Shown in pieces: positions 1-64,000 of a DNA stretch of 64,000 nt. The stretch is from an uncultured bacterium. GTDB taxonomy: Bacteria > Oederibacteriota > Oederibacteriia > Oederibacteriales > Oederibacteriaceae. The notes beneath the pieces are model-generated. The model saw nothing but the letters and a program-made list of their open reading frames with translations. It was not told the DNA's origin and did no database searches. The stretch spans positions 800,001 to 864,000 of the forward strand of contig OZ218778.1 of the NCBI GenBank assembly GCA_965112635.1. The letters run 5' to 3'. Made by a program: the position numbers and the translations under genes. Each line of letters begins with the position of its first letter. Positions within the stretch are counted from its first letter, which is position 1.

Positions 1-96
1 GGCGATCTCCAGCTTTTGGGCGATGTTGAGCGACGCGCCGGGGGTCTGTTCGCCGTCCCGCAGTGTCGTGTCGAAGATCAATACCTGTTTTTTCAT
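1..96 (-). CDS. leuA: 2-isopropylmalate synthase, N-terminal fragment (runs off the window edge)
   Basis: Manual translation from ATG at 96 gives [32 protein letters not shown], which has the [15 protein letters not shown] motif; ATGA overlap with the pssA stop; follows ilvNC. Confidence 0.9.
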
Positions 97-995
97 TTGA
101 ACGCTTCCTTAGTCTCTGGTTTTTTTTCTAAAAGCGGGCTCTTGACCTTTTTTCCCCTCATGAGCTTGAACACATTAAAGATTAAAGCATAGATCAGATA
201 CACGGACAAAAGAATAAAGACCACCATCTCCGGAGAGTTGACGGCGATGGCCATGAGGAAGACCAGCAGGACCAAAACCATGAAAGGCAGGCGCTTTTTG
301 GAGGCCCAGTTCAGGCTGGGGAACTCCAGAGTCGATACCATCAGGCAACTCAAAAGCAAAACCATGACCGGCACGAAGATCGTATTGAAGAAGGTCAGGT
401 TCTCCTCGTACCAGCCGAGCACGCTGTCGAAGAGGATGCCTTTTTTGCCGTACCACCAACCGCCCCAGCGGCTCAGGAGCACGTAGGAAGCCAGAAAGCC
501 GGCCGCCGAAGGGATGGGCATGCCCACGAAATTTTTATTATCCTCCGGGTTCTTGAAGGTGTTGTAGCGGGCCAGACGCAGGGCGCCGGCGATCACGAAA
601 AAGATCGTCAGAATGATGCCCCACTGGAGCTGATAACGCAGGACCGCGAGGTAAAGCATGATGGCCGGCGCGATGCCGAAAGAGACCAGGTCGGCCAAAG
701 AATCGTACTCCAGCCCGAACTGGCTGGAAGCGCCCATCAGGCGGGCGACCATGCCGTCAAAAAGGTCGAAAAGGGCCGCGCCCAAGATCAGCCACGCGGA
801 CACCCCGAAAGGCGGGGTCATCCCCTCGTAGGCCTTGAGCTTCAAGGCGTCTGTGACGGAGAAGATGATGGATAAGACCCCGCAGAAAAGGTTGCCCGTT
901 GTCAAAAGGTTGGGCAAAAGGTAGATGCCTTTTTTAAATATGGTCTTGCGCTGAGGAACCTGAACGGCGATGGTCCTTTTAGATAAAGCGGCCAA
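93..995 (-). CDS. pssA: CDP-diacylglycerol--serine O-phosphatidyltransferase
   Basis: LPNLLT..N and DLFDGMVAR...[21 protein letters not shown]-alcohol phosphatidyltransferase motif; likely TTG start at 995 after GGAGGT; adjacent to psd. Confidence 0.92.
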
Positions 996-1632
996 TGATC
1001 GTTTTACCTCCGTAAACTTTGTTCCCTTTTTTAACGCTGAGTTTTGCCGAGGCCGGCAGGACAAGGTCGACCTGCGAGCCGAAGTACATCATGCCCAGGC
1101 GCTCACCCTGACGGATGCTCTCGCCGGGTTTTTTCCAGCAAAGGATGCGCCGGGCAATGGCGCCCGTGATTTGCTTGACGATAATCCTCTTATTTTTAAG
1201 GCTTTTCAAGCCAATGATGTTCTGCTCGTTGTAGCGTTCCGCGTCCTTATTAAAGGCCATGAGAAACTTGCCGGGACGGTGCTGGACGAACTCCAGCTTG
1301 GCTGCCACAGGGGCTCTCTGAACATGCACGTTGAAAATCGAGAGGAAGATGTTGATCTGTTTGGCCTTCTCGCCTCCGTGGCCTTTGACTTCCCTGACCT
1401 CCAAAACTCTCCCGTCCGCCGGAGAAAGGATGTCCTTGGGGCTGACGTTGGAGGCCTGCCTCTCCGGGTCACGGAAAAAGACCAGGAACAGGCTCAAGAA
1501 GACCAGCAGGACCGCGTCAAGAATCCAAAGAAGAGCACCGTGAAGATCAGCGGTCAAAAGAACCGAGATAACGAACAACAGGGCCGTGACAGCCAGAAAG
1601 GGAGCGCCTTCTTTTCTAAAGGGTATAACCAT
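979..1632 (-). CDS. psd: Phosphatidylserine decarboxylase proenzyme (short type)
   Basis: FFRDPER, SPADG, FLSIFNVHV and FGSQVD self-cleavage motif. Confidence 0.93.
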   Translation of the reverse strand: MVIPFRKEGAPFLAVTALLFVISVLLTADLHGALLWILDAVLLVFLSLFLVFFRDPERQASNVSPKDILSPADGRVLEVREVKGHGGEKAKQINIFLSIFNVHVQRAPVAAKLEFVQHRPGKFLMAFNKDAERYNEQNIIGLKSLKNKRIIVKQITGAIARRILCWKKPGESIRQGERLGMMYFGSQVDLVLPASAKLSVKKGNKVYGGKTIIGRFI

Positions 1633-1636
1633 CTTA

Positions 1637-2653
1637 TTAATGTTTGCCCTTTTTCACGGACTTGACGGAAAGCCAGCTCATCATCTCCCTGAGCTTGGCG
1701 CCCACGGTTTCGATGGGGTGCTGCAGGGACTGCTTAAGGAGCGCGTTGAGCATCGGACGGCCAGCCTGGTTCTCCAATATCCACTCGCGGGCAAAAACGC
1801 CGTCCTGGATGTTCTTGAGGACCTTCTGCATCTCCTTGCGGGTCTCCTGTGTGATGATGCGGGGCCCGACCGTCACGTCGCCGTAGCGCGCCGTGGTACT
1901 GACCCTCGTGCGCATGCCGCTAATGCCATTGGCGTAAATGAGGTCGCAGATGAGCTTGAGCTCATGGCAGCACTCGAAGTAAGCCACCTCAGGCTGATAA
2001 CCAGCGTTGACCAGGGTCTCGAAGCCGGCTTGAATCAGGGCCGAGGTGCCGCCGCAAAGGACGACCTGCTCGCCGAATAGGTCGGTCTCGGTCTCCTCGC
2101 GGAAGGAGGTCTCCAAAACACCGGCACGGGTGGAACCGATGCCTTTGGCGTAAGCGAGAGCGATGTCCTTGGCCTTGCTGGACGCGTCCTGGTAGATGGC
2201 GATCAAGGCCGGTACTCCCCCGCCCTCGGTAAAGGTGCTACGCAGGAGGTGGCCGGGGCCTTTGGGCGCGATCATGATGACGTCGGAATCAGCCGGCGGG
2301 ACGATCTGGCCGAAATGGATGTTGAACCCGTGGGCGAAAGCCAAGGTCGTGCCCGGTTTCATGTTGGGCTTGATCTCTTCTCTGTAGATCCTGGCCTGCA
2401 TGTCGTCGGGGATCGAGAACATGAGCAGGTCGCATTGCTTGACGACCTCCGGGGTCGTCAAGGGTTTAAAGCCGTCCTGCTCGGCCTGCTTCCAGTTGGG
2501 AGAATTTTTCTGGTCGGCGACCAGCACTGAAAGACCGCTGTCCTTCAAATTTAAAGAATGGGCGTGGCCTTGGATGCCGTAGCCGATGATACCGACCTTC
2601 TTCTTTTTTAATAGATCGAGGTTAGCATCCTTGTCATAATAAATTTTTGCCAT
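1637..2653 (-). CDS. ilvC: Ketol-acid reductoisomerase
   Basis: [40 protein letters not shown] motifs. Confidence 0.97.
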
Positions 2654-2690
2654 GAGACTTCCTTTCTTTTTTTTAGAATTTTGGTCTATT

Positions 2691-3170
2691 TTAGACTTTT
2701 CCCCGGGAAATTGAAATAGTGCCCGTCCGGACCATCTCGATGATCCCGTAACTTTTCAACTGGTTGATGAACGCAGAGATTTTTTCGACACCGCCAGTGA
2801 TCTCGATCGTGAAAGATTTGGTGGCGATGTCAACGATCTTGGCCCGAAAAACCTCGGTCAGAAGCATGATCTCTGATTTTTTCTTGAGGTCGGCGGTTAC
2901 CTTGATCAGCGCCAGTTCCCTGCTGATCGAAGGCTCGCTGGTTAGATCCACGACATTGATGACTTCGATGAGCTTGTTGAGCTGTTTGTTGATCTGCTCG
3001 ATTACAATGTCCTTGCCTGAGACCATGATGGTCATCCGGGAAATGGTGCTGTCCTCGGTCTCGCCAACCGTCAGGCTTTCTATGTTATAGCCCCTGCTGC
3101 TGAATAACCCGGCCACCCTGGCCAAGACGCCGGGATGGTTTTCAACTTTTACTGAAATTGTATGGCGCAT
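2691..3170 (-). CDS. ilvN: Acetolactate synthase small regulatory subunit
   Basis: [36 protein letters not shown] domain; upstream of ilvC. Confidence 0.96.
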
Positions 3171-3234
3171 ACGCGAGCCCTTTTGATGAATTTTTATTTG
3201 TTACAAAGAACAATTTTTTATAAATTGAATTTTC

Positions 3235-3263
3235 ATTATGTTGACGGACCATTGGTTTGTCAA
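3235..3263 (-). promoter_or_regulatory. sigma70-like promoter for ilvN-ilvC-psd-pssA-leuA
   Basis: Minus strand TTGACA-17 nt-CATAAT about 65 nt upstream of the ilvN ATG. Confidence 0.6.
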
Positions 3264-3367
3264 CATTTTTATTAATGGCAGCTTTAAAGAGTTTTTATGA
3301 GGGGTTGAGGGCCAGAAAAAACGCGGCAAATCAATATAAATGTTGATAATAAAGGAAATAGCATGAG

Positions 3368-3383
3368 GGTTCCACGTGAAACA
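3368..3383. promoter_or_regulatory. parS centromere-like site (ParB binding)
   Basis: GGTTCCACGTGAAACA, close to the consensus TGTTTCACGTGAAACA; downstream of rsmG. Confidence 0.8.
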
Positions 3384-3481
3384 AAGCCGTTGAAAAAAGA
3401 ATCAAATTATTTGGGAGAGATTGTATTTAAATTGTATGAAATTTTTAAGGGAGTTTTTGAGGAGTTTGGTGAGATTGCATC

Positions 3482-4225
3482 CTAATGCGAGTGAGGATTT
3501 TTGCTTTTTGGGTTGTTATCAATTTTCCCCACTTTTTCCACAAAGATCAAAAAATGAGAATTGGGGGTTTCGGGAAGGTCAACTTTTTTTATATCTGATA
3601 TTTTCGAATTAAAACTTTGCAATAGGTTTGCGATGCCCTCTATCTCTTTTTCATGGTTCCGGCTTTTAAAGGCCACAAATAAGCCCTGAAGCATTACAAA
3701 AGGCATGCATAATTTGATTAATTCAGAGAAGCTGGCCACAGCCTTGGAGCAAACCAGATCAAACCTTTCAAAATACTCCGGTTTTTTAGAAAAAACCTCT
3801 GCCCTGCCCTCCAGAATACTCACATTCTTAAGACCCAGAGACAAGGCAACCAGCTGGCAAAAGCCCAGTTTTTTCTTGGAGCTGTCTAAAAGGGATATGG
3901 TTAAATGTGGACGGGCAATTTTAAGGGGCAGGCCAGGAAAACCAGATCCAGTACCCACATCCAGGATATTGTGTATTTTCAGTTTATCTAGATATGGGAT
4001 AAGAGCCAGGGAGTCCAAAAACAAGGAACTTAAAATATCCTTGTATTGGTTCAATCCGGTCAAATTCATTGCTCTGTTTTTAGATTTTAGAAAGCTATAA
4101 AAACGCAGCAGGTCATCAATGGCCGTTCCATCTACGGAAATGCCCATAGTCTTCAGACCAGACATTAAAAAAGTCCGTTCTTGCTCTAAAGAGCTGATAT
4201 CCTCATTGCCTCGTTGCATTTTCAC
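3482..4225 (-). CDS. rsmG: 16S rRNA (guanine527-N7)-methyltransferase
   Basis: NLTG, LDVGTGSGFPGLPL, LLDSSKKK, GRAE motifs; downstream of mnmG. Confidence 0.93.
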   Translation of the reverse strand: MKMQRGNEDISSLEQERTFLMSGLKTMGISVDGTAIDDLLRFYSFLKSKNRAMNLTGLNQYKDILSSLFLDSLALIPYLDKLKIHNILDVGTGSGFPGLPLKIARPHLTISLLDSSKKKLGFCQLVALSLGLKNVSILEGRAEVFSKKPEYFERFDLVCSKAVASFSELIKLCMPFVMLQGLFVAFKSRNHEKEIEGIANLLQSFNSKISDIKKVDLPETPNSHFLIFVEKVGKIDNNPKSKNPHSH

Positions 4226-4235
4226 CCTTAGTTCC

Positions 4236-6122
4236 CTATTTAGTCTGACTAATCTTTTTGTTGTTTTCCAGGTGGATTAGTATCAAGGAGATGTCTGAAG
4301 GCCGTACACCAGATATCCTGGAAGCCTGACCTATGGAAGTTGGGCGGTGTTTCTGAAGCTTTTCCTTGGATTCCCTAGATAAGCCGGAAAGGTCAGAATA
4401 GTTAAAATCGGAAGATATTTTGATATGCTCCAATTTATCAAATTTCTTAACCTGGTTGATCTGTCTCTTGATATAACCCTCGTATTTAATCACCATTTCC
4501 ACATGTTTTTTTTCAAGGTCCGAAAGCTTATTATCCACGGGAATAAGATGTTTAAGCTTCTTGTAGTTGATTTCCGGCCTTTTCAGTAGCTGACCAAGAG
4601 ACTGGACTTGTGCCTTGGATTTACCCCTGTCTTTATCTGGGTCTTTTAATAACTCAGGGGTTATTGTTACAAAAGTTTTATGTAACAGTTGAATTTCCCT
4701 GGTAATTTTGTTCTTTTGCTCCCTTACCAGGACATTCGTTTCACGTGGAACAAGACCCAATTTAAAGCCCTTTTCCATAAGCCTGGAATCAGCGGTATCA
4801 TGGCCAAGGAGCAAACGATATTCAGCCCTAGAGGTAAACATACGGTACGGTTCTGTGGTGCCTTTGGTGACCAAGTCGTCTATTAAAACGCCAATGTAAG
4901 CCTCTGAACGCTTTAAGATAAAGGGGCTTTCTTTTTTGATTTTTAAAGACGCGTTTAATCCAGCCACAAAGCCCTGTACGGCAGCTTCTTCATAGCCTGT
5001 TGTCCCGTTAATTTGACCTGCAAAATAAAGGTTATTGATATTCTTTGTTTCCAAGGTCAGCTTGAGCTGGGTCGGGTCAGAATAGTCGTACTCTATTGCA
5101 TATCCTGGTCGCATGATTTCGGCTTTTTCCAAGCCTGCTATTGTCCTTAGAAAAGCCAGCTGGACATCTTCGGGCAGACTGGTGGAGATCCCATTCATAT
5201 ACATTTCGTTAGTTTGCAAGCCTTCGGGTTCAATAAAAATCTGGTGGGACGCTTTGTCTTTGAATTTAAAAATTTTGTCTTCAATGGAAGGGCAGTAGCG
5301 TGGGCCGATGCCTTTTATGGTACCGCTGAAAAGGGGAGACCTGTCTATGTTAACTCTAATTATATCATGTGTTTTTTTGTTAGTTGCCGTGAGATAACAT
5401 GGAACTTGGGGCATACTTAAATGCGTTGTAGAAAAAGAAAAAAACTGCGGAATTTCATCGCCGATTTGTGCCTTTAAACCGCAAAAGTCTATTGTTCTTC
5501 GGTCTACCCTAGGATTTGTTCCAGTTTTTAAACGGCCTAAGGTAAACCCGAAATCCTGTAGTTGTTCTGAAATATGCTCGGCGGCATATTCACCTGACCG
5601 GCCGGACTTGAAATTTGTGCTGCCAATGTGAATCAGGCCGTTTAAAAAAGTGCCTGTTGTTAAGATGACAGCATGACCATGGTACGCAGTTTCAGTTTTT
5701 GTAAGAATCCCTAGAATTTTATTGTTTTTAACTAACAACTTTTCAACAACGGCCTGCTTAAGGTCAAGGTTGGGCTGGTTTTCAAGAGTATGTTTCATGG
5801 CCAGCTGATAAGCTTTTTTGTCACATTGAGCCCGAGGGGATTGGACGGCAGGGCCTTTTTTGGTGTTGAGGAGTTTGAATTGGATGGCTGTTTTATCAGT
5901 GTTTTTGGCCATTTCACCGCCCAGGGCGTCCAATTCTCTGACCAGATGGCCTTTAGCCACACCGCCAATGGCGGGATTACAGGACATTTGGGCGATGGTG
6001 TCCAGGTTCATGGTCAGCAGGAGGGTAGGATGGCCTCTTCTGGCGCAGGCCAAGGCGGCCTCGCAGCCAGCATGTCCGGCGCCGACCACAATGACGTCAT
6101 ATTTTTTAGGATATGGGAGCAT
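4236..6122 (-). CDS. mnmG: tRNA uridine-5-carboxymethylaminomethyl modification enzyme MnmG/GidA
   Basis: [48 protein letters not shown]; likely ATG start at 6122. Confidence 0.97.
4737..4752. promoter_or_regulatory. second parS site, inside mnmG
   Basis: CGTTTCACGTGGAACA matches the parS consensus. Confidence 0.75.
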
Positions 6123-6237
6123 TTTCCACCACCAGTCAATTCGTTGAAAAAGCATTGTAGTAAAGGGTTGAAAGGCGGTCAAGCAGGGAATATCCCGGGA
6201 CAAGCAGGGGAGAGATTTAAAAAAATTACCTGGGTTT

Positions 6238-7647
6238 TTACTTACCGATACAGAATTTGGAAAAAATTTGGTCCAGAAGGTCTTCTGTGGTGGTTTCACC
6301 GATGATGAGACCCATACTGTCGACTGTTTCTCTCAGGTCAAGGCAGAGAAATTCCTGAAATAACTTTTTTTTATTTCCCTCAACAAAGTGTTCCAGGCTT
6401 TTTCGGGCGTCATCGAGCGCTTTTTTGTGTCTCAGGTTGGTCATCAGGATATGATCAGGAATTATTCTTTTTCCATCCAACACATGGAGAACGATCTGCG
6501 ATTTCAGATCCTTGATACCCGAGCCTTTTAAGGCTGATATTTTGACGATCTTTCTTGTTTTGTCCATTTTCAATTTTTTTAAAATTGTCTGGCAGTTTGT
6601 TCTTTGGGGGAGATCGGTTTTGTTCAAGGCCACGATTACTTTTTTCCAGGATAGCGTTGCGTATAGATGATGGTCCTCCTGAGAAAGCTTTTGCGAGCCA
6701 TCCACGACCAATACCACCAGATCAGCTTTAGCGATGGCCTGGCGGCTGCGTTCGATTCCTTTAGCCTCAACCAGGTCCACGGATTCTCTGATGCCGGCCG
6801 TGTCCACCAGCTGGACCGGTACGCCGTTCATATTGACGGTTTCCTGGATGATGTCCCGGGTTGTTCCGGGCAAATGCGTGACAATGGCCCTTTCTTCCTC
6901 CAGAAGGATGTTCAGCAGGCTGGATTTGCCCACATTGGGTTTGCCCACGATGGCGGTTACGAGGCCGTCACGCAGTATTTTGCCCTGCTCGGAGTTCCTG
7001 ATGATCTCACCCAACTCATCCAGGATTTGCGCGGATGTTCTTTGCATTTTCTTAAACGAAGCCTGGTCAATGTCATCCTCGGGAAAATCCAACTGCGCCT
7101 CGAGGATCACCAGCATATCCTTCACCTTGTCCCTTAAGCGGGTGATGGTCCGGGACAGGGAGCCCTGCAGCTGCTCCCAGGCTACTTTGCGGCTCAGTTC
7201 GGTTTTGGACTGGATGAGATCGGCTACGGCTTCGGCCTGGGCCAGGTCTATCCTGCCGCTTAAGAATGCTCTTTTGGTAAATTCACCCGGTTCCGCCAGG
7301 CGGCAGCCCTGTTTCAGGCACAATTCCATGACGCGAGCCAGGATGACCGTATTGCCGTGGCAGGATATTTCCGCCATATTTTGCCTGGTGTAGGTGGCCG
7401 GCGCCTTAAAGACCGAGACCAACACTTCGTCTATTTTTTCTTTTGTTTTGGGGTCAACGATAAACCCAAAATAAACTTTGTGGGAGTCGAGACCAGAGAG
7501 TTTTTTGTTTGATTTAGGGCAGAAAATCTTGGTGATCATAGAGATGGCCTTGGGCCCGCTCAAGCGTATGAGGCCCAGAGCGCCCTGTCCTGGCGGAGAG
7601 GCGATGGCCACGATGGTTTCGTCCTGGTCAGGTAAAAGTAGGTTCAT
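6238..7647 (-). CDS. mnmE: tRNA modification GTPase MnmE/TrmE
   Basis: [22 protein letters not shown] and C-terminal FCIGK. Confidence 0.97.
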
Positions 7648-7801
7648 GGTAAAAAGCAGTATAACACACCCGCTTTATCCTTCATCGCAGCCCCTTGCTC
7701 CGTGCCCAGCAGAGGAAAGTAGACCTATATATATAGAAGGCGGTGCGGCTAAAAAAAATCACCAGTTGCAAATTTTTGATGATTAGTTTAATTTTTTATC
7801 C

Positions 7802-8560
7802 ATGGACGCTCACAAGGACGCACCAAAAACGGAAAAACAGGACAAGAACCAAGGGAAAAAACCCGCCCAACCAAAGAAAAAACCCTACCCGCATTCCGGA
7901 CACCGCGGCCGTTTGCGGGAGCGTTATATCCGGGGAGGCTTAAAAAGCCTTAATGATTACGAGGTTTTGGAGCTATTGCTCACCTATGTTTTGCCCCAGC
8001 ACGACGTGAAGCCCATCGCCAAAGACCTTTTAGAAAAATTCCACACTTTAAGCGGCGTGCTGGACGCGGTCCCCGCGGAGCTGCACGAAGTGCACGGCAT
8101 CAAGGAGCGCAGCGCGGTATTTTTCCACCTCATTCGCGACGTTTCCCGGGCGACCCTGCTGGAAAAGGTCCAAAATATCGATTCCTTTTCCTTCCGCAGC
8201 AGCAGCCAAGTAGGGGAGTATCTCATCCGGGAAATCGGGCACCAGGACAAGGAATGCTTTTTCGTTTTCTTCCTGGACAACCAGAACCATCTCATCTCCT
8301 GCGAGACCATGCAGGAGGGGACCATCAACCAGACCACGGTCTATCCCCGCGAGATCTTTGAAAAAGCCATCCAGCAAAAAGCCACGGCGCTTTTATTCGC
8401 GCACAATCATCCCTCGGGCGTTTTGAAACCCAGCCCCGAGGACATCAAGCTCCACCAGCAGCTGACCCAAGGAGCCCAGCTCTTGCAGATCAGCGTGCTG
8501 GACCATTTCATTGTGTCGTCGGAAAAATATTACAGTTTCCACGAGGCCGGGATCCTATAA
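7802..8560 (+). CDS. radC: RadC-like JAB domain protein
   Basis: GHRGRLRER N-terminus, YEVLELLL, VYPRE, AHNHPSG..PSPED, LDHFIV. Confidence 0.92.
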   Translation: MDAHKDAPKTEKQDKNQGKKPAQPKKKPYPHSGHRGRLRERYIRGGLKSLNDYEVLELLLTYVLPQHDVKPIAKDLLEKFHTLSGVLDAVPAELHEVHGIKERSAVFFHLIRDVSRATLLEKVQNIDSFSFRSSSQVGEYLIREIGHQDKECFFVFFLDNQNHLISCETMQEGTINQTTVYPREIFEKAIQQKATALLFAHNHPSGVLKPSPEDIKLHQQLTQGAQLLQISVLDHFIVSSEKYYSFHEAGIL

Positions 8561-8607
8561 CCGAGGCGGGGATGTTGCGGCCCTGTAGATTTTACGGCGA
8601 GGCGTTC

Positions 8608-9621
8608 CTAAAAGTTATACTCAATCCCGGCGTTGAGGTAGTTCCCTGGGTTGGCGAGGAGATTGGATTCTTTTTTGACCATCCCGGTGTATTTGCTCAC
8701 CAGGTCAAAGTTGATGTTGCTCGTGTTGGTGGTGGTGCTGTTGGTCTCCCGGTACGCGTTCGCGCCTAGGTTCCATCTCAGGTTCTCCAAAAGCAGCGGA
8801 CCAGAAAAAGTCAGCCCGACGTTGCTGTCATTGGTGACCGTAGTGGATAGGACCTCGACCTTGGGAAAAGCAGGGAAGGGGTTGGTCGTCTCCTGCGACG
8901 TGGCGCGGTCATCGGACAGGGACAGGGAACAAGTGACCCCGTAAAATAAAGGCAGGGAAACCCCAGTCCCCAAGGTCCAGGTGTTGGTTTTGATGGAGTC
9001 CACCGAGAAATCCAGACTGAAATCCAAAGAAGAGTCCAGCCACAGGGAATTAAACGTCACCCCGGTGTTCACTCCCTTTATATTGTAAGGCGTCTGCAGA
9101 GAAAAACTGGAATTGTCTATGGCGGAGGTCTCCAGAGTGGTGTTATTGCTTCCAGTGAAGTTGAGGCCCAGGGAACCGACAATGGTTTCGGTCATATGGA
9201 TATCCCAGCTCACTGCCAATTCCAGGCTTTTGGTGAGGGTGTCGGCCGTGGCGGTCACATTGCCCATGCTGTCCGTGAGATCCAGGGAGGTATGCTGGGA
9301 ACTGGGCGTAAAGCTAAAGACCAAGTTATTATCCTTGTCCACTTTCCAGGTATAACTGATCCCCGTGGACAGACCCTGGGTCTTATTATCACCGGCCGTG
9401 GCGGAAACATCCAGGGTCCAGGGAAGGTTTTCGCTAAGGTCCATGTCGACCACCTTATCCTGGTCGGATTGTTTCTGTTCTGAGGTGGCGGGGGACTGTT
9501 CGGTCTGGGTGCTTTCCTGGCTGAGCAACACCTGGGCGCTGGGCAGACCGGGACCGGCCCAGGCAAGGAGAAGCCAAACACCGGCGCTAAAAACAACGGT
9601 GCGCAAAGTTTTTTCGAGCAT
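8608..9621 (-). CDS. Exported Ser/Thr-rich protein, probable outer-membrane beta-barrel
   Basis: Signal-peptide-like N-terminus from ATG 9621, alternating hydrophobic beta-strand pattern, C-terminal NAGIEYNF resembling a BAM beta-signal. Confidence 0.6.
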   Translation of the reverse strand: MLEKTLRTVVFSAGVWLLLAWAGPGLPSAQVLLSQESTQTEQSPATSEQKQSDQDKVVDMDLSENLPWTLDVSATAGDNKTQGLSTGISYTWKVDKDNNLVFSFTPSSQHTSLDLTDSMGNVTATADTLTKSLELAVSWDIHMTETIVGSLGLNFTGSNNTTLETSAIDNSSFSLQTPYNIKGVNTGVTFNSLWLDSSLDFSLDFSVDSIKTNTWTLGTGVSLPLFYGVTCSLSLSDDRATSQETTNPFPAFPKVEVLSTTVTNDSNVGLTFSGPLLLENLRWNLGANAYRETNSTTTNTSNINFDLVSKYTGMVKKESNLLANPGNYLNAGIEYNF

Positions 9622-9862
9622 CAGGCGGCAATCTTCCAGCCTGTCCTTGAACGAGGCCCGCGGAAACCTGGTGCGACAAGTGGTTTTGAGGCGGTTGATT
9701 TTTCCCAAGTTTTCTCCGATACAGCGTTAATCATCGCATTATATTCCTATTAACATTCAAGGCAGGTTATTAATTTCTGCCTGTCATCTTGGCCCTTTTT
9801 GAAACCTCCCGTTAGTGTTACAATCAAAAAAAACGTGAAGGAAGACTAGAGAAAGAGGAAAA

Positions 9863-12373
9863 ATGAAAGTCGTTCTGATGGTCGGCGGGTTTGGCACGCG
9901 GTTGCGTCCCCTGACCATAAACATCCCCAAACCCATGGTCCCCATGTGCAACAGGCCCCTTTTGTACCACACCCTGCACCTTTTGAAAAAGCATGACCTG
10001 ACCGACCTGACCGGAGTCGTTTATTACCAGCCCGAAGTCATAAAGAGTTATTTCAACGACGGCAAGGAGTTCGGGGTCAAGCTTGACTATGTCAATGCCG
10101 AGAGCGACCTCGGGACAGCCGGCAGCGTCAAGAACGCCGAAGCCACCCTCAAGGACACCTTTATGGTCATGAGCGGGGACGTCCTGACGGATTTCGACCT
10201 GAAGCGGGCCATCGAGTTCCACCGTGCCAAAAAAGCCATGGCCACCATGGTCCTGACGCACGTGGAGAACCCGCTGGCCTACGGCGTGGTCATCACGGAC
10301 AAGGAGCACCGCATCGTCCGTTTCCTAGAAAAGCCGAGCTGGGGCGAGGTCTTCAGCGACGCGGTCAACACCGGCATCTATATTCTGGAGCCCGAGATCT
10401 TTTCCCTCATCCCCAAAGGCAAGGAGTTCGACTTTTCGAGGAACCTCTACCCCCTGATGCTGGAGAAAAAGCTGCCCCTCTTCGGCTACATCGCCGAAGG
10501 GTACTGGAAGGACGTGGGCAACCTGCTGGAGTATAGGCTGGCCCACCGCGACATTTTAAAGGGCGAGGTGGAGATCAAGATCCCCGGCAGCCGCCAGGGA
10601 CGCATCGGCAAGGAGATTTGGGTGGACGAGGGCAGCAAGGTGGACGGCCAGGCCATGCTCAAGGAGTCGGTCGTCATCGGCAAGAACTGCCGCATCGCCA
10701 AGGACGTCAAGATCACCAACTGCGTCATCGGGGACAACTGCACCATCGACGAGGGCTCCATCCTGACCGAATGCATCCTGTGGAACAACGTGCGCATCGG
10801 CGCGGAAGCGGACTTGAAAGAGGACGTCATCGCCAGCGACAGCGAGATCAAGACCAAGGCCTACGTGGCGGTCGGGGTGGTCATCTCCGACCACTGCCAG
10901 ATCGGCTCGAGCGCCACGGTCAAGGCCGACGTCAAGATCTGGCCGCACAAGGTCGTGGAGGACGGCGCCACGCTGGCCACCAGCCTGGTCTGGGGCAGCA
11001 AATGGGCCCGGAACCTTTTTGACGCCTACGGGGTGAGCGGGCTGGCCAACATCGAGGTCACGCCGGAGTTCGCCTCCAAGCTGGGCGCCTCCTACGGGGC
11101 CTCGCTGGAAAAAGGGTCCTACGTGGTGTGCAGCCGCGATTCCCACAAGATCTCACGCATGATCGACCGGGCCTTCGTGTCCGGGGTCCTGTCCGCCGGG
11201 GTCAACGTCTATAACCTGCAGGTGATGCCCATCCCGGTGGCGCGCTACGCGGCCAAGAGCACCGAGAGCGTTGGCGGGGTCCACATCCGCAAGTCCCCCT
11301 ACAACCCCAACATGCTGGATTTCAAGTTCTTCGACGTGCAGGGCATGGACCTGAGCATCCTCAAAGAACGGAGCATCGAAGGGTATTTCCAGCGCGAGGA
11401 CTACCGCCGGGTCCCGGCCGACGAGGTGGGGACCCTCGGGTTCCCTTACCGGGGCATTGATTTTTACAAGGAGCAGTTCCTCAACTTCATCGCCAAGGAC
11501 GACATCAAGAAGAACGGCCTCAAGGTGGTCGTGGACTATTCGTTCGGCAGCGCCTCGACCATTTTCCCGTCCCTTTTAGGCGAGCTGGGCTGCGAGATCG
11601 TGAGCTTGAACGCTTACATGGACGAGACCAAACTGACCAAGAACAAGGACGAGTTCCAGCAGAGCCTGAAGCAGCTTTCCAACATCGTGGCCACCCTGGG
11701 CGCTAACCTGGGCGTGACCCTGGACGCCGGGGCCCAAAAGATCTTCGTGGTGGACGAGCTGGGCAACATCCTGGACGGCGATAAAGCCGTTGTTTTGATG
11801 TGTCTTTTGGCCCTCAGGGCCAAACCGGGCACGACCATTTCCGTGCCCATTTCCGCTTCCCGGGTGATCGAAAAAGTGGCCAGCGATTACGGCGGACAGG
11901 TCATCCGCTGCGGCACCACCTACCGGTCCATGATGGAGACCGTGGCCCAGAAAAAAGCCAACCTGGTCGCCGAGGCCAAGGGCGGATACATCTTTTCCGA
12001 GTTCCAGCCCGTGTTCGACGCCATGTATTCCTGCGTCAAATTGATGGAATTTTTGGTCCACGAGAAAAAACCCCTGTCGGAGCTCATCAAGCTCGTGCCG
12101 GATTTCAAGATCGTCCGCGACCATGTGGCCTGCGGGTTCGAGCGCAAAGGCGCCATCATGCGGCGCCTGGTGGAGGATGTCAAAGCCGACCGGCTGGAGC
12201 TTCTGGACGGGGTCAAGATCTGGCACAAGGACAGCTGGGTGCTGATCCTGCCGGACATGGACAAGTCGTTCTTCCACATCAACGCCGAGGGCGCCACCGT
12301 GGAAGAAGGCAAAAAGCTGGTCCACAAATACATCAAGCTCATCGAGGACTGGCAAAAGGATATGGATAAATAG
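9863..12373 (+). CDS. NDP-sugar (mannose-1-P guanylyl-type) pyrophosphorylase fused to hexapeptide repeats and a degenerate phosphohexomutase-like domain
   Basis: GGFGTRLRPLT..PKPMVP, LGTAG, FLEKP, NTGIY, YWKDVG; left-handed beta-helix repeats; C-terminal PGM/PMM-like region lacking the SHNP and DxDxD motifs. Confidence 0.88.
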   Translation: MKVVLMVGGFGTRLRPLTINIPKPMVPMCNRPLLYHTLHLLKKHDLTDLTGVVYYQPEVIKSYFNDGKEFGVKLDYVNAESDLGTAGSVKNAEATLKDTFMVMSGDVLTDFDLKRAIEFHRAKKAMATMVLTHVENPLAYGVVITDKEHRIVRFLEKPSWGEVFSDAVNTGIYILEPEIFSLIPKGKEFDFSRNLYPLMLEKKLPLFGYIAEGYWKDVGNLLEYRLAHRDILKGEVEIKIPGSRQGRIGKEIWVDEGSKVDGQAMLKESVVIGKNCRIAKDVKITNCVIGDNCTIDEGSILTECILWNNVRIGAEADLKEDVIASDSEIKTKAYVAVGVVISDHCQIGSSATVKADVKIWPHKVVEDGATLATSLVWGSKWARNLFDAYGVSGLANIEVTPEFASKLGASYGASLEKGSYVVCSRDSHKISRMIDRAFVSGVLSAGVNVYNLQVMPIPVARYAAKSTESVGGVHIRKSPYNPNMLDFKFFDVQGMDLSILKERSIEGYFQREDYRRVPADEVGTLGFPYRGIDFYKEQFLNFIAKDDIKKNGLKVVVDYSFGSASTIFPSLLGELGCEIVSLNAYMDETKLTKNKDEFQQSLKQLSNIVATLGANLGVTLDAGAQKIFVVDELGNILDGDKAVVLMCLLALRAKPGTTISVPISASRVIEKVASDYGGQVIRCGTTYRSMMETVAQKKANLVAEAKGGYIFSEFQPVFDAMYSCVKLMEFLVHEKKPLSELIKLVPDFKIVRDHVACGFERKGAIMRRLVEDVKADRLELLDGVKIWHKDSWVLILPDMDKSFFHINAEGATVEEGKKLVHKYIKLIEDWQKDMDK

Positions 12374-12386
12374 TCCTGCCGCTCTT

Positions 12387-13838
12387 TTGAAAGGAATAAC
12401 CTTGGGGGATATCAAATTCGGGACATCGGGCTGGCGGGCCATCATCGCCGAAGATTTCACCTATGACAACGTGGGCGTCTGCGCCCAGGCCGTGGCCGGG
12501 CATCTGAAGAAAAAAAAGACCGCAAAGCGCGGGGTGGTCATCGGCTATGACACGCGCTTCCTTTCCGAAAAGTTCGCGGAAAGAGTCGCCCTGGTTTTGG
12601 CCGGCAATAACATCCGTTGCTGGCTGTCTCCCAGTCCTGTGCCCACGCCGGTCTTGGCCTTTGAGGTCCTGCGGCGCCATGCCGGCGGAGCCGTCAACAT
12701 CACGGCCAGCCACAATCCTTCCGAATACAACGGCTTTAAATTCAATTCCGAATGGGGCGGGCCGGCCCTGCCCGAAGAAACCCGGGCTTTGGAACAACTC
12801 TGCCTGAAAATCAAAAAACACGGCACTGTCAAAATGGCCGATCCCCAACAAGCCCGGCACAAAGGCCTCATCCAGAAATTAGAGCCCAAAGAAATTTATT
12901 TTAAACGCCTAAAACAAATGGTGGACTGCTCAGCCATCAAAAAAGCCCGCTTGCGCATCGTGGTGGACCCGCTGTGGGGCGCCGGGATCGGCTACCTGGA
13001 CACATTCCTAAAAAATATCGGGTGCGAGATTAAGACCATCCATACCAACCGCGACGTGCTGTTCGGAGGCAAACATCCGGAGCCGGCTATGGAGCAGCTC
13101 CAGGCCGTCATCAAGGAGATGAAACCTTTCCGCGCCAGCTTAGGGTTGAGCACGGACGGTGACGCGGACCGTTTCGGCGTGGTGGACGCGGACCCAAAAG
13201 CCTTTGGCGCTTTTTTCACGCCCAACCAGGTCATCGGTCTTTTACTCAACCATTTGCTCAAGACCAGGGGCTGGCAAGGCCCGGCGGTGCGCTCCCTGGC
13301 CACCACCCACTGGATCGACGCCATCGCGGCAAAACGCGGGGTCGAGGTCATGGAGACCCCGGTGGGGTTCAAATTCGTCGGGGAAGCCATGCTGAAATAT
13401 AAAGGTACCATCGGCGGCGAGGAAAGCGGAGGCCTGACCATCCATGATTACATCCCGGAAAAAGACGGTATCTTGGCCTGTCTGCTCATGGCTGAAATGG
13501 TCGCGGTCAACAAAAAGAGCATCACCCGCATCTACGAGGAGCTCTGCGCAGAGGTCGGGCGCGTGTTTTCGGGCAGGATAAACCTCAAGCTCAAGCCGGG
13601 GGTCAAAGAAAAAGTCATCAATCTCCTGCAAAAAAAACCACCCCGGGAATTCGCGGGCATCCCGGTGGCCAGGGTCAACGCGTCGGACGGGTTCAAATTT
13701 TACTTACAGGACAAGAGCTGGGTCATGGTCAGGTTTTCCGGCACCGAGCCCTTGGTCAGGATCTACTGGGAGTCCTGGGACAAAAAAACCTATACCAGCC
13801 TGCAAAAATCAGTGGAGAAATTATTAAGGTCCGTGTAG
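12387..13838 (+). CDS. Phosphoglucomutase/phosphomannomutase family protein
   Basis: FGTSGWR, TASHNP, DGDADR, GEESGG, RFSGTEP all intact. Confidence 0.93.
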   Translation: MKGITLGDIKFGTSGWRAIIAEDFTYDNVGVCAQAVAGHLKKKKTAKRGVVIGYDTRFLSEKFAERVALVLAGNNIRCWLSPSPVPTPVLAFEVLRRHAGGAVNITASHNPSEYNGFKFNSEWGGPALPEETRALEQLCLKIKKHGTVKMADPQQARHKGLIQKLEPKEIYFKRLKQMVDCSAIKKARLRIVVDPLWGAGIGYLDTFLKNIGCEIKTIHTNRDVLFGGKHPEPAMEQLQAVIKEMKPFRASLGLSTDGDADRFGVVDADPKAFGAFFTPNQVIGLLLNHLLKTRGWQGPAVRSLATTHWIDAIAAKRGVEVMETPVGFKFVGEAMLKYKGTIGGEESGGLTIHDYIPEKDGILACLLMAEMVAVNKKSITRIYEELCAEVGRVFSGRINLKLKPGVKEKVINLLQKKPPREFAGIPVARVNASDGFKFYLQDKSWVMVRFSGTEPLVRIYWESWDKKTYTSLQKSVEKLLRSV

Positions 13839-13857
13839 ACGGACCGGAAAAGATGTC

Positions 13858-15006
13858 ATGAAGATCGTTGTTGCTCCAGGTCCTTTTAAAGGCAGTCTCA
13901 CTTCGACGCAGGCCGCTCAGGCCATGGCCATCGGGGTCAAAAGGGTGTTCCCGGCGGCTGAGGTGGTGCAGATCCCCATGTCGGACGGCGGAGGCGGGAC
14001 CACGGAGCTTTTGGTCAGGGCCACGGACGGGGAAATGCTGACCGCCGAGGTCACCGGGCCCTTGGGCGACAAGGTCAACGCCAGCTATGGCATCCTCGGG
14101 GACGGCGTCACGGCGGTCGTGGAGGTCGCCGCGGCTTCGGGATTTTCCCTTGTCCCGGCTGACCAGCGCAATCCTTTCCTCACCACCACCTACGGGACCG
14201 GCGAGCTCATCCGCCAGGCCCTGGACCAGGAACCCAAACGGCTCATCATCGGGCTGGGCGACAGCGCGACCTGCGACGGAGGGGCCGGGTGCATGCAGGC
14301 TTTGGGCGCCAAATTGCTGGACGCCTCCGGCCAAGAGGTCCCGGTGGGCGGCGGCCATCTGCAGGACATCAAAAAAATAGACCTCACGGATTTCGACCCG
14401 CGGCTAAAAAATACGGAGATTATCGTGGCCTGCGATTCTTTTTCGCCTCTCATAGGCCCCAAGGGTTCGGCCAGGATGTACGGCCCCCAAAAAGGCGCCA
14501 CCCCGGAGATGGTGGAGGTTTTGGAATCCGGACTGCAGCACTGGGCCAACCTGCTCTGGATCCTTTTCAAAAAAGAGACCCAGGACATGGAAGGCGCCGG
14601 GGCCGCGGGCGGGCTGGGCGCGAGCCTCACGACTTTTTGCGGGGCCAAGCTGACCCCGGGCGCCGGCGTGGTGCTGGAGTACGTGGGCTTCGAAAAAAAA
14701 GTCGAGGGAGCCACGCTGTGCATCACGGGCGAGGGCAAAATGGACGAACAGACCCTTTACGGCAAGGGCGCGTCGGCCGTGGCCGGCCTGGCCAAAAAAA
14801 ATAAGGTGCCGGTCGTGGCCGTGGCCGGAGCTCTGGACGCGCAGTCGGGCCTGCTCTATGAAAAAGGCATCGACGCCATGGTGAGCATCGTGCCCGGACC
14901 CATGGAACTCAAAGAAGCCATGGCCAATGCCGCCAACCTCATCGAAGACTCCACGGAGCGGCTTTTGAACTGGCTCTTGCTGGGGAACAAGATCTCGTTC
15001 AAATGA
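13858..15006 (+). CDS. glxK: Glycerate kinase (GlxK/GarK family)
   Basis: APGPFKGSL, SDGGGG, TTYGTGELI, SATCDGG, GAAGGLG, ITGEG..D.QT..GK. Confidence 0.9.
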   Translation: MKIVVAPGPFKGSLTSTQAAQAMAIGVKRVFPAAEVVQIPMSDGGGGTTELLVRATDGEMLTAEVTGPLGDKVNASYGILGDGVTAVVEVAAASGFSLVPADQRNPFLTTTYGTGELIRQALDQEPKRLIIGLGDSATCDGGAGCMQALGAKLLDASGQEVPVGGGHLQDIKKIDLTDFDPRLKNTEIIVACDSFSPLIGPKGSARMYGPQKGATPEMVEVLESGLQHWANLLWILFKKETQDMEGAGAAGGLGASLTTFCGAKLTPGAGVVLEYVGFEKKVEGATLCITGEGKMDEQTLYGKGASAVAGLAKKNKVPVVAVAGALDAQSGLLYEKGIDAMVSIVPGPMELKEAMANAANLIEDSTERLLNWLLLGNKISFK

Positions 15007-15584
15007 AGGGAACCATGAACGGCATACCACAACAGTTCTTTGAGCCAGGGTGCCTTTTCCAAGAAGAACAGCGCATCATCCCGACCAGAACTTTTCAGGC
15101 TATCCTGAACTGGCTGACCTGGATTATGATCGCCTTTCCTTTTATAGTTTTTATAATATTTCGTTTGTCCCATGCCGGGCTGATGTTCACCATAGGATGG
15201 TGCATCATTCCGGCTGTTGGCCTCAGCCTCCGGTATACCATCTTAAAAGCCCAGCTGACCACCAAAGTTTACAGCGACCGGCTGACATTTGAGTACTGGC
15301 CCTTTTACACCTGGCCCCGCTGGCTGTTGTTCGGCATTCCCCGGCCAGAGCTTAAAATGAAGGAAATCGCTGATTTTAAGGCCTTAAAATACAAGGCCTG
15401 GGTCACGGGCTGGGGCATCCATTATGGGCCCTACGGCGGCTGGGTATTCAATACTTCCGGCAATATGGGTGTGGCTATTGTCACGGACAAGGGTAAAAAA
15501 ATACTTATTGGTTCGCAAAAGCCGGAAGAACTTTTTGGCGCCTTGCAAAGGGCCAAGTCAAAAGTCTTGATCACTTCAGCTTAA
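15003..15584 (+). CDS. Small membrane protein with two TM helices and a PH-like C-terminal domain
   Basis: Two hydrophobic helices, GWGIH, KKILIGSQKPEEL; ATGA-coupled to glycerate kinase. Confidence 0.65.
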   Translation: MKGTMNGIPQQFFEPGCLFQEEQRIIPTRTFQAILNWLTWIMIAFPFIVFIIFRLSHAGLMFTIGWCIIPAVGLSLRYTILKAQLTTKVYSDRLTFEYWPFYTWPRWLLFGIPRPELKMKEIADFKALKYKAWVTGWGIHYGPYGGWVFNTSGNMGVAIVTDKGKKILIGSQKPEELFGALQRAKSKVLITSA

Positions 15585-15598
15585 AAAAAGGAGAAGCC

Positions 15599-17635
15599 AT
15601 GCGCCTGCATCTGGTTCCCAATTCACATATTGACCCGGTCTGGCTGTGGAACAAGTACGAGGGCATGGACGAAGTTTTGAACACCTTCCGCTCGGCCTGC
15701 AGCCGGCTGGATGAGTTCCCCGGCCTGACTTTTTCGGCCAGCTCCCTGCAGTTCTACGAGTGGGTCATAAAATACGACCAGGCACTTTTCAAGCGCATCC
15801 GGGGCTTTATAGACAAGGGCCGCTGGGAAGTGACCGGTGGGTGGTGGGTGGAAGCGGACACCAACATGCCTTTGGAAATAAGTTTCCTCAAGCACGCGGA
15901 GCTATCCGCCGAGTTCGCCAAAAAAAATCTCGGCGTACAGATAACGACCGCGTATGCGCCGGACACTTTTGGACACCCGGCGACCTTACCCAAAATTCTC
16001 GCTCAAACAGGATTTAAATATTTCATTTTTTGCCGGCCCGATGCCTGGGAGAAGCCGGACCTCCCGGCCAACCTGTTCCGCTGGGAGTACGAGGGAGCAA
16101 GCGTCCTGGCTTACCGCATCAAATACCATTACGCGCAGTGGGACGCGGACGAAGTTTTGCTGACCAAGCTGGGTGACGAGGAGTTCAAAAAGAATCCGGT
16201 CAACTGCTGGTTCTTCGGCATCGGCGACCACGGAGGCGGGCCGACCATCAAAGAAATAAAGTTCTGGGAAAAATATATTTTGGGACAGCCAAAGGGTGAC
16301 ACGGCCTTTTCTACCTGCCAGAAATTTTTTGAGGATGCGGAAAAGGTTCCCGGCATCCCTGCCTACAGCGGAGATCTGCACATGCACGCCATCGGATGCT
16401 ATTCGGTGATGGGAGAGGTCAAAACAGCCATGCGCGATACCGAGCTCGCTCTTGCTCATGCTTCCCGCGCTTTAAAAATGGACGGGAAGACGGACACCTG
16501 TCTGGAGGACGCGTGGAAGACCACGCTCTTTAACCAGTTCCACGACATCCTGCCGGGCTCATGCACCTATGAAGCCGCGGCTAATGCCCGGGCAGAGCTT
16601 CAGGGCGTAAAGGGTTTATGCCAGGACACGGCTTATAGTTATCTCAAAACTATTTCGCTGCAGACAAAACCGAAGATCAAAGAAGGAGAGTTCAGGATTT
16701 TTAACACGCTCCCCTACGAGGTCAAAGTCCCCCTGGCTGTGGAGTCTTTGGTTTATTTCCGGGAGAACGCGGCTTTTAAAGACGGGCAGGGCCAGCTCGT
16801 GGAGCTCCAGGAAATTTTGCCGGAGACCCGGACAGGCACCCGCAAATGGGAATTTGTGGGGACAATCCCGGCCAAAAGCTTCAGCACTTACTATTTTGAC
16901 AACGACACGACCGTCGCCAGGGCCGCTTCACCACATTTCCAGCCCGTGCAGGTGAACTCCACGGCCGTTTTGGCCCACCGGCTGGGGTCTTTGGTCCAAT
17001 TCGCGGTTTTAGGGGACATTTCCGACACCTGGGGTCACGGCCAGAGCAAATATGACTCGGTCGAGGGTTTTTTCAGACTGGATTCCTCCAGCGTCCTTTT
17101 GGGGCCGGTCACCAACAAGCTTTTTCAGCGCTGGTCCTACGGCTGCTCCAGCCTGGACATCGTTTACTCCACCTATCCGGGCCTAACCGGCATTTACGCG
17201 GATATCCGGGCTATCTGGGCTGAGCGCCGGAAGATCCTCAAAATGGAAATACACCCCGCCCTAGGCGTTTCCGAGCCCGGGGCGGCCAGGCAGTGCGCTG
17301 GAGGGAGCGTCCTGCGGCCCCTGGACGGCCTGGAACTGCCCCTGCACCACTGGGTTTGGAAGCCTGCGGGCCCCTCAGGCCTGGCTGTGGTCCAAAAAGG
17401 GGCTTTTAGCTTCGACTGCCTTCCGGAACGGCTTCGCCTCACCCTCATCCGCTCCAGTTTTTACGGCTATGACCGGGGCGTCAAACTTGACCCCAGCGAC
17501 CCCCAGATGGACACGGACCAGGGCCGACATGATTTCCGGATTTTGATCCTTTCCGGTCAAAAACTGGACCCGGCCTTCCTGGACCGGGCCAGCGAAGTGT
17601 TTTTGGAGCCCTTCACCCTCATCCGGGAGTCCTAG
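15599..17635 (+). CDS. Glycoside hydrolase family 38 (alpha-mannosidase-like), cytoplasmic
   Basis: NSHIDPVWLW, GGWWVEAD, PDTFGH nucleophile motif, GDHGGGP, NQFHDILPGS; no signal peptide. Confidence 0.88.
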   Translation: MRLHLVPNSHIDPVWLWNKYEGMDEVLNTFRSACSRLDEFPGLTFSASSLQFYEWVIKYDQALFKRIRGFIDKGRWEVTGGWWVEADTNMPLEISFLKHAELSAEFAKKNLGVQITTAYAPDTFGHPATLPKILAQTGFKYFIFCRPDAWEKPDLPANLFRWEYEGASVLAYRIKYHYAQWDADEVLLTKLGDEEFKKNPVNCWFFGIGDHGGGPTIKEIKFWEKYILGQPKGDTAFSTCQKFFEDAEKVPGIPAYSGDLHMHAIGCYSVMGEVKTAMRDTELALAHASRALKMDGKTDTCLEDAWKTTLFNQFHDILPGSCTYEAAANARAELQGVKGLCQDTAYSYLKTISLQTKPKIKEGEFRIFNTLPYEVKVPLAVESLVYFRENAAFKDGQGQLVELQEILPETRTGTRKWEFVGTIPAKSFSTYYFDNDTTVARAASPHFQPVQVNSTAVLAHRLGSLVQFAVLGDISDTWGHGQSKYDSVEGFFRLDSSSVLLGPVTNKLFQRWSYGCSSLDIVYSTYPGLTGIYADIRAIWAERRKILKMEIHPALGVSEPGAARQCAGGSVLRPLDGLELPLHHWVWKPAGPSGLAVVQKGAFSFDCLPERLRLTLIRSSFYGYDRGVKLDPSDPQMDTDQGRHDFRILILSGQKLDPAFLDRASEVFLEPFTLIRES

Positions 17636-18043
17636 GCCGCTCGGCCAGCCTCCCTGGCGCTTGTTCATAGTTGGGGTAAAAAATGAACGAGCATAATTTA
17701 GGTTGGGGTATAAATCAACTTATTTTCCAAGCACAACATAAGCACACTTAATTTAGGGTATAAGTTAGTGTATTAGCTACTTGGGTAGACTTTCTGACCT
17801 TGAGAGTATAAGTGGCAGTATTAGTAATCGGTTCGCTAGGCCAGAAATAACGCAGACAACCCAGTTGGGGGGCTGAAATTTTAACTCTTGTAAATTCATT
17901 TAAATTATTAAATTTTACAAATTAATCTATGTAATTAAAGGAATTAGCCAAAAATAATGAGTGGAATTACCGAAATTTTTTTTACTCCCAATTTAACTAA
18001 AAGGGGGTAAACTTAGTTCAACCATGGGTTAAGGGAGGCTGGT

Positions 18044-20815
18044 TTGAGTATTCCCATCCGCAAGGCTTTTGTGGTTTTGGCCGGGTTCCTCCTTATTTTT
18101 ATCCTGGCAGTTTCCCGCCCTCCCCTCTATGGAGATGATTTTGATCAGGTTATGAAGGACACCATAGCAACGGAACAAAAGGGAGATGTTAATCAGGCTC
18201 TTTCAATAATCTCTCGGTATATTGAGTCAAACCCCAACAACTCAGGAGGATATATTGTCAGGGGAAATTGTTACGACATAAAGAATGACCAGGAAAAGGC
18301 GCTTGCTGATTATGACAAGGCGGTTGAACTGTCCCCCAATGATTTTACAGCTTATTATGACCGGGCCAGTATTTATAGCAGGCAAGCAAAATACGATTTG
18401 GCCATCAGCAATTTTAACAAATCCATCGAACTCAATCCGAACGATGGAGGCGCCTTTTATGACCTGGGTGCCGTTTATGATAAAAGAGGCGCTGAAGGAG
18501 ATATGGACAAGGCTGTGGAGTCTTTGAAACAGGCCATTGAGCTGGACAGGAATGACAAGTTCAGGCGGGATGATTTCAAAAGTGAAACATTGATCTTTAA
18601 GCACAATGGTATTTCAAAGGCTTTGAAAGACAAGTTGCGGGCATTGGGTTACGGACAAGGTTTTCCGGAACAAACCGAGGAGGAAAACCTAGAGGATCTT
18701 GATAAAAAAGCCTATTCGTTCATGCAAAGCAACGACTACAAGTCAGCCCTGAACCTCTATGACAAGGCCATTGAAAAAGACCCCAATAATTTCCGGCTGT
18801 ATATAGGAAGAGGGACCGCCTATAAGTGGAAAACTGATTTTCCCGCGGCCATCAGTGATTACAGCAAGGCTCTTGAGCTCGTTCCCACCAGCAGCGAAGC
18901 CTACATGGACCGCGGGAACGCTTATGAAAGGAACAAACAATACAACCTGTCCATCGCGGATTTTACCAAGGCCATTGGATCGAACCAGACGCCGATATTA
19001 TCCTATTGTTACAGGGAGCGGGGCATTGACTACGCCCTGCGGGAGCAGGAGGGAGACGAGGACAGGGCCGTGGACGACTTGAAGCAGGCCATTGAGCTGG
19101 ACAACAAGGACAGTAACATTCCCCAGCCATTTAAGACCGGTGTGCAGATCTACAAAAGGCCCGAAGTGTCGCAAAGGATCAGGGACAAATTGGCGGCCCT
19201 GGGTTACGGGCCGCAGGAATTCCAAAAGATGACGGATATCCAGGGCATGCTGGAGCAGGCGCGGGAAGACAACCGAAGCGGCGATTACGACCAGGCCATG
19301 GATCTCTGCGCCAAGGTCCTGGCCATGGACGCGAACAATAGCCAGGCCTATTTCATAGAAGGGACCACGTATTTTTTCAAAAAGGATTTCACCCATGCCA
19401 TAGAAAACTATGAAAAGGTGGCCCAGCTCGATTCTAAGAACATTTATGTTTTTTACAGCCTGGGGGCATGTTACCGGTCGCTCCATGACTATGAGCAGGC
19501 CATCACAAATTTCACTAAAGCCATCGAGAACAATCCGGACAATCCTAACTGCTATTCAGACCGGGCTTATTGCTATGTCAAAAGGAACGCCGCAGGGGAC
19601 TCTGACCTGGCCCTGGCTGATTTTCAAAAGGCGGTCACCATAGACCCGGCGTCCGTGCAGGAGGTTTTTGGAGGATGGATGTCCGAGTCTATCAGCAAGG
19701 ATATGAAAGACAAAATCCAGAAGATGATCAATGACCGGCAAAGCCAGGCCAAACCGCAGTCCTCTGAAGACAACACAGTGGTGGACAAGAAAAAAGGCGT
19801 GTCCAGTTCTCCGGCTGCCGGGCCCGCTGATGTTGAGCCTTTGCTCAATGAGGCGCGTTCGGCTTATGCCAAGGGCGATTATGACCTGACCATCACGGAT
19901 TGCGACAAGGTCATAGGGTTAAAGCCGGATGAATGGAAAGCCTACTTTGGCAGAGGTAATGCCTATTTTGCCAAGAAGGATTATGACCAGGCCATTACGG
20001 ATTACAGCAAGGTTATAGAACTCAAACCTGATACTCCCAATGCCTATTCCCACCGCGCCCTCAGTTATGTCAGGCAGGGGGCAGAGGGCAACAACGACAA
20101 AGCCATGGGAGATTTCAAGAAAGCGGTTGATATGGACCCATCCTCTGTCCAGGACATCCTGGACGGCACCATGTCGGTCAGCCAGGATTTAAAAGACAAA
20201 ATACAGCAGATGGTTAATGAGAAAAAAGGCGGGTCTAATCCTCGGTTTAATAATCCTGAGGCGGAACATTGGTTTAAAGAGGCTATGAAAGATTCTCAAA
20301 GACAAAAAAATGACCTGGCCATTGAGGATTGCAACAAGGCCCTTGCTCTTGAACCCAATAATCCAATTATTTATGAAGAACGTGCGGCGGCCTATGAGCG
20401 CAAAGGCGACTACGGCAAGGGCATCGCGGATTTAACCAAGTGCATAGAGCTACAGCCGGGGGAGTGGTGGCTCTATTCCAACCGTGGCGGGTACTATGCC
20501 GCTAGAAAAGACTATGGCCATATCAAAGTACCAGGAGACTGTGAAAATGCTATTGCTGATTTCACTAAGGCTATAGAGCTCAAACCGGATGATTATTGGA
20601 TTTATTTTGAACGCGGGGATTGCTATTTCAAAAGAGGGGCTGAGGGGGACAGCGACAAGGCCCTGGCAGATTTCCAAAAAGTGATGGAACTAGACCCCAC
20701 GTCAGATAAGTCTGCCGTTTATGGCTCGATGACCCCATTTGGGATCCAGGACCTAAAAGATAAAATTCAGAAGTTGGTTAGTGAGAAAAAAGGCCAGGGC
20801 AATACGCAGCAATAG
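18044..20815 (+). CDS. Exported multi-module TPR protein
   Basis: TTG start after GGGAGG, signal peptide, many AY..RG..Y...DY..AI.D..KAIEL.P repeats. Confidence 0.9.
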   Translation: MSIPIRKAFVVLAGFLLIFILAVSRPPLYGDDFDQVMKDTIATEQKGDVNQALSIISRYIESNPNNSGGYIVRGNCYDIKNDQEKALADYDKAVELSPNDFTAYYDRASIYSRQAKYDLAISNFNKSIELNPNDGGAFYDLGAVYDKRGAEGDMDKAVESLKQAIELDRNDKFRRDDFKSETLIFKHNGISKALKDKLRALGYGQGFPEQTEEENLEDLDKKAYSFMQSNDYKSALNLYDKAIEKDPNNFRLYIGRGTAYKWKTDFPAAISDYSKALELVPTSSEAYMDRGNAYERNKQYNLSIADFTKAIGSNQTPILSYCYRERGIDYALREQEGDEDRAVDDLKQAIELDNKDSNIPQPFKTGVQIYKRPEVSQRIRDKLAALGYGPQEFQKMTDIQGMLEQAREDNRSGDYDQAMDLCAKVLAMDANNSQAYFIEGTTYFFKKDFTHAIENYEKVAQLDSKNIYVFYSLGACYRSLHDYEQAITNFTKAIENNPDNPNCYSDRAYCYVKRNAAGDSDLALADFQKAVTIDPASVQEVFGGWMSESISKDMKDKIQKMINDRQSQAKPQSSEDNTVVDKKKGVSSSPAAGPADVEPLLNEARSAYAKGDYDLTITDCDKVIGLKPDEWKAYFGRGNAYFAKKDYDQAITDYSKVIELKPDTPNAYSHRALSYVRQGAEGNNDKAMGDFKKAVDMDPSSVQDILDGTMSVSQDLKDKIQQMVNEKKGGSNPRFNNPEAEHWFKEAMKDSQRQKNDLAIEDCNKALALEPNNPIIYEERAAAYERKGDYGKGIADLTKCIELQPGEWWLYSNRGGYYAARKDYGHIKVPGDCENAIADFTKAIELKPDDYWIYFERGDCYFKRGAEGDSDKALADFQKVMELDPTSDKSAVYGSMTPFGIQDLKDKIQKLVSEKKGQGNTQQ

Positions 20816-20824
20816 GGAGGCAAG

Positions 20825-22621
20825 ATGAATAACACGCAAGTCCCAGCATCAAGATCATTGCCAGGTATGATCCGATGTTTTCTTTTAATCCTTATTTTGT
20901 TTGGCCTATCACAAACAGCCAGGGCGCAGGATTTTGACCAGTTGATGAAAGATGGTAATGATGCTCTTTATAAAATTGGTATTGTTCAAAAAAGTAATGT
21001 TGATGAGGCTATTGCGGATTACACCAAGGCCATAGAACTCAAGCCGGATAATGCCGATGCTTTTATCAATCGTGGTCGTGCTTATCTTTTCAATCAAACC
21101 TATGATCAGGCGATTGCAGACTATACCAAAGTTATAGAACTCAAACCGGATAATGCCGAGGGTTATAATGGCCGCGGAGAGGCCTATAGACGTAAGGGAG
21201 ACTATGGCCAGGCCATTGCGGACTATAGTAGGGCTCTTGAGCTTAAGCCAATGGAAACTAGTATCATATATTATGAACGGGGAAATGTTTATTACTGCAT
21301 AAAAGATTATGATCGAGCTATCGCGGATTTTAATAAGGCCATAGAGAGTCGGAAAAATGGAACATTGGTGTGTGCCAACCATGGCGATCCCAATAAGGCA
21401 GTCCTAGCTCAGTATTATGGCTGTCTTGGTGAGGTTCAAAAAGACAAAGGAGCTTACCAAAAAGCTATTGAGGCCTACACCAAGGCAATAGAACTAGCCC
21501 CCGAACAAACAATACAAGTAGCATATTATTGCATCCCCCGTGGAGAAGCCTATGACAAAATAAACGCCCATGATAAGGCCATGGATGATTATAACAAGGC
21601 CAAAAAGTTGAATCCTGCAGCATTCTCTGGCCAAAGTCCATCAATGTTGATTGCAGGATATTATCGTGATCGTGGATACAGATATTTGGCTGATGGGAAA
21701 AATGATTATAAAGGAGCTATTGAGGAATACAGCAAGGCCATAGCGGTAAATCCTGATGATGCAGAGGCCTACATGCGCTGGGGAGATGCCTATTTTAATC
21801 AAAAAGATTTTGAGCACGCCATCGAGAACTACACCAAGGTGATAGAGCTTACTCCCACGGATATATATGTGTTTTACAGCCGGGGGTCTTGCTACAGGTC
21901 CCTCCATAACTATGAGCAGGCCATCGCGGACTACAGCAAGGCTATAGAGATCAGGCCGAGCAATCCCTACTCTTATTCAGACCGGGCCTATTGCTATGTC
22001 AAAAGGGGCAGCGAGGGGGACAATGACCGGGCTTTGGCGGATTTCCAAAAAGCGGCGGAAATGGACCCGGCGTCGGTTCAAAATGTTTTTGATGGCTGGA
22101 TGTCCGCATCTATTAGTCAGGACTTAAAAGACAAAATAAAGGCCGTGGTGGATAAGAAAAAAGGCAGGCCTAATGCTTTGGCCGCCGGAACTGAAGATGC
22201 TGAGCCTTTGCTCAATGAGGCGCGTTCTGCCTACGCCAAAGGCGACTATGACCTGACCATCACGGATTGCGGTAAAGTGATAGAGCTGATACCGAATGAG
22301 TGGAAAGCCTACTTTGGACGGGGTAATGCCTATTTTGCCAAAAAGGATTATGACAAGGCCATAGCGGATTACAGCAAGGTCATAGAACTCAAACCGGACA
22401 ATGCTAATGCCTATTCTCATCGCGCGATTTGCTATACCAAGCAGGGGGCAGGGGCGATATTGAAGGCCATGGCAGATTTCAAGAAGGCGGCTAATCTGGA
22501 CCCAGCCTCGGTGCAGGACATCCTGGACGGCACGATTCCGGTCAGCCAGGAATTAAAGGACAAAATACAGCAGATGGTTAATGAGAAAAAAGGACAGATT
22601 ATGTCAAGTTTTCGGGTGTAA
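20825..22621 (+). CDS. Exported TPR protein; last codons replaced by IS256 sequence
   Basis: Signal peptide ending ARA|QDF, TPR repeats; the native C-terminus (ANPQ*) is displaced to 24041-24055. Confidence 0.88.
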   Translation: MNNTQVPASRSLPGMIRCFLLILILFGLSQTARAQDFDQLMKDGNDALYKIGIVQKSNVDEAIADYTKAIELKPDNADAFINRGRAYLFNQTYDQAIADYTKVIELKPDNAEGYNGRGEAYRRKGDYGQAIADYSRALELKPMETSIIYYERGNVYYCIKDYDRAIADFNKAIESRKNGTLVCANHGDPNKAVLAQYYGCLGEVQKDKGAYQKAIEAYTKAIELAPEQTIQVAYYCIPRGEAYDKINAHDKAMDDYNKAKKLNPAAFSGQSPSMLIAGYYRDRGYRYLADGKNDYKGAIEEYSKAIAVNPDDAEAYMRWGDAYFNQKDFEHAIENYTKVIELTPTDIYVFYSRGSCYRSLHNYEQAIADYSKAIEIRPSNPYSYSDRAYCYVKRGSEGDNDRALADFQKAAEMDPASVQNVFDGWMSASISQDLKDKIKAVVDKKKGRPNALAAGTEDAEPLLNEARSAYAKGDYDLTITDCGKVIELIPNEWKAYFGRGNAYFAKKDYDKAIADYSKVIELKPDNANAYSHRAICYTKQGAGAILKAMADFKKAANLDPASVQDILDGTIPVSQELKDKIQQMVNEKKGQIMSSFRV

Positions 22622-24031
22622 GTTGTTAAGTCCACGGGTAGTAGGTTAAGCAACATTTAGCAAGCCTTCCTGAACCAGATCACCTCCTTGAGATTTCCAG
22701 AGTTTTCTTTTAGACCAATTATCTTCCTGAGTGGTAGAAACAGACCAGACGATCTTAGCGACCTCCAATTCGGAGTGCATGGTGCCGGCAGCACGGGTGC
22801 GCCGTTTGATCTCGGCGATAAAGCGTTCGATGAGATTGCTGGAGCGGAGAGTGCGCCAGACATGCTGGGGTTCGTTCATGAAGGTGGTGAGGTTGTCGAA
22901 CCTATCGAGAGCCATAGCCGTAGCTCTAGGATAGAGTTTCATCCAGCGAGCTTGGAGGCGGCCAAAGGCCTGGAGAGCCAGTTTGCGGGAATCGGCCCAA
23001 TAGATAGCTTTGAAATCGTTAAGGAAGGCACCCCAGTCACGGCGAGGCATAATGGCTCTGAGGTTTCGGATCTTGTGGACCAGGCAGAGCTGGTGAGGGA
23101 CAGCCAGGAGGTTTTTGACGGCCTGCTCAATGGCCTTGTGTTCATCGGAGATGACGAGCCTGAGGGTGTTGCGGTTAAGGCCTCTTTTGAGGAGGTCATT
23201 GATAAAAGCCTGCCAGGAGTCCAAGGACTCTCTATCGCCGAGAAGGAAACCCAGGACATGGCGATTGCCAAAGGAATCCATGCCTAGGGCGAGCAATAGA
23301 GCTTGTTTGGAGGTAAAACCAGGTCTTCTGACAGGCAGGTAGGCGGCGTCCAGGAGCAGGTAGGTGATGTTGGGAGGAATGGGACGATTCATCCACTGAC
23401 GGATGGCTGGCTCCAAGGCGTTGGTGAGAGTGGAGACGGTGGAGTGAGAGAGCTTTGTGCCCAAAGCGGCATTTATCTCAGCGGCGGTAGAGCGAGTGGC
23501 AGCGCCTTTGAGCCAGAAGCGGATGGCGAGGAAGGAAGCCAGGCCTTTTCCAGCTTGTTTGAGGGCGGTAAGCAAGGGCGAGTGAAGGGACCCCTGGCGT
23601 AGAGCTGGTTTGTGCAGAAAAAGTCTGCCAAAAAAGCCGGGGACAGAGGTGGATTTAAAACCGTTTCTTTTAGGGCTGTTTTCAAGGCGTTCATAAGGCT
23701 GACGGCCCAAAAACTCGTCCCTTTCAGCCTCCAGTTGAATATCTAAAGCCTGGGCAATGATGGCATTGACCTCCTGGCCAATTACTTCCAGAGCGACACC
23801 GGGCTGAGCGATCTTCCTGACTTTTTCTCTGATTTTCTGGTTCGTATAAATCTCAATTCTTTGGGATAATGACTTCACGGGTGTAGACCTCCTTTTAGTT
23901 TGGGTTTGGTGACCTAGACAATCACCTAGTCTACGCCCGTGGACTTATTTTTGGGGCCGCAAGGTTAGATTGCTGCAATCTAACCTTGCCTTTCCCCTCG
24001 TTGAAGTTACACCCAGGAATGGTACACAACC
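22597..24031 (-). mobile_element. IS256-family insertion sequence (1435 bp)
   Basis: Imperfect terminal inverted repeats GATTATGTCAAGTTTTCGGGTGTAA / GGTTGTGTACCATTCCTGGGTGTAA; 8-bp target duplication AAAGGACA at 22589-22596 and 24032-24039. Confidence 0.9.
22646..23878 (-). CDS. IS256-family (Mutator-type DDE) transposase
   Basis: RNG, LLLDAAY (D), ES..W..F..DL..RGL, ISDEH (D), HQLCLVHKIRN, RSSNLIERF..EIKRR (E). Confidence 0.93.
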   Translation of the reverse strand: MKSLSQRIEIYTNQKIREKVRKIAQPGVALEVIGQEVNAIIAQALDIQLEAERDEFLGRQPYERLENSPKRNGFKSTSVPGFFGRLFLHKPALRQGSLHSPLLTALKQAGKGLASFLAIRFWLKGAATRSTAAEINAALGTKLSHSTVSTLTNALEPAIRQWMNRPIPPNITYLLLDAAYLPVRRPGFTSKQALLLALGMDSFGNRHVLGFLLGDRESLDSWQAFINDLLKRGLNRNTLRLVISDEHKAIEQAVKNLLAVPHQLCLVHKIRNLRAIMPRRDWGAFLNDFKAIYWADSRKLALQAFGRLQARWMKLYPRATAMALDRFDNLTTFMNEPQHVWRTLRSSNLIERFIAEIKRRTRAAGTMHSELEVAKIVWSVSTTQEDNWSKRKLWKSQGGDLVQEGLLNVA

Positions 24032-24067
24032 AAAGGACAGGCCAATCCGCAGTAAAAGAGAGGTAGG

Positions 24068-25264
24068 ATGAAGAGCGCGCCAGTCCCGATATCAACGTCA
24101 TTTTCCAACACCCTCAAATGTTTTCTTTTAGTCCTTATTTTGACCGTCATATCCCAGACCGCCCGCGCCCAGGATTTTGGCCAGGTGTCCAAAGAAGCGG
24201 AAGAAGCGGCGAACAAAGGTAATTTTGACCAGGCCATCCTTATTTATTCCAAATACATCGAAGGGCACCCCAGCGAAACAATGGCCTATCTAAACAGGGG
24301 AGTGGCCTATATGAACAAAGCCATGACCGACAAAGTCCTGATGATAAGCGCCATTTCCGATTTCGATAAAGCCATCGAGCTTGATCCCAAAAATACTTCA
24401 GCCTATTACTTCAGAGGAAAGACCTTTTTCATGCAGCACAATTACAGCCGGGCTATCACCAATTACAACAAAGTAGCTGATCTCAATCCAAGTTCGATGA
24501 AAGCCCCCGTGCTTCTTGAACGCGGCATCGCGTATTGTAAAAGAAACAGAGAAGGGGACATGGACAAAGGCCTGGAGGACTTCAAGCAGGCCATTGAGAA
24601 GGACAAAAACGATAAAAGCATCCCGGAAATTTCCAAAAGCGAATATTTGGTTTTTAATAACAACAATGTTTCGCAGGAAGTGAAGGACAAGCTGAAGGCC
24701 ATGGGCTACAGTTCGCATAGTTGCGAGGACAGTCCGGAGTCCCAAGGTATGCTGGCACAGGCCCAGGATTTCTACAACAAAAAGGATTATGACAAGGCCG
24801 TGGAAATTTGTAACAGGGTTTTAGCGATGAACGCGATCTGCACCAGAGCCTATTTTATAAGAGGGGACGCGTATTTTGACAAAAAGGACTTTAATAACGC
24901 CGTTGCGGACTATGACAAAGCGGCTGAGCTTGACCCTAAAAATATCTATGTTTTTTACAGTCTAGGCGCATGCTACCGGTCGCTCCATAACTACGAGCAG
25001 GCCATTGCGAATTTCACTAAAGCCATTGCGAACAGGCCGGACCATCCTTACGGCTACTCAGACCGGGCTTATTGCTATGTCAAAAGGAACGCCGCGGGGG
25101 ACGCGGACCTGGCCTTGGCTGATTTCCAAAAGGCGGTGACCATAGACCCGGCGTCCGTGCAGGAGGTTTTTGGCGGGTGGATGTCCGAGTCCATCAGCAA
25201 AGATATGAAAGACAAAATCCAGCAGATGATCAACGACCGGGAGATCGCGGCCGGAAAGAAATAG
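24068..25264 (+). CDS. Exported TPR protein (third paralog)
   Basis: Signal peptide ending ARA|QDF; C-terminal module nearly identical to the third module of the 18044 protein. Confidence 0.9.
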   Translation: MKSAPVPISTSFSNTLKCFLLVLILTVISQTARAQDFGQVSKEAEEAANKGNFDQAILIYSKYIEGHPSETMAYLNRGVAYMNKAMTDKVLMISAISDFDKAIELDPKNTSAYYFRGKTFFMQHNYSRAITNYNKVADLNPSSMKAPVLLERGIAYCKRNREGDMDKGLEDFKQAIEKDKNDKSIPEISKSEYLVFNNNNVSQEVKDKLKAMGYSSHSCEDSPESQGMLAQAQDFYNKKDYDKAVEICNRVLAMNAICTRAYFIRGDAYFDKKDFNNAVADYDKAAELDPKNIYVFYSLGACYRSLHNYEQAIANFTKAIANRPDHPYGYSDRAYCYVKRNAAGDADLALADFQKAVTIDPASVQEVFGGWMSESISKDMKDKIQQMINDREIAAGKK

Positions 25265-25322
25265 CTCCAACCATGAGAGGGAAAATTCAAGTAAAGAGTT
25301 TGGAAAAATATAGATAAAAAGG

Positions 25323-25847
25323 GTGGCTGTGCTTAAAACTGAGGTTGTGACCGGGTTTGATGAGCAGGTCCTCCAGGACATCATCCAGATACAGCTGGAT
25401 TCGTTTCCCGCGGGATGGGCGGAGGGTGGGGATGAAGGGGACGGCCATTTCGAGGCCATGCTCAAGGCCAAGGAAAATGTTCATATTTTTCTAAAAGACG
25501 GGCAAAAAAACATCGGTTACCTATTAGCCATACCCCATAACATAGCCGTGGAGGAACTCAAAGACTGCGACCCCCTGATGCGAAAGAACCCGGGGGCTTA
25601 CTATATCGAGACCATCTCCATCCTGCCTGACCACCGGGGCCAAGGAGGATGGAAATTGCTGCTGCAAACCCTGGCCGGGGAACTCTTAAAAAAAGGGGTC
25701 ATGGAAATTACCCTGCACGCGAGGGTCTCCAACGGGTTCAGCCAAAAGGTCCAGAAAGAGTTTGTGGCACAAAAGATCAGGACCATCGAAAAGTGGAAAT
25801 ACTATAATTATGAGGAACCCACGGAATATCTTGAGGTAGAGCTATAA
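25323..25847 (+). CDS. GNAT-family N-acetyltransferase
   Basis: YIETISILPDHRGQGGWKLL acetyl-CoA-binding motif A. Confidence 0.75.
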   Translation: MAVLKTEVVTGFDEQVLQDIIQIQLDSFPAGWAEGGDEGDGHFEAMLKAKENVHIFLKDGQKNIGYLLAIPHNIAVEELKDCDPLMRKNPGAYYIETISILPDHRGQGGWKLLLQTLAGELLKKGVMEITLHARVSNGFSQKVQKEFVAQKIRTIEKWKYYNYEEPTEYLEVEL

Positions 25848-25859
25848 GTGATTTTGCTC

Positions 25860-25932
25860 GTCATTGCGAGCGAAGCGAAGCAATCTGGTTCTAAAGATAG
25901 ATTGCTTCGTCGCTGTTGCTCCTCGCAATGAC
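25860..25932. repeat. REP-like palindromic element
   Basis: GTCATTGCGAG-CGAAGCGAAGCAATCT...AGATTGCTTCG...CTCGCAATGAC nested inverted repeat between genes. Confidence 0.75.
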
Positions 25933-25978
25933 ACATTTATTATTTTGTTTGTATCAATTTTAAAAAGGAGTGGTAAAG

Positions 25979-26464
25979 ATGAAAATAGGAGTGATGTCGG
26001 ACAGCCATGACAATATGCCGGCCATAGCCAAGGCCGTGGATTTTTTTATCAAGGAAAAGGTGGACCAGGTGGTCCATGCGGGCGACATCGTGTCGCCTTT
26101 TACCTTCAAGGAGTTCCAGAGGCTGACCGTGCCGTTGTGGATGGTGTTCGGCAACAATGACGGAGAAAAACATTTCCTGCGGGAGCAGATCAAAGGCCGG
26201 GGAGAGATCTTTGACCAGTTCTTCGCCAAGGAATGGGAAGGCAAAAAAATAGTGGTCATGCACGAGCCCAAATTTTTAGACTCGCTCAAGAAGAGCGGGC
26301 AGTACGACGCGGTCATCTACGGCCACACCCACAAGGTGGATGTGCAGACCGGGCCCGTGCTCGTCCTCAATCCCGGCGAGTGCGGAGGCTGGCTAAGCGG
26401 CAAATGCACGGTCGCCACCCTGGAACTGCCCAGCTTGGAAGTCAAAGTGGTAGAATTAAAATAG
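25979..26464 (+). CDS. YfcE/MJ0936-family metallophosphoesterase
   Basis: SDSHDN, HAGD, GNND, GHTH, NPG motifs. Confidence 0.88.
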   Translation: MKIGVMSDSHDNMPAIAKAVDFFIKEKVDQVVHAGDIVSPFTFKEFQRLTVPLWMVFGNNDGEKHFLREQIKGRGEIFDQFFAKEWEGKKIVVMHEPKFLDSLKKSGQYDAVIYGHTHKVDVQTGPVLVLNPGECGGWLSGKCTVATLELPSLEVKVVELK

Positions 26465-26472
26465 TCATATAG

Positions 26473-26509
26473 TAGTATTGCAATATTATTAATATAGTAT
26501 TACAATATT
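26473..26509 (+). promoter_or_regulatory. Putative operator for the RHH antitoxin
   Basis: Two copies of TAGTATT(G/A)CAATATT 22 bp apart, each with a (near-)palindromic core, just upstream of the RHH gene RBS. Confidence 0.55.
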
Positions 26510-26527
26510 CATAAAGGAGGCACTACG

Positions 26528-26773
26528 ATGCGAAAATCCAAAGTAGCGAGTTTTTCCATACCCCAGGAAACATGGAAGCGTGCCGAAGAGCTTATGAAAG
26601 TGGAAAAGAGGAGCCGGAGCGAGATCGTTTCCGAGGCCATTGAAAAGTATTACACCATGAGGCAGTGGGATGAGCTGCAGACCGTCGGGGCCAGACAGGC
26701 CAAAAAGCTGGGGATCAAGAGCGAAGAGGATGTGGACCAGCTGGTCCATGCGTACCGAAAAAACAAAAAATGA
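26528..26773 (+). CDS. CopG/RHH-family antitoxin
   Basis: SFSIP...RSRSEIVSEAIEKY ribbon-helix-helix pattern; ATGA overlap with the PIN gene. Confidence 0.8.
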   Translation: MRKSKVASFSIPQETWKRAEELMKVEKRSRSEIVSEAIEKYYTMRQWDELQTVGARQAKKLGIKSEEDVDQLVHAYRKNKK

Positions 26774-27183
26774 AGCCTCGCCTGGTCATAGATACCAATG
26801 TCCTTGTTTCCCATTTCATCCTGCCAGGTCACAACCCCACTAAAGTCATGGATTTGATCTTGGCGGGGAAGGCAGTATTAATAACTTCAGAATTTATTCT
26901 GCAAGAGCTTGAAGAAGTACTCAAGAATAAAATCGAGTTCAACCAGCAGGAAGCAGCCAACGCCTGTTTGAGCATCAGGTCCCTGGCGGAAATAGTCAAA
27001 CCCTATCATGCGGTGGATGTAGTTGTTGGAGATGAAAGTGATAACCGTATCCTGGAGTGCGCTCTTTCAGGAAAAGCAGATATCGTAATTTCAGGCGACA
27101 AGAAACATTTACAACCATTAAAAGTTTTTAAAGGTATTAGAATATTGAGTCCGACTGAATTTCTTATACAATACATGCCATGA
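26770..27183 (+). CDS. PIN-domain putative toxin
   Basis: VIDTNVLVS, EL..VL, DESDNRILECA, IVISGDKKHL. Confidence 0.88.
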   Translation: MKPRLVIDTNVLVSHFILPGHNPTKVMDLILAGKAVLITSEFILQELEEVLKNKIEFNQQEAANACLSIRSLAEIVKPYHAVDVVVGDESDNRILECALSGKADIVISGDKKHLQPLKVFKGIRILSPTEFLIQYMP

Positions 27184-27230
27184 TCTTTTAATAGGAACCA
27201 ATTTTAAAATAATTTCTGGAGGAGAATAAA

Positions 27231-28553
27231 TTGGCGGAGATCATTCCTTTTAGAGGATGGCGGTATAACAACGCGACAGTCAGGAACATCAACCTGGCCG
27301 TGGTGCCTCCCTATGACGTCATATCGGCCCAGGACCAGAAAAAATTCCTCAAACAGCATCCCTACAACCTGGTCCGGCTCATCCTGAGTGAAACAAAGGC
27401 CAAGCCGAACGACAAAGTTTCACCCTACGAGGACATGGCCAAAACCTTGGGACAGTGGCAGGAACTGGGGATCTTGTGCCAGGACGCCCTGCCGGCCTTC
27501 TATATATATAGCCAGACCTATACACTCGAGGGAAAAACCAAGACCAGGGTGGGCCTGCTGACCCTACTCAAGCTGGAACCCCTGGGCGAAAAGCACATTT
27601 TTCCCCATGAAATAACCTTTTCCAAGCCTAAAGAGGACCGCCTGAACTTTTTGCGCCACTTCAAATCCAACCTGGAGCCTATCTTCGGGCTGTACCAGGA
27701 CCCCCGGGGAACGCTGGACAGGCTTTTACGGAAATACACGCGCCTGAAACCGGTGATGCGCGTGGAACATCCCAAGGGACTGACCCACAAGCTGTGGCCG
27801 GTTTCAGAGCTTGGCGACCAGAAAAAAATAAAGGATTTCATCGGGCCCAGGCACCTGCTCATCGCGGACGGCCATCACCGCTACGGAGCGGGGCTGATGT
27901 ATTCGCAGGAGCTTGCCCACCAATGCCGGGGCACTGCTCTCGCCTCAGCCTCCCAATACATCCTGGCCTTCATCACCAACGGCCTGGATAAAAAAGGCCT
28001 GACCATCCTGCCCTATAACCGGGTCATCAAACATTTGAGCCCCAGCAAGCTTAGAACCGTGAAAAAAGTTTTAGCCGGGTATTTTGATCTCAAAGAGGTC
28101 CAATGGAGCGGACTGCCGGAAAAAGGCGCGCTAAGCCTCATCCAGCAGTTGGGCCAGGTCAAAAAAGGGGTGCCGGGTTTCGCCTTTTACCAGGGAGGCC
28201 CAACCTGGTCTTTGCTGACCCTCAAGAAAAAGTTCCTCAACAAAAAAATCGTGGACCCCAAGCAGTCCCTGGCCTGGAACCATTTGACCACGGCCTTGGC
28301 GGATAAGATCGTGATCGAAAAGACTTTGCATATCCCCTCGGACCAGAAACAGCTCTACATCAAGTTCACGCCCCACACCGCAGAGGCCATCCGGATGGTG
28401 CGCGCCAAAGAGGCCAGCGCCTGCCTGCTTTTTTATCCGGCGGACGTGCCTATGATCGCGGACCTGGCCAAGCGTGGGGAAAAAATGCCGCAGAAGTCCA
28501 CCTACTTTTATCCCAAGGTCTATAACGGCCTGGTGCTCAGGACCATGGAGTGA
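27231..28553 (+). CDS. DUF1015-family protein
   Basis: PPYDVIS, PHE.T, IADGHHRY, MPQKSTYFYPK. Confidence 0.85.
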   Translation: MAEIIPFRGWRYNNATVRNINLAVVPPYDVISAQDQKKFLKQHPYNLVRLILSETKAKPNDKVSPYEDMAKTLGQWQELGILCQDALPAFYIYSQTYTLEGKTKTRVGLLTLLKLEPLGEKHIFPHEITFSKPKEDRLNFLRHFKSNLEPIFGLYQDPRGTLDRLLRKYTRLKPVMRVEHPKGLTHKLWPVSELGDQKKIKDFIGPRHLLIADGHHRYGAGLMYSQELAHQCRGTALASASQYILAFITNGLDKKGLTILPYNRVIKHLSPSKLRTVKKVLAGYFDLKEVQWSGLPEKGALSLIQQLGQVKKGVPGFAFYQGGPTWSLLTLKKKFLNKKIVDPKQSLAWNHLTTALADKIVIEKTLHIPSDQKQLYIKFTPHTAEAIRMVRAKEASACLLFYPADVPMIADLAKRGEKMPQKSTYFYPKVYNGLVLRTME

Positions 28554-28560
28554 GCAGGGA

Positions 28561-31113
28561 GTGAGCGAAGAAACCACGACCGCGCCAGGAGCCGCAGAGC
28601 CCGCTCCCCAGCCCGCCCCGGAAAAGTGGCGCTATCTCAAAGACAGACCGCTCATTTCCCTGGTTATTATTTTTTTGGCGGGACTACTGGCCGGATTTTA
28701 CCTTGCTCCCGCTTTTTGGCCTTGGCTGGCCGGCCTGGGCCTTTTGGTCCTGGCCTTGTGGTATCCTCTCAAAAAATCCAACAAACTCTTTTGGTGGTGC
28801 TGCGTTATTTCCTTTGCCGTGGGTTTACTGCGAGCCCAGCACCAGCAGATGGTCAGCCCCGATGACCTGAGGAACTTCATCACTTTGGAACGGCAGGAGT
28901 GCGTGGTGACGGGCCGGGTCATGGACGCTCCGGAATACAATAAAGCCGAGAAAAAAATATCCTTTGTTTTTTTGGTGGAGCAAAAAGGGGAGGGGAGTGC
29001 TGTCCAGGCCTGCCGGGGCAGGGTGAGGGCCAATGTTTACCAGGCGGACCGGCCGCCCGACCTTTTTTACGGCGACAGGCTAAAACTCTCCGGCAAATTT
29101 TTTGCGCCGTATCCACCGACCAACCCGGGTGAGTTCGACTACAAAAAATATCTGGCCCTCCACCATGTTTACGGGTTCATTTCCGTGCCTTTCCCCGACA
29201 GGCTTGTTTTCCTGGGCAAGGGCAGCGCTTTTTCGCTGGTGCGCGCGGCCCAGGTCATCGGCAAAAAACTGGCCGGCCTGCTGGACCAAAGTTTTGAGCC
29301 GGCCAACGCGGCTTTGCTCAAAGGCATCCTTTTCTCGGACCGGACCGACCTGTCTTCCAAGGTCCGCAGGGATTTTTCCATCACCGGGCTGGCCTATGTG
29401 CTTTCCGTGGCTGGCCTGCACGTCAACCTGGTCGGGGCCTGTTTTTTCATGCTTTTCCGGCTATTCGGGGTATCCAGGCGCAGGGCCGTGCTGGGGCTTT
29501 TTGGCGTGGTTTTCCTTTACGCCCTCATCACGGGATGGCAGGCGCCGGTGTGGCGGGCAGGGTGCATGTTCCTGCTGTGGGGCCTGGCCATCCTGCTGGA
29601 CAGGGAAACGGATTTTTTCGTGAGCCTGAGTTTCGCGGCCCTGATAATCCTGTTGTTCGACCCCTCGGCGATCTTCCTATTGTCCTTCCAGCTCTCCTTC
29701 CTCGCCACCCTGGCCATTTTCAGCCTGGGACTTAAAGCCCGGCAGTGGGCGAGGAATTTTCGGCGGAGCCCGGAAATATTTTCCACCATGGAACAGGCTG
29801 AGGTCAATTTTACCCCGAGTTTTTGGGACAAAGCCCTGCTGTATCCGGGTGTAAAAAAGATGAAATGGTGGCTGGTGGATTCTTTGCTCATCTCCCTGTC
29901 CATCCAGGTCGTCCTGCTGCCTTTGCTGGCCCATGAGTTCTACTATGTGCCCTGCATCGTGGTGCTGGCCAACCTGCTGGTGATACCGTGGATGGGACTG
30001 CTGATCGGGCTGGGACTGCTGGTGTGCGGGGCGGGGCTCGTGTCCGCCGGCTTGAGCCAAGGACTGGGCTGGCTGGCCGGGACGCTCGTAAAAAGTTTCC
30101 AGGGGTTCGTGTCGGTCTGCGCCTCTTTGCCGTTTTCGCATTTTGCCGTGGCCAGGTTCCCTCTAGGGTTTGTATTCGCTTTTTATTTGACCTTAGGGTT
30201 TTCGGTCTGGAACCCCTTATCCTGGCAGAAAAAATATTTGGCCGGTCTGCTGGTCCTGTGGGCGGCTGTTTTCGCGGGATGGCAGGTTGGGTTCCAGATG
30301 ACCAGGCCCAAACTCCAGGTGTTTTTCCTGGACGTGGGACAGGGCGACTGCGAGGTGGCTGTGGTATCGGGCAAACCCATCGTGATAGACGCGGGGCTGG
30401 GCGGGAGTTTTGACAACGGCGAGCGGGTGGTCACTCCTTTTCTGTATTCCCAGGGTCTGCGAAAAATCGCCGCTGTTGTGATGACCCACGCCCACGAGGA
30501 CCATGTGGGCGGACTGCCGGCCGTGCTGGAAAATTTTCCGGTGGGAACGGTATTGGACAACGGCGCGTCCCAGGCCACCAGCCGGGATTATGTATTATTT
30601 TTGAAAAAGATAAGAGATAAAAAAATCCCCTATTACCATGTCCAACAGGGCGAGGAGTGGGCAGGTCGCCTGGGTCTGACCGGAGCAAGTTTTAAAATCC
30701 TGAACCCGGACGCCAAGGCTAAGGGAGGACTGCGGAGCCAGGAGCTGGACGACCAGAGCGTGGTCGCGAGATTGCGGGCCCAGGGGCTGACCATACTTTT
30801 TACCGGGGATATCAAGAAAAGCGGCCAACGCCGAATGCTCCGGGAGGTCCCGGACGCGAGGGAATGGCGGGCTGACCTTTTAAAAGTAGCGCACCACGGC
30901 GCAGACTCGGCGGCGTATGAGCCTTTGATGAGAGCGGTCCAGCCCAAAGAGGCCGTGATAGAAGCGGGCCGGAACAACCGGTTCGGATTTCCACGGGACA
31001 GTTGCCTGCGGGAATTAAAGGAGGCCGGAGCACGGGTGTGGAGGACGGATTTAGACGGGGTGGTTTGCTTTGAAAGTAGCGAAAAAGGGTATAAAATAAG
31101 CTCCATCAGGTAA
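28561..31113 (+). CDS. comEC: DNA internalization competence protein ComEC/Rec2
   Basis: OB-like NPGEFDY region, VAGLHV competence domain, FLDVGQGD, THAHEDH and KVAHHG metallo-beta-lactamase motifs; likely GTG start at 28561. Confidence 0.93.
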   Translation: MSEETTTAPGAAEPAPQPAPEKWRYLKDRPLISLVIIFLAGLLAGFYLAPAFWPWLAGLGLLVLALWYPLKKSNKLFWWCCVISFAVGLLRAQHQQMVSPDDLRNFITLERQECVVTGRVMDAPEYNKAEKKISFVFLVEQKGEGSAVQACRGRVRANVYQADRPPDLFYGDRLKLSGKFFAPYPPTNPGEFDYKKYLALHHVYGFISVPFPDRLVFLGKGSAFSLVRAAQVIGKKLAGLLDQSFEPANAALLKGILFSDRTDLSSKVRRDFSITGLAYVLSVAGLHVNLVGACFFMLFRLFGVSRRRAVLGLFGVVFLYALITGWQAPVWRAGCMFLLWGLAILLDRETDFFVSLSFAALIILLFDPSAIFLLSFQLSFLATLAIFSLGLKARQWARNFRRSPEIFSTMEQAEVNFTPSFWDKALLYPGVKKMKWWLVDSLLISLSIQVVLLPLLAHEFYYVPCIVVLANLLVIPWMGLLIGLGLLVCGAGLVSAGLSQGLGWLAGTLVKSFQGFVSVCASLPFSHFAVARFPLGFVFAFYLTLGFSVWNPLSWQKKYLAGLLVLWAAVFAGWQVGFQMTRPKLQVFFLDVGQGDCEVAVVSGKPIVIDAGLGGSFDNGERVVTPFLYSQGLRKIAAVVMTHAHEDHVGGLPAVLENFPVGTVLDNGASQATSRDYVLFLKKIRDKKIPYYHVQQGEEWAGRLGLTGASFKILNPDAKAKGGLRSQELDDQSVVARLRAQGLTILFTGDIKKSGQRRMLREVPDAREWRADLLKVAHHGADSAAYEPLMRAVQPKEAVIEAGRNNRFGFPRDSCLRELKEAGARVWRTDLDGVVCFESSEKGYKISSIR

Positions 31114-31136
31114 TTGATTTTTCCAAAAGAGGGTAA

Positions 31137-32213
31137 ATGAGAAGAATATTACAGGCCGTATGGATATCCCTATTTTTATCAGCCTTCCTTTTCCAGGCTC
31201 CTGTTCAGGTCATGGCCCAGGAAGTGGATACCCAGGCCCTGAAGGATAAGATGGACAGCGAGTACAAGGAGCTTGTGATCAAAGCCAGAAAAATGGCTTT
31301 GGATTGGGCTATGCGTTTGGACACCATTAACGATCTGTTGGATTCTTCACGGGATGCTTTGGAAGAACTTAATAAACAGGGCAAAGCGCCTTTGGTGGAA
31401 TTGACAGACCTTTGGGCGGTCGTCAGTCAGGAAGGGACCTATGTGACCGCCGGCAATATCCTCAACTACTGGGGCATGAACTATGGTGACGGCACCCTGA
31501 GAGCCATGGAGGAAACAAGGGATGACACCTTTATCGGTCCTTGGAGATTGGATACCAAGGATATCCTCAAATACGGGCCTGATTGCGGAGCTACCGGGAC
31601 CCTCGACCAGATCATCCAGTCTTTTGCGGACAATTCAAAGCTCGAGGTCATGATCGTCGCGTCCAAACTCCAGGACCTATACGCCCAATTCGGCAAACGC
31701 AGTCCCTATGCCCTTCAATCCTATTTTAATCTGGAAGCTTATTTGAAAGGCGAGATCGGGCAGGGAAAATGGGACGACTACATTCTCGTCAAGTATCCCC
31801 CCGTGACCCCGGAAAAATTGAAAGCAACGGGTTTTTACGGCAAGCAGTTATTGATGGGCAGCAATACCGATCCTAGTTACCATTATATAGCCAAATTAGA
31901 ATGTCCTTATGGGATGATGTATTGGATATGGGTGAGCAGAGATTATGACGGCATCAAGCAAACCCTTTTGACCTGGAAGAACCAAGTTAAATGGGTTTGG
32001 GACCATGACAAGAACGCTCCGGTGGCGACCGCAGAACCCGGCAATTTTGGAATAACACAGGAGGATAATAAAGCCCCCATGACCGGGTATTATAAGGGGA
32101 ATGACGAAGATTTTTATGTGGATATGAAAAAATATATCGACGAAGTCAGCGGCGCCCAGGCACAAACCCCGGCGGCCACACCGGAACCGACCCCGGCGAC
32201 CCTCAAGGAGTAA
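31137..32213 (+). CDS. Exported protein of unknown family, possible lysozyme-like fold
   Basis: Signal peptide; whole mature part is homologous to the central domain of the next gene. Confidence 0.7.
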   Translation: MRRILQAVWISLFLSAFLFQAPVQVMAQEVDTQALKDKMDSEYKELVIKARKMALDWAMRLDTINDLLDSSRDALEELNKQGKAPLVELTDLWAVVSQEGTYVTAGNILNYWGMNYGDGTLRAMEETRDDTFIGPWRLDTKDILKYGPDCGATGTLDQIIQSFADNSKLEVMIVASKLQDLYAQFGKRSPYALQSYFNLEAYLKGEIGQGKWDDYILVKYPPVTPEKLKATGFYGKQLLMGSNTDPSYHYIAKLECPYGMMYWIWVSRDYDGIKQTLLTWKNQVKWVWDHDKNAPVATAEPGNFGITQEDNKAPMTGYYKGNDEDFYVDMKKYIDEVSGAQAQTPAATPEPTPATLKE

Positions 32214-32219
32214 AAGAGA

Positions 32220-34853
32220 ATGCGTGTTTATGTTCAAAAGATCTTATTCTGCTTATTAGTTATTTTTTGTTCCGGGGGCATTTTGCCTGCTATTCATGCC
32301 GACACGCTCGGTGAGAAGATCATGTCCATGGATATTATGGTGGCCAGGAAAGCCCTTGAGACCCTAAAAGACGTGGACCAACCTACCTTTGAAGAGGCTT
32401 TCCGCTATGCGATTAAGAAACTGGATGATCCATACAGGCTTTGCGATGCCGTAGATATGATGGGAAGAATGTATTCCTACAGCGGGAAAAAAAGCCCGGA
32501 CCTCCAGAAGGTTATGCCAACACTCATAGGTTTGTTAAAGGATCCCAAAATGCGAGGTAATCGTACCAAGTTGATGGTCATAACTTCCTTGGGGAAGTTT
32601 GGTTCCGATGCAATGGATGCTGTTCCAACGCTGATTGATACCATGAAATTTGAGTACTCCAGGGACATTGCAAGTTCTTTAGCCATCATTTGCATTGGCA
32701 CGGATAAGGCAGTGCCGGCAGTGCCAGTACTACGAGAGGGATTAAAGGATCAAAACCCAAACTGGAGAGCGACATTTGCCAATGATTTAGGACTTATCGG
32801 TCCAGGAGCTAAAGACGCCCTACCTGATTTGCAAGAGGCGTTAAAAGATTCGAACGATAATGTTCGTGCGGCTGCGGCTGATGCCATAAAAGCAATTAAT
32901 CAATCCGCGAGTTCAGTCTATAAAGTTACTACTGCCACATCCACCCCAACGGTAACTCAGACCACGGCGCCCACCACAGCTCCGGCCACTGGGGCGGTGA
33001 GCCAGGGTCAGCCCGAGGAGGCCGCCACCGCTTTGCCTCCGGATGACAGCAGCCCCCAGGCCATGCAGGACAAGCTGGACGGCCAGGCCACGGCTTTTGG
33101 CGACAGCGTCAGGTTGCTGGCCAATGACTGGCATAACCAGAACTCCATTTTGTCCGAGATGGGGGAGGCCATCCATGACGCCTTGGCGGACCTCTACAAG
33201 GATAACAAAGCGACCCTGGTGGAGACCGCCGACTTGATGGGTCTCGCGGTCCAGCAGGGCTACCAGGAGATAGCCAAGAATCCCCAGCAGATGTGGGACC
33301 GGCACGGCAATACCACCTATGTGCTGACCCTGCGGGCCCTGAGCGTCGGCCAGCAGTTCATCGGGCCATGGAACCTGACCACGATGCAGTGTTACCATTT
33401 TGGGGCCCCTTACGGGGTTAAGACGGACATGACCGACGACCAGCTGGCTGATTTTCTCAAGCAAAACCCCAAGGTCCAGGCCATCATCGCCAGCCTCAGG
33501 CTGCAGGACCTCTATTCCAAATACGGCAAACGCGGCCCTTACAGTCTGCAGGCATATTTTGACCTAGGTGATTTTATCGAGGGCAAGGTCGGCCAGGGCA
33601 AATGGGATGACCCGGTGACACCGTCCAGGAATTCCGTAGCCGACCCCAAAGCCCTGGCGGCCACGGGATTTTTTGCCAAGCAGGTTTTGCTGGGCAGTAA
33701 GGCCGGGGTGGAGGGCGGTACGGGCGCCCTGGAATCGCCCTACGGCATCCTGTACTGGCTATGGGCCGTGCACGACAACGACGGCATCAAAAGGTCACTC
33801 CTGACCTGGAGAGACCAGGCCAAGGCCAAATGGGACAGCGCCACCGCCAGCGCGGCCATGACCGGCGAGCCGGGGAATTTTGAGATAAAGAAAGAAGACA
33901 ATAAAAACCCCCAAAGCGGAGATTATAAAGGCACCAACGCCCAATATTTCAGCGACCTTAATAAGCTCCTCGACGAGGTTGCGGCCATGCCGGGCAGGAA
34001 GTTCGCGGCAGCGGCGGCACCGGCAGAAGCCGCGCCAGTGCCAACGATCGTCCCCACTACTGCTCCCACGGTTCCAACCGTTGTGCAGACAAAAGCAAAG
34101 ACCATAGCTCCGACAGCCACCCCGACCAAAGTTATCGTTATGGCGACCAAGACGCCGGTGGCCAAGGCGGCCGGGATGGGGGTCGCGCCTACGCCCGTGA
34201 CCGGACCGGTGAGCGTGACCGTCATTGCCATTGATTGGGCCGGGCTGAAGAGCACCAACGTGGATGTGCGCCTCAAGGCGCTGCACGAGCTGCACCATGT
34301 GGGCGACCAGGCGGACAAGGTCATCCCCATGCTCATTGACGCGATGAAAACAGGGGACGGAGATGTCCGGGCCGAGGCTGCCGGGGTGTTCGGCGACTTG
34401 GACAAGCAGGACGCGGCCGCGGTCCCCCTACTGGTCAAGGCGCTCAAGAGCGACGACCCGGGTCTTAAGCGCGTGGCCATCTACAGCTTGATCAAGATAG
34501 GGCCGCCTGAGGCCAACGAGGCGGTCCCGGCCCTGCAGGACCTCCTCCAGGACGAAGACAAGCTCATTCAAGATTTGGCGAAGTTTGCCCTAAAGAAAAT
34601 TGCTGAACAACCCGAAGTGTCCGCGGTTCATACGCCTCAGCCGGCCAAGCCGGTGAATGTTGGCCCGGTCCCGACCAGCACCAGCACGCCTGGTGCGGCA
34701 GCGGCAGTAACAAAACCCGCCTATACCAGCACGCCTGTGGCGGCCCTCATCCCGGTCATTGTCCCTACCGCCAAACCGACCCCAAGGACGGTACCGACAG
34801 AGGACACTTCTCAACAAGCCCCCTCTTCATCCACTTTTAAGGACGCCTGGTAA
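32220..34853 (+). CDS. Exported protein: HEAT repeats, Thr/Pro linker, paralogous central domain, linker, HEAT repeats
   Basis: Signal peptide, AVP.L..ALKD....VR.AAA.AL HEAT/PBS repeats at both ends, PT-rich linkers. Confidence 0.78.
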   Translation: MRVYVQKILFCLLVIFCSGGILPAIHADTLGEKIMSMDIMVARKALETLKDVDQPTFEEAFRYAIKKLDDPYRLCDAVDMMGRMYSYSGKKSPDLQKVMPTLIGLLKDPKMRGNRTKLMVITSLGKFGSDAMDAVPTLIDTMKFEYSRDIASSLAIICIGTDKAVPAVPVLREGLKDQNPNWRATFANDLGLIGPGAKDALPDLQEALKDSNDNVRAAAADAIKAINQSASSVYKVTTATSTPTVTQTTAPTTAPATGAVSQGQPEEAATALPPDDSSPQAMQDKLDGQATAFGDSVRLLANDWHNQNSILSEMGEAIHDALADLYKDNKATLVETADLMGLAVQQGYQEIAKNPQQMWDRHGNTTYVLTLRALSVGQQFIGPWNLTTMQCYHFGAPYGVKTDMTDDQLADFLKQNPKVQAIIASLRLQDLYSKYGKRGPYSLQAYFDLGDFIEGKVGQGKWDDPVTPSRNSVADPKALAATGFFAKQVLLGSKAGVEGGTGALESPYGILYWLWAVHDNDGIKRSLLTWRDQAKAKWDSATASAAMTGEPGNFEIKKEDNKNPQSGDYKGTNAQYFSDLNKLLDEVAAMPGRKFAAAAAPAEAAPVPTIVPTTAPTVPTVVQTKAKTIAPTATPTKVIVMATKTPVAKAAGMGVAPTPVTGPVSVTVIAIDWAGLKSTNVDVRLKALHELHHVGDQADKVIPMLIDAMKTGDGDVRAEAAGVFGDLDKQDAAAVPLLVKALKSDDPGLKRVAIYSLIKIGPPEANEAVPALQDLLQDEDKLIQDLAKFALKKIAEQPEVSAVHTPQPAKPVNVGPVPTSTSTPGAAAAVTKPAYTSTPVAALIPVIVPTAKPTPRTVPTEDTSQQAPSSSTFKDAW

Positions 34854-34902
34854 CGAAAAGGATGAGTTTGTCTAGCGTTCAACCCACAGAGAGGATCGTC
34901 CC

Positions 34903-35460
34903 ATGTCCCTGGAACAACTGATCAACCATTATGGTTACTGGGCCCTGCTAGGCGGGACTTTTATAGAGGGCGAGACCATCCTGCTCATCGCGGGATTCCT
35001 GGCCCACCAGGGGAATTTCCAGCTGGGGCTGGTCATGCTGGCGGCTTTTGCCGGCAGCCTGGCCGGAGACCAGGCTTCGTATATCCTGGGACTTTTGTGG
35101 GGCAAACCTTTGCTGGCCAGGTCCAAAAAACTCCGTAAATCCGCTGAAAAAGTCTGGCGCTTCCTGGAAAGATACAATACGCCCATCATGGTCGGGTTCA
35201 GGTTCGTCTACGGCATCAGGCTGGCCACGCCTATTGCCATTGCCCAGACCAGGGTCAGCCCCAGGCGGTTCTTTTTCCTCAATGCCCTGGGCGCGCTTTT
35301 GTGGTCCGTGGCGGTGTCCGGCGCGGGGTATTTATTCGGCAGCACCCTGCAGTTCTTTTTCAACGACCTGCCGAAATATGAGCTGGGAGCCATGGGTTTC
35401 ATCCTTTTGGTCATGTTCAGCCTCGGGCTGACGGCCCATTATATATGGAAGAAGATCTGA
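34903..35460 (+). CDS. dedA: DedA-family membrane protein
   Basis: FIEGE, AGD..SY..G, RFVYGIR motifs. Confidence 0.88.
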   Translation: MSLEQLINHYGYWALLGGTFIEGETILLIAGFLAHQGNFQLGLVMLAAFAGSLAGDQASYILGLLWGKPLLARSKKLRKSAEKVWRFLERYNTPIMVGFRFVYGIRLATPIAIAQTRVSPRRFFFLNALGALLWSVAVSGAGYLFGSTLQFFFNDLPKYELGAMGFILLVMFSLGLTAHYIWKKI

Positions 35461-35589
35461 CCGTTCCCTGATGTCCAAAATCCGCCAAATTACCGTTATA
35501 AATAGGTTAGAAAGCATATTGCCAAAAAGCTTATCCGTGCTAACTTACTCTTATCAAGGTAATCCAATCCAAAAGAGGGGGTAATAAAG

Positions 35590-36180
35590 ATGGCCTATAC
35601 AGCGAACAATTATGAACAGCTTCTAGGATTGACCGGTTTCAGCGACACGCTTCTCAAGAACCACTTCACGCTTTACCAGGGCTATGTCACCAACGCCAAC
35701 AAACTCTCCGACCTGCTGCTGCAGATGGTCAAAGACGGCAAGACCGCGGTCCCGGAGTACGCCGAGACCAAGCGCCGGTTCGGCTGGGAGTTCAACGGCA
35801 TGAGGCTGCACGAGCTTTATTTCGGCAACCTGTCCAAGGGCGCAGCGGCCCTGGACAAAAATTCCGGGTTGGCCAAAAAAATAGCCGAGGAGTTCGGCTC
35901 GTACGAGAACTGGGAAAAGGACGCCAAGGCGACCGCCACCATGCGCGGCATCGGCTGGGTCGTCCTGTACCTGGACCCCGTGTCCAAGAGGCTTTTCAAC
36001 TGCTGGATCAACGAGCACGACGGAGGCCATCTGTCTGGAGCGGTCCCCTTGCTGGTCCTGGATGTATTCGAGCACGCTTTTATGATCGACTACGGACTCA
36101 AGAGGGCCGATTATATCGAGGCGTTCTTCAAAGCGCTCAACTGGGCCACGGTGGCTGAGCGGTTCAACAAGGCGGCCTGA
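35590..36180 (+). CDS. Fe/Mn superoxide dismutase family protein
   Basis: KNHFTLYQGYV, LHELYF, GIGW, DVFEHAF metal-ligand motifs. Confidence 0.88.
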   Translation: MAYTANNYEQLLGLTGFSDTLLKNHFTLYQGYVTNANKLSDLLLQMVKDGKTAVPEYAETKRRFGWEFNGMRLHELYFGNLSKGAAALDKNSGLAKKIAEEFGSYENWEKDAKATATMRGIGWVVLYLDPVSKRLFNCWINEHDGGHLSGAVPLLVLDVFEHAFMIDYGLKRADYIEAFFKALNWATVAERFNKAA

Positions 36181-36212
36181 AAGACCATCCTTTCCTTTAA
36201 TACAGAGGCTCA

Positions 36213-37550
36213 ATGACACACCTGATGGAAGCCCGCGCCCAAATGGCGATGATGTTCGCTTTCCATATCCTTTTCGCCGTGGCCGGCATCACCATGCCTC
36301 TTTTAATGGCCATCGCTGAGGGCATGTGGCTCAAAACCAAAGATGCGGTCTACCTCAACCTGGCCAGACAATGGTCCAAAAGCACGGCTGTGTTGTTTGC
36401 CGTGGGCGCGGTGTCGGGCACGGTCCTTTCCTTTGAATTGGGGCTCCTGTGGCCCAGGTTCATGTCCTTTGCCGGGCCTATCATCGGCATGCCGTTCTCC
36501 CTCGAGGGGTTCGCGTTCTTCACCGAGGCTATTTTCCTGGGCATCTACATTTATGGGTGGGACAAACTCTCCGCCAAGATGCACTGGCTGGCGGGCCTTT
36601 TCATCTTTATAAGCGCCACGATGTCCGGCGTCCTGGTGGTCAGCGCCAACGCCTGGATGAATACGCCGACCGGGTTCGACCTTATGGCCGGGCAGGTCGT
36701 CCGGGTCAGGCCTTTCGAAGCCCTGGCCAATCCCTCCTGGTTTTCGGAAGCCTTGCACATGACCCTGGCCGCCTATACGGCCATGGCATTTTTTATGGCG
36801 GGCATCCACGGACTGGTCCTGTGGAAACGGCCCCAGAGCAGCCTCAACCGCAGGGCTTTCCTCATCACCCTCGGCGTCGGAACATTGGCGGTGCTGTTGG
36901 AAATAGTTTCCGGCGACATCAGCGCCAGACACGCGGCCGAAACCCAGCCCATGAAACTGGCGGCCATGGAAGGCCAGTGGGAGACTCAGAAGGGCGCGCC
37001 CCTGCGGATAGGCGGCTGGCCGGACCAGGACAAAGAACAAACCCCTTTTGCCCTGGAAATTCCCGGTGCTTTGAGCCTTTTGGCTTACCATGATGCCGGG
37101 GCTGAAGTGAAAGGGCTCAAAGCCTTTCCTCCGGAAAACAGGCCGCCGGTCCTGGTCGTCCATTTATCCTTTCAAATCATGGTCTTTTGCGGGTTGGCCA
37201 TGGCCTGCTGCGGGCTCTTGGGGGCCTTATTTTTATGGCTAAAAAAACAGGTGCCCACGCAAAGATGGTTCCTGGCCCTGGTCATAGGCTGCGCGCCGCT
37301 GGGCATGCTTGCCGTGGAAGCGGGCTGGGTGACCACCGAGGTGGGACGGCAGCCGTGGGTCATCAACAACCTGGTGCGTACGGCCGACGCGGTCACGCCG
37401 GTGCAGGGGCTGAGTTACCCCTTTGCCCTGTTCTTCCTGGTCTACGCGTTCCTGTTCGGGACGGTGTTCTATCTTCTCAAGCGGCAGGTCCTGAGGCTGG
37501 GGGAGATGGAAACCAAGCCGGCAAAAGCCAGGAGGCGCGGCCGTGGCTGA
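36213..37550 (+). CDS. cydA: Cytochrome bd ubiquinol oxidase subunit I (short Q-loop type)
   Basis: FHILFA, NAWMNTP, LHM, QPMKLAAMEG, FQIM, GWVTTEVGRQPW. Confidence 0.94.
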   Translation: MTHLMEARAQMAMMFAFHILFAVAGITMPLLMAIAEGMWLKTKDAVYLNLARQWSKSTAVLFAVGAVSGTVLSFELGLLWPRFMSFAGPIIGMPFSLEGFAFFTEAIFLGIYIYGWDKLSAKMHWLAGLFIFISATMSGVLVVSANAWMNTPTGFDLMAGQVVRVRPFEALANPSWFSEALHMTLAAYTAMAFFMAGIHGLVLWKRPQSSLNRRAFLITLGVGTLAVLLEIVSGDISARHAAETQPMKLAAMEGQWETQKGAPLRIGGWPDQDKEQTPFALEIPGALSLLAYHDAGAEVKGLKAFPPENRPPVLVVHLSFQIMVFCGLAMACCGLLGALFLWLKKQVPTQRWFLALVIGCAPLGMLAVEAGWVTTEVGRQPWVINNLVRTADAVTPVQGLSYPFALFFLVYAFLFGTVFYLLKRQVLRLGEMETKPAKARRRGRG

Positions 37551-38571
37551 GACGCTGGGCTTACTTATTTTTGTGGCACTCCTGGTCTACAGCCTGACCG
37601 GCGGGGCAGACCTCGGGATAGGCGTCTGGGACCTCTTGGCCCTGGGGCCCAGGGCCCAGAAACAGCGGCAGACCATGCAACAGGCCATGGGCCCGGTCTG
37701 GGAAGCCAACCACGTGTGGCTCATCCTTTCCGTGGTCCTGATGTTCGTGGCGTTCCCCGGAGGTTTCAGCGCGATGTCCACGGCCTTGTTCATCCCCCTG
37801 ACGCTGATGCTTTTGGGGCTGGTGCTGCGGGGTTCCGCGTTCGCCTTCAGGCATTTTGACGCCCATGAAAACAGGAACAACAGATCATGGAACATGGTTT
37901 TCGGGATGGGAAGCGTTTTGGCGGCTCTGGCCATGGGCCTCATAGCCGGGGCCATGGCCGGCGGAGGCATCAGACTGGACAGCCAGTCCAGGCAGGTTTT
38001 GTCCGGGCCCTGGGAGTCCTGGCTGGGGCCGTTCCCCGTGATGATGGCTTTGCTGGCCGTCGGGATGTTCAGTTTAGTGGCGGGGAATTATCTCCTGTTG
38101 GAAACCAAGGACAGAAAACTAAAGAACGATTTCCGCAAGCGCGCTCTCGGGTCCGCCATAGCGACCGGATTGATCCTAACGGCCTGCGCTCTGACCGCGG
38201 CTGGTTATGCCCCGGACTTTTACAGGAGCCTGAGCCAAGGCATGGTTTCCGTCGGCCTGCATTTATTGCTGGAACTGGCGGTCGTTGGGGAGATCTGGGC
38301 CCTCTGGTCCAGGAGAAACAGGCTGGCCAGGCTGCTGGTCTGGCTGGTCGCCGGGCTGGTCTGGGCCGAATGGGTCGGCGCGCAGTTCCCGTGCCTTATA
38401 GTGCCGGACCTGGTGTTCAGCGCCTGCGCAGCGCCACCCTCATTTTTAGCGCCCCTGCTCATCGCCCTTGGCCTGGGGTCTCCTCTGCTGGTCGTGTGTT
38501 TCGTGTATCTTTTCCGGACGTTCAAAAAACAGCAGTTCTCCGGAATTTTTTCAATCAAAATAGATGAGTAA
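37543..38571 (+). CDS. cydB: Cytochrome bd oxidase subunit II
   Basis: GADLGIG, GPVWEANHVWLI, LRGSAFAFR; overlaps cydA. Confidence 0.92.
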   Translation: MAETLGLLIFVALLVYSLTGGADLGIGVWDLLALGPRAQKQRQTMQQAMGPVWEANHVWLILSVVLMFVAFPGGFSAMSTALFIPLTLMLLGLVLRGSAFAFRHFDAHENRNNRSWNMVFGMGSVLAALAMGLIAGAMAGGGIRLDSQSRQVLSGPWESWLGPFPVMMALLAVGMFSLVAGNYLLLETKDRKLKNDFRKRALGSAIATGLILTACALTAAGYAPDFYRSLSQGMVSVGLHLLLELAVVGEIWALWSRRNRLARLLVWLVAGLVWAEWVGAQFPCLIVPDLVFSACAAPPSFLAPLLIALGLGSPLLVVCFVYLFRTFKKQQFSGIFSIKIDE

Positions 38572-38926
38572 ATCCGACCGCCTGGTCTATTCCACGGACC
38601 CTGCCCAGAATATCCGCTGTCCCAAGTGCAAAGAGCTTTTAGCTGCCTGCCGATGCGCTCCGAAAGCTGAACCCAAAACCGGTAACTACATTGCCCATCT
38701 GAGGATAGAAAGAACAGGACGCCAGGGCAAGACCGTGACCGTCATCGACGGCCTGCCCAAGATGGAGATCTTTTTGAAACCCCTGTGCAGGGAGCTCAAG
38801 GAAAAATGCGGGGCCGGAGGAACTTTCAAGATGGACAAAAAAGACGGGGTCATCGAAATCCAGGGGGATAATCGTGATAAAATCAGGGTATATCTGGCGA
38901 AAAAAAATATACGGACCAAAGGCTGA
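38564..38926 (+). CDS. yciH: YciH/SUI1-family translation factor
   Basis: LVYSTD, GRQGKTVTVI.GL, LK.KCGAGG, IEIQGD. Confidence 0.88.
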   Translation: MSKSDRLVYSTDPAQNIRCPKCKELLAACRCAPKAEPKTGNYIAHLRIERTGRQGKTVTVIDGLPKMEIFLKPLCRELKEKCGAGGTFKMDKKDGVIEIQGDNRDKIRVYLAKKNIRTKG

Positions 38927-38956
38927 ATACCCTTATTAAATCAGGAGAAAAGTGGA

Positions 38957-40045
38957 ATGGCTAAAAAGTTCCTTGTCTTAATATTAATCCTTGCCGCAGG
39001 GCCAGGATTTGTCCTGGCCGAAACAAGCGGGAGCCCTGCCACGGACAAGGAAATTCTGGACCTAGGTAAAGCCTTAAAAGACAAGGACTGGTCTGTCCGC
39101 AACCAAGCCGCCCTATCTTTGGCCAAGTTCGGGCCCCGAGCGGTCAAGGCCGTGCCTGCCCTTATCCAAGCGGCTAAAGACGAGAACAGCACGGTGCGGG
39201 AAAACGCCATTTACAGCCTGGGAAAGGTCGGAGAGGGAGCGAGCGAAGCCGTCCCTGTCCTCATCAAGGCCTTAAAAGACTTTGACCATGCCAAGATCAG
39301 GGAGAACGCAGGGCTGGCCCTGGGGCTTATCGGACCCAAGGCGGGCGAGTCCGTGACGGTCCTGGTCGAAACCCTGAAGGACGAAGATTATAAGGTCGCG
39401 GATAAAGCCGCTTTTGCCCTAGGCAGGATGGGAACAGCAGGCCAAAAAGCCGTTCCCGCCCTGATCGAGTCCCTAAGGGAAGATAATGCCGAACTCCGTT
39501 ACAGCGCCTCTCTCGCTTTAAAATCGCTGGGACCAGGAGCAGCGCCTCTTTTACTGGAAGCGCTCAGGGACCAGAACAAAAATTTCAGGAGAGACGCGGC
39601 CAGGGTTTTGGTGGACTTGGGGCCGCCCTGCCTCACCTTTTACGCCGGCGTCCTCAAAGAACAGAACAGAGGCACCCTGACCAGGATCGTGGTGGCCAAG
39701 AAGATATTGACCGCCGACCCCGCGCTGCTGACCGTGCCGCTGCCAGACCCGGACCGGAACAGTTTTATCCGCTACGAAGTCATCCGGGCCCTGGCCAAGA
39801 TTGGGCCGGCCGCAGTCCCGGCTTTGACCGAGGCCCTGACCAATAAATACAGCGACTGCCGCTACTACGCGGCCCAGGCCCTGGGGAACCTCAAAGCCGC
39901 GGGGGCGCCGGCCGTGGACCATCTGACCAAGGCGCTGAACGATGAGGACCCCGCTGTCAGGGTCAAAGCCCTGGAAGCCCTTAAAAAAATAGATACTCCC
40001 CAGGCGCGCGAGGCTGTCCGCGCCCTGGAAAGAGGAGAAAAGTGA
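38957..40045 (+). CDS. Exported HEAT/PBS-lyase repeat protein
   Basis: Signal peptide and repeated AVPALI.ALKD....VR..AA.ALG. Confidence 0.85.
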   Translation: MAKKFLVLILILAAGPGFVLAETSGSPATDKEILDLGKALKDKDWSVRNQAALSLAKFGPRAVKAVPALIQAAKDENSTVRENAIYSLGKVGEGASEAVPVLIKALKDFDHAKIRENAGLALGLIGPKAGESVTVLVETLKDEDYKVADKAAFALGRMGTAGQKAVPALIESLREDNAELRYSASLALKSLGPGAAPLLLEALRDQNKNFRRDAARVLVDLGPPCLTFYAGVLKEQNRGTLTRIVVAKKILTADPALLTVPLPDPDRNSFIRYEVIRALAKIGPAAVPALTEALTNKYSDCRYYAAQALGNLKAAGAPAVDHLTKALNDEDPAVRVKALEALKKIDTPQAREAVRALERGEK

Positions 40046-40590
40046 AAAAGTACTCTGAGATCCTGGAAATCATCAAAGGCGACCTGTATCCCCGCGAAAA
40101 GGTCTACTGGCTGGGCCAGCCGAAGCCTGAGTTAAAAGTCCATCTGGTGGACCTGCTGCCCCTGATGGCGGGCCTGTGCATCTTCATTTTGGGTATCGTG
40201 ACCTGCGTCCACGCGGTCCTTCACCAGGGCCATCTCCAGGGGGGTCTCTTGGGCCAAAACGGGATATTTTTCGCGGGAGCGGTGGTGATCTTTTCCGGGA
40301 TCCTGGTCGCTTTGGGCAAGCCGATCTCCTTTTATTTCCGGCAGAGGAACATGTATTACGCGCTGACCAACCTGCGCATCCTCATCGAGGTAAGACGCTC
40401 GGCTAAGAACAAAGAAGTCAGATCGCTCCTGGTCAAAGAGATCAAGAACGCGGAACCGCTGATGGGGAAAAGGGGACAGGGGACCATCCAGTTCATCCCC
40501 AGTGAATATTTCGAAGGAGAAAAGTTCGCCTTTGAAAACATCATGGACGCGGACAAAGTTTACGAATTGATCACGGACATGAAATCCTGA
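40042..40590 (+). CDS. Two-TM membrane protein with bacterial PH-like domain
   Basis: E.V.W.GQP start, two TM helices, YALTNLRILI. Confidence 0.6.
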   Translation: MKKYSEILEIIKGDLYPREKVYWLGQPKPELKVHLVDLLPLMAGLCIFILGIVTCVHAVLHQGHLQGGLLGQNGIFFAGAVVIFSGILVALGKPISFYFRQRNMYYALTNLRILIEVRRSAKNKEVRSLLVKEIKNAEPLMGKRGQGTIQFIPSEYFEGEKFAFENIMDADKVYELITDMKS

Positions 40591-40614
40591 AAGGTCTGAA
40601 AAGGAAGCCTCGGT

Positions 40615-41856
40615 TTGATACAAAAACATAAACTCTTCAGGGTCTATTTTTATATACTGGTCCTGCCTCTGTTCATCCATTTTATCCCTTATTTCAGCAG
40701 CTTTTTCTATAGAAGCCCCGCGCTATCCCTTATCTTATCCGTGATTCCCTGGATAGGGCTGGCCATCTTGGGGTTTATGGGGCTCAAGCTCAACCAGAGC
40801 CGGTTTTTCCTGTCCTCCCTGATCCTGCTGGCCAGCTATTTTGCCCTGACCAACCCCGGCCTTTTCCTATGGATGAAGCTTGGACCCGGAGAGGTGCGCA
40901 ACATCCTCGGCGTCGCCTTGCCCCTGTCGCTGACCTTTGTTTTCCTCCTCAAGGAAAGCCCTTTAAGGGGAAGCCCGGGTCTGTTGCGGGCCTTGTTCAT
41001 CCTGGGTCCCTTCGCGGTCCTGGGAGGGATGTTCTTCCTTTATCAGGAGGCCTACCTGAAGATCATGGAGTTCAATTTTTATGTTTTGAAAGACCTCATC
41101 AAGTTCCCGCACGCCGCCCTTATTTCCATTTTTATTTTTGGCTTCACGGCTTTTTCCTTGAAGGACAAAAAAGTGAATCTTTTCGTGGAGGCTCTGTTCC
41201 TGGCGCAGCTCCCGGTCTATTTCATCCTGGCCCTGGACGCGGGACCGGGAGCGCCCAAGCCTCTTTTGGGGCTTTGCTGGACCGCGGTCTGCGGGGTGCT
41301 GTTGCACGCCATGTTCACGCTCTACTGGCAGAGGGTGTACCTGGACGAACTGACCGGTGTCCCCAACCGAAGGGCCCTGGAAGAACACCTGGTCCATCTG
41401 CCCGAGAAATATGTCCTGGCCATGATCGATATTGACCATTTCAAGAATTTCAACGACCTCTACGGGCATGACCAGGGCGACCATGTCCTCAGACTGGTGG
41501 CGCGGCATCTGGCCAAAGAACTGGACAACAAAGCCTACCGCTACGGCGGGGAAGAGTTCTGCGCGCTCCTGCCGGACAGTTCCATGGCAGAGGCCGACCG
41601 TATGGCGGAAAAGGCGCGTGCCCGGCTGGAGAGAAGGATCTTCCACATCCGGCCCTCCAGGGAGAATAAAGCGGAGGCCGGAGAGGACGCGGGCAAGAAT
41701 TCAGCGGCCCGGCACCAGGTCAAGATCACGGTCAGCATGGGTTTGGCCAGCCCCGATAAAAACCACAAGACACCCCTGGAAGTTTTGAGCTGGGCGGACC
41801 AGGCCTTGTACCAAGCCAAAGCAGACGGCAGGAACTGCGTCCGGGTGGCCTCGTAA
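40615..41856 (+). CDS. Polytopic membrane diguanylate cyclase (GGDEF)
   Basis: About 8 TM helices, then DELTG..NRR, DIDHFK..ND.YGH..GD, RYGGEEF, ADQALY.AK..GRN; no RxxD I-site. Confidence 0.92.
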   Translation: MIQKHKLFRVYFYILVLPLFIHFIPYFSSFFYRSPALSLILSVIPWIGLAILGFMGLKLNQSRFFLSSLILLASYFALTNPGLFLWMKLGPGEVRNILGVALPLSLTFVFLLKESPLRGSPGLLRALFILGPFAVLGGMFFLYQEAYLKIMEFNFYVLKDLIKFPHAALISIFIFGFTAFSLKDKKVNLFVEALFLAQLPVYFILALDAGPGAPKPLLGLCWTAVCGVLLHAMFTLYWQRVYLDELTGVPNRRALEEHLVHLPEKYVLAMIDIDHFKNFNDLYGHDQGDHVLRLVARHLAKELDNKAYRYGGEEFCALLPDSSMAEADRMAEKARARLERRIFHIRPSRENKAEAGEDAGKNSAARHQVKITVSMGLASPDKNHKTPLEVLSWADQALYQAKADGRNCVRVAS

Positions 41857-41871
41857 GAAAACGGAGAAAAG

Positions 41872-43008
41872 ATGCGTTTAACCGATTACAGGATCTTAAA
41901 AAGAAAAAAGAACGCGGAGCCTGGATCAGACAGGATCCTGCTGTCCCAACCGAAGATCGGCTCCCTGAAAACCTTTTGGCCCGCGGTCCGTCGCTGCGGA
42001 AAGAACGACAAGATCTTTTTTATCGCTGACCGGACTGCCCTGGCGAAACTGGGAAGCTTTTTGCCGGGGCAGCCTATGGGGCCGTGCGGATGGGTGGCGG
42101 AATGCAGCGAAGAGCGGGTCAAGCAGCTGACCCACCAGGCGGAAAAGGAAAAGGCCGGACTGCTGGTCGGCGTGGGCGGAGGAAAAAGCCTGGATACGAC
42201 CAAGCTGGTCGGAGAAAAAACCGGACTGCCCCTCATACTGATACCCAGCAGCAGCGCCACCTGCGCGGCTTTTTCTCCCGTGGCTGTGGTCTATCACGAG
42301 ACCCACGAGTTTAGGGAGGTGGTCGACCTGGCCAAGCCCGGCAGCGTGGTCCTCGTTGACCTTGACCTTATTTTTGATTGCCCGCCCCGTTATCTGGCCG
42401 CAGGGATGGCAGACAGCCTGGCCAAATGGGTGGAGGCCAGGGCAGTTTTGTACAGCGCAGAGGCCGGCAGGCAAGATGGCCGGAACGAGACTGGAAACGT
42501 CCAGGCGGCTTTGGAAACGGCCCGGGATGTTTTTGAAAAGGTCATGGAAAAAGGGGCTAAAGCCTTTAAGGACCAGTCTAAACAACGCCGCAGTACGGAA
42601 TGGGAAGAGGCGGCCCAGGCGAACCTATTGTTGAGCGGGATGGTCAGTTTTATGGGGGGCAGGGGTTTCCCGGCAGGGCTGGCCCATTCCTTTGCCAACG
42701 GGTTGACCGTTTTGCCCCAGGCTGGCCATATCCTGCATGGGGAGGCTGTGGGGCTGGGCCTTTTGCTGGAAGAAACGCTTTTGGCCGAGCGCTGCCCGGC
42801 TTTGCCTAATTTAAGGGAAGATTTGAAGGGTTTTTTTAAACAAACAGGATTACCTTGCACCCTCCAGGAAGCGGGATTGCGGGGATTTTCACCGGAGTGG
42901 ACCGCTGGTGTAGCCGATAAAATGCTGGCTGCCGGAGAAAGCCTGTATTCTTTGGGGTTCAAAATAAGCAAGGAGGAGTTGCTGGGTCTGTTGGAAAACA
43001 CGGTTTAG
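41872..43008 (+). CDS. Glycerol dehydrogenase-like iron/zinc-containing alcohol dehydrogenase
   Basis: GVGGGKSLD..K, ATCAA.SP, G.ADSLAKW.E, AH, HGEAV. Confidence 0.82.
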   Translation: MRLTDYRILKRKKNAEPGSDRILLSQPKIGSLKTFWPAVRRCGKNDKIFFIADRTALAKLGSFLPGQPMGPCGWVAECSEERVKQLTHQAEKEKAGLLVGVGGGKSLDTTKLVGEKTGLPLILIPSSSATCAAFSPVAVVYHETHEFREVVDLAKPGSVVLVDLDLIFDCPPRYLAAGMADSLAKWVEARAVLYSAEAGRQDGRNETGNVQAALETARDVFEKVMEKGAKAFKDQSKQRRSTEWEEAAQANLLLSGMVSFMGGRGFPAGLAHSFANGLTVLPQAGHILHGEAVGLGLLLEETLLAERCPALPNLREDLKGFFKQTGLPCTLQEAGLRGFSPEWTAGVADKMLAAGESLYSLGFKISKEELLGLLENTV

Positions 43009-43080
43009 AGCCTTGTGGCAAACGACTTTTTTTTATGGTATAAAACCAACACCCAAGCACCGGTCAACTAATTTTCAAGA

Positions 43081-44172
43081 ATGAATAAAATGAGCCGCCA
43101 GAAAAATCCTCATCATACCAACCCGATTTTTTCCAAAGAGATGTATTTCATCTTTGTCATCGCTTTTGTCGTCTTTTCCCTGCTCATCCCAGACTACCGC
43201 CAATCCTTCCTGATCTGCGCCCTGTTCTGCGGGCTGGCTTTTCTGTGGACCCAGCACCGCGGTTCCGTGATCATGACGAAGGTGCAGGAGTTCGATGAAG
43301 AGATCCAGCGGCCCCGCAGCGCAGCCGAGGGAGAACTGTTCCAAAAAGTCAGGGCGATCATCGTCAATTTCCAGAAAAATCCCAGACTGATCGCGCATTC
43401 TATTTTTTCCGCGGAGATGTGGTTCTTTCTGCTCAGTGTTTTTGTGATCTTTGCCATTTTGGCCCCACCTTTCCGCCAGGTCTTTCTTATCTGCGCCTTA
43501 TTGAGCGGGGCGGGATTTCTCTGGGTGGACCGGCGAGCCCTGAAGGTCATGGGCAGGGTGGAGGAGTTCACAAAAGAGATCCGAACGCTCGGTTTTTTTG
43601 AGGACGGAAAGCTTTTTGAAGAAGCCAAGGAACGGTACCAGACCCTGCTGGGCAAGTACAGGAACATTCCCGAGTTCTCCTGGATCATCAAGGTCAGTTT
43701 GCAGCGTTTGGAGACGGGCTATCAAGAGAAGTTGCAGAAGACGCGGATGAAACAGGAAGAGGTCATCGCACGCCAGTCCGCCGTAGAAAAAGAAAAAATC
43801 GACAGCGCCAAGAGCTTCGGGTTCGACGAGAAGAAAGACCGCCGCCGTCACCCCCGGTATCCCGTAGCCCTCACGGTCGGTTCGATCACTTCCATGAGCG
43901 AACCCGGGCAGAGCTATGAAGGCCAGGTCAAAAATCTCAGCCTCAGCGGAGCCCTCATTGAAAGTTTGCGTGAATTCAATTCCGGCGATACCGTCATGAT
44001 TTCGGGCATCCCTCTTCCTGAAAATGGGGAGTTGAAGGATATTTTTGCCAGGGTCGTCCGGGTAGCCGGTCCGGTCAGCCATCTAGCAGGATTAGAGTTC
44101 CTCTATATGACCGACCATGACGTGAGCACCATCGATTGTTTCCTCAAAAAGAGCAATACCCAGCCAGAATAA
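43081..44172 (+). CDS. Membrane protein with a duplicated TM hairpin and C-terminal PilZ domain
   Basis: DRRRHPR (RxxxR) and NLSLSG (D/NxSxxG) PilZ motifs; two similar N-terminal TM units. Confidence 0.82.
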   Translation: MNKMSRQKNPHHTNPIFSKEMYFIFVIAFVVFSLLIPDYRQSFLICALFCGLAFLWTQHRGSVIMTKVQEFDEEIQRPRSAAEGELFQKVRAIIVNFQKNPRLIAHSIFSAEMWFFLLSVFVIFAILAPPFRQVFLICALLSGAGFLWVDRRALKVMGRVEEFTKEIRTLGFFEDGKLFEEAKERYQTLLGKYRNIPEFSWIIKVSLQRLETGYQEKLQKTRMKQEEVIARQSAVEKEKIDSAKSFGFDEKKDRRRHPRYPVALTVGSITSMSEPGQSYEGQVKNLSLSGALIESLREFNSGDTVMISGIPLPENGELKDIFARVVRVAGPVSHLAGLEFLYMTDHDVSTIDCFLKKSNTQPE

Positions 44173-44196
44173 ACCAGATTTGAGAAGGAGGCAGGC

Positions 44197-45540
44197 ATGA
44201 AAAGAAGCTTTTACGGATTGCTGATGGTCATGATGGCAGGATGTATCGCGACCGCGGAGGCCGAAATCGCGGTCACGGTCTATAACCAGAACCTGGGAGT
44301 GGTCAGGGAGGTCAGGCCTTTTGAGTTGAGCGAAGGGGTCCACAACCTGCTCTTCAAAGAGGTCGCGGCCCAGATAGACCCCACCTCCGTGAGCCTTACC
44401 GGTCCGGAGGGTTTCAAAGTGCTTGAACAGAACTATGATTTTGACTTGGTCTCTTCCGATAAACTCCTGGGGAAATACCTAGGCAAAAAGCTTTCCCTTG
44501 TGGACAAAAGCGGGAAAACCTTTGAAGGGCCGCTGCTTTCTTTTGACGGGGGCCAGATCGTCCTGGGGACCGAAGGCGGCGGAGCGAAGATGCTTTCCCG
44601 TCCTGAAATGGTTCAGATGGATTTTCCGTCCCTGCCGGGCGGGCTGATCACCGAACCTACTTTGGCCTGGATGGTCCGTTCGCCGGTCAGCGGGACCAAG
44701 GACCTGACCCTGACCTATATGACCGGCGGGATCAACTGGCATTGTGAATACGTGGCTTTAGTGGCACCGGACGAGAAAAACCTGGACCTGACCGGATGGG
44801 TTTCCGTGGATAACCAATGCGGGGCCAGTTTCAAGGAAGCCAAGCTGAAACTCGTGGCCGGCGAGGTGCACCGGGCCGAACCTAACGAAAAGGTCAGAAT
44901 TATGGAGCTTGCCGTTGCTGCCGCTCCGGCCCAAGACCAGGCTTTCCAGGAGAAGTCCTTTTTTGAATACCATTTGTACACCCTTAACCGGCCGGTGGAC
45001 CTGGCCAATGACCAGATCAAACAGGTAGAGCTTTTGAAGGCCGCCAGCGCGGCGGTCCGCAAAGTCTATACCTATGACGCGAGCGTGGACGCCAAAAAAG
45101 TCAAAGTGGAGCTGGAGCTCAAGAACAGCAAGGCGTCGGGGATGGGGTTGCCTCTGCCGGCCGGGAAAATGAGGGTCTATAAGGCCGACACGGACAAAAG
45201 CCTGGAATTCATCGGCGAGGACAGCGTGGACCACACGCCGGTGGACGAGAAGCTCCGGGTGGAGATGGGGAACTCCTTTGATATCATCGGAGAGCACCTG
45301 CAGCTCAAGCAGACCAAGGTCCGCGACAGGGTTTGGGATACTGAAGTAGAGATCAAGTTACGCAACCACCGCAAGGAGACCGCTCAGGTGGTGGCTGTGG
45401 AGCATGCCTGGGGAGACTGGGAGATCACCGCGAAGTCACAGGAGTACTATAAAAAGGACGCCAACACCTTTGAATTTTATCTGGATATTCCCGCGGACAA
45501 AGAAGCGGTCGTGACCTACACCGTCCGGATGGTGCGTTAA
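44197..45540 (+). CDS. DUF4139-domain exported protein
   Basis: Signal peptide, VTVYNQNLGVVRE, LEQNYDFDL, EYHLYTL, LGLPLPAG.RVY-like, FIGED..DHTP. Confidence 0.8.
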   Translation: MKRSFYGLLMVMMAGCIATAEAEIAVTVYNQNLGVVREVRPFELSEGVHNLLFKEVAAQIDPTSVSLTGPEGFKVLEQNYDFDLVSSDKLLGKYLGKKLSLVDKSGKTFEGPLLSFDGGQIVLGTEGGGAKMLSRPEMVQMDFPSLPGGLITEPTLAWMVRSPVSGTKDLTLTYMTGGINWHCEYVALVAPDEKNLDLTGWVSVDNQCGASFKEAKLKLVAGEVHRAEPNEKVRIMELAVAAAPAQDQAFQEKSFFEYHLYTLNRPVDLANDQIKQVELLKAASAAVRKVYTYDASVDAKKVKVELELKNSKASGMGLPLPAGKMRVYKADTDKSLEFIGEDSVDHTPVDEKLRVEMGNSFDIIGEHLQLKQTKVRDRVWDTEVEIKLRNHRKETAQVVAVEHAWGDWEITAKSQEYYKKDANTFEFYLDIPADKEAVVTYTVRMVR

Positions 45541-45561
45541 GGCTGGTCAACCCGCTAAAAC

Positions 45562-46227
45562 CTACTGTTCATCCTTGTGATGCCGGATATCCTTGCCCTT
45601 GACCATAAAGATGACGTCCTCGGCCACATTGGTCGCGTGGTCGCTGATCCTCTCCAAATTGCGGGAGATGAGGATCAGGTCCAGGGACTGGTGGATGATG
45701 CTGGGATCATGCTGCATGATCTTTAACAGCTGGTCGAAGGTCTGCGCCTTGAGCTTGTCCTCTTCGTCGTCCATTTGCAGGACCTGGCGGGCCAGGGCTT
45801 CGTCCTTGTTGACATAGGCATCCAGGCTTTTCTTGACCATGGCCATGGCCACTTCGGCCATTTTAGGGATGTCAAAAAGCTTTTGCCTGAGCTGGGGCTG
45901 GTCCAGGAGGATCAGGGAGGTCTGGGAAACATTGACCGCCAGGTCGCCCATGCGCTCCAGGTCGGAAATGATCTTCATGGCCGAAGCGATGAAGCGAAGG
46001 TCCACGGCTGCCGGCTGATACAACGCCAGAAGCTTGATGCAATGCTCATCGATGTTCAGCTGCAAGACGTTGACCTGCTGTTCGCGGTTGGCGACCTCTT
46101 TGGCCAGATCGGCCTTGCGTTCCTCCAGCTCCTTGACCGCCAGGTGGATCATTTCCTCCACCAGGCCGCCCATCAGGAGGACCTGTTCTTTGATGACTTT
46201 CAGCTCCTCATCCAAGTGGCGTTCCAT
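45562..46227 (-). CDS. phoU: Phosphate signalling protein PhoU (copy 2)
   Basis: QP.AVDLR, DLERMGD, NLERISDHATNVAE. Confidence 0.95.
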   Translation of the reverse strand: MERHLDEELKVIKEQVLLMGGLVEEMIHLAVKELEERKADLAKEVANREQQVNVLQLNIDEHCIKLLALYQPAAVDLRFIASAMKIISDLERMGDLAVNVSQTSLILLDQPQLRQKLFDIPKMAEVAMAMVKKSLDAYVNKDEALARQVLQMDDEEDKLKAQTFDQLLKIMQHDPSIIHQSLDLILISRNLERISDHATNVAEDVIFMVKGKDIRHHKDEQ

Positions 46228-46248
46228 TGATTCTCCCTTCTTGTCTTT

Positions 46249-47028
46249 TTACCCAAAACGGCCGGTCAAATAATTTTCCGTGCGCTGGTCCTTTGGGTTA
46301 GTAAATATTTCCGAGGTCACGCCGTATTCGATCAAGTCCCCCAAGAGAAAGAACGCCGTGAAATCCGAAATCCTACCGGCCTGCTGCATGTTGTGCGTTA
46401 CGAGGACTATCGTATAGTTTTTTTTCAAATTTTGAAAGAGTTGTTCGATCTTGAGGGTAGAAATCGGGTCCAGGGCCGAACAGGGCTCATCCATGAGCAA
46501 AACCTCGGGTTCCACGGCCAAAAGGCGTGAAATGCAGAGCCGCTGCTGGGATTCCAACGGCAGGGAAAGGGCCGGACGGTGCAGTATATCCTTAACCTGC
46601 TCGAAAAGATCGGTGGCGGCAAGGCTTTTTTCCACGAGTTCATGGAGTTTTTTGCCTCTGGCCATGTCGTGGATCCTGGGGCCGTAAGCCACGTTCTCGT
46701 AGATGGACAGGGGGAAAGGGTTGGGCCGTTGGAAGACCATGCCCATCCGTTTCCTCAGGTCGCGCTTGTCCAGGGAGTAAATATTGGTGTTCTCCAAAAG
46801 GATCTCGCCGGTCAGGTGAAAGCCGGGGATTTTGTCGTTCATGCGGTTGAGGCAGCGGATAAAGGTGGACTTGCCGCAGCCGGACGGCCCGATGATGGCC
46901 GTAATAGCCCGCTCGGTGATCCCCATGGACACACTTTTCAAGGCAGGGAATGAGACATAATTAACGCTGAGATTTTTGGACTCCAGCTTGAAAGCCAGAG
47001 CGGTTTTAACCGAACTTGCCAGAGACAT
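46249..47028 (-). CDS. pstB: Phosphate ABC transporter ATPase PstB with degenerate signature motif
   Basis: [34 protein letters not shown] intact; LSGGQ replaced by LPLES; ends TGRFG. Confidence 0.9.
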
Positions 47029-47776
47029 AGTCCTCCGTCCTTTTATCCTTGGGCGCCGTGAAAAGTTCTCCGGTCGGGCCATATTCCACCAGCTGGCCCA
47101 TCAATAGAAAAGCCGTATTGTCGGAGACCCGGGCGGCCTGTTTGACGTAGTTCGTGACCAGGATGATAGTGTATTCCTTTTTCAATTCCTGCAGGGCTTC
47201 CTCGATCTTGGCGGTGGAGATCGGGTCCAGGCCCGAGGAGGGCTCGTCGAGCAGAAGGAGTTTGGGACGCAGGGCCAGGATGCGGCTCAAGCACAGTCTC
47301 TGCTGCTGCCCGCCGGAAAGGTTGGAGGCGGGATCCTGCAGCCTGTCCTTGACCTCGTCCCAGAGGTAGGCGGCTTGGAGGGACTGTTCCACGCGGTTCT
47401 CGATCTCCTTCCGGCTCATGCCGTCCTTGAACAAGAGACCCAGGGCGATGTTGTTGAAGATGGTGCCGGGCAAGGTAATGGGTGAGGCGAAAACCATGCC
47501 GGCTTGGGCGCGGAGTTCGTAGAGGTCCACCTCCGGAGCGTTGATATCTTGGCCATCCATAAAGATCTGACCGGTCATTTTAAAACCCGGGGTGATGTCG
47601 TTAAGACGGTTGAGGCAGCGCAGGAAGGTGGTCTTGCCGCTCCGGGCCGGGCCGATCATTCCAAATATTTTATTACGGGGGATCTCCAGGGACAGGTCTT
47701 CTACGGCTTGTTCGCCATGGAACCAGACATTCAGATTTTTGACCTCGATGACGGCATTGCTTTCCATGGCGCTCAT
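47006..47776 (-). CDS. pstB: Phosphate ABC transporter ATPase PstB with degenerate Q-loop and H-switch
   Basis: [14 protein letters not shown] (Q to A), LSGGQQQRL intact, LDEP, VTNYVKQ (H to N); ends SGKFG. Confidence 0.9.
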
Positions 47777-48684
47777 CTCCTAAACCTCAATTTGGCCCTG
47801 AGCTTGCCGCGGGCCAGGATGGCAAAGAAATTCAAAGTAAAGGTCAGGGTCAACAGCACGAGCACGGTACCGAATAGGATGGGCTTGGTGGCTTCGACAT
47901 CCGGGGACTGCGTGGCCATGACATAGATGGAGTAACCCAATTCCATGAACTGGTCGTTGAGTTTGTGAGGGAGATAGGGGAGATAATAGGCCACCCCGGT
48001 AAAAAGTTCCGGGGCCACCTCACCGGAGCCACGGCTGATGGCCAGGATGGCGCCGGTCAAAATCCCCGCGACCGCGTTGGGCAGGACCACCTGCCGGATG
48101 ACCTGGAACCGGGTGGCGCCCACCGCGTAGGCCGCTTCGCGGAAGGCGTCGGGGACGGCCCGCAAGGATTCCTCGGTCGTCACGATGACCGTGGGCAAGG
48201 TCAAGAACGCCATGGTCAGGGCCGACCAGATGATAGCGGGCTGCCCGAAGTGCAGGGTGCCGCCGAAGAAAAGTTTGTCTATGCCGACCCCGCAGAAGTG
48301 GATCAAAAATCCCAGGCCGAACAGGCCGAACACGATGGAGGGGACCCCGGCCAGGTTTTGCACGGCCATGCGGACGATCTTGACGTAAAAAGAGTCCTGG
48401 CGGGCGTATTCGTGCAGGTAAACCGCGGTGGCTACGCCCAAGGGCACGACGGCGATGGTCATGAGGATGACCAGGGAAATGGTCCCAAAAATGGCAGGGA
48501 ATATGCCGCCCCGCGTCATCCCGGCCTCAGGGGCCTTGGTCAAGAAGCCCCAGGAAATCACGTCTTTACCGTTGTAAATGATAATTCCCAGGATGACTGT
48601 CACCATGGCGATGATGATAAGAGCGCACAACCCGGTCAGGGCCGAGAAGGTGAGACCGCTCAAACGGGTCAGCCAGCGCTTCAT
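47773..48684 (-). CDS. pstA: Phosphate ABC transporter permease PstA (copy 2)
   Basis: GGIFPAIFGT, AVYLHEY, NLAGVPSIVFGLFG, REAAYAVGAT, GEVAP. Confidence 0.94.
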   Translation of the reverse strand: MKRWLTRLSGLTFSALTGLCALIIIAMVTVILGIIIYNGKDVISWGFLTKAPEAGMTRGGIFPAIFGTISLVILMTIAVVPLGVATAVYLHEYARQDSFYVKIVRMAVQNLAGVPSIVFGLFGLGFLIHFCGVGIDKLFFGGTLHFGQPAIIWSALTMAFLTLPTVIVTTEESLRAVPDAFREAAYAVGATRFQVIRQVVLPNAVAGILTGAILAISRGSGEVAPELFTGVAYYLPYLPHKLNDQFMELGYSIYVMATQSPDVEATKPILFGTVLVLLTLTFTLNFFAILARGKLRAKLRFRR

Positions 48685-48760
48685 CGAACACCTCTGTAAA
48701 AAATTTTTATGATGCGTTCCCGCTCAGGGGTGTTCGTGTCCAAAAGCTTTTTGGACAGTT

Positions 48761-49738
48761 TCATTTAGAGCCTCCCGTGAGTTTGCGCCGCAGGCGATTG
48801 ACGAACCATTGGCCGGCCAGGTTGGTCAAGAAAGTGAAGATGAACAGGAACAACCCTATGAAGAAAAGGACGTGATAGTGGGAACTGCCCCGGACCACTT
48901 CGGCCAGTTCCGCGGCGATGGTGGCGGACAGGGTCCTCACGGACTGTGTAAAATCAAGGGAAACCAGGGCCGCGTTGCCCGAAGCCATCAGGACGATCAT
49001 GGTCTCGCCGATGGCCCGGCCGAACCCCAGGACGCAGGCGGCGAACACGCCGGGAAAAGCCGCGGGCAGGATGACCCGCCAGGCGGTCTGCCAGCGGGTG
49101 GCGCCCAGGGCGTCGGAGCCTTCGCGGAAACGCGTGGGCACGGCCGACAGGGCATCCTCGGTCACGGTATAGATAATAGGAATGACGGCCAGGCCTACGC
49201 CGATCCCGGCGGTGATGGCGTTGAGGCGGAAGGTCCAATGGATCATCTGCTCCAGCCAGGAAGCTAAGACCATGAGGGCGAAAAATCCCATGACCACCGA
49301 AGGGATACCGGCCAAAAGTTCAATGGCGGGTTTCATGACCTGCAAGAGCCAGGGCGGGGCAAACTCGGAGGTGAAAAGGGCGGCGCCCAGGGCCAAAGGC
49401 ACGGCGAGCAAAAGGGCCACGGCCGTGATCTTGAGCGTGCCCGCCAGCAGGGGGATCAGGGAATATTTGGGAATCTCAGAGGTGGGGATCCAAAGGAATT
49501 TGTGGGCTTGGGAATAGTTAAGGTCCTGTGGGACGTTGGGCAGAAAGAGCTTACCCAGGTCAGCTTCCTGTCTCACCTCGGGAGAAGTGAAAATCGGCAA
49601 GGCTTCCTTGCCGATAAAGATAAAGATCAGCAGCAGGGTGGCGATCACGCCAAAGGCGCTGGCGCGGATCAGAAACTCAAAGAAGTTTTCTTTCCACCGG
49701 TTCTTTTTTAAAATGAAAGACCTTACTTTAGCGTCCAA
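48761..49738 (-). CDS. pstC: Phosphate ABC transporter permease PstC (copy 2)
   Basis: ELLAGIPSVVMG, ALGATRWQT, GRAIGETM; likely TTG start at 49738. Confidence 0.93.
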   Translation of the reverse strand: MDAKVRSFILKKNRWKENFFEFLIRASAFGVIATLLLIFIFIGKEALPIFTSPEVRQEADLGKLFLPNVPQDLNYSQAHKFLWIPTSEIPKYSLIPLLAGTLKITAVALLLAVPLALGAALFTSEFAPPWLLQVMKPAIELLAGIPSVVMGFFALMVLASWLEQMIHWTFRLNAITAGIGVGLAVIPIIYTVTEDALSAVPTRFREGSDALGATRWQTAWRVILPAAFPGVFAACVLGFGRAIGETMIVLMASGNAALVSLDFTQSVRTLSATIAAELAEVVRGSSHYHVLFFIGLFLFIFTFLTNLAGQWFVNRLRRKLTGGSK

Positions 49739-49743
49739 GGGAA

Positions 49744-50586
49744 CTATTTCCCCGATCTTTTCAGCGGATAATAACCGACCTTTTGACAGACCTCCTGGCC
49801 CTGTTTGCCCGCGACCCAATCAATGAATTTCTTGGCGCTGGGAGAAGGCTGGCCGACCGTGTAAAAATAGAGGTAACGGCTAAGGGGATACTTTCTGCTC
49901 ATCACGTTCTTCATGGTCGGCTCCAGGGCTTTGCCAGTAGGCTCTTTGCTGATCTTCAGCACCTTGACCCCTTTGTTATAGCCGATGCCGCCGTAACCGA
50001 TGGCCTTTTCATCCTTGGAAACCGCGTTGACAATGGCGGCGGTGCCCGGCAAGGACTGGACCTCGGGAGCGAAATCCTTTTTGTCCAGCACATGCTCCTG
50101 GAAAAAAACATAGGTCCCGGAGTTGTTTTCCCGGCCGTAGGGCACGATGACCATATCCGCGCCCCCGACCTCTTTCCAGTTGTGGACCTGGCCCATAAAG
50201 ATCTTTTGGAGCTGGGGGAAGGAAAGCTGGTTCACCTTGTTGGAACTGTACACGTAGATACCGATGCCGTCCAAGGCCACAGGGATTTCCACGGCGGCTT
50301 TGCCCTGTTTTTCTTTTATTTCTCCCGATTCTTTGGGGCTGATGGGACGGGAGGCCATGCAGATATCCGTAGAGCCCGTGATCAAAGCGGAAATCCCGGT
50401 CCCTGACCCGCCGCCGGTGACTTGGACCACTTCGCCTGGATTGGTTTTCATATACTCCTCAGCCCATCGCTGGACCAGGATGATCATCGTGTCCGAGCCT
50501 TTGATGGTCAGGCTGCTCCCGGCCCAAAGGAGAACCGGTGTAAAGATTAATGACACAAGAAGAACGACGAGCAATTTTTTCATCAT
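49744..50586 (-). CDS. pstS: Phosphate-binding protein PstS (short GSDT/GGGSG type)
   Basis: Signal peptide, KGSDT, GGGSGTG, MASR, GRENNSGT, YPLSRYLY. Confidence 0.92.
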   Translation of the reverse strand: MMKKLLVVLLVSLIFTPVLLWAGSSLTIKGSDTMIILVQRWAEEYMKTNPGEVVQVTGGGSGTGISALITGSTDICMASRPISPKESGEIKEKQGKAAVEIPVALDGIGIYVYSSNKVNQLSFPQLQKIFMGQVHNWKEVGGADMVIVPYGRENNSGTYVFFQEHVLDKKDFAPEVQSLPGTAAIVNAVSKDEKAIGYGGIGYNKGVKVLKISKEPTGKALEPTMKNVMSRKYPLSRYLYFYTVGQPSPSAKKFIDWVAGKQGQEVCQKVGYYPLKRSGK

Positions 50587-50655
50587 TAAATCCTCCTTAA
50601 TATTTGGTATTCGCCTTGGCTGACAGGGATATTACAGAGGTTTTCCTCGGAGGGG

Positions 50656-50696
50656 TATGGTTGGTTTGTAATTTATTTGTGACATGTTTGTGACAA
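50656..50696 (-). promoter_or_regulatory. Pho-box-like array (TGTCAC type)
   Basis: Minus-strand hexamers GTCACA, GTCACA, ATTACA, ACCATA at exact 11-bp period (plus-strand starts 50689, 50678, 50667, 50656) upstream of pstS. Confidence 0.72.
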
Positions 50697-50724
50697 AGCA
50701 AGAGGAGATCGCAGCAAAACAAGG

Positions 50725-50762
50725 AAAAAACCCTGTTGGGAGCCAACTCCAACAGGGTTTTT
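50725..50762 (-). terminator. Intrinsic terminator between the two pst operons
   Basis: AAAAACCCTGTTGG-9 nt-CCAACAGGGTTTTT immediately after the phoU stop. Confidence 0.8.
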
Positions 50763-50764
50763 GA

Positions 50765-51433
50765 TCAGCCCTTTGCTTCGCGGGTGTGGCGGATATCTTC
50801 ACCGGAGACCATGTAAATCACATCTTCGGCAATATTGGTCGCATGGTCGCCGATACGCTCCAAATTTCTGGAGATAAGGATCATTTCCAGGGCCTGGGGT
50901 ATGCAGGAGGTTTCCTTGGTCATGAGCTTGAGCATTTCATCAAATATTTCGGCCTTGAGCTCATCCTCCCGGTCGTCATTTTCGAGGATTCGGCGGGCCA
51001 GTTCCACATCATGATTGACATAGGCGTCCAGGCTGTCTTTAAGCATGGCCAGAGTATGCTGGGTCATCACGGAGATGTTGGACAATTTTTCCCGCAGCTG
51101 GGGCTGCTCCAGCATGATGAGCGAAGTCTGCGATATGTTGACGGCCTGGTCGCCGATGCGTTCCAGGTCAGAGATGATCTTCATCGCGACCGTGATGAAC
51201 CGCAGGTCCACTGCCTCGGGCTGGAACAGCGCCAGCAAACGAATGCAGTTCTCGTCCGTTTCTTTATGAAGCTGGTTCACTTCCTTCTCGCAGGTGGCCA
51301 CTTCCTGGGCAAGGTCTGGTTTTCTTTCCATAAGTTCCTTGAGGGCCAGGTGGATCATCTGCTCGACCATACCGCCCATATACAAGACCCGGTTCTTGAT
51401 GATCTTCAGTTCTTCATCAAAGCGCCTTTCCAT
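50765..51433 (-). CDS. phoU: Phosphate signalling protein PhoU (copy 1)
   Basis: QPEAVDLR, DLERIGD, NLERIGDHATNIAE. Confidence 0.95.
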   Translation of the reverse strand: MERRFDEELKIIKNRVLYMGGMVEQMIHLALKELMERKPDLAQEVATCEKEVNQLHKETDENCIRLLALFQPEAVDLRFITVAMKIISDLERIGDQAVNISQTSLIMLEQPQLREKLSNISVMTQHTLAMLKDSLDAYVNHDVELARRILENDDREDELKAEIFDEMLKLMTKETSCIPQALEMILISRNLERIGDHATNIAEDVIYMVSGEDIRHTREAKG

Positions 51434-51473
51434 AGAGCTCCTTCCTTTTTGTTAAATTGGCTTGCTTGCTGGG

Positions 51474-52376
51474 CTATCCAAACCTGCCGGTGATATAAGC
51501 TTCGGTGCGTTTGTCCTGGGGAGTGGTGAACAGAATATCTGTCTTGTCAAATTCAATGAGCTGACCCATGAGCATAAAACCGGTCTTGTTGGAGACCCGG
51601 GCGGCCTGCTGCATGTTATGGGTGACGATGACGATGGTGTAGTTGGTCCGCAGTTCGTGCAGCAACTCTTCGATCTTTCCGGTCGAGATAGGGTCCAGGG
51701 CGGAGCAAGGCTCATCCATCAGGATCACTTCAGGTTCGATAGCCAGGGCCCGGGCCACGCAGAGGCGCTGCTGCTGGCCTCCGGAAAGGGCCAGCCCCGG
51801 CTTATTAAGAATATCTTTCACTTCTTCCCAAAGGGCCGCTTTGCGCAGACTTTGCTCCACGACGTCGTCGAGCTTTTTGTCCGAGGCCAGGCCGTTCAAG
51901 CGCAGTCCCACCGCGACATTTTCATAGATGGACATCGTGGGAAATGGGCTCGGCTTTTGGAAGACCATGCCGATACGGCGGCGGACCGTTACAGGGTCCA
52001 CGGATGCCCCAAAAATGCTTTTGCCGTCAAAGATGATGTCGCCTTTAAGGGTAGCGCCCGGGATGGTTTCGTGCATGCGGTTGATGCAGCGGATCAAGGT
52101 GGATTTGCCGCATCCGGAAGGGCCGATCAAGGCGGTGATCTCTCTTTCCCTAATATCCATATTTACAGAGAACAGGGCTTGTTTGGAACCGAACCAAGCG
52201 GATAGCCCGTCGATCTTAATTTTTATCTCCGCGGCCGGATTTTCCAGCTGTTCGCCTGTTTTTTCGACCGGTATTTTGACCGTTAATGTTTCCTTGGTAT
52301 TGTCCATAGGTCCTTCCTTTGGCAAGGCATTGAGGGGCTCCTTTGTCCCGACTTTATCGACCACATTGGTTTCCAT
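51474..52376 (-). CDS. pstB: Phosphate ABC transporter ATPase PstB (canonical)
   Basis: [40 protein letters not shown] all intact; start may be 52306. Confidence 0.95.
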
Positions 52377-52388
52377 ATTTTTCCTTTT

Positions 52389-53240
52389 CTAAGCGCGTAT
52401 GTATTTAGCTCTTTTGAAAATCGTCCGGGCAATAAGATTGATCGTTATAACGAGGATCAAAAGGACCAAAGCGCCGCTCCAAGCCTGGGCGTGCCATTCA
52501 TTAAATGGAGAGATGGCGTAAGAGTAAACCTGGACCGTCAGCGAGGCGGTTGGCTGCAAAGCGGAAGACCAGAACTGGTTGTTAAAAGCCGTGAACAACA
52601 GAGGGGCGGTTTCGCCGCCAACCCTGGCGATAGAAAGCAGAATACCGGTCAAGATGCCGCTCCAGGCTGTTCTTACCACCACACTAAGAATGACCTTCCA
52701 ACGGGGGACTCCCAGAGCCAGGGCCGATTCGCGGACCGAATTAGGGACCAGTTTGATGAGCTCTTCGGTAGTCCTGGCCATGATGGGCACCATCATAAAG
52801 CTAAGCGCCAAGCCGCCCGCAAGCCCGGAAAAATGCCCCAGAGTCCTGACCGCCCAGGCATAGGTGACGATGCCGGTCACGATGGAGGGGACCCCGGAAA
52901 GCACATTGGAGGTGAACCTGACCAGGAACGCAAAGCGGCTTTCTTTGCCGAATTCCGCCATATAGATACCGGACAATACGCCACAAGGGATGCCAATAAC
53001 ACTGGCAATGAACAGGATGGTCAGGGAACCTACTATGGCGTTGGCCATCCCGCCTCCCGGGGTTCCGACCGGCACAGGCAAATGGGTGATAAAGGCCCAG
53101 TCCAAGCGGCCCCATCCCTGGATGACGATGTAGGTGATCAGGCTGGCTAGGGGCAAAAGGACTATCACGCAGGCCAGGCCGCAGAGAAAAACCATCAGGC
53201 GGTCCAGCAATCTCCGGCGTGCCGCTAAATTGGAGTTCAT
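52389..53240 (-). CDS. pstA: Phosphate ABC transporter permease PstA (copy 1)
   Basis: GGGMANAIVGS, LSGVPSIV, RESALALG, GETAPLLFT. Confidence 0.94.
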   Translation of the reverse strand: MNSNLAARRRLLDRLMVFLCGLACVIVLLPLASLITYIVIQGWGRLDWAFITHLPVPVGTPGGGMANAIVGSLTILFIASVIGIPCGVLSGIYMAEFGKESRFAFLVRFTSNVLSGVPSIVTGIVTYAWAVRTLGHFSGLAGGLALSFMMVPIMARTTEELIKLVPNSVRESALALGVPRWKVILSVVVRTAWSGILTGILLSIARVGGETAPLLFTAFNNQFWSSALQPTASLTVQVYSYAISPFNEWHAQAWSGALVLLILVITINLIARTIFKRAKYIRA

Positions 53241-54250
53241 GCGGCCCCCTTTGCGGATTGTTGAAATTGCCGGGAGGTCAGCCAGATTAGCATATGAGCG
53301 GCGACGTTCAAAATAAGCGTGATGACCATCAGAAGCAGGCCGATCTCGATAAGAGAGGAAAGATAAAGATTACCGGTGGCTTCGCTGAACTCATTGGCGA
53401 TAACGCTGGCCATACTATGGGCCGGGGCCAGCAGGTTGGGGGAAACCTGGGCTTTGTTGCCGATGACCATGGCGACCGCCATGGTCTCTCCCAGGGCCCG
53501 GCCAAGGGCTAGCATGATCGCTCCAAGCATCCCGGGTTTGGAAGGTTTTAAAACCGCGATCCTGATCATCTCCCAGCGGGTCGTCCCCAGAGCCAACGCG
53601 GATTCCCGCATGGTGTTGGGGACGGTTTCAAAAACCTCGCGTGAGATGGAAACGATAGTAGGCACGATCATGATGGCCAGGATAATGCCGGCTGTAAAAA
53701 GAGAAAGTCCGATAGCCGGTGCGGCAAAGAAGGGTTTGCCGATCCATTGGATAAGAAAAGGACTGACGTGGACCCGTAAAAAGGGCGCTAAAGCGAAAAT
53801 ACCCCACAGGCCATACACCACGCTGGGAATGGCGACCAGGGTTTCGACGAGAAAGGCCAGCGGCTGACGCAGGGGATAGGGCGACAATTCGGTCAGAAAA
53901 AGCGCCACGCAAAGCCCGAGCGGCACAGCCAAAAGAAGGGCCAAAAGAGAAGAGGCGACCGTACCATAAACATAAGGCAGAGCCCCGAAAAGCTCTTTGA
54001 CGGGGTCCCAAGCGGAGCTGAACAGAAAGCCAAAACCAAATTTTTGGACAGCCGGCCAGGCTGAAATGCAAAGCTGCACGGTCATGGCCAGGGCCAGGGC
54101 CAGGATCAAAAGGGCAAAAAAACCGGTGGCAAATCGAAAAATACGGTCCGCCAGGCCTTGTTTGTTGACCCATGAAACCAATGAAAAGAGCGGGAAGGGT
54201 TGTTCGCCCTTCCCGCCCTCTTTTTTTGACACCATTACAGAAGCACTCAC
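53237..54250 (-). CDS. pstC: Phosphate ABC transporter permease PstC (copy 1)
   Basis: WDPV...FGA, AIPSVVYGLWG, GRALGETMAV, IANEF. Confidence 0.94.
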   Translation of the reverse strand: MSASVMVSKKEGGKGEQPFPLFSLVSWVNKQGLADRIFRFATGFFALLILALALAMTVQLCISAWPAVQKFGFGFLFSSAWDPVKELFGALPYVYGTVASSLLALLLAVPLGLCVALFLTELSPYPLRQPLAFLVETLVAIPSVVYGLWGIFALAPFLRVHVSPFLIQWIGKPFFAAPAIGLSLFTAGIILAIMIVPTIVSISREVFETVPNTMRESALALGTTRWEMIRIAVLKPSKPGMLGAIMLALGRALGETMAVAMVIGNKAQVSPNLLAPAHSMASVIANEFSEATGNLYLSSLIEIGLLLMVITLILNVAAHMLIWLTSRQFQQSAKGAA

Positions 54251-54275
54251 CCTTCGTTCCTTTTAAAACAAGGTC

Positions 54276-55310
54276 TTAGTACTTGATCTCGGCTATCTTT
54301 GCTTTTACTTTGGCCACCAGAGAGTCGGGCAGGGGGGCATAATACAGATCTTTTTCCATGCTCATCCCCTTGTCCATAGCCCAGTTCAGATAGCTCACAA
54401 CCGCTTCGCCAATATTGTGGTCCGAGTACTTGGCATAGACCAAGATCCAGGTAAACCCGGCGATCGGGTAGGAATTCTGGCCCGGTGCGTTGGTGAACAT
54501 GATCTTAAAATTCGAGGGCATGTGCGCCAGGGCGCCTGCAGCCGCCTCCGTCACATTATCAATGGTCGCGTCCGGATAGTTGCCGGCACGGTTGCGGATA
54601 CGTGCGTAAGACAGCTTGTTCTGGAGCGCGTAGGCCAGTTCGATATAGCCCAGAGTCCCAGGGACCTGGGTGATGACCCCGGCCACCCCGTCATTACCTT
54701 TGCCGCCGACCCCGACCGGCCAGTTGACCGCGGTGCCATAACCCGCGGTAGAAGCCCATTTGGTGCTCACTTTGGTCAGGTAGTTGGTGAAAATATTGGT
54801 CGTTCCGCTGCCGTCAGAGCGATGGGCCACGTTGATGGCCATATCCGGGAGGTTCATGCCCGGATTAAGGCTCACGAGGGCTTCATCGTTCCATTTGGTG
54901 ATGTTGCCGAGGAAAATATCGGCCAGCACTTTGGGGGTCATCTTGATGCCATCCGCAACTCCCGGCAGGTTGTAGGCCAGGACCACGGCGCCCATAGCTG
55001 CAGGAAGGTGGAATACCGCTTCCCCAACGGCTTTTTCCTGTTCGTCAGTCATATAGGCATCGGTCCCCGCGAAGTTGACGGTGTGGTTGGTCAATTGCTG
55101 GATACCGCCTCCGGAACCAATGGCCTGGTAGTTGATCTGCACACTGGTGTCTTTGTTGTACTCATAACCCCACTTTTGATAGAGGGGAGCAGGAAAAGTA
55201 GCTCCCGCCCCATTGAGCGACACTCCCGCGAAACCCAGGGAGCAGGTCACGATCACGGCCGTGAGGCCCAGGGCTACACCTGCCGCGCCTTTCTTGATTA
55301 AGTTCAACAT
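54276..55310 (-). CDS. pstS: Phosphate-binding protein PstS (classical GAGATFP type)
   Basis: GAGATFP, GSGGG, FAGTD, HRSDGSGTT, GKGNDGV, YPI. Confidence 0.95.
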   Translation of the reverse strand: MLNLIKKGAAGVALGLTAVIVTCSLGFAGVSLNGAGATFPAPLYQKWGYEYNKDTSVQINYQAIGSGGGIQQLTNHTVNFAGTDAYMTDEQEKAVGEAVFHLPAAMGAVVLAYNLPGVADGIKMTPKVLADIFLGNITKWNDEALVSLNPGMNLPDMAINVAHRSDGSGTTNIFTNYLTKVSTKWASTAGYGTAVNWPVGVGGKGNDGVAGVITQVPGTLGYIELAYALQNKLSYARIRNRAGNYPDATIDNVTEAAAGALAHMPSNFKIMFTNAPGQNSYPIAGFTWILVYAKYSDHNIGEAVVSYLNWAMDKGMSMEKDLYYAPLPDSLVAKVKAKIAEIKY

Positions 55311-55344
55311 TTTTTCAATCCTCCGATTTGATCAAATTTTTTAA

Positions 55345-56907
55345 CTAGAAGCGATAACGGGTGCCGATGGTATAGAGCGAAGTCTGGCTGATACCGCTTG
55401 TGGCGAACATACCGGCTGCTGTGGAGCTGCCAGCGCTGACTTTGCTGACACCCGCCGAAGTGGTTCCCGTGGAACCGGCCACCGAGCCGCCATCCAGGGC
55501 GCCAGAGAGGTTGCTGTAGCCATAGCAGATATATATATCGCTTTTTTTGCTGAGGTAATAATCAGCAGTGAATAAATAGGTATCACGCACTCCGGAGTCA
55601 CCCTCGTTGATGACATTGCCGGCGAAATCGTTGTAGTAGGAGCAGATGAACTCCCATTCCGTGACCGGTATATATTTGATGGAAGCGTTGATGACCTGGT
55701 CAAAACGATCCTGGGCCGGTGCAGAGGTCTCAGAGTTGGCATTAGCAATGGTGTCTCCGGTGTTAGTGCTGGCGCTACTGGTCACAGCAGCGTAGGATGA
55801 ACCCGGGACCATCTGATCGCCGGTGATGTTCATAAAACCACGGTCAAAGTTGGACTGCATATAGAAACCGTAGAGCTGGATCATGGCGGGCTGAGAGCCG
55901 AGGAGCTGGCCTTTCTGGTCCAGCAGGTTGCATACCATGGCTCCGGCTTCATCATAGTGGTTATGCATGGCGCCGTCATTCTCGTTCTGGAAAGCCGCCA
56001 CGAGTTTGGTCTGCATGGGGTCGCAGTTGTAAGTCAGGCTGGCCGCATACATGCAGTTCCCGTTCAGGTCGCCCGCGGGATTGCCGAACGCGTAATCAGC
56101 GCCGACGATGAACCCGAACCAGTTGCTGCTGATATATTTGACCGACTCATCCCAGCGCAGTCCCGAATAGTTCAGGAAAAAGGTGTTTTCCTCACCATTG
56201 GTGCCGCCGTAGTTGCCCGCTGTATTGCCGCTGCCGGTGGGTTTGAATAAGACCAAGTTGCCGTGGTTGACACCGAACACGTCGCCGAGCCCGATGGCGT
56301 CAGCAAGAGTCCCGTAGGTGCGGCCCATGGTGAGCTGACCCAGGACTGTGTTGTCCAGGCCTACCCAGGCTTGACGGCCGAATAGCTGGCCCTGCTGATC
56401 AATGGCGCCGGTGCCGGGATACAGACCGCCTTCAAGGGTGGCGATAGCTTTGGTGCCATTGCCGACATTTTCCACTGCCCTAATACCCCAGCGGCTGCCT
56501 TGAAAAACGCCTTGTCCGATATCTGTCCTTATTTGGCCGGTCCCCGAATTGGTTATGTCACCACCCCCAACTGATACACCGCCTTTTCCATTGGCGTATG
56601 GATACCCCATGTTCGTGGATGAGGCCACGTTGGAGTCGATTACGCCGTAGATGGAAATACCTTTTAAAATATCTTCGGTGGCGCTTACCCTCTTGGTCAT
56701 ATCGCCAAGCGCCATGCCGACCTCTGCTTTATAGTCATCCAGGCTGGCCTGCAAGTCCGTGTCACTTGGCTTGGCCATATCCTGGGCTGAGACTGCCATC
56801 ACTGTGCCCATGGTCGCGAGCGCCACGAGCATCATCAGAAGCGCCAGGGTTCCTTTCTTGAGAATTTTTGAGGCTGAAGATTGAAACCATTTCTTTTTCT
56901 GACTCAT
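55345..56907 (-). CDS. Gram-negative porin-family protein heading pst operon 1
   Basis: Signal peptide, ISIYGVID, SRWGIR..E, LFGRQAWVGL, LTMGR, YYLSKKSDIY, C-terminal RYRF. Confidence 0.85.
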   Translation of the reverse strand: MSQKKKWFQSSASKILKKGTLALLMMLVALATMGTVMAVSAQDMAKPSDTDLQASLDDYKAEVGMALGDMTKRVSATEDILKGISIYGVIDSNVASSTNMGYPYANGKGGVSVGGGDITNSGTGQIRTDIGQGVFQGSRWGIRAVENVGNGTKAIATLEGGLYPGTGAIDQQGQLFGRQAWVGLDNTVLGQLTMGRTYGTLADAIGLGDVFGVNHGNLVLFKPTGSGNTAGNYGGTNGEENTFFLNYSGLRWDESVKYISSNWFGFIVGADYAFGNPAGDLNGNCMYAASLTYNCDPMQTKLVAAFQNENDGAMHNHYDEAGAMVCNLLDQKGQLLGSQPAMIQLYGFYMQSNFDRGFMNITGDQMVPGSSYAAVTSSASTNTGDTIANANSETSAPAQDRFDQVINASIKYIPVTEWEFICSYYNDFAGNVINEGDSGVRDTYLFTADYYLSKKSDIYICYGYSNLSGALDGGSVAGSTGTTSAGVSKVSAGSSTAAGMFATSGISQTSLYTIGTRYRF

Positions 56908-56953
56908 TGTTTCCCTCCTTGGTTAAAATTTTGCTGTAAGGTTATCTCCAGAC

Positions 56954-56992
56954 AGTTAGGTTTTTGTTAGAGAACGGTTAAATGCTTGTAAA
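56954..56992 (-). promoter_or_regulatory. Pho-box-like array (TTAACA/CTAAC type)
   Basis: Minus-strand hexamers TTTACA, TTAACC, CTAACA, CTAACT at exact 11-bp period (plus-strand starts 56987, 56976, 56965, 56954) upstream of porin-pstS. Confidence 0.7.
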
Positions 56993-57006
56993 CAAAAACT
57001 GATCTT

Positions 57007-58038
57007 TTATTCTGCTTTTTCCTCCTTTCCATCGTTGGTGTCCAGATAAGAGGCCGCAAATCCCTCGATACGGTTTTTTCCCTGTTTTTTTGCCTGATAT
57101 AAACGCTGGTCCGCTTCCTGGAATATCTGTTTGGCGTGGGTATGGGAGGGAAGCCATTTGCTGACCCCTCCGGAAAGCGTCAGGGAATAAATACTGCCGT
57201 TGACGACAAAAACGGCTTTTTCAATCTCTCTACGGATCAATTCCCCCAAAATATAGGCTTTACGGAGACCGCAGTCGGGGAGGAGCACCAAGAATTCATC
57301 CCCTCCATAGCGCACCGGAATGTCCGCGTGCCTCACGTGTTTTTGGATCAGCTTACCCACTTTAAGGAGAGCTTCGTCGCCCGCAGAGTGGCCGTAAAGG
57401 TCGTTGATCTTTTTAAAATCGTCAATATCCAGGAGCAGGAGAGACATGTTCCCGCCGTATTGCCGGATCTTGACGAATTCGGTTTCCAGGGCCTGGTCAA
57501 AAATGTGACGGGTAAAAAGACCGGTCAGGGAGTCGACCTCGGCGATCTTCGTGGCCTCGGCCAGCTTGGTCTGTTCTCTCAGAAGCTGGCTCCTAGAAGC
57601 CTCTAAAATGTCCGTCTGGCTAATCAGTCCCGCAAGTTCCTGCTGAGGACTGACGACAAGTAAATAACGGACATTTTCGCCTCTGATCCTGTCAAAAGCC
57701 GTATGAATGCTTTCCTGAGGTTGTATGGTGGCGGCTTTTTCGAGGATATTTTGGAGGGGTATCTCATGATCCAGCATCACCGCCATGCATTTGATCAGAA
57801 GCTGGTCTGTGATCACCCCCAGAAGAGCGGAGCCTTCGACCACAGGCAGGCAGCCGATGCGGTATTGCATCATCAAACGAAGCGCGTCGACGATCCTGTC
57901 ATGGGGAGAAACCGTGATAACAGTCCGCGTCATGTAAAAGCCGATAGTTTCTTCTTCTATCATTATGGGCGTCAAAGGTGCGTGTTCGGAGGGCTTTATT
58001 CCTATGGGTAATTCCTTTGGTTTTGTAATGGTATTCAT
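57007..58038 (-). CDS. CBS-domain diguanylate cyclase
   Basis: CBS pair (MTRTVITVSP...GCLPVV...GVIT; LLVV...GLISQTDIL), DSLTGL, RHAD I-site, RYGGDEF; likely ATG start at 58038. Confidence 0.9.
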   Translation of the reverse strand: MNTITKPKELPIGIKPSEHAPLTPIMIEEETIGFYMTRTVITVSPHDRIVDALRLMMQYRIGCLPVVEGSALLGVITDQLLIKCMAVMLDHEIPLQNILEKAATIQPQESIHTAFDRIRGENVRYLLVVSPQQELAGLISQTDILEASRSQLLREQTKLAEATKIAEVDSLTGLFTRHIFDQALETEFVKIRQYGGNMSLLLLDIDDFKKINDLYGHSAGDEALLKVGKLIQKHVRHADIPVRYGGDEFLVLLPDCGLRKAYILGELIRREIEKAVFVVNGSIYSLTLSGGVSKWLPSHTHAKQIFQEADQRLYQAKKQGKNRIEGFAASYLDTNDGKEEKAE

Positions 58039-58361
58039 ACTTTGTGGCCTTTCTTTCCAAGGTTCTGGAATCAATCTCTTCATTGCGCCAGGAAACATAC
58101 CGCCCGGAGGTTAGGAAGAGGCGAGAAATGGATTAGATTATTATTACTGGCAAGAAAACCACAGGCTGAAAGAGTAAGCCTGTGGCAGTTTATGTGGTAT
58201 TGGAGTTCTGAGGGGGAAAGAGTAAACTAATAGAAACACCTCCGCCCCAAGGGGCAGGGTATTTAAGTAAAGGAAAGGACCGTCACGCCCGCGGTGGAGC
58301 GGAACACCACTAGAGGATGAAAGAGAACTAAAATAAAAAATCAACTGACTGGAGCTGCAGA

Positions 58362-58529
58362 GTGAATAAATTAAGAAGGTACATAGTAAAAAAGAAGGGC
58401 TGGGTCTGGCTGGTCGAGGAAAAAGGCCTGATGATCAGGGTCATCAAAACCATCAAGGCAGGAGAAAAAGTGGAAGGTTACGTGCAAAGGCATAAACCCA
58501 ATCGGCGGAAACATAAGGTTTTGAGGTAA
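58362..58529 (+). CDS. Putative small basic protein (55 aa), below the ORF-track cutoff
   Basis: GTG start 7 nt after GGAG; MNKLRRYIVKKKGWVWLVEEKGLMIRVIKTIKAGEKVEGYVQRHKPNRRKHKVLR*. Confidence 0.4.
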   Translation: MNKLRRYIVKKKGWVWLVEEKGLMIRVIKTIKAGEKVEGYVQRHKPNRRKHKVLR

Positions 58530-58576
58530 TTTTATACGCTCGGGATGCGAGCGACAGAAAAAGAAGGAGGAGAGAC

Positions 58577-58852
58577 ATGGCAATAGAAAAAAAGATAAGG
58601 ACCGTGAGGCATACTTTTACCCTCAATTGGAAAGGCGCGAAACAGGTCAAGGTCACCGGGAGTTTTAACAGCTGGGACAAGAACGGGATCCCCATGGCGG
58701 CTCAGGGAGGCAATTGGACCGCGTCCGTGGACCTGGCGCCGGGAAGGTATGAGTATAAATATATCGTGGACGGGAAATGGCACGCTGACCCGGCCGCAGA
58801 ACGGGTCTGGAACGACCAGGGCTCGGAAAATTCAGTGTTAAATATCAAATAA
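58577..58852 (+). CDS. Stand-alone CBM48/AMPK-beta-like glycogen-binding domain protein
   Basis: V.VTGSFNSW, W...V.LAPGRYEYKYIVDGKW..DP, NSVL; strong RBS. Confidence 0.88.
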   Translation: MAIEKKIRTVRHTFTLNWKGAKQVKVTGSFNSWDKNGIPMAAQGGNWTASVDLAPGRYEYKYIVDGKWHADPAAERVWNDQGSENSVLNIK

Positions 58853-58875
58853 TAATATTTTTTGCCTGGTTTTGG

Positions 58876-58910
58876 CCCCTCTTGTGCATCACAAGAGGGG
58901 TTTTTGTTTT
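58876..58910 (+). terminator. Intrinsic terminator
   Basis: CCCCTCTTGTG-CAT-CACAAGAGGGG followed by a T run. Confidence 0.85.
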
Positions 58911-58982
58911 TTAGAGTTCACTGGGGTGGAGACAATTTTAGGCGGGAGTTAAGGGCCTAACGGTTGTGTTTGGGGACCCTTG

Positions 58983-60179
58983 CTACGGAGCGCGGGCCGG
59001 CACATATTCAGCAGCGCCAATATCAGGTTTCGGTTTTCTGGGATGCCTGTCAAAATCCTCTTTGACCTCAGCCAGGTTGACCCCTTTTCCCAGCGCTTCC
59101 AGGGCAAAAGAAGTCAAATGAAGGTCGCCCTTTCTGGGATTAACGAAATAATTGGTAGGAGCAGGCGAGAAATTATTGGCGCCCTCGCACCCCGCTATGA
59201 GCTCGATTTTCCCGCGGACGAGATTATCGGCTATCTTGGCGTCAGAGACCAGTTCTATGCACCGGATGCCGCGGCCCTTGGGATCAGGCCTCCAGCAGGT
59301 GTTGCCGTAGACCCTGATATGCTTGGCCCAGGCCAGCTCAATGGCGCTGTCCGCCTGGTTGGCGATGAAATTGTTGCGGCAGATCGAGTCCGCCACGTGG
59401 TTGGCCGCGTCATTGGAGGAGCCGCTGGGGTTGCCAAAGGCGATGCCCCGGTCGCACCCGATGATGGTATTGCGTTCCACCACGACATTCCGCGAATGGA
59501 CCCAGATAAAAATAGCGGCCCGGCCCCCGCCGCTAGCGCCCTTGATATTGACGAATTTGTTGTCGCAAAAAGTCCATCCGTCCAGGCACATCATATCTAT
59601 CCCGGCGATATAGTTGCCCTGGTTGAACCAGTCGCTCCGGGGGACCTTGTCGCTTTTATTCTCAAAATAACAGTTCCTGACCGACCCCCCTACGGCCATT
59701 TCATGGCTGGATGAGGCGGTCCCCTTGATATGCCTAACCCCTATGTTCAGGAAACGGCAGTTCAGGATGTTGATGTTCCGGGGCTTGGTTTGCGCGTAGA
59801 TCTTGATGCCGAAATCCTGCGCCTCCTCGAAAGAAAGCGCCTCCACGGTGACATTGGTGCAGGCCTGTATCCACAAAATATCGTTGTTCTTGATCCTCTT
59901 GTAAAAACCCTGTCCCCGGAGAACGGCTTTTTTGGGGTCCTGGGAAGCGCTCCTCAGGACGATATTTTTAGCGTTTTCGAGCCAAAGGAAACGCTTGAGC
60001 TGGTATACGCCGTCAGCCAGGACAATTTCATCCCCGTTTTGGACATGGTCGATGGCGCTGACCAGTCCGGGCACATCCTTGACCTGCACCAGGCGATGGG
60101 GCTGGCCGCAGGACAGCAAAGCAATGCCGGCTATCACCAGGCCGCCACCTATCAGTTCCCCAATTTGGACTACGGTCAT
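58983..60179 (-). CDS. Right-handed parallel beta-helix protein, possibly a lipoprotein
   Basis: Hydrophobic N-terminus with LLS|C, GDEIVLADGVY, repeated N..I..N strands, C-terminal DLHL...D.D..PR..PDIGA.EY; likely ATG start at 60179. Confidence 0.75.
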   Translation of the reverse strand: MTVVQIGELIGGGLVIAGIALLSCGQPHRLVQVKDVPGLVSAIDHVQNGDEIVLADGVYQLKRFLWLENAKNIVLRSASQDPKKAVLRGQGFYKRIKNNDILWIQACTNVTVEALSFEEAQDFGIKIYAQTKPRNINILNCRFLNIGVRHIKGTASSSHEMAVGGSVRNCYFENKSDKVPRSDWFNQGNYIAGIDMMCLDGWTFCDNKFVNIKGASGGGRAAIFIWVHSRNVVVERNTIIGCDRGIAFGNPSGSSNDAANHVADSICRNNFIANQADSAIELAWAKHIRVYGNTCWRPDPKGRGIRCIELVSDAKIADNLVRGKIELIAGCEGANNFSPAPTNYFVNPRKGDLHLTSFALEALGKGVNLAEVKEDFDRHPRKPKPDIGAAEYVPARAP

Positions 60180-60391
60180 AAACCTATACCTTCCTTTGGA
60201 AAGCAGTCTACGCCACTTGACCCAAAACACAAGGGCGGGAAGCGCAGGATGCTCCCATTTTCTCATTGTCTGGGTATCTCTACATAAAGGATTATTGTAG
60301 ATACCCGTTGAGTATCCATTCAGGATACTCAACCAATTTAGAAAATGCGAAAATGACAATTCTGACTTCATTAAGGACAGGTAGGGGGGAC

Positions 60392-60428
60392 TTGACGGAA
60401 CCCATAAAATGTATATGATAGATATACA
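60392..60428 (+). promoter_or_regulatory. TA promoter with overlapping operator palindrome
   Basis: TTGACG -35 element and inverted repeat TGTATAT-N5-ATATACA (60410-60428) before the antitoxin RBS. Confidence 0.55.
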
Positions 60429-60448
60429 GATTAGGAAAGGGGTGTTTT

Positions 60449-60688
60449 ATGGAAGCTAATGTAGTGGATTTGCGGTACAAGATGAACAAGGTGCTCAAAG
60501 CCCTGGACAGGCGTGAGGAAGTGAACCTCCTGTTCCATGGAAAATTGAAGGGAACGATCTATCCTAACCGGACCTCCCATGAACTCAAGGTCAAGGAGTC
60601 CGCTTTTTATGGGATGCTGAAACATGACCGCCGGCCGGTCCAGGATGTGATGGAAAGCCTCAGGGGGGGCCGACACCATGCTCTTTGA
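60449..60688 (+). CDS. Phd/YefM-like antitoxin
   Basis: VVDLRYKM..VL..L...E.V.L..HGK..G pattern; overlaps the PIN gene. Confidence 0.72.
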   Translation: MEANVVDLRYKMNKVLKALDRREEVNLLFHGKLKGTIYPNRTSHELKVKESAFYGMLKHDRRPVQDVMESLRGGRHHAL

Positions 60689-61055
60689 TACGGATATGTT
60701 CATCTGGGTCCAGCGCGGGAACACTCGCGCCGCCCAGGTTATAGATGCCGCCCCGGAGAGGTTTTTATCGGTCCAGACCTACCTGGAACTCCTGCAGGGA
60801 GCCGGGGACCGCCAGCAGCAGAAGCAGGTCAAGCGGTTCCTCTCGGAGTATTCGTTCATCATCCTCCCTTTGAGCGCCAATATCGGACATCGCGCCGCTA
60901 TCTACATCGAAGAATACGGCCTTTCATCCGGTTTGAGGGCCGGGGACGCGCTTATCGCCGCGACAGCCGTTGAAAACGATATGGTTCTTGTCACTTCGAA
61001 TGGCAGGCACTTGCAACCGATCCATGACCTTGAGCTAAAAATATTCAAACCCTAA
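60678..61055 (+). CDS. vapC: VapC-family PIN toxin
   Basis: LFDTD, ELLQG, DALIAATA, LVTSN.RH. Confidence 0.9.
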   Translation: MLFDTDMFIWVQRGNTRAAQVIDAAPERFLSVQTYLELLQGAGDRQQQKQVKRFLSEYSFIILPLSANIGHRAAIYIEEYGLSSGLRAGDALIAATAVENDMVLVTSNGRHLQPIHDLELKIFKP

Positions 61056-61298
61056 TTTCCCAATTTTTCCGCTGACGATTAGCCTCTAAAAATCTTAACC
61101 ATTCAATGTTCCCATTTTCTCATTTGCACACTTGTTCAAATGTGCAAATGACAATCCGGGGAGATGGGTGATTTGACAGAGGGGGGATGGGGGAGGAAAA
61201 TCAAGATATTGCTTCTAGGTTGTGCGGGTAAGGGTAATGCAAGAAGCAAGACACGGCACCTTTTTGCAAAGATTGAAATAAGACGGAAGGAAACAATA

Positions 61299-62882
61299 TT
61301 GAATATTAATGATATTTTTTCAGGGATGATAATATTAGTTTCCTTAGTCACCATAATACGTTGTTTCCGTTTATCCTACCAGGTCTACCGCGCATGGATC
61401 TTTCAGTCTTCATTAGTTTTGATCGTTACGGTCATTCTGAGATTTTTTGCTCCGGATGTCGCAGGTTTTGTAGGTGCCACTTTATGGTTTCTCCTTATCA
61501 TGACACCCTCCTTGTTAATGCAGTATGCCCATCGGCTCACTTTAAAACAAAATTATAAAGGGGCTTATTTTATCGCCCGTGCCATCAGCCTGATAATTCC
61601 TGAAAAAAACACTAGGGTAGGCGCGGAAATGTTGCAGGCAGAGGTCTATTTACAAACCGGGCTTCCTGAACAGGCTCTGGAGATATTTAAAAAGTACAGC
61701 GATCCTTCCACCTACAGCGGTCGTTCGGCTATAGTTGGCGTTTTTCGTTCGCAAAACCAATGGGCTGAAATGGAGCAATGGACCGAAAGCATCCTTGAGA
61801 AGGAGGATGTCCAAAAAGACCCAGCACTGGTGACGTATCATCTAAGGGCTTTGGGAGAAACAGGCAAGTTTGCTCTGCTCTTACAAACCTATCACCGTTT
61901 CAAGGCCTTATTGGCCAAGACCAACCCGGCTACATTTAAAAATTACAGCAGGATGTATATTTTCAGTTTTACTGGAAGGAAGGAAGAGCTAGAAAAAATG
62001 TTTCAGGGTCCGTTGTTGGAATTACCCTCTGCTTATAAACAGTTCTGGCTGGCAACGGCAGAGTTCGCCCTGGGTCATGATCAGGTGGCACGGACGATGC
62101 TGGAGGGCATCAAAGATAAAGTCGATCCTTTTGTCCGTGCCGGAGTTGAAAAAAGATTGTCTTCTCCTCCAGCCGCTGCAGCGAACACCATTGGCTCAGA
62201 CACTCGCCAGTTGATAGATGACATGGTAAAGGAGATGGAGCAGGAAAAAAAATACGGGATCGGGCCGACTGTGGGAATGAAAAACGCACCAATCACAAAA
62301 ATCCTGGTTGGTTTGATTCTCATGGTATTCATTGCCGAGGAATATTTTGGCGGGAGCACCAATAGTGGAGTGCTTTATTTTCTAGGTGCCTTTGTGCCGG
62401 AAACGGTCCTGGCAGGGCAATGGTGGAGGGTTCTAGCCTCTCTTTTCCTGCATTACGGCTATATTCATCTTATTTTTAATCTAGTGGCATTGATGATATT
62501 TGGCCCCTTTTTGGAAAAGTCTTTAGGAAAGATTAAGTACTTACTGGTTTATTTTGTATCCGGAATTTTAGGCATGATGGTTATACTACCCCTGACCATG
62601 TGGAATATGGTGGATTCGTACATGGCTATTGGGGCATCAGGGTGCATCATGGGGGTTGTGGGGGCCACCGCGGCCATTCAGCTTAAAGGATGGCTCTCTG
62701 AAAAAGCCCTGACTGCTTATAACAGGTTGATCCCTTTGCTTTCTATTGTGGTTTTGCAGGCGGCTTTTGACCTATTCTATCTTAAAGGAAGTTTCCTGAT
62801 CCATTTATCAGGTGCCCTGGTGGGTTTTCTAATAACTCCCATTTTGACAGCCAAAATATTTTCTTTAAAGAGAAGAACGTAA
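61299..62882 (+). CDS. Rhomboid-family intramembrane serine protease with N-terminal TM and helical-repeat region
   Basis: WWR, FLHYG..HLIFN, GASG (catalytic Ser), HLSG (catalytic His); likely TTG start at 61299. Confidence 0.88.
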   Translation: MNINDIFSGMIILVSLVTIIRCFRLSYQVYRAWIFQSSLVLIVTVILRFFAPDVAGFVGATLWFLLIMTPSLLMQYAHRLTLKQNYKGAYFIARAISLIIPEKNTRVGAEMLQAEVYLQTGLPEQALEIFKKYSDPSTYSGRSAIVGVFRSQNQWAEMEQWTESILEKEDVQKDPALVTYHLRALGETGKFALLLQTYHRFKALLAKTNPATFKNYSRMYIFSFTGRKEELEKMFQGPLLELPSAYKQFWLATAEFALGHDQVARTMLEGIKDKVDPFVRAGVEKRLSSPPAAAANTIGSDTRQLIDDMVKEMEQEKKYGIGPTVGMKNAPITKILVGLILMVFIAEEYFGGSTNSGVLYFLGAFVPETVLAGQWWRVLASLFLHYGYIHLIFNLVALMIFGPFLEKSLGKIKYLLVYFVSGILGMMVILPLTMWNMVDSYMAIGASGCIMGVVGATAAIQLKGWLSEKALTAYNRLIPLLSIVVLQAAFDLFYLKGSFLIHLSGALVGFLITPILTAKIFSLKRRT

Positions 62883-62898
62883 ATCCCTCTGCAAACAC

Positions 62899-63492
62899 AT
62901 GCGCGGTGCCCAAGATGGAAAGGATGAATATATGGTATGTCCGTGGTGGTTGGGGTATTCGCTGCTGACCCCATTCCGGCGCTGGATACAGAGGCAGGAC
63001 CCTGCCAAAATGCTCAGTCCTTATGTGACCTCCGGGATGACCGTGCTGGAACCAGGGCCGGGGATGGGGTATTTGACCCTGGACTTGGCGAAGTTGGTGG
63101 GGGAGCAGGGCCGGGTGATAGCTGTGGATTTGCAGGCCAAGATGCTGGAAAGACTCGAAAAGCGAGCCCAAAAAGCCGGGCTGGCGAAGCGTATCGAGTT
63201 CAGGCAGGCCAAATCAGGGGCTGAGCTGGGCATCGAGGATATCCGGGTCAGGGCCGATTTTATGGTAGTTTTTTACATGGCTCATGAGGTTGCTGACCAG
63301 GAACGTTTTTTTAAAGACCTGTTCCAGGCTGGGAAACCGGGTTGCAAGCTCTTGCTGGTCGAGCCGCCTTTTCATGTCAAAAAGAAGGATTTTGAGGTTA
63401 CCCTGCAAAAAGCCCAGTCTTGCGGGTTCCAGTTGGCTGAGCGCCTGTCCATTCCCAGCAGTTATTCCGCCCTCCTAGTTAAACCCCGCTAA
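62899..63492 (+). CDS. Class I SAM-dependent methyltransferase
   Basis: VCPWW, VLEPGPGMG, AVDLQ, HEV, KPG; true start may be 62932. Confidence 0.85.
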   Translation: MRGAQDGKDEYMVCPWWLGYSLLTPFRRWIQRQDPAKMLSPYVTSGMTVLEPGPGMGYLTLDLAKLVGEQGRVIAVDLQAKMLERLEKRAQKAGLAKRIEFRQAKSGAELGIEDIRVRADFMVVFYMAHEVADQERFFKDLFQAGKPGCKLLLVEPPFHVKKKDFEVTLQKAQSCGFQLAERLSIPSSYSALLVKPR

Positions 63493-63502
63493 AAACAATT
63501 AT

Positions 63503-63532
63503 TTGACAAATTGGACTAAGCAGGCCTATGCT
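63503..63532 (+). promoter_or_regulatory. sigma70-like promoter for the HTH gene
   Basis: TTGACA-18 nt-TATGCT, then AGGAGG RBS and ATG 63549. Confidence 0.6.
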
Positions 63533-63548
63533 TCCAAAGGAGGAAAAA

Positions 63549-63896
63549 ATGAAAAGTAACAGGGCAAAAGGACTGTTCCAATCAAGTTTAAAAGAGGCTG
63601 TTAAATACGCGCAAGGCAAGAGTGCCAAGGTAAAAGTTAAAACCCTGCTTGTACGCACTACGGGAGAAGATATAAAGGAGGCAAGGCATATCTTGAAAGT
63701 TTCCCAGCCTCAATTCGCCCGTTTAATGGTGGTAAGCCCGGAGACTGTAAAAAAATGGGAGCAAGGGAAAAACCCAATACCGGCAGCGGTGGGCTATTGG
63801 GCGGAAGGGTTAAAAACCCATCCCTCTCAAACAAAACGGCTTTTGTATGAAATGACCAGCAAATTGACAGGACTGGCTCATTCAGCAGGGCATTAG
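63549..63896 (+). CDS. XRE/HigA-like HTH protein
   Basis: IKEAR..L.VSQPQFARLM.VS.ETVKKWEQG...P helix-turn-helix. Confidence 0.82.
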   Translation: MKSNRAKGLFQSSLKEAVKYAQGKSAKVKVKTLLVRTTGEDIKEARHILKVSQPQFARLMVVSPETVKKWEQGKNPIPAAVGYWAEGLKTHPSQTKRLLYEMTSKLTGLAHSAGH

Positions 63897-64000
63897 TTAG
63901 ACCCCCACGGCTATCCCCACACCTTCACGTCCTTACGTCATTAATGACGCCTGCACTCGAATATATAAGGATTTTTTGGCGACAATGGCCAAAAACCATT

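Follow-up and report, generated by a model that had tools for sequence, protein, structure and literature searches.

A tandem pair of diverged PstB subunits with complementary motif changes predicts an asymmetric phosphate importer, one of its ATP sites consensus and the other degenerate

The window analysed here, a stretch of 64,000 nucleotides from contig OZ218778.1 (assembly GCA_965112635.1, positions 800,001 to 864,000) of an uncultured member of the Oederibacteriota, carries two adjoining pst operons on the minus strand (Table 1). One is a canonical pstS1-pstC1-pstA1-pstB1-phoU1 operon, which serves as context and lies outside the system described here. In the other, two overlapping pstB genes, which we call pstB-a and pstB-b, come after pstS2-pstC2-pstA2 and before phoU2; the tandem PstBs thereby have the pstS-pstC-pstA-pstB-phoU operon context, and their neighbours all pass their NCBIfam cut-offs. 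The curated cut-off of the PstB model TIGR00972 is 343.2 bits; PstB-b and the canonical PstB score above it and PstB-a below it, although TIGR00972 is by far the best family of PstB-a as well. Public records give the a-type subunit generic names only, and models dedicated to the subfamilies would improve annotation.

Table 1. Features of the two pst operons in the window (positions are those of the window)
Feature	Position	Strand	Basis or remark
pstS2, phosphate-binding protein	49744..50586	-	TIGR02136 PstS, 239.1 bits (cut-off 206.6)
pstC2, permease	48761..49819	-	TIGR02138 PstC, 247.9 bits (cut-off 196.45); start uncertain, longest ORF overlaps the end of pstS2
pstA2, permease	47773..48684	-	TIGR00974 PstA, 250.8 bits (cut-off 193.45)
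pstB-a, degenerate Q-loop and H-switch	47006..47776	-	TIGR00972, 325.0 bits
pstB-b, degenerate signature	46249..47028	-	TIGR00972, 354.9 bits
phoU2, final operon gene	45562..46227	-	TIGR02135 PhoU, 215.2 bits (cut-off 130.25)
pstB-a/pstB-b junction	47006..47040	-	sequence read
canonical operon, context outside the asymmetric system	50765..55310	-	pstS1-pstC1-pstA1-pstB1-phoU1
pstS1	54276..55310	-	
pstC1	53237..54250	-	
pstA1	52389..53240	-	
pstB1, all motifs canonical	51474..52376	-	TIGR00972, 385.7 bits
phoU1	50765..51433	-	

The TGA stop of pstA2 overlaps the ATG of pstB-a (ATGA, 47773-47776), and the ATG of pstB-b lies inside the last 23 nucleotides of pstB-a, whose TAA stop occupies 47006-47008; the layout of this second overlap suggests translational coupling. 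The longest open reading frame of pstB-b extends to 47082. On the start of this gene the sequence-only reading is corrected: the most likely ATG is the one at 47028, not the one at 47082, as it follows the purine-rich GGACGGAGGA at 47031-47040 and agrees with a database gene call of 259 amino acids (P0121). A scan of positions 45300-57200 for promoters and terminators returned sites no more numerous than in shuffled sequence.

The ORF listing gives PstB-a a length of 256 amino acids and PstB-b one of 259, and the two are 49% identical when aligned. In a three-way PstB alignment the Q-loop of PstB-a reads VFA (47486-47494), with Gln replaced by Ala97, and its H-switch reads VTNY (47147-47158), with His replaced by Asn209. 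Its signature LSGGQQQ (47300-47320) is intact, its Walker B (LLLLDEP) retains the Asp-Glu pair, its D-loop is SGLD and its A-loop residue is Phe. The Walker A of PstB-a, at 47627-47653 by checked codon coordinates, keeps the Lys and Thr; it had previously been counted as a further defect, which did not hold up, and we regard it as a family-specific variant because it still satisfies GxxxxGK[ST]. PstB-b shows the converse state: its signature is LPLESQQ (46543-46563), with the second Gly changed to Glu, and it is canonical elsewhere (Walker A GPSGCGKST, Q-loop VFQ with Gln100, Walker B LLMDEP, D-loop SALD, H-switch VTHN with His212). Neither subunit alone therefore holds the complete catalytic set of Walker A, Q-loop Gln, LSGGQ, Walker B Asp-Glu and H-switch His, as PstB-a is without the Gln and the His and PstB-b without the SGG. 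All five motifs are present in 111 canonical PstB ORFs of the loci that we fetched for comparison, and the third PstB of the window is canonical at every motif. The ORF listing, the alignment and the codon check thus agree with the motif states first quoted for PstB-a, PstB-b and the canonical third PstB, the Walker A verdict apart.

We investigated how far this pattern extends among relatives. In the best 120 PstB-a relatives, the window's own sequence included, the Q-loop position is readable in 107 and is Ala in 106 and Leu in one, with no Gln; the H-switch is readable in 118 and is Asn in all of them, with no His; and the signature, likewise readable in 118, is SGGQ throughout. The named relatives come from Planctomycetota, Ignavibacteria, Verrucomicrobiota, Kiritimatiellia, Omnitrophica, Elusimicrobia, Margulisiibacteriota and Desantisbacteria, among others. 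The best 120 PstB-b relatives, again counting the window's own, divide into 50 with Glu or Asp at signature position 4 and intact Q and H, and 70 with two glycines. Within the window's own phylum the asymmetric pair is present in 16 of 99 genomes. A profile search of representatives at 50% identity was uninformative: only about ten of them stand for the whole a-type family, and among the 150 matches listed 117 were canonical where readable; the long proteins that this search returned were considered as possible fusions and proved to be canonical PstB with N-terminal extensions.

The sequence-only reading had proposed to test, in tandem pstB pairs under purifying selection, whether loss of the signature in one PstB accompanies loss of the Q-loop and H-switch residues in the other. 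We examined this in 189 loci fetched from many phyla, both from genomes and from metagenomes; the loci of the window itself were excluded, and motifs were not used to define the groups. These loci were baited with PstB-a, many are related and they do not form a random or independent sample, and among them we found 48 same-strand tandem pstB pairs (47 at 90% identity, 25 at 70%). This association was seen in 44 of the 48, in which the upstream member has lost the Q-loop and H-switch residues and kept the signature while the downstream member shows the opposite. Another three pairs are a milder variant, in which the upstream member has lost only the Q-loop residue of these and the downstream signature is LSLGQQQ, and the remaining pair (L063) is canonical in both members. 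The defects are therefore complementary in 47 of 48 pairs, and the reversed gene order was not encountered among the 48. Because the full complementary pattern recurs in 44 of 48 separately fetched pairs, its recurrence is far beyond chance. Ala in the Q-loop together with Asn in the H-switch is found in 40 of 48 upstream subunits, and all 96 subunits retain both the Walker A Lys and the Walker B Glu. The fetched loci also contain 109 all-canonical pstB ORFs outside any tandem pair.

Wherever enough downstream DNA is available, the a-type gene has an adjacent partner, both in the species genomes (6 of 6) and in the window's phylum (12 of 12). In the metagenomes a complete partner lies beside the a-type gene in 26 of 27 cases, and in the 27th (L141) the partner ORF is shortened and still shows LSAEQQQ. 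The pstS-pstC-pstA-a-b order is conserved, with phoU next where the fetched DNA includes one. Among long database proteins that were considered as a-b fusions, P0400 (507 aa) and P0403 (508 aa) do read as such, but both form single-member clusters and have the C-terminus of the a-half replaced by unrelated residues; we take them as frameshift read-through and left them out of the counts. P0401 and P0402 are canonical-canonical.

Loss of motif residues could also be the mark of decaying duplicates, that is, of pseudogenes in the making in an operon powered by whichever copy is left or by the canonical PstB. The score of PstB-a (325.0 bits, below the PstB cut-off) would fit such decay, as would LPLESQQ, the most divergent signature among those that we saw. 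However, both frames are intact, and purifying selection on both subunits, the other part of the proposed test, is borne out by dN/dS (NG86; pairs at 80-99% amino-acid identity, dS<2): the median over 5 a-type pairs is 0.058 and that over 4 b-type pairs 0.066, similar to the 0.068 of canonical pstB (38 pairs). In addition, the same specific substitutions are repeated across many phyla, and none of the 96 subunits departs from the Walker A Lys or the Walker B Glu. Decay is rejected because of these dN/dS values and this conservation, and we consider it extremely improbable. The a-type subunits share a common ancestry: in a tree of 57 PstB sequences the Q-loop-degenerate subunits form one clade with an SH-aLRT support of 100, or 99 after 37 motif columns were dropped. 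The b-type subunits form one clade less robustly, with a support of 86 when the motif columns are included, and require two changes when they are not.

[quoted passage not shown] On this geometry, the earlier claim that all motif deviations fall in one composite site and leave the other fully consensus is supported by both the alignment and the tandem pairs. Site 1 would comprise the Walker A, Q-loop, Walker B and H-switch of PstB-b and the LSGGQQQ of PstB-a; it would be fully consensus and should hydrolyse ATP. [quoted passage not shown] Co-occurrence of two different NBDs is a trait of ABC dimers with one degenerate site, and 47 of the 48 tandem pairs are heterotypic in this sense. We consider it likely that the type I phosphate ABC importer specified by pstS2-pstC2-pstA2-pstBa-pstBb-phoU2 has as its ATPase an obligate PstB-a/PstB-b heterodimer, with one consensus and one degenerate site.

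The two subunits might instead have separate roles, each forming its own homodimer or working with different partners, for instance one in the transporter and one in PhoU/PhoR signalling. Tandem pstB genes of Firmicutes have distinct phenotypes, and the functions of E. faecalis PstB1 and PstB2 are reported as non-overlapping in the portions of PMC12096839 that concern them; moreover, the canonical PstB of the genome could power transport. Yet those E. faecalis proteins are, in the same source, canonical in all motifs, and here a dimer of two PstB-a would lack Q and H at both sites and a b/b dimer would have LPLESQQ facing both, so that a consensus site arises only in the mixed dimer. The complementarity of nearly all tandem pairs, the fact that the a-type was never without its partner where the DNA sufficed, and the 23-nucleotide overlap of the window's two pstB genes also speak against separate roles, which we regard as very unlikely.

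From the sequences we infer that the two subunits would form a heterodimer, that site 2 would bind nucleotide and fail to hydrolyse it, and that the arrangement would have a physiological pay-off. Site 2 retains the Walker A Lys and Thr, the Walker B Asp-Glu and the A-loop aromatic, the last of which is present in 42 of 44 upstream subunits. Such a site most likely binds nucleotide, with hydrolysis slow or absent. A transport cycle would in that case consume about one ATP, and nucleotide bound at site 2 could keep the two PstB joined from one cycle to the next, as happens in heterodimeric exporters. Textbook degenerate sites, such as those of TAP1, CFTR NBD1 and TM287/288, usually replace the Walker B Glu. 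Here this catalytic residue is retained in the degenerate site of all 48 upstream subunits, and residual hydrolysis at site 2 is therefore possible.

The signature Glu of PstB-b might also repel the gamma-phosphate, in which case site 2 would hold ADP, nothing or another ligand. A heterodimer whose site 2 is no ATP site could close without a gamma-phosphate, for example through contact of the PstB-a Lys at H-switch+3, Lys212, with the signature Glu of PstB-b, Glu159, or could sense the phosphate or energy state through ADP, phosphate or another ligand. Consistent with this, 44 of 48 downstream subunits have Glu where the second signature Gly would stand, and 40 of 44 Asn-type upstream subunits have Lys at H-switch+3; in the milder variant all 20 of 20 sequences retain Gln at H-switch+3, and the second signature Gly is retained in the partners. 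A D-loop Ala-to-Gly change and a Phe-to-Leu change in the Q-loop region are also fixed in the a-type, in a comparison whose groups are partly motif-defined. Nevertheless, the conserved Walker A Lys/Thr, Walker B Asp-Glu and A-loop aromatic would be hard to explain without nucleotide binding, and the co-occurrence of Lys and Glu may stem from one ancestral event; we consider a site 2 that is not an ATP site quite unlikely. A specific form, in which site 2 is a remodelled latch or sensor, with the PstB-b signature Glu pairing across the interface with the PstB-a Lys at Asn+3 and closing with ADP, no nucleotide or another phosphate-bearing ligand, also appears unlikely. If it were true, the importer cycle or PhoU/PhoR signalling would be tied to the energy or phosphate state, with one ATP spent per phosphate.

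A link between the degenerate site and a dedicated PhoU had also been suggested and is unsupported, as the adjoining canonical operon has a phoU of its own and PhoU trails both kinds of operon in other genomes. The layout of the window is matched at locus L008, where a canonical pstB-phoU is followed by pstSCA-Ba-Bb-phoU, and three further genomes (G009, G016 and G022) have a third pstB match at a distance of 4-5 kb from the tandem pair. The asymmetric pair occurs in many mostly uncultured phyla, often beside a canonical Pst system. This co-occurrence may point to a division of labour, or to phosphate uptake at a lower energy cost.

Type I importers are treated as symmetric, with two ATP consumed per cycle, and degenerate sites have shaped thinking on ABC exporters and CFTR. 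A widespread natural Pst importer with one consensus site would provide an importer model for the ATP need per transport cycle. It could also serve as a model for the contribution of a non-hydrolysing site and for the docking of asymmetric NBDs on the already asymmetric PstC and PstA. We found no description of a degenerate or asymmetric PstB pair in the literature covered, which lay mostly outside subscription journals; the asymmetric ATP-site design, familiar from exporters, is apparently undescribed for phosphate importers.

[quoted passage not shown] Unlike E. coli, whose single pstB gene gives two identical consensus sites, the window has two diverged subunits and a predicted pair of one consensus and one degenerate site. 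Two adjacent pstB genes in a pst operon are also found in Firmicutes (pstB1/pstB2 or pstBA/pstBB; E. faecalis, B. subtilis), an arrangement that the canonical tandem pair at L063 resembles. For B. subtilis, PMC11466899 lists a modelled PstBA/PstBB heterodimer on PstCA, and the motifs of E. faecalis PstB1/PstB2 are all identical to those of canonical PstB in the relevant passages of PMC12096839; judged by the canonical motifs described there, the window's pair falls outside this group, whose tandem PstBs have no degenerate site. Among importers, the fused-NBD CUT2-type sugar and nucleoside systems RbsA and NupO have one degenerate ATP site of two, according to parts of PMC11466899. They differ from the window's subunits in carrying two NBDs in one polypeptide and in lacking the Walker A Lys in their second NBD, and the window's subunits are PstB, with another substrate and another TMD family.

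Asymmetry with one degenerate site is described as frequent in ABC exporters (PMC3971661, PMC7756269). As in heterodimeric exporters and channels (TM287/288, TAP1/2, CFTR, BmrCD and PatAB), the deviations seen here are confined to one composite site and the other is consensus. Those proteins have an exporter fold and fused TMD-NBD chains, whereas the window's system is a type I importer with free NBDs, and in place of the fused architecture and type IV fold its TMDs are the separate PstC (TIGR02138) and PstA (TIGR00974). In exporters the degenerate site usually has an altered Walker B Glu and an intact Q-loop; unlike these usual cases, PstB-a keeps the Walker B Glu and loses the Q-loop Gln. 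The asymmetric Pst system would work like the one-degenerate-site exporters but stands outside their families.

On its minus strand (45562-55310) the window has two complete phosphate-transport operons, one after the other; the second contains a tandem pair of PstB ATPases, designated PstB-a and PstB-b. These two and PstB1 of the upstream operon are exactly the three PstB genes of the genome, which is a single 2.88-Mb contig, and PstB-a is the sole pst gene of either operon to score under its NCBIfam cut-off (325.0 bits vs 343.2). In the sequence ATGA, the stop codon of pstA2 overlaps the start codon of pstB-a. The start of PstB-b is most likely the ATG at 47028, which differs from the start chosen in the sequence-only reading; this codon is preceded by GGACGGAGGA, opens a 23-nt overlap with the 3' end of pstB-a and agrees with a 259-aa database gene call. 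The genes pstA2, pstB-a and pstB-b look translationally coupled. The operons are flanked by cyclic-di-GMP genes, and the 520-aa ORF next to pstS1 heads a pst operon, a position that would suit an outer-membrane or accessory uptake protein.

Phosphate-transport genes of the window and their neighbors
Feature	Position	Strand	Context	Basis
CBS-GGDEF protein gene	57007-58098	-	flanking	Pfam
520-aa ORF	55345-56907	-	adjoins pstS1 upstream	no Pfam match at E<=1e-5
pstS1	54276-55310	-	upstream operon	passes NCBIfam cut-off
pstC1	53237-54250	-	upstream operon	passes NCBIfam cut-off
pstA1	52389-53240	-	upstream operon	passes NCBIfam cut-off
pstB1	51474-52376	-	upstream operon	passes NCBIfam cut-off; motifs all canonical
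phoU1	50765-51433	-	upstream operon	passes NCBIfam cut-off
pstS2	49744-50586	-	downstream operon	passes NCBIfam cut-off
pstC2	48761-49819	-	downstream operon	passes NCBIfam cut-off
pstA2	47773-48684	-	downstream operon	passes NCBIfam cut-off
pstB-a	47006-47776	-	downstream operon	TIGR00972, under cut-off
pstB-b	46249-47028	-	downstream operon	passes NCBIfam cut-off
phoU2	45562-46227	-	downstream operon	passes NCBIfam cut-off
PilZ-domain protein gene	43081-44172	+	flanking	domain scan
Membrane protein gene, C-terminus GGDEF-like	40615-41856	+	flanking	by eye only

Motif states of the tandem PstB pair
Motif	PstB-a	PstB-b
Walker A	GPARSGKTT	GPSGCGKST
Q-loop	VFA (Gln to Ala97)	VFQ
Signature	LSGGQQQ	LPLESQQ
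Walker B	LLLLDEP	LLMDEP
D-loop	SGLD	SALD
H-switch	VTNY (His to Asn209)	VTHN

Alignment of the window's three PstB proteins, with codon coordinates checked, confirmed the motif states previously quoted for PstB-a, PstB-b and the canonical PstB1. Walker A of PstB-a had also been counted as a defect, which was not borne out, since it still matches GxxxxGK[ST]. According to the available part of PMC12976172, ATP in E. coli PstSCAB is bound between the Walker A/B motifs of one PstB and the LSGGQ of the other. Applied to a PstB-a/PstB-b heterodimer, this geometry would build a fully consensus site 1 from the catalytic side of PstB-b and the LSGGQQQ of PstB-a, and a site 2 from the PstB-a side and the LPLESQQ of PstB-b that would gather every deviation; the earlier proposal that all defects fall in one composite site holds on this model.

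Among the best 120 database relatives of PstB-a, the window's own protein included, the H-switch residue was Asn in all 118 readable sequences, the Q-loop residue was Ala in 106 and Leu in 1 of 107 readable, and the signature was SGGQ in 118 of 118 readable. Named records came from Planctomycetota, Ignavibacteria, Verrucomicrobiota, Kiritimatiellia, Omnitrophica, Elusimicrobia, Margulisiibacteriota and Desantisbacteria. Glu or Asp occupied signature position 4 in 50 of the best 120 relatives of PstB-b (own protein counted), typically as LS[P/A/L]EQQQ and alongside an unchanged Q and H, and the remaining 70 had the two signature glycines. Public records carry generic names only, 'phosphate ABC transporter ATP-binding protein' for example. 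Judged from their sequences, PstB-a and PstB-b are two conserved subfamilies, not products of decay.

The pairing was analyzed in DNA fetched from 80 species-genome loci (found with a profile of a-type, that is PstB-a-like, proteins; scan patterns proved generic), 29 loci in genomes belonging to the window's phylum and 80 metagenome loci, in which every PstB ORF was located by HMM and its motif columns were then read. Tandem pairs were same-strand pstB-pstB genes with stops 650-1100 nt apart, outside the window's own loci, and were picked by position so that the groups were not defined by the motif trait. This yielded 48 pairs (47 when collapsed at 90% identity, 25 at 70%), and since PstB-a served as bait for the loci and many of them are related, the counts measure consistency, not frequency. 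The comparative test put forward in the sequence-only reading came out in its favor: signature loss accompanied Q/H loss in the partner in 44/48 pairs, the upstream subunit having neither Q-loop Gln nor H-switch His and an SGG signature, and the downstream (b-type) subunit having Gln, His and a signature other than SGG. In three others the upstream subunit lacked the Gln and kept the His, and its partner had Gln, His and LSLGQQQ; both subunits were canonical in the last (locus L063). The reverse gene order occurred in 0/48 pairs, and the Walker A Lys and Walker B Glu were kept in 96/96 subunits. The fetched loci also included, outside any tandem pair, 109 PstB ORFs whose motifs were all canonical. 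Where an a-type gene had at least 700 nt of downstream DNA, the partner adjoined it in 6/6 cases in species genomes (one more gene was cut by the contig end) and 12/12 in the window's phylum (three more cut), and was complete in 26/27 in metagenomes, the 27th (L141) being a truncated ORF showing LSAEQQQ; nine more metagenome a-type genes lay at contig ends, four with a partial partner carrying a Glu-containing signature. The genes ran pstS-pstC-pstA-a-b in all operons, with phoU next wherever the fetched DNA included one.

Purifying selection on both subunits, which the sequence-only reading had linked to this pairing, was evident from Nei-Gojobori dN/dS (pairs 80-99% identical, dS<2), with medians of 0.058 for a-type (5 pairs, range 0.04-0.14) and 0.066 for b-type genes (4 pairs, 0.02-0.10) vs 0.068 for canonical pstB (38 pairs, 0.03-0.28). 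A quick tree built with IQ-TREE from 57 PstB (33 canonical rows kept at random out of 71, duplicate window locus omitted) grouped 13/13 Q-loop-degenerate subunits in one clade (SH-aLRT 100) and 11 signature-degenerate subunits in another (SH-aLRT 86). After removal of 37 motif columns the a-type clade retained a support of 99, and the b-type rows needed two changes, with no strongly supported branch forcing more than one. The tree thus indicates a single origin of the a-type, and one or two origins of the b-type.

The collection held no near relative of the window's genome, the 98 other phylum genomes being related at the level of 'same phylum' only. An a-type gene was present in 16/99 genomes of the phylum (families f1, f3, f4, f11, f14 and f15), and lower-scoring single pstB matches were canonical in 14/14 loci read. 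In a candidate-division WOR-1 genome (L008), as in the window, pstSCA-a-b-phoU is immediately preceded by a canonical pstB-phoU, and a third pstB match lies 4-5 kb from the pair in three phylum genomes (G009, G016 and G022; match position only).

Q-loop-degenerate subunits occurred in 13/80 species-genome loci, eight of the Asn type and five of a milder kind with His after Pro. The first subunit of the milder kind has Ala, Asp or Thr in the Q-loop, VPH[S/N] and the D-loop SGLD, and its partner has the signature L[S/T]LGQQQ (LSLGQQQ in 4/5 in species genomes). Its genes form tandem pairs at L006, L054 and L185; among metagenome loci, the partner is divergent and upstream of pstS at L042 and L082, lies ~2.5 kb upstream at L161, L162, L166 and L191, and is absent from the fetched DNA at several others. 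At L156 and L163 a canonical-motif pstB (ISGGQQQ) and an LSLGQQQ-type pstB of the opposite strand converge, probably a canonical operon beside a milder-kind operon whose remainder lies past the contig end. A lone pstB in a pstC-pstA-pstB-phoU locus of a Bacillota MAG (L011:1894-2655, no second pstB in 6.6 kb) carries Ile in place of the Walker A Lys, Arg in place of the Walker B Glu, a Q-loop Asp and 'APH', and its product may be fully inactive. L063:3108-4750 and database proteins P0401 and P0402 are tandem or apparently fused PstB with both halves canonical and a first-half D-loop ASLD, an arrangement distinct from the asymmetric pair. P0400 (507 aa) and P0403 (508 aa), database gene calls in which an a-type and a b-type PstB share one frame, were excluded as evidence; unrelated residues take the place of the C-terminus of their a half, so that they are probably frameshift read-through rather than true fusions.

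On the degenerate-site side, the upstream subunits conserve the Walker A Lys/Thr, the Walker B Asp-Glu (48/48) and an A-loop aromatic residue (42/44), and because all of these are conserved we argue that nucleotide would still be bound there; alternatively, the signature Glu of the partner might shut ATP out of this site. By general ABC enzymology, a site that has lost its Q-loop Gln and H-switch His should be crippled in hydrolysis. Since these residues are lost and the nucleotide-binding ones kept, a nucleotide-bound site 2 would be expected to leave a single hydrolysing site, with ~1 ATP per cycle, and to form a nucleotide-glued contact holding both PstB subunits together. Some hydrolysis at site 2 is conceivable, since it retains the catalytic Walker B Glu. 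The proposed glued pair would differ from the resting E. coli transporter, in which, in the available part of PMC12976172, one PstB sits on PstA and the other on PstC, and the two are held only through these proteins.

Between groups partly defined by motif states, positions fixed in the a-type were Cys to Ser and Ser to Thr in Walker A, Phe to Leu in the Q-loop region facing the coupling helix, Ala to Gly in the D-loop and Gln to Lys at H-switch+3, which point to remodelling rather than loss. This Lys occurs with a partner Glu in 40/44 Asn-type pairs, and in the milder kind this position is Gln in 20/20 sequences and the partner has Gly. A cross-interface Lys-Glu contact between the a-type subunit and its partner is possible; the co-occurrence may also be the product of a single ancestral event.

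A full-text literature search, with most subscription journals outside its scope, returned no account of a PstB pair that is degenerate or asymmetric. Degenerate sites are frequent in exporters according to the available parts of PMC3971661 and PMC7756269; for importers, the available part of PMC11466899 notes them in RbsA and NupO, whose NBDs are fused, beyond which the literature searched yielded none. Tandem pstB genes are known in Firmicutes, but the E. faecalis proteins both have canonical motifs in the available part of PMC12096839, unlike PstB-a and PstB-b, and solved PstB structures are homodimers, whereas a heterodimer is proposed here. The pair represents a conserved, widespread Pst variant that would work like the asymmetric exporters while lying outside their families, and the proposed asymmetric importer is of clear interest for ABC transporter specialists.
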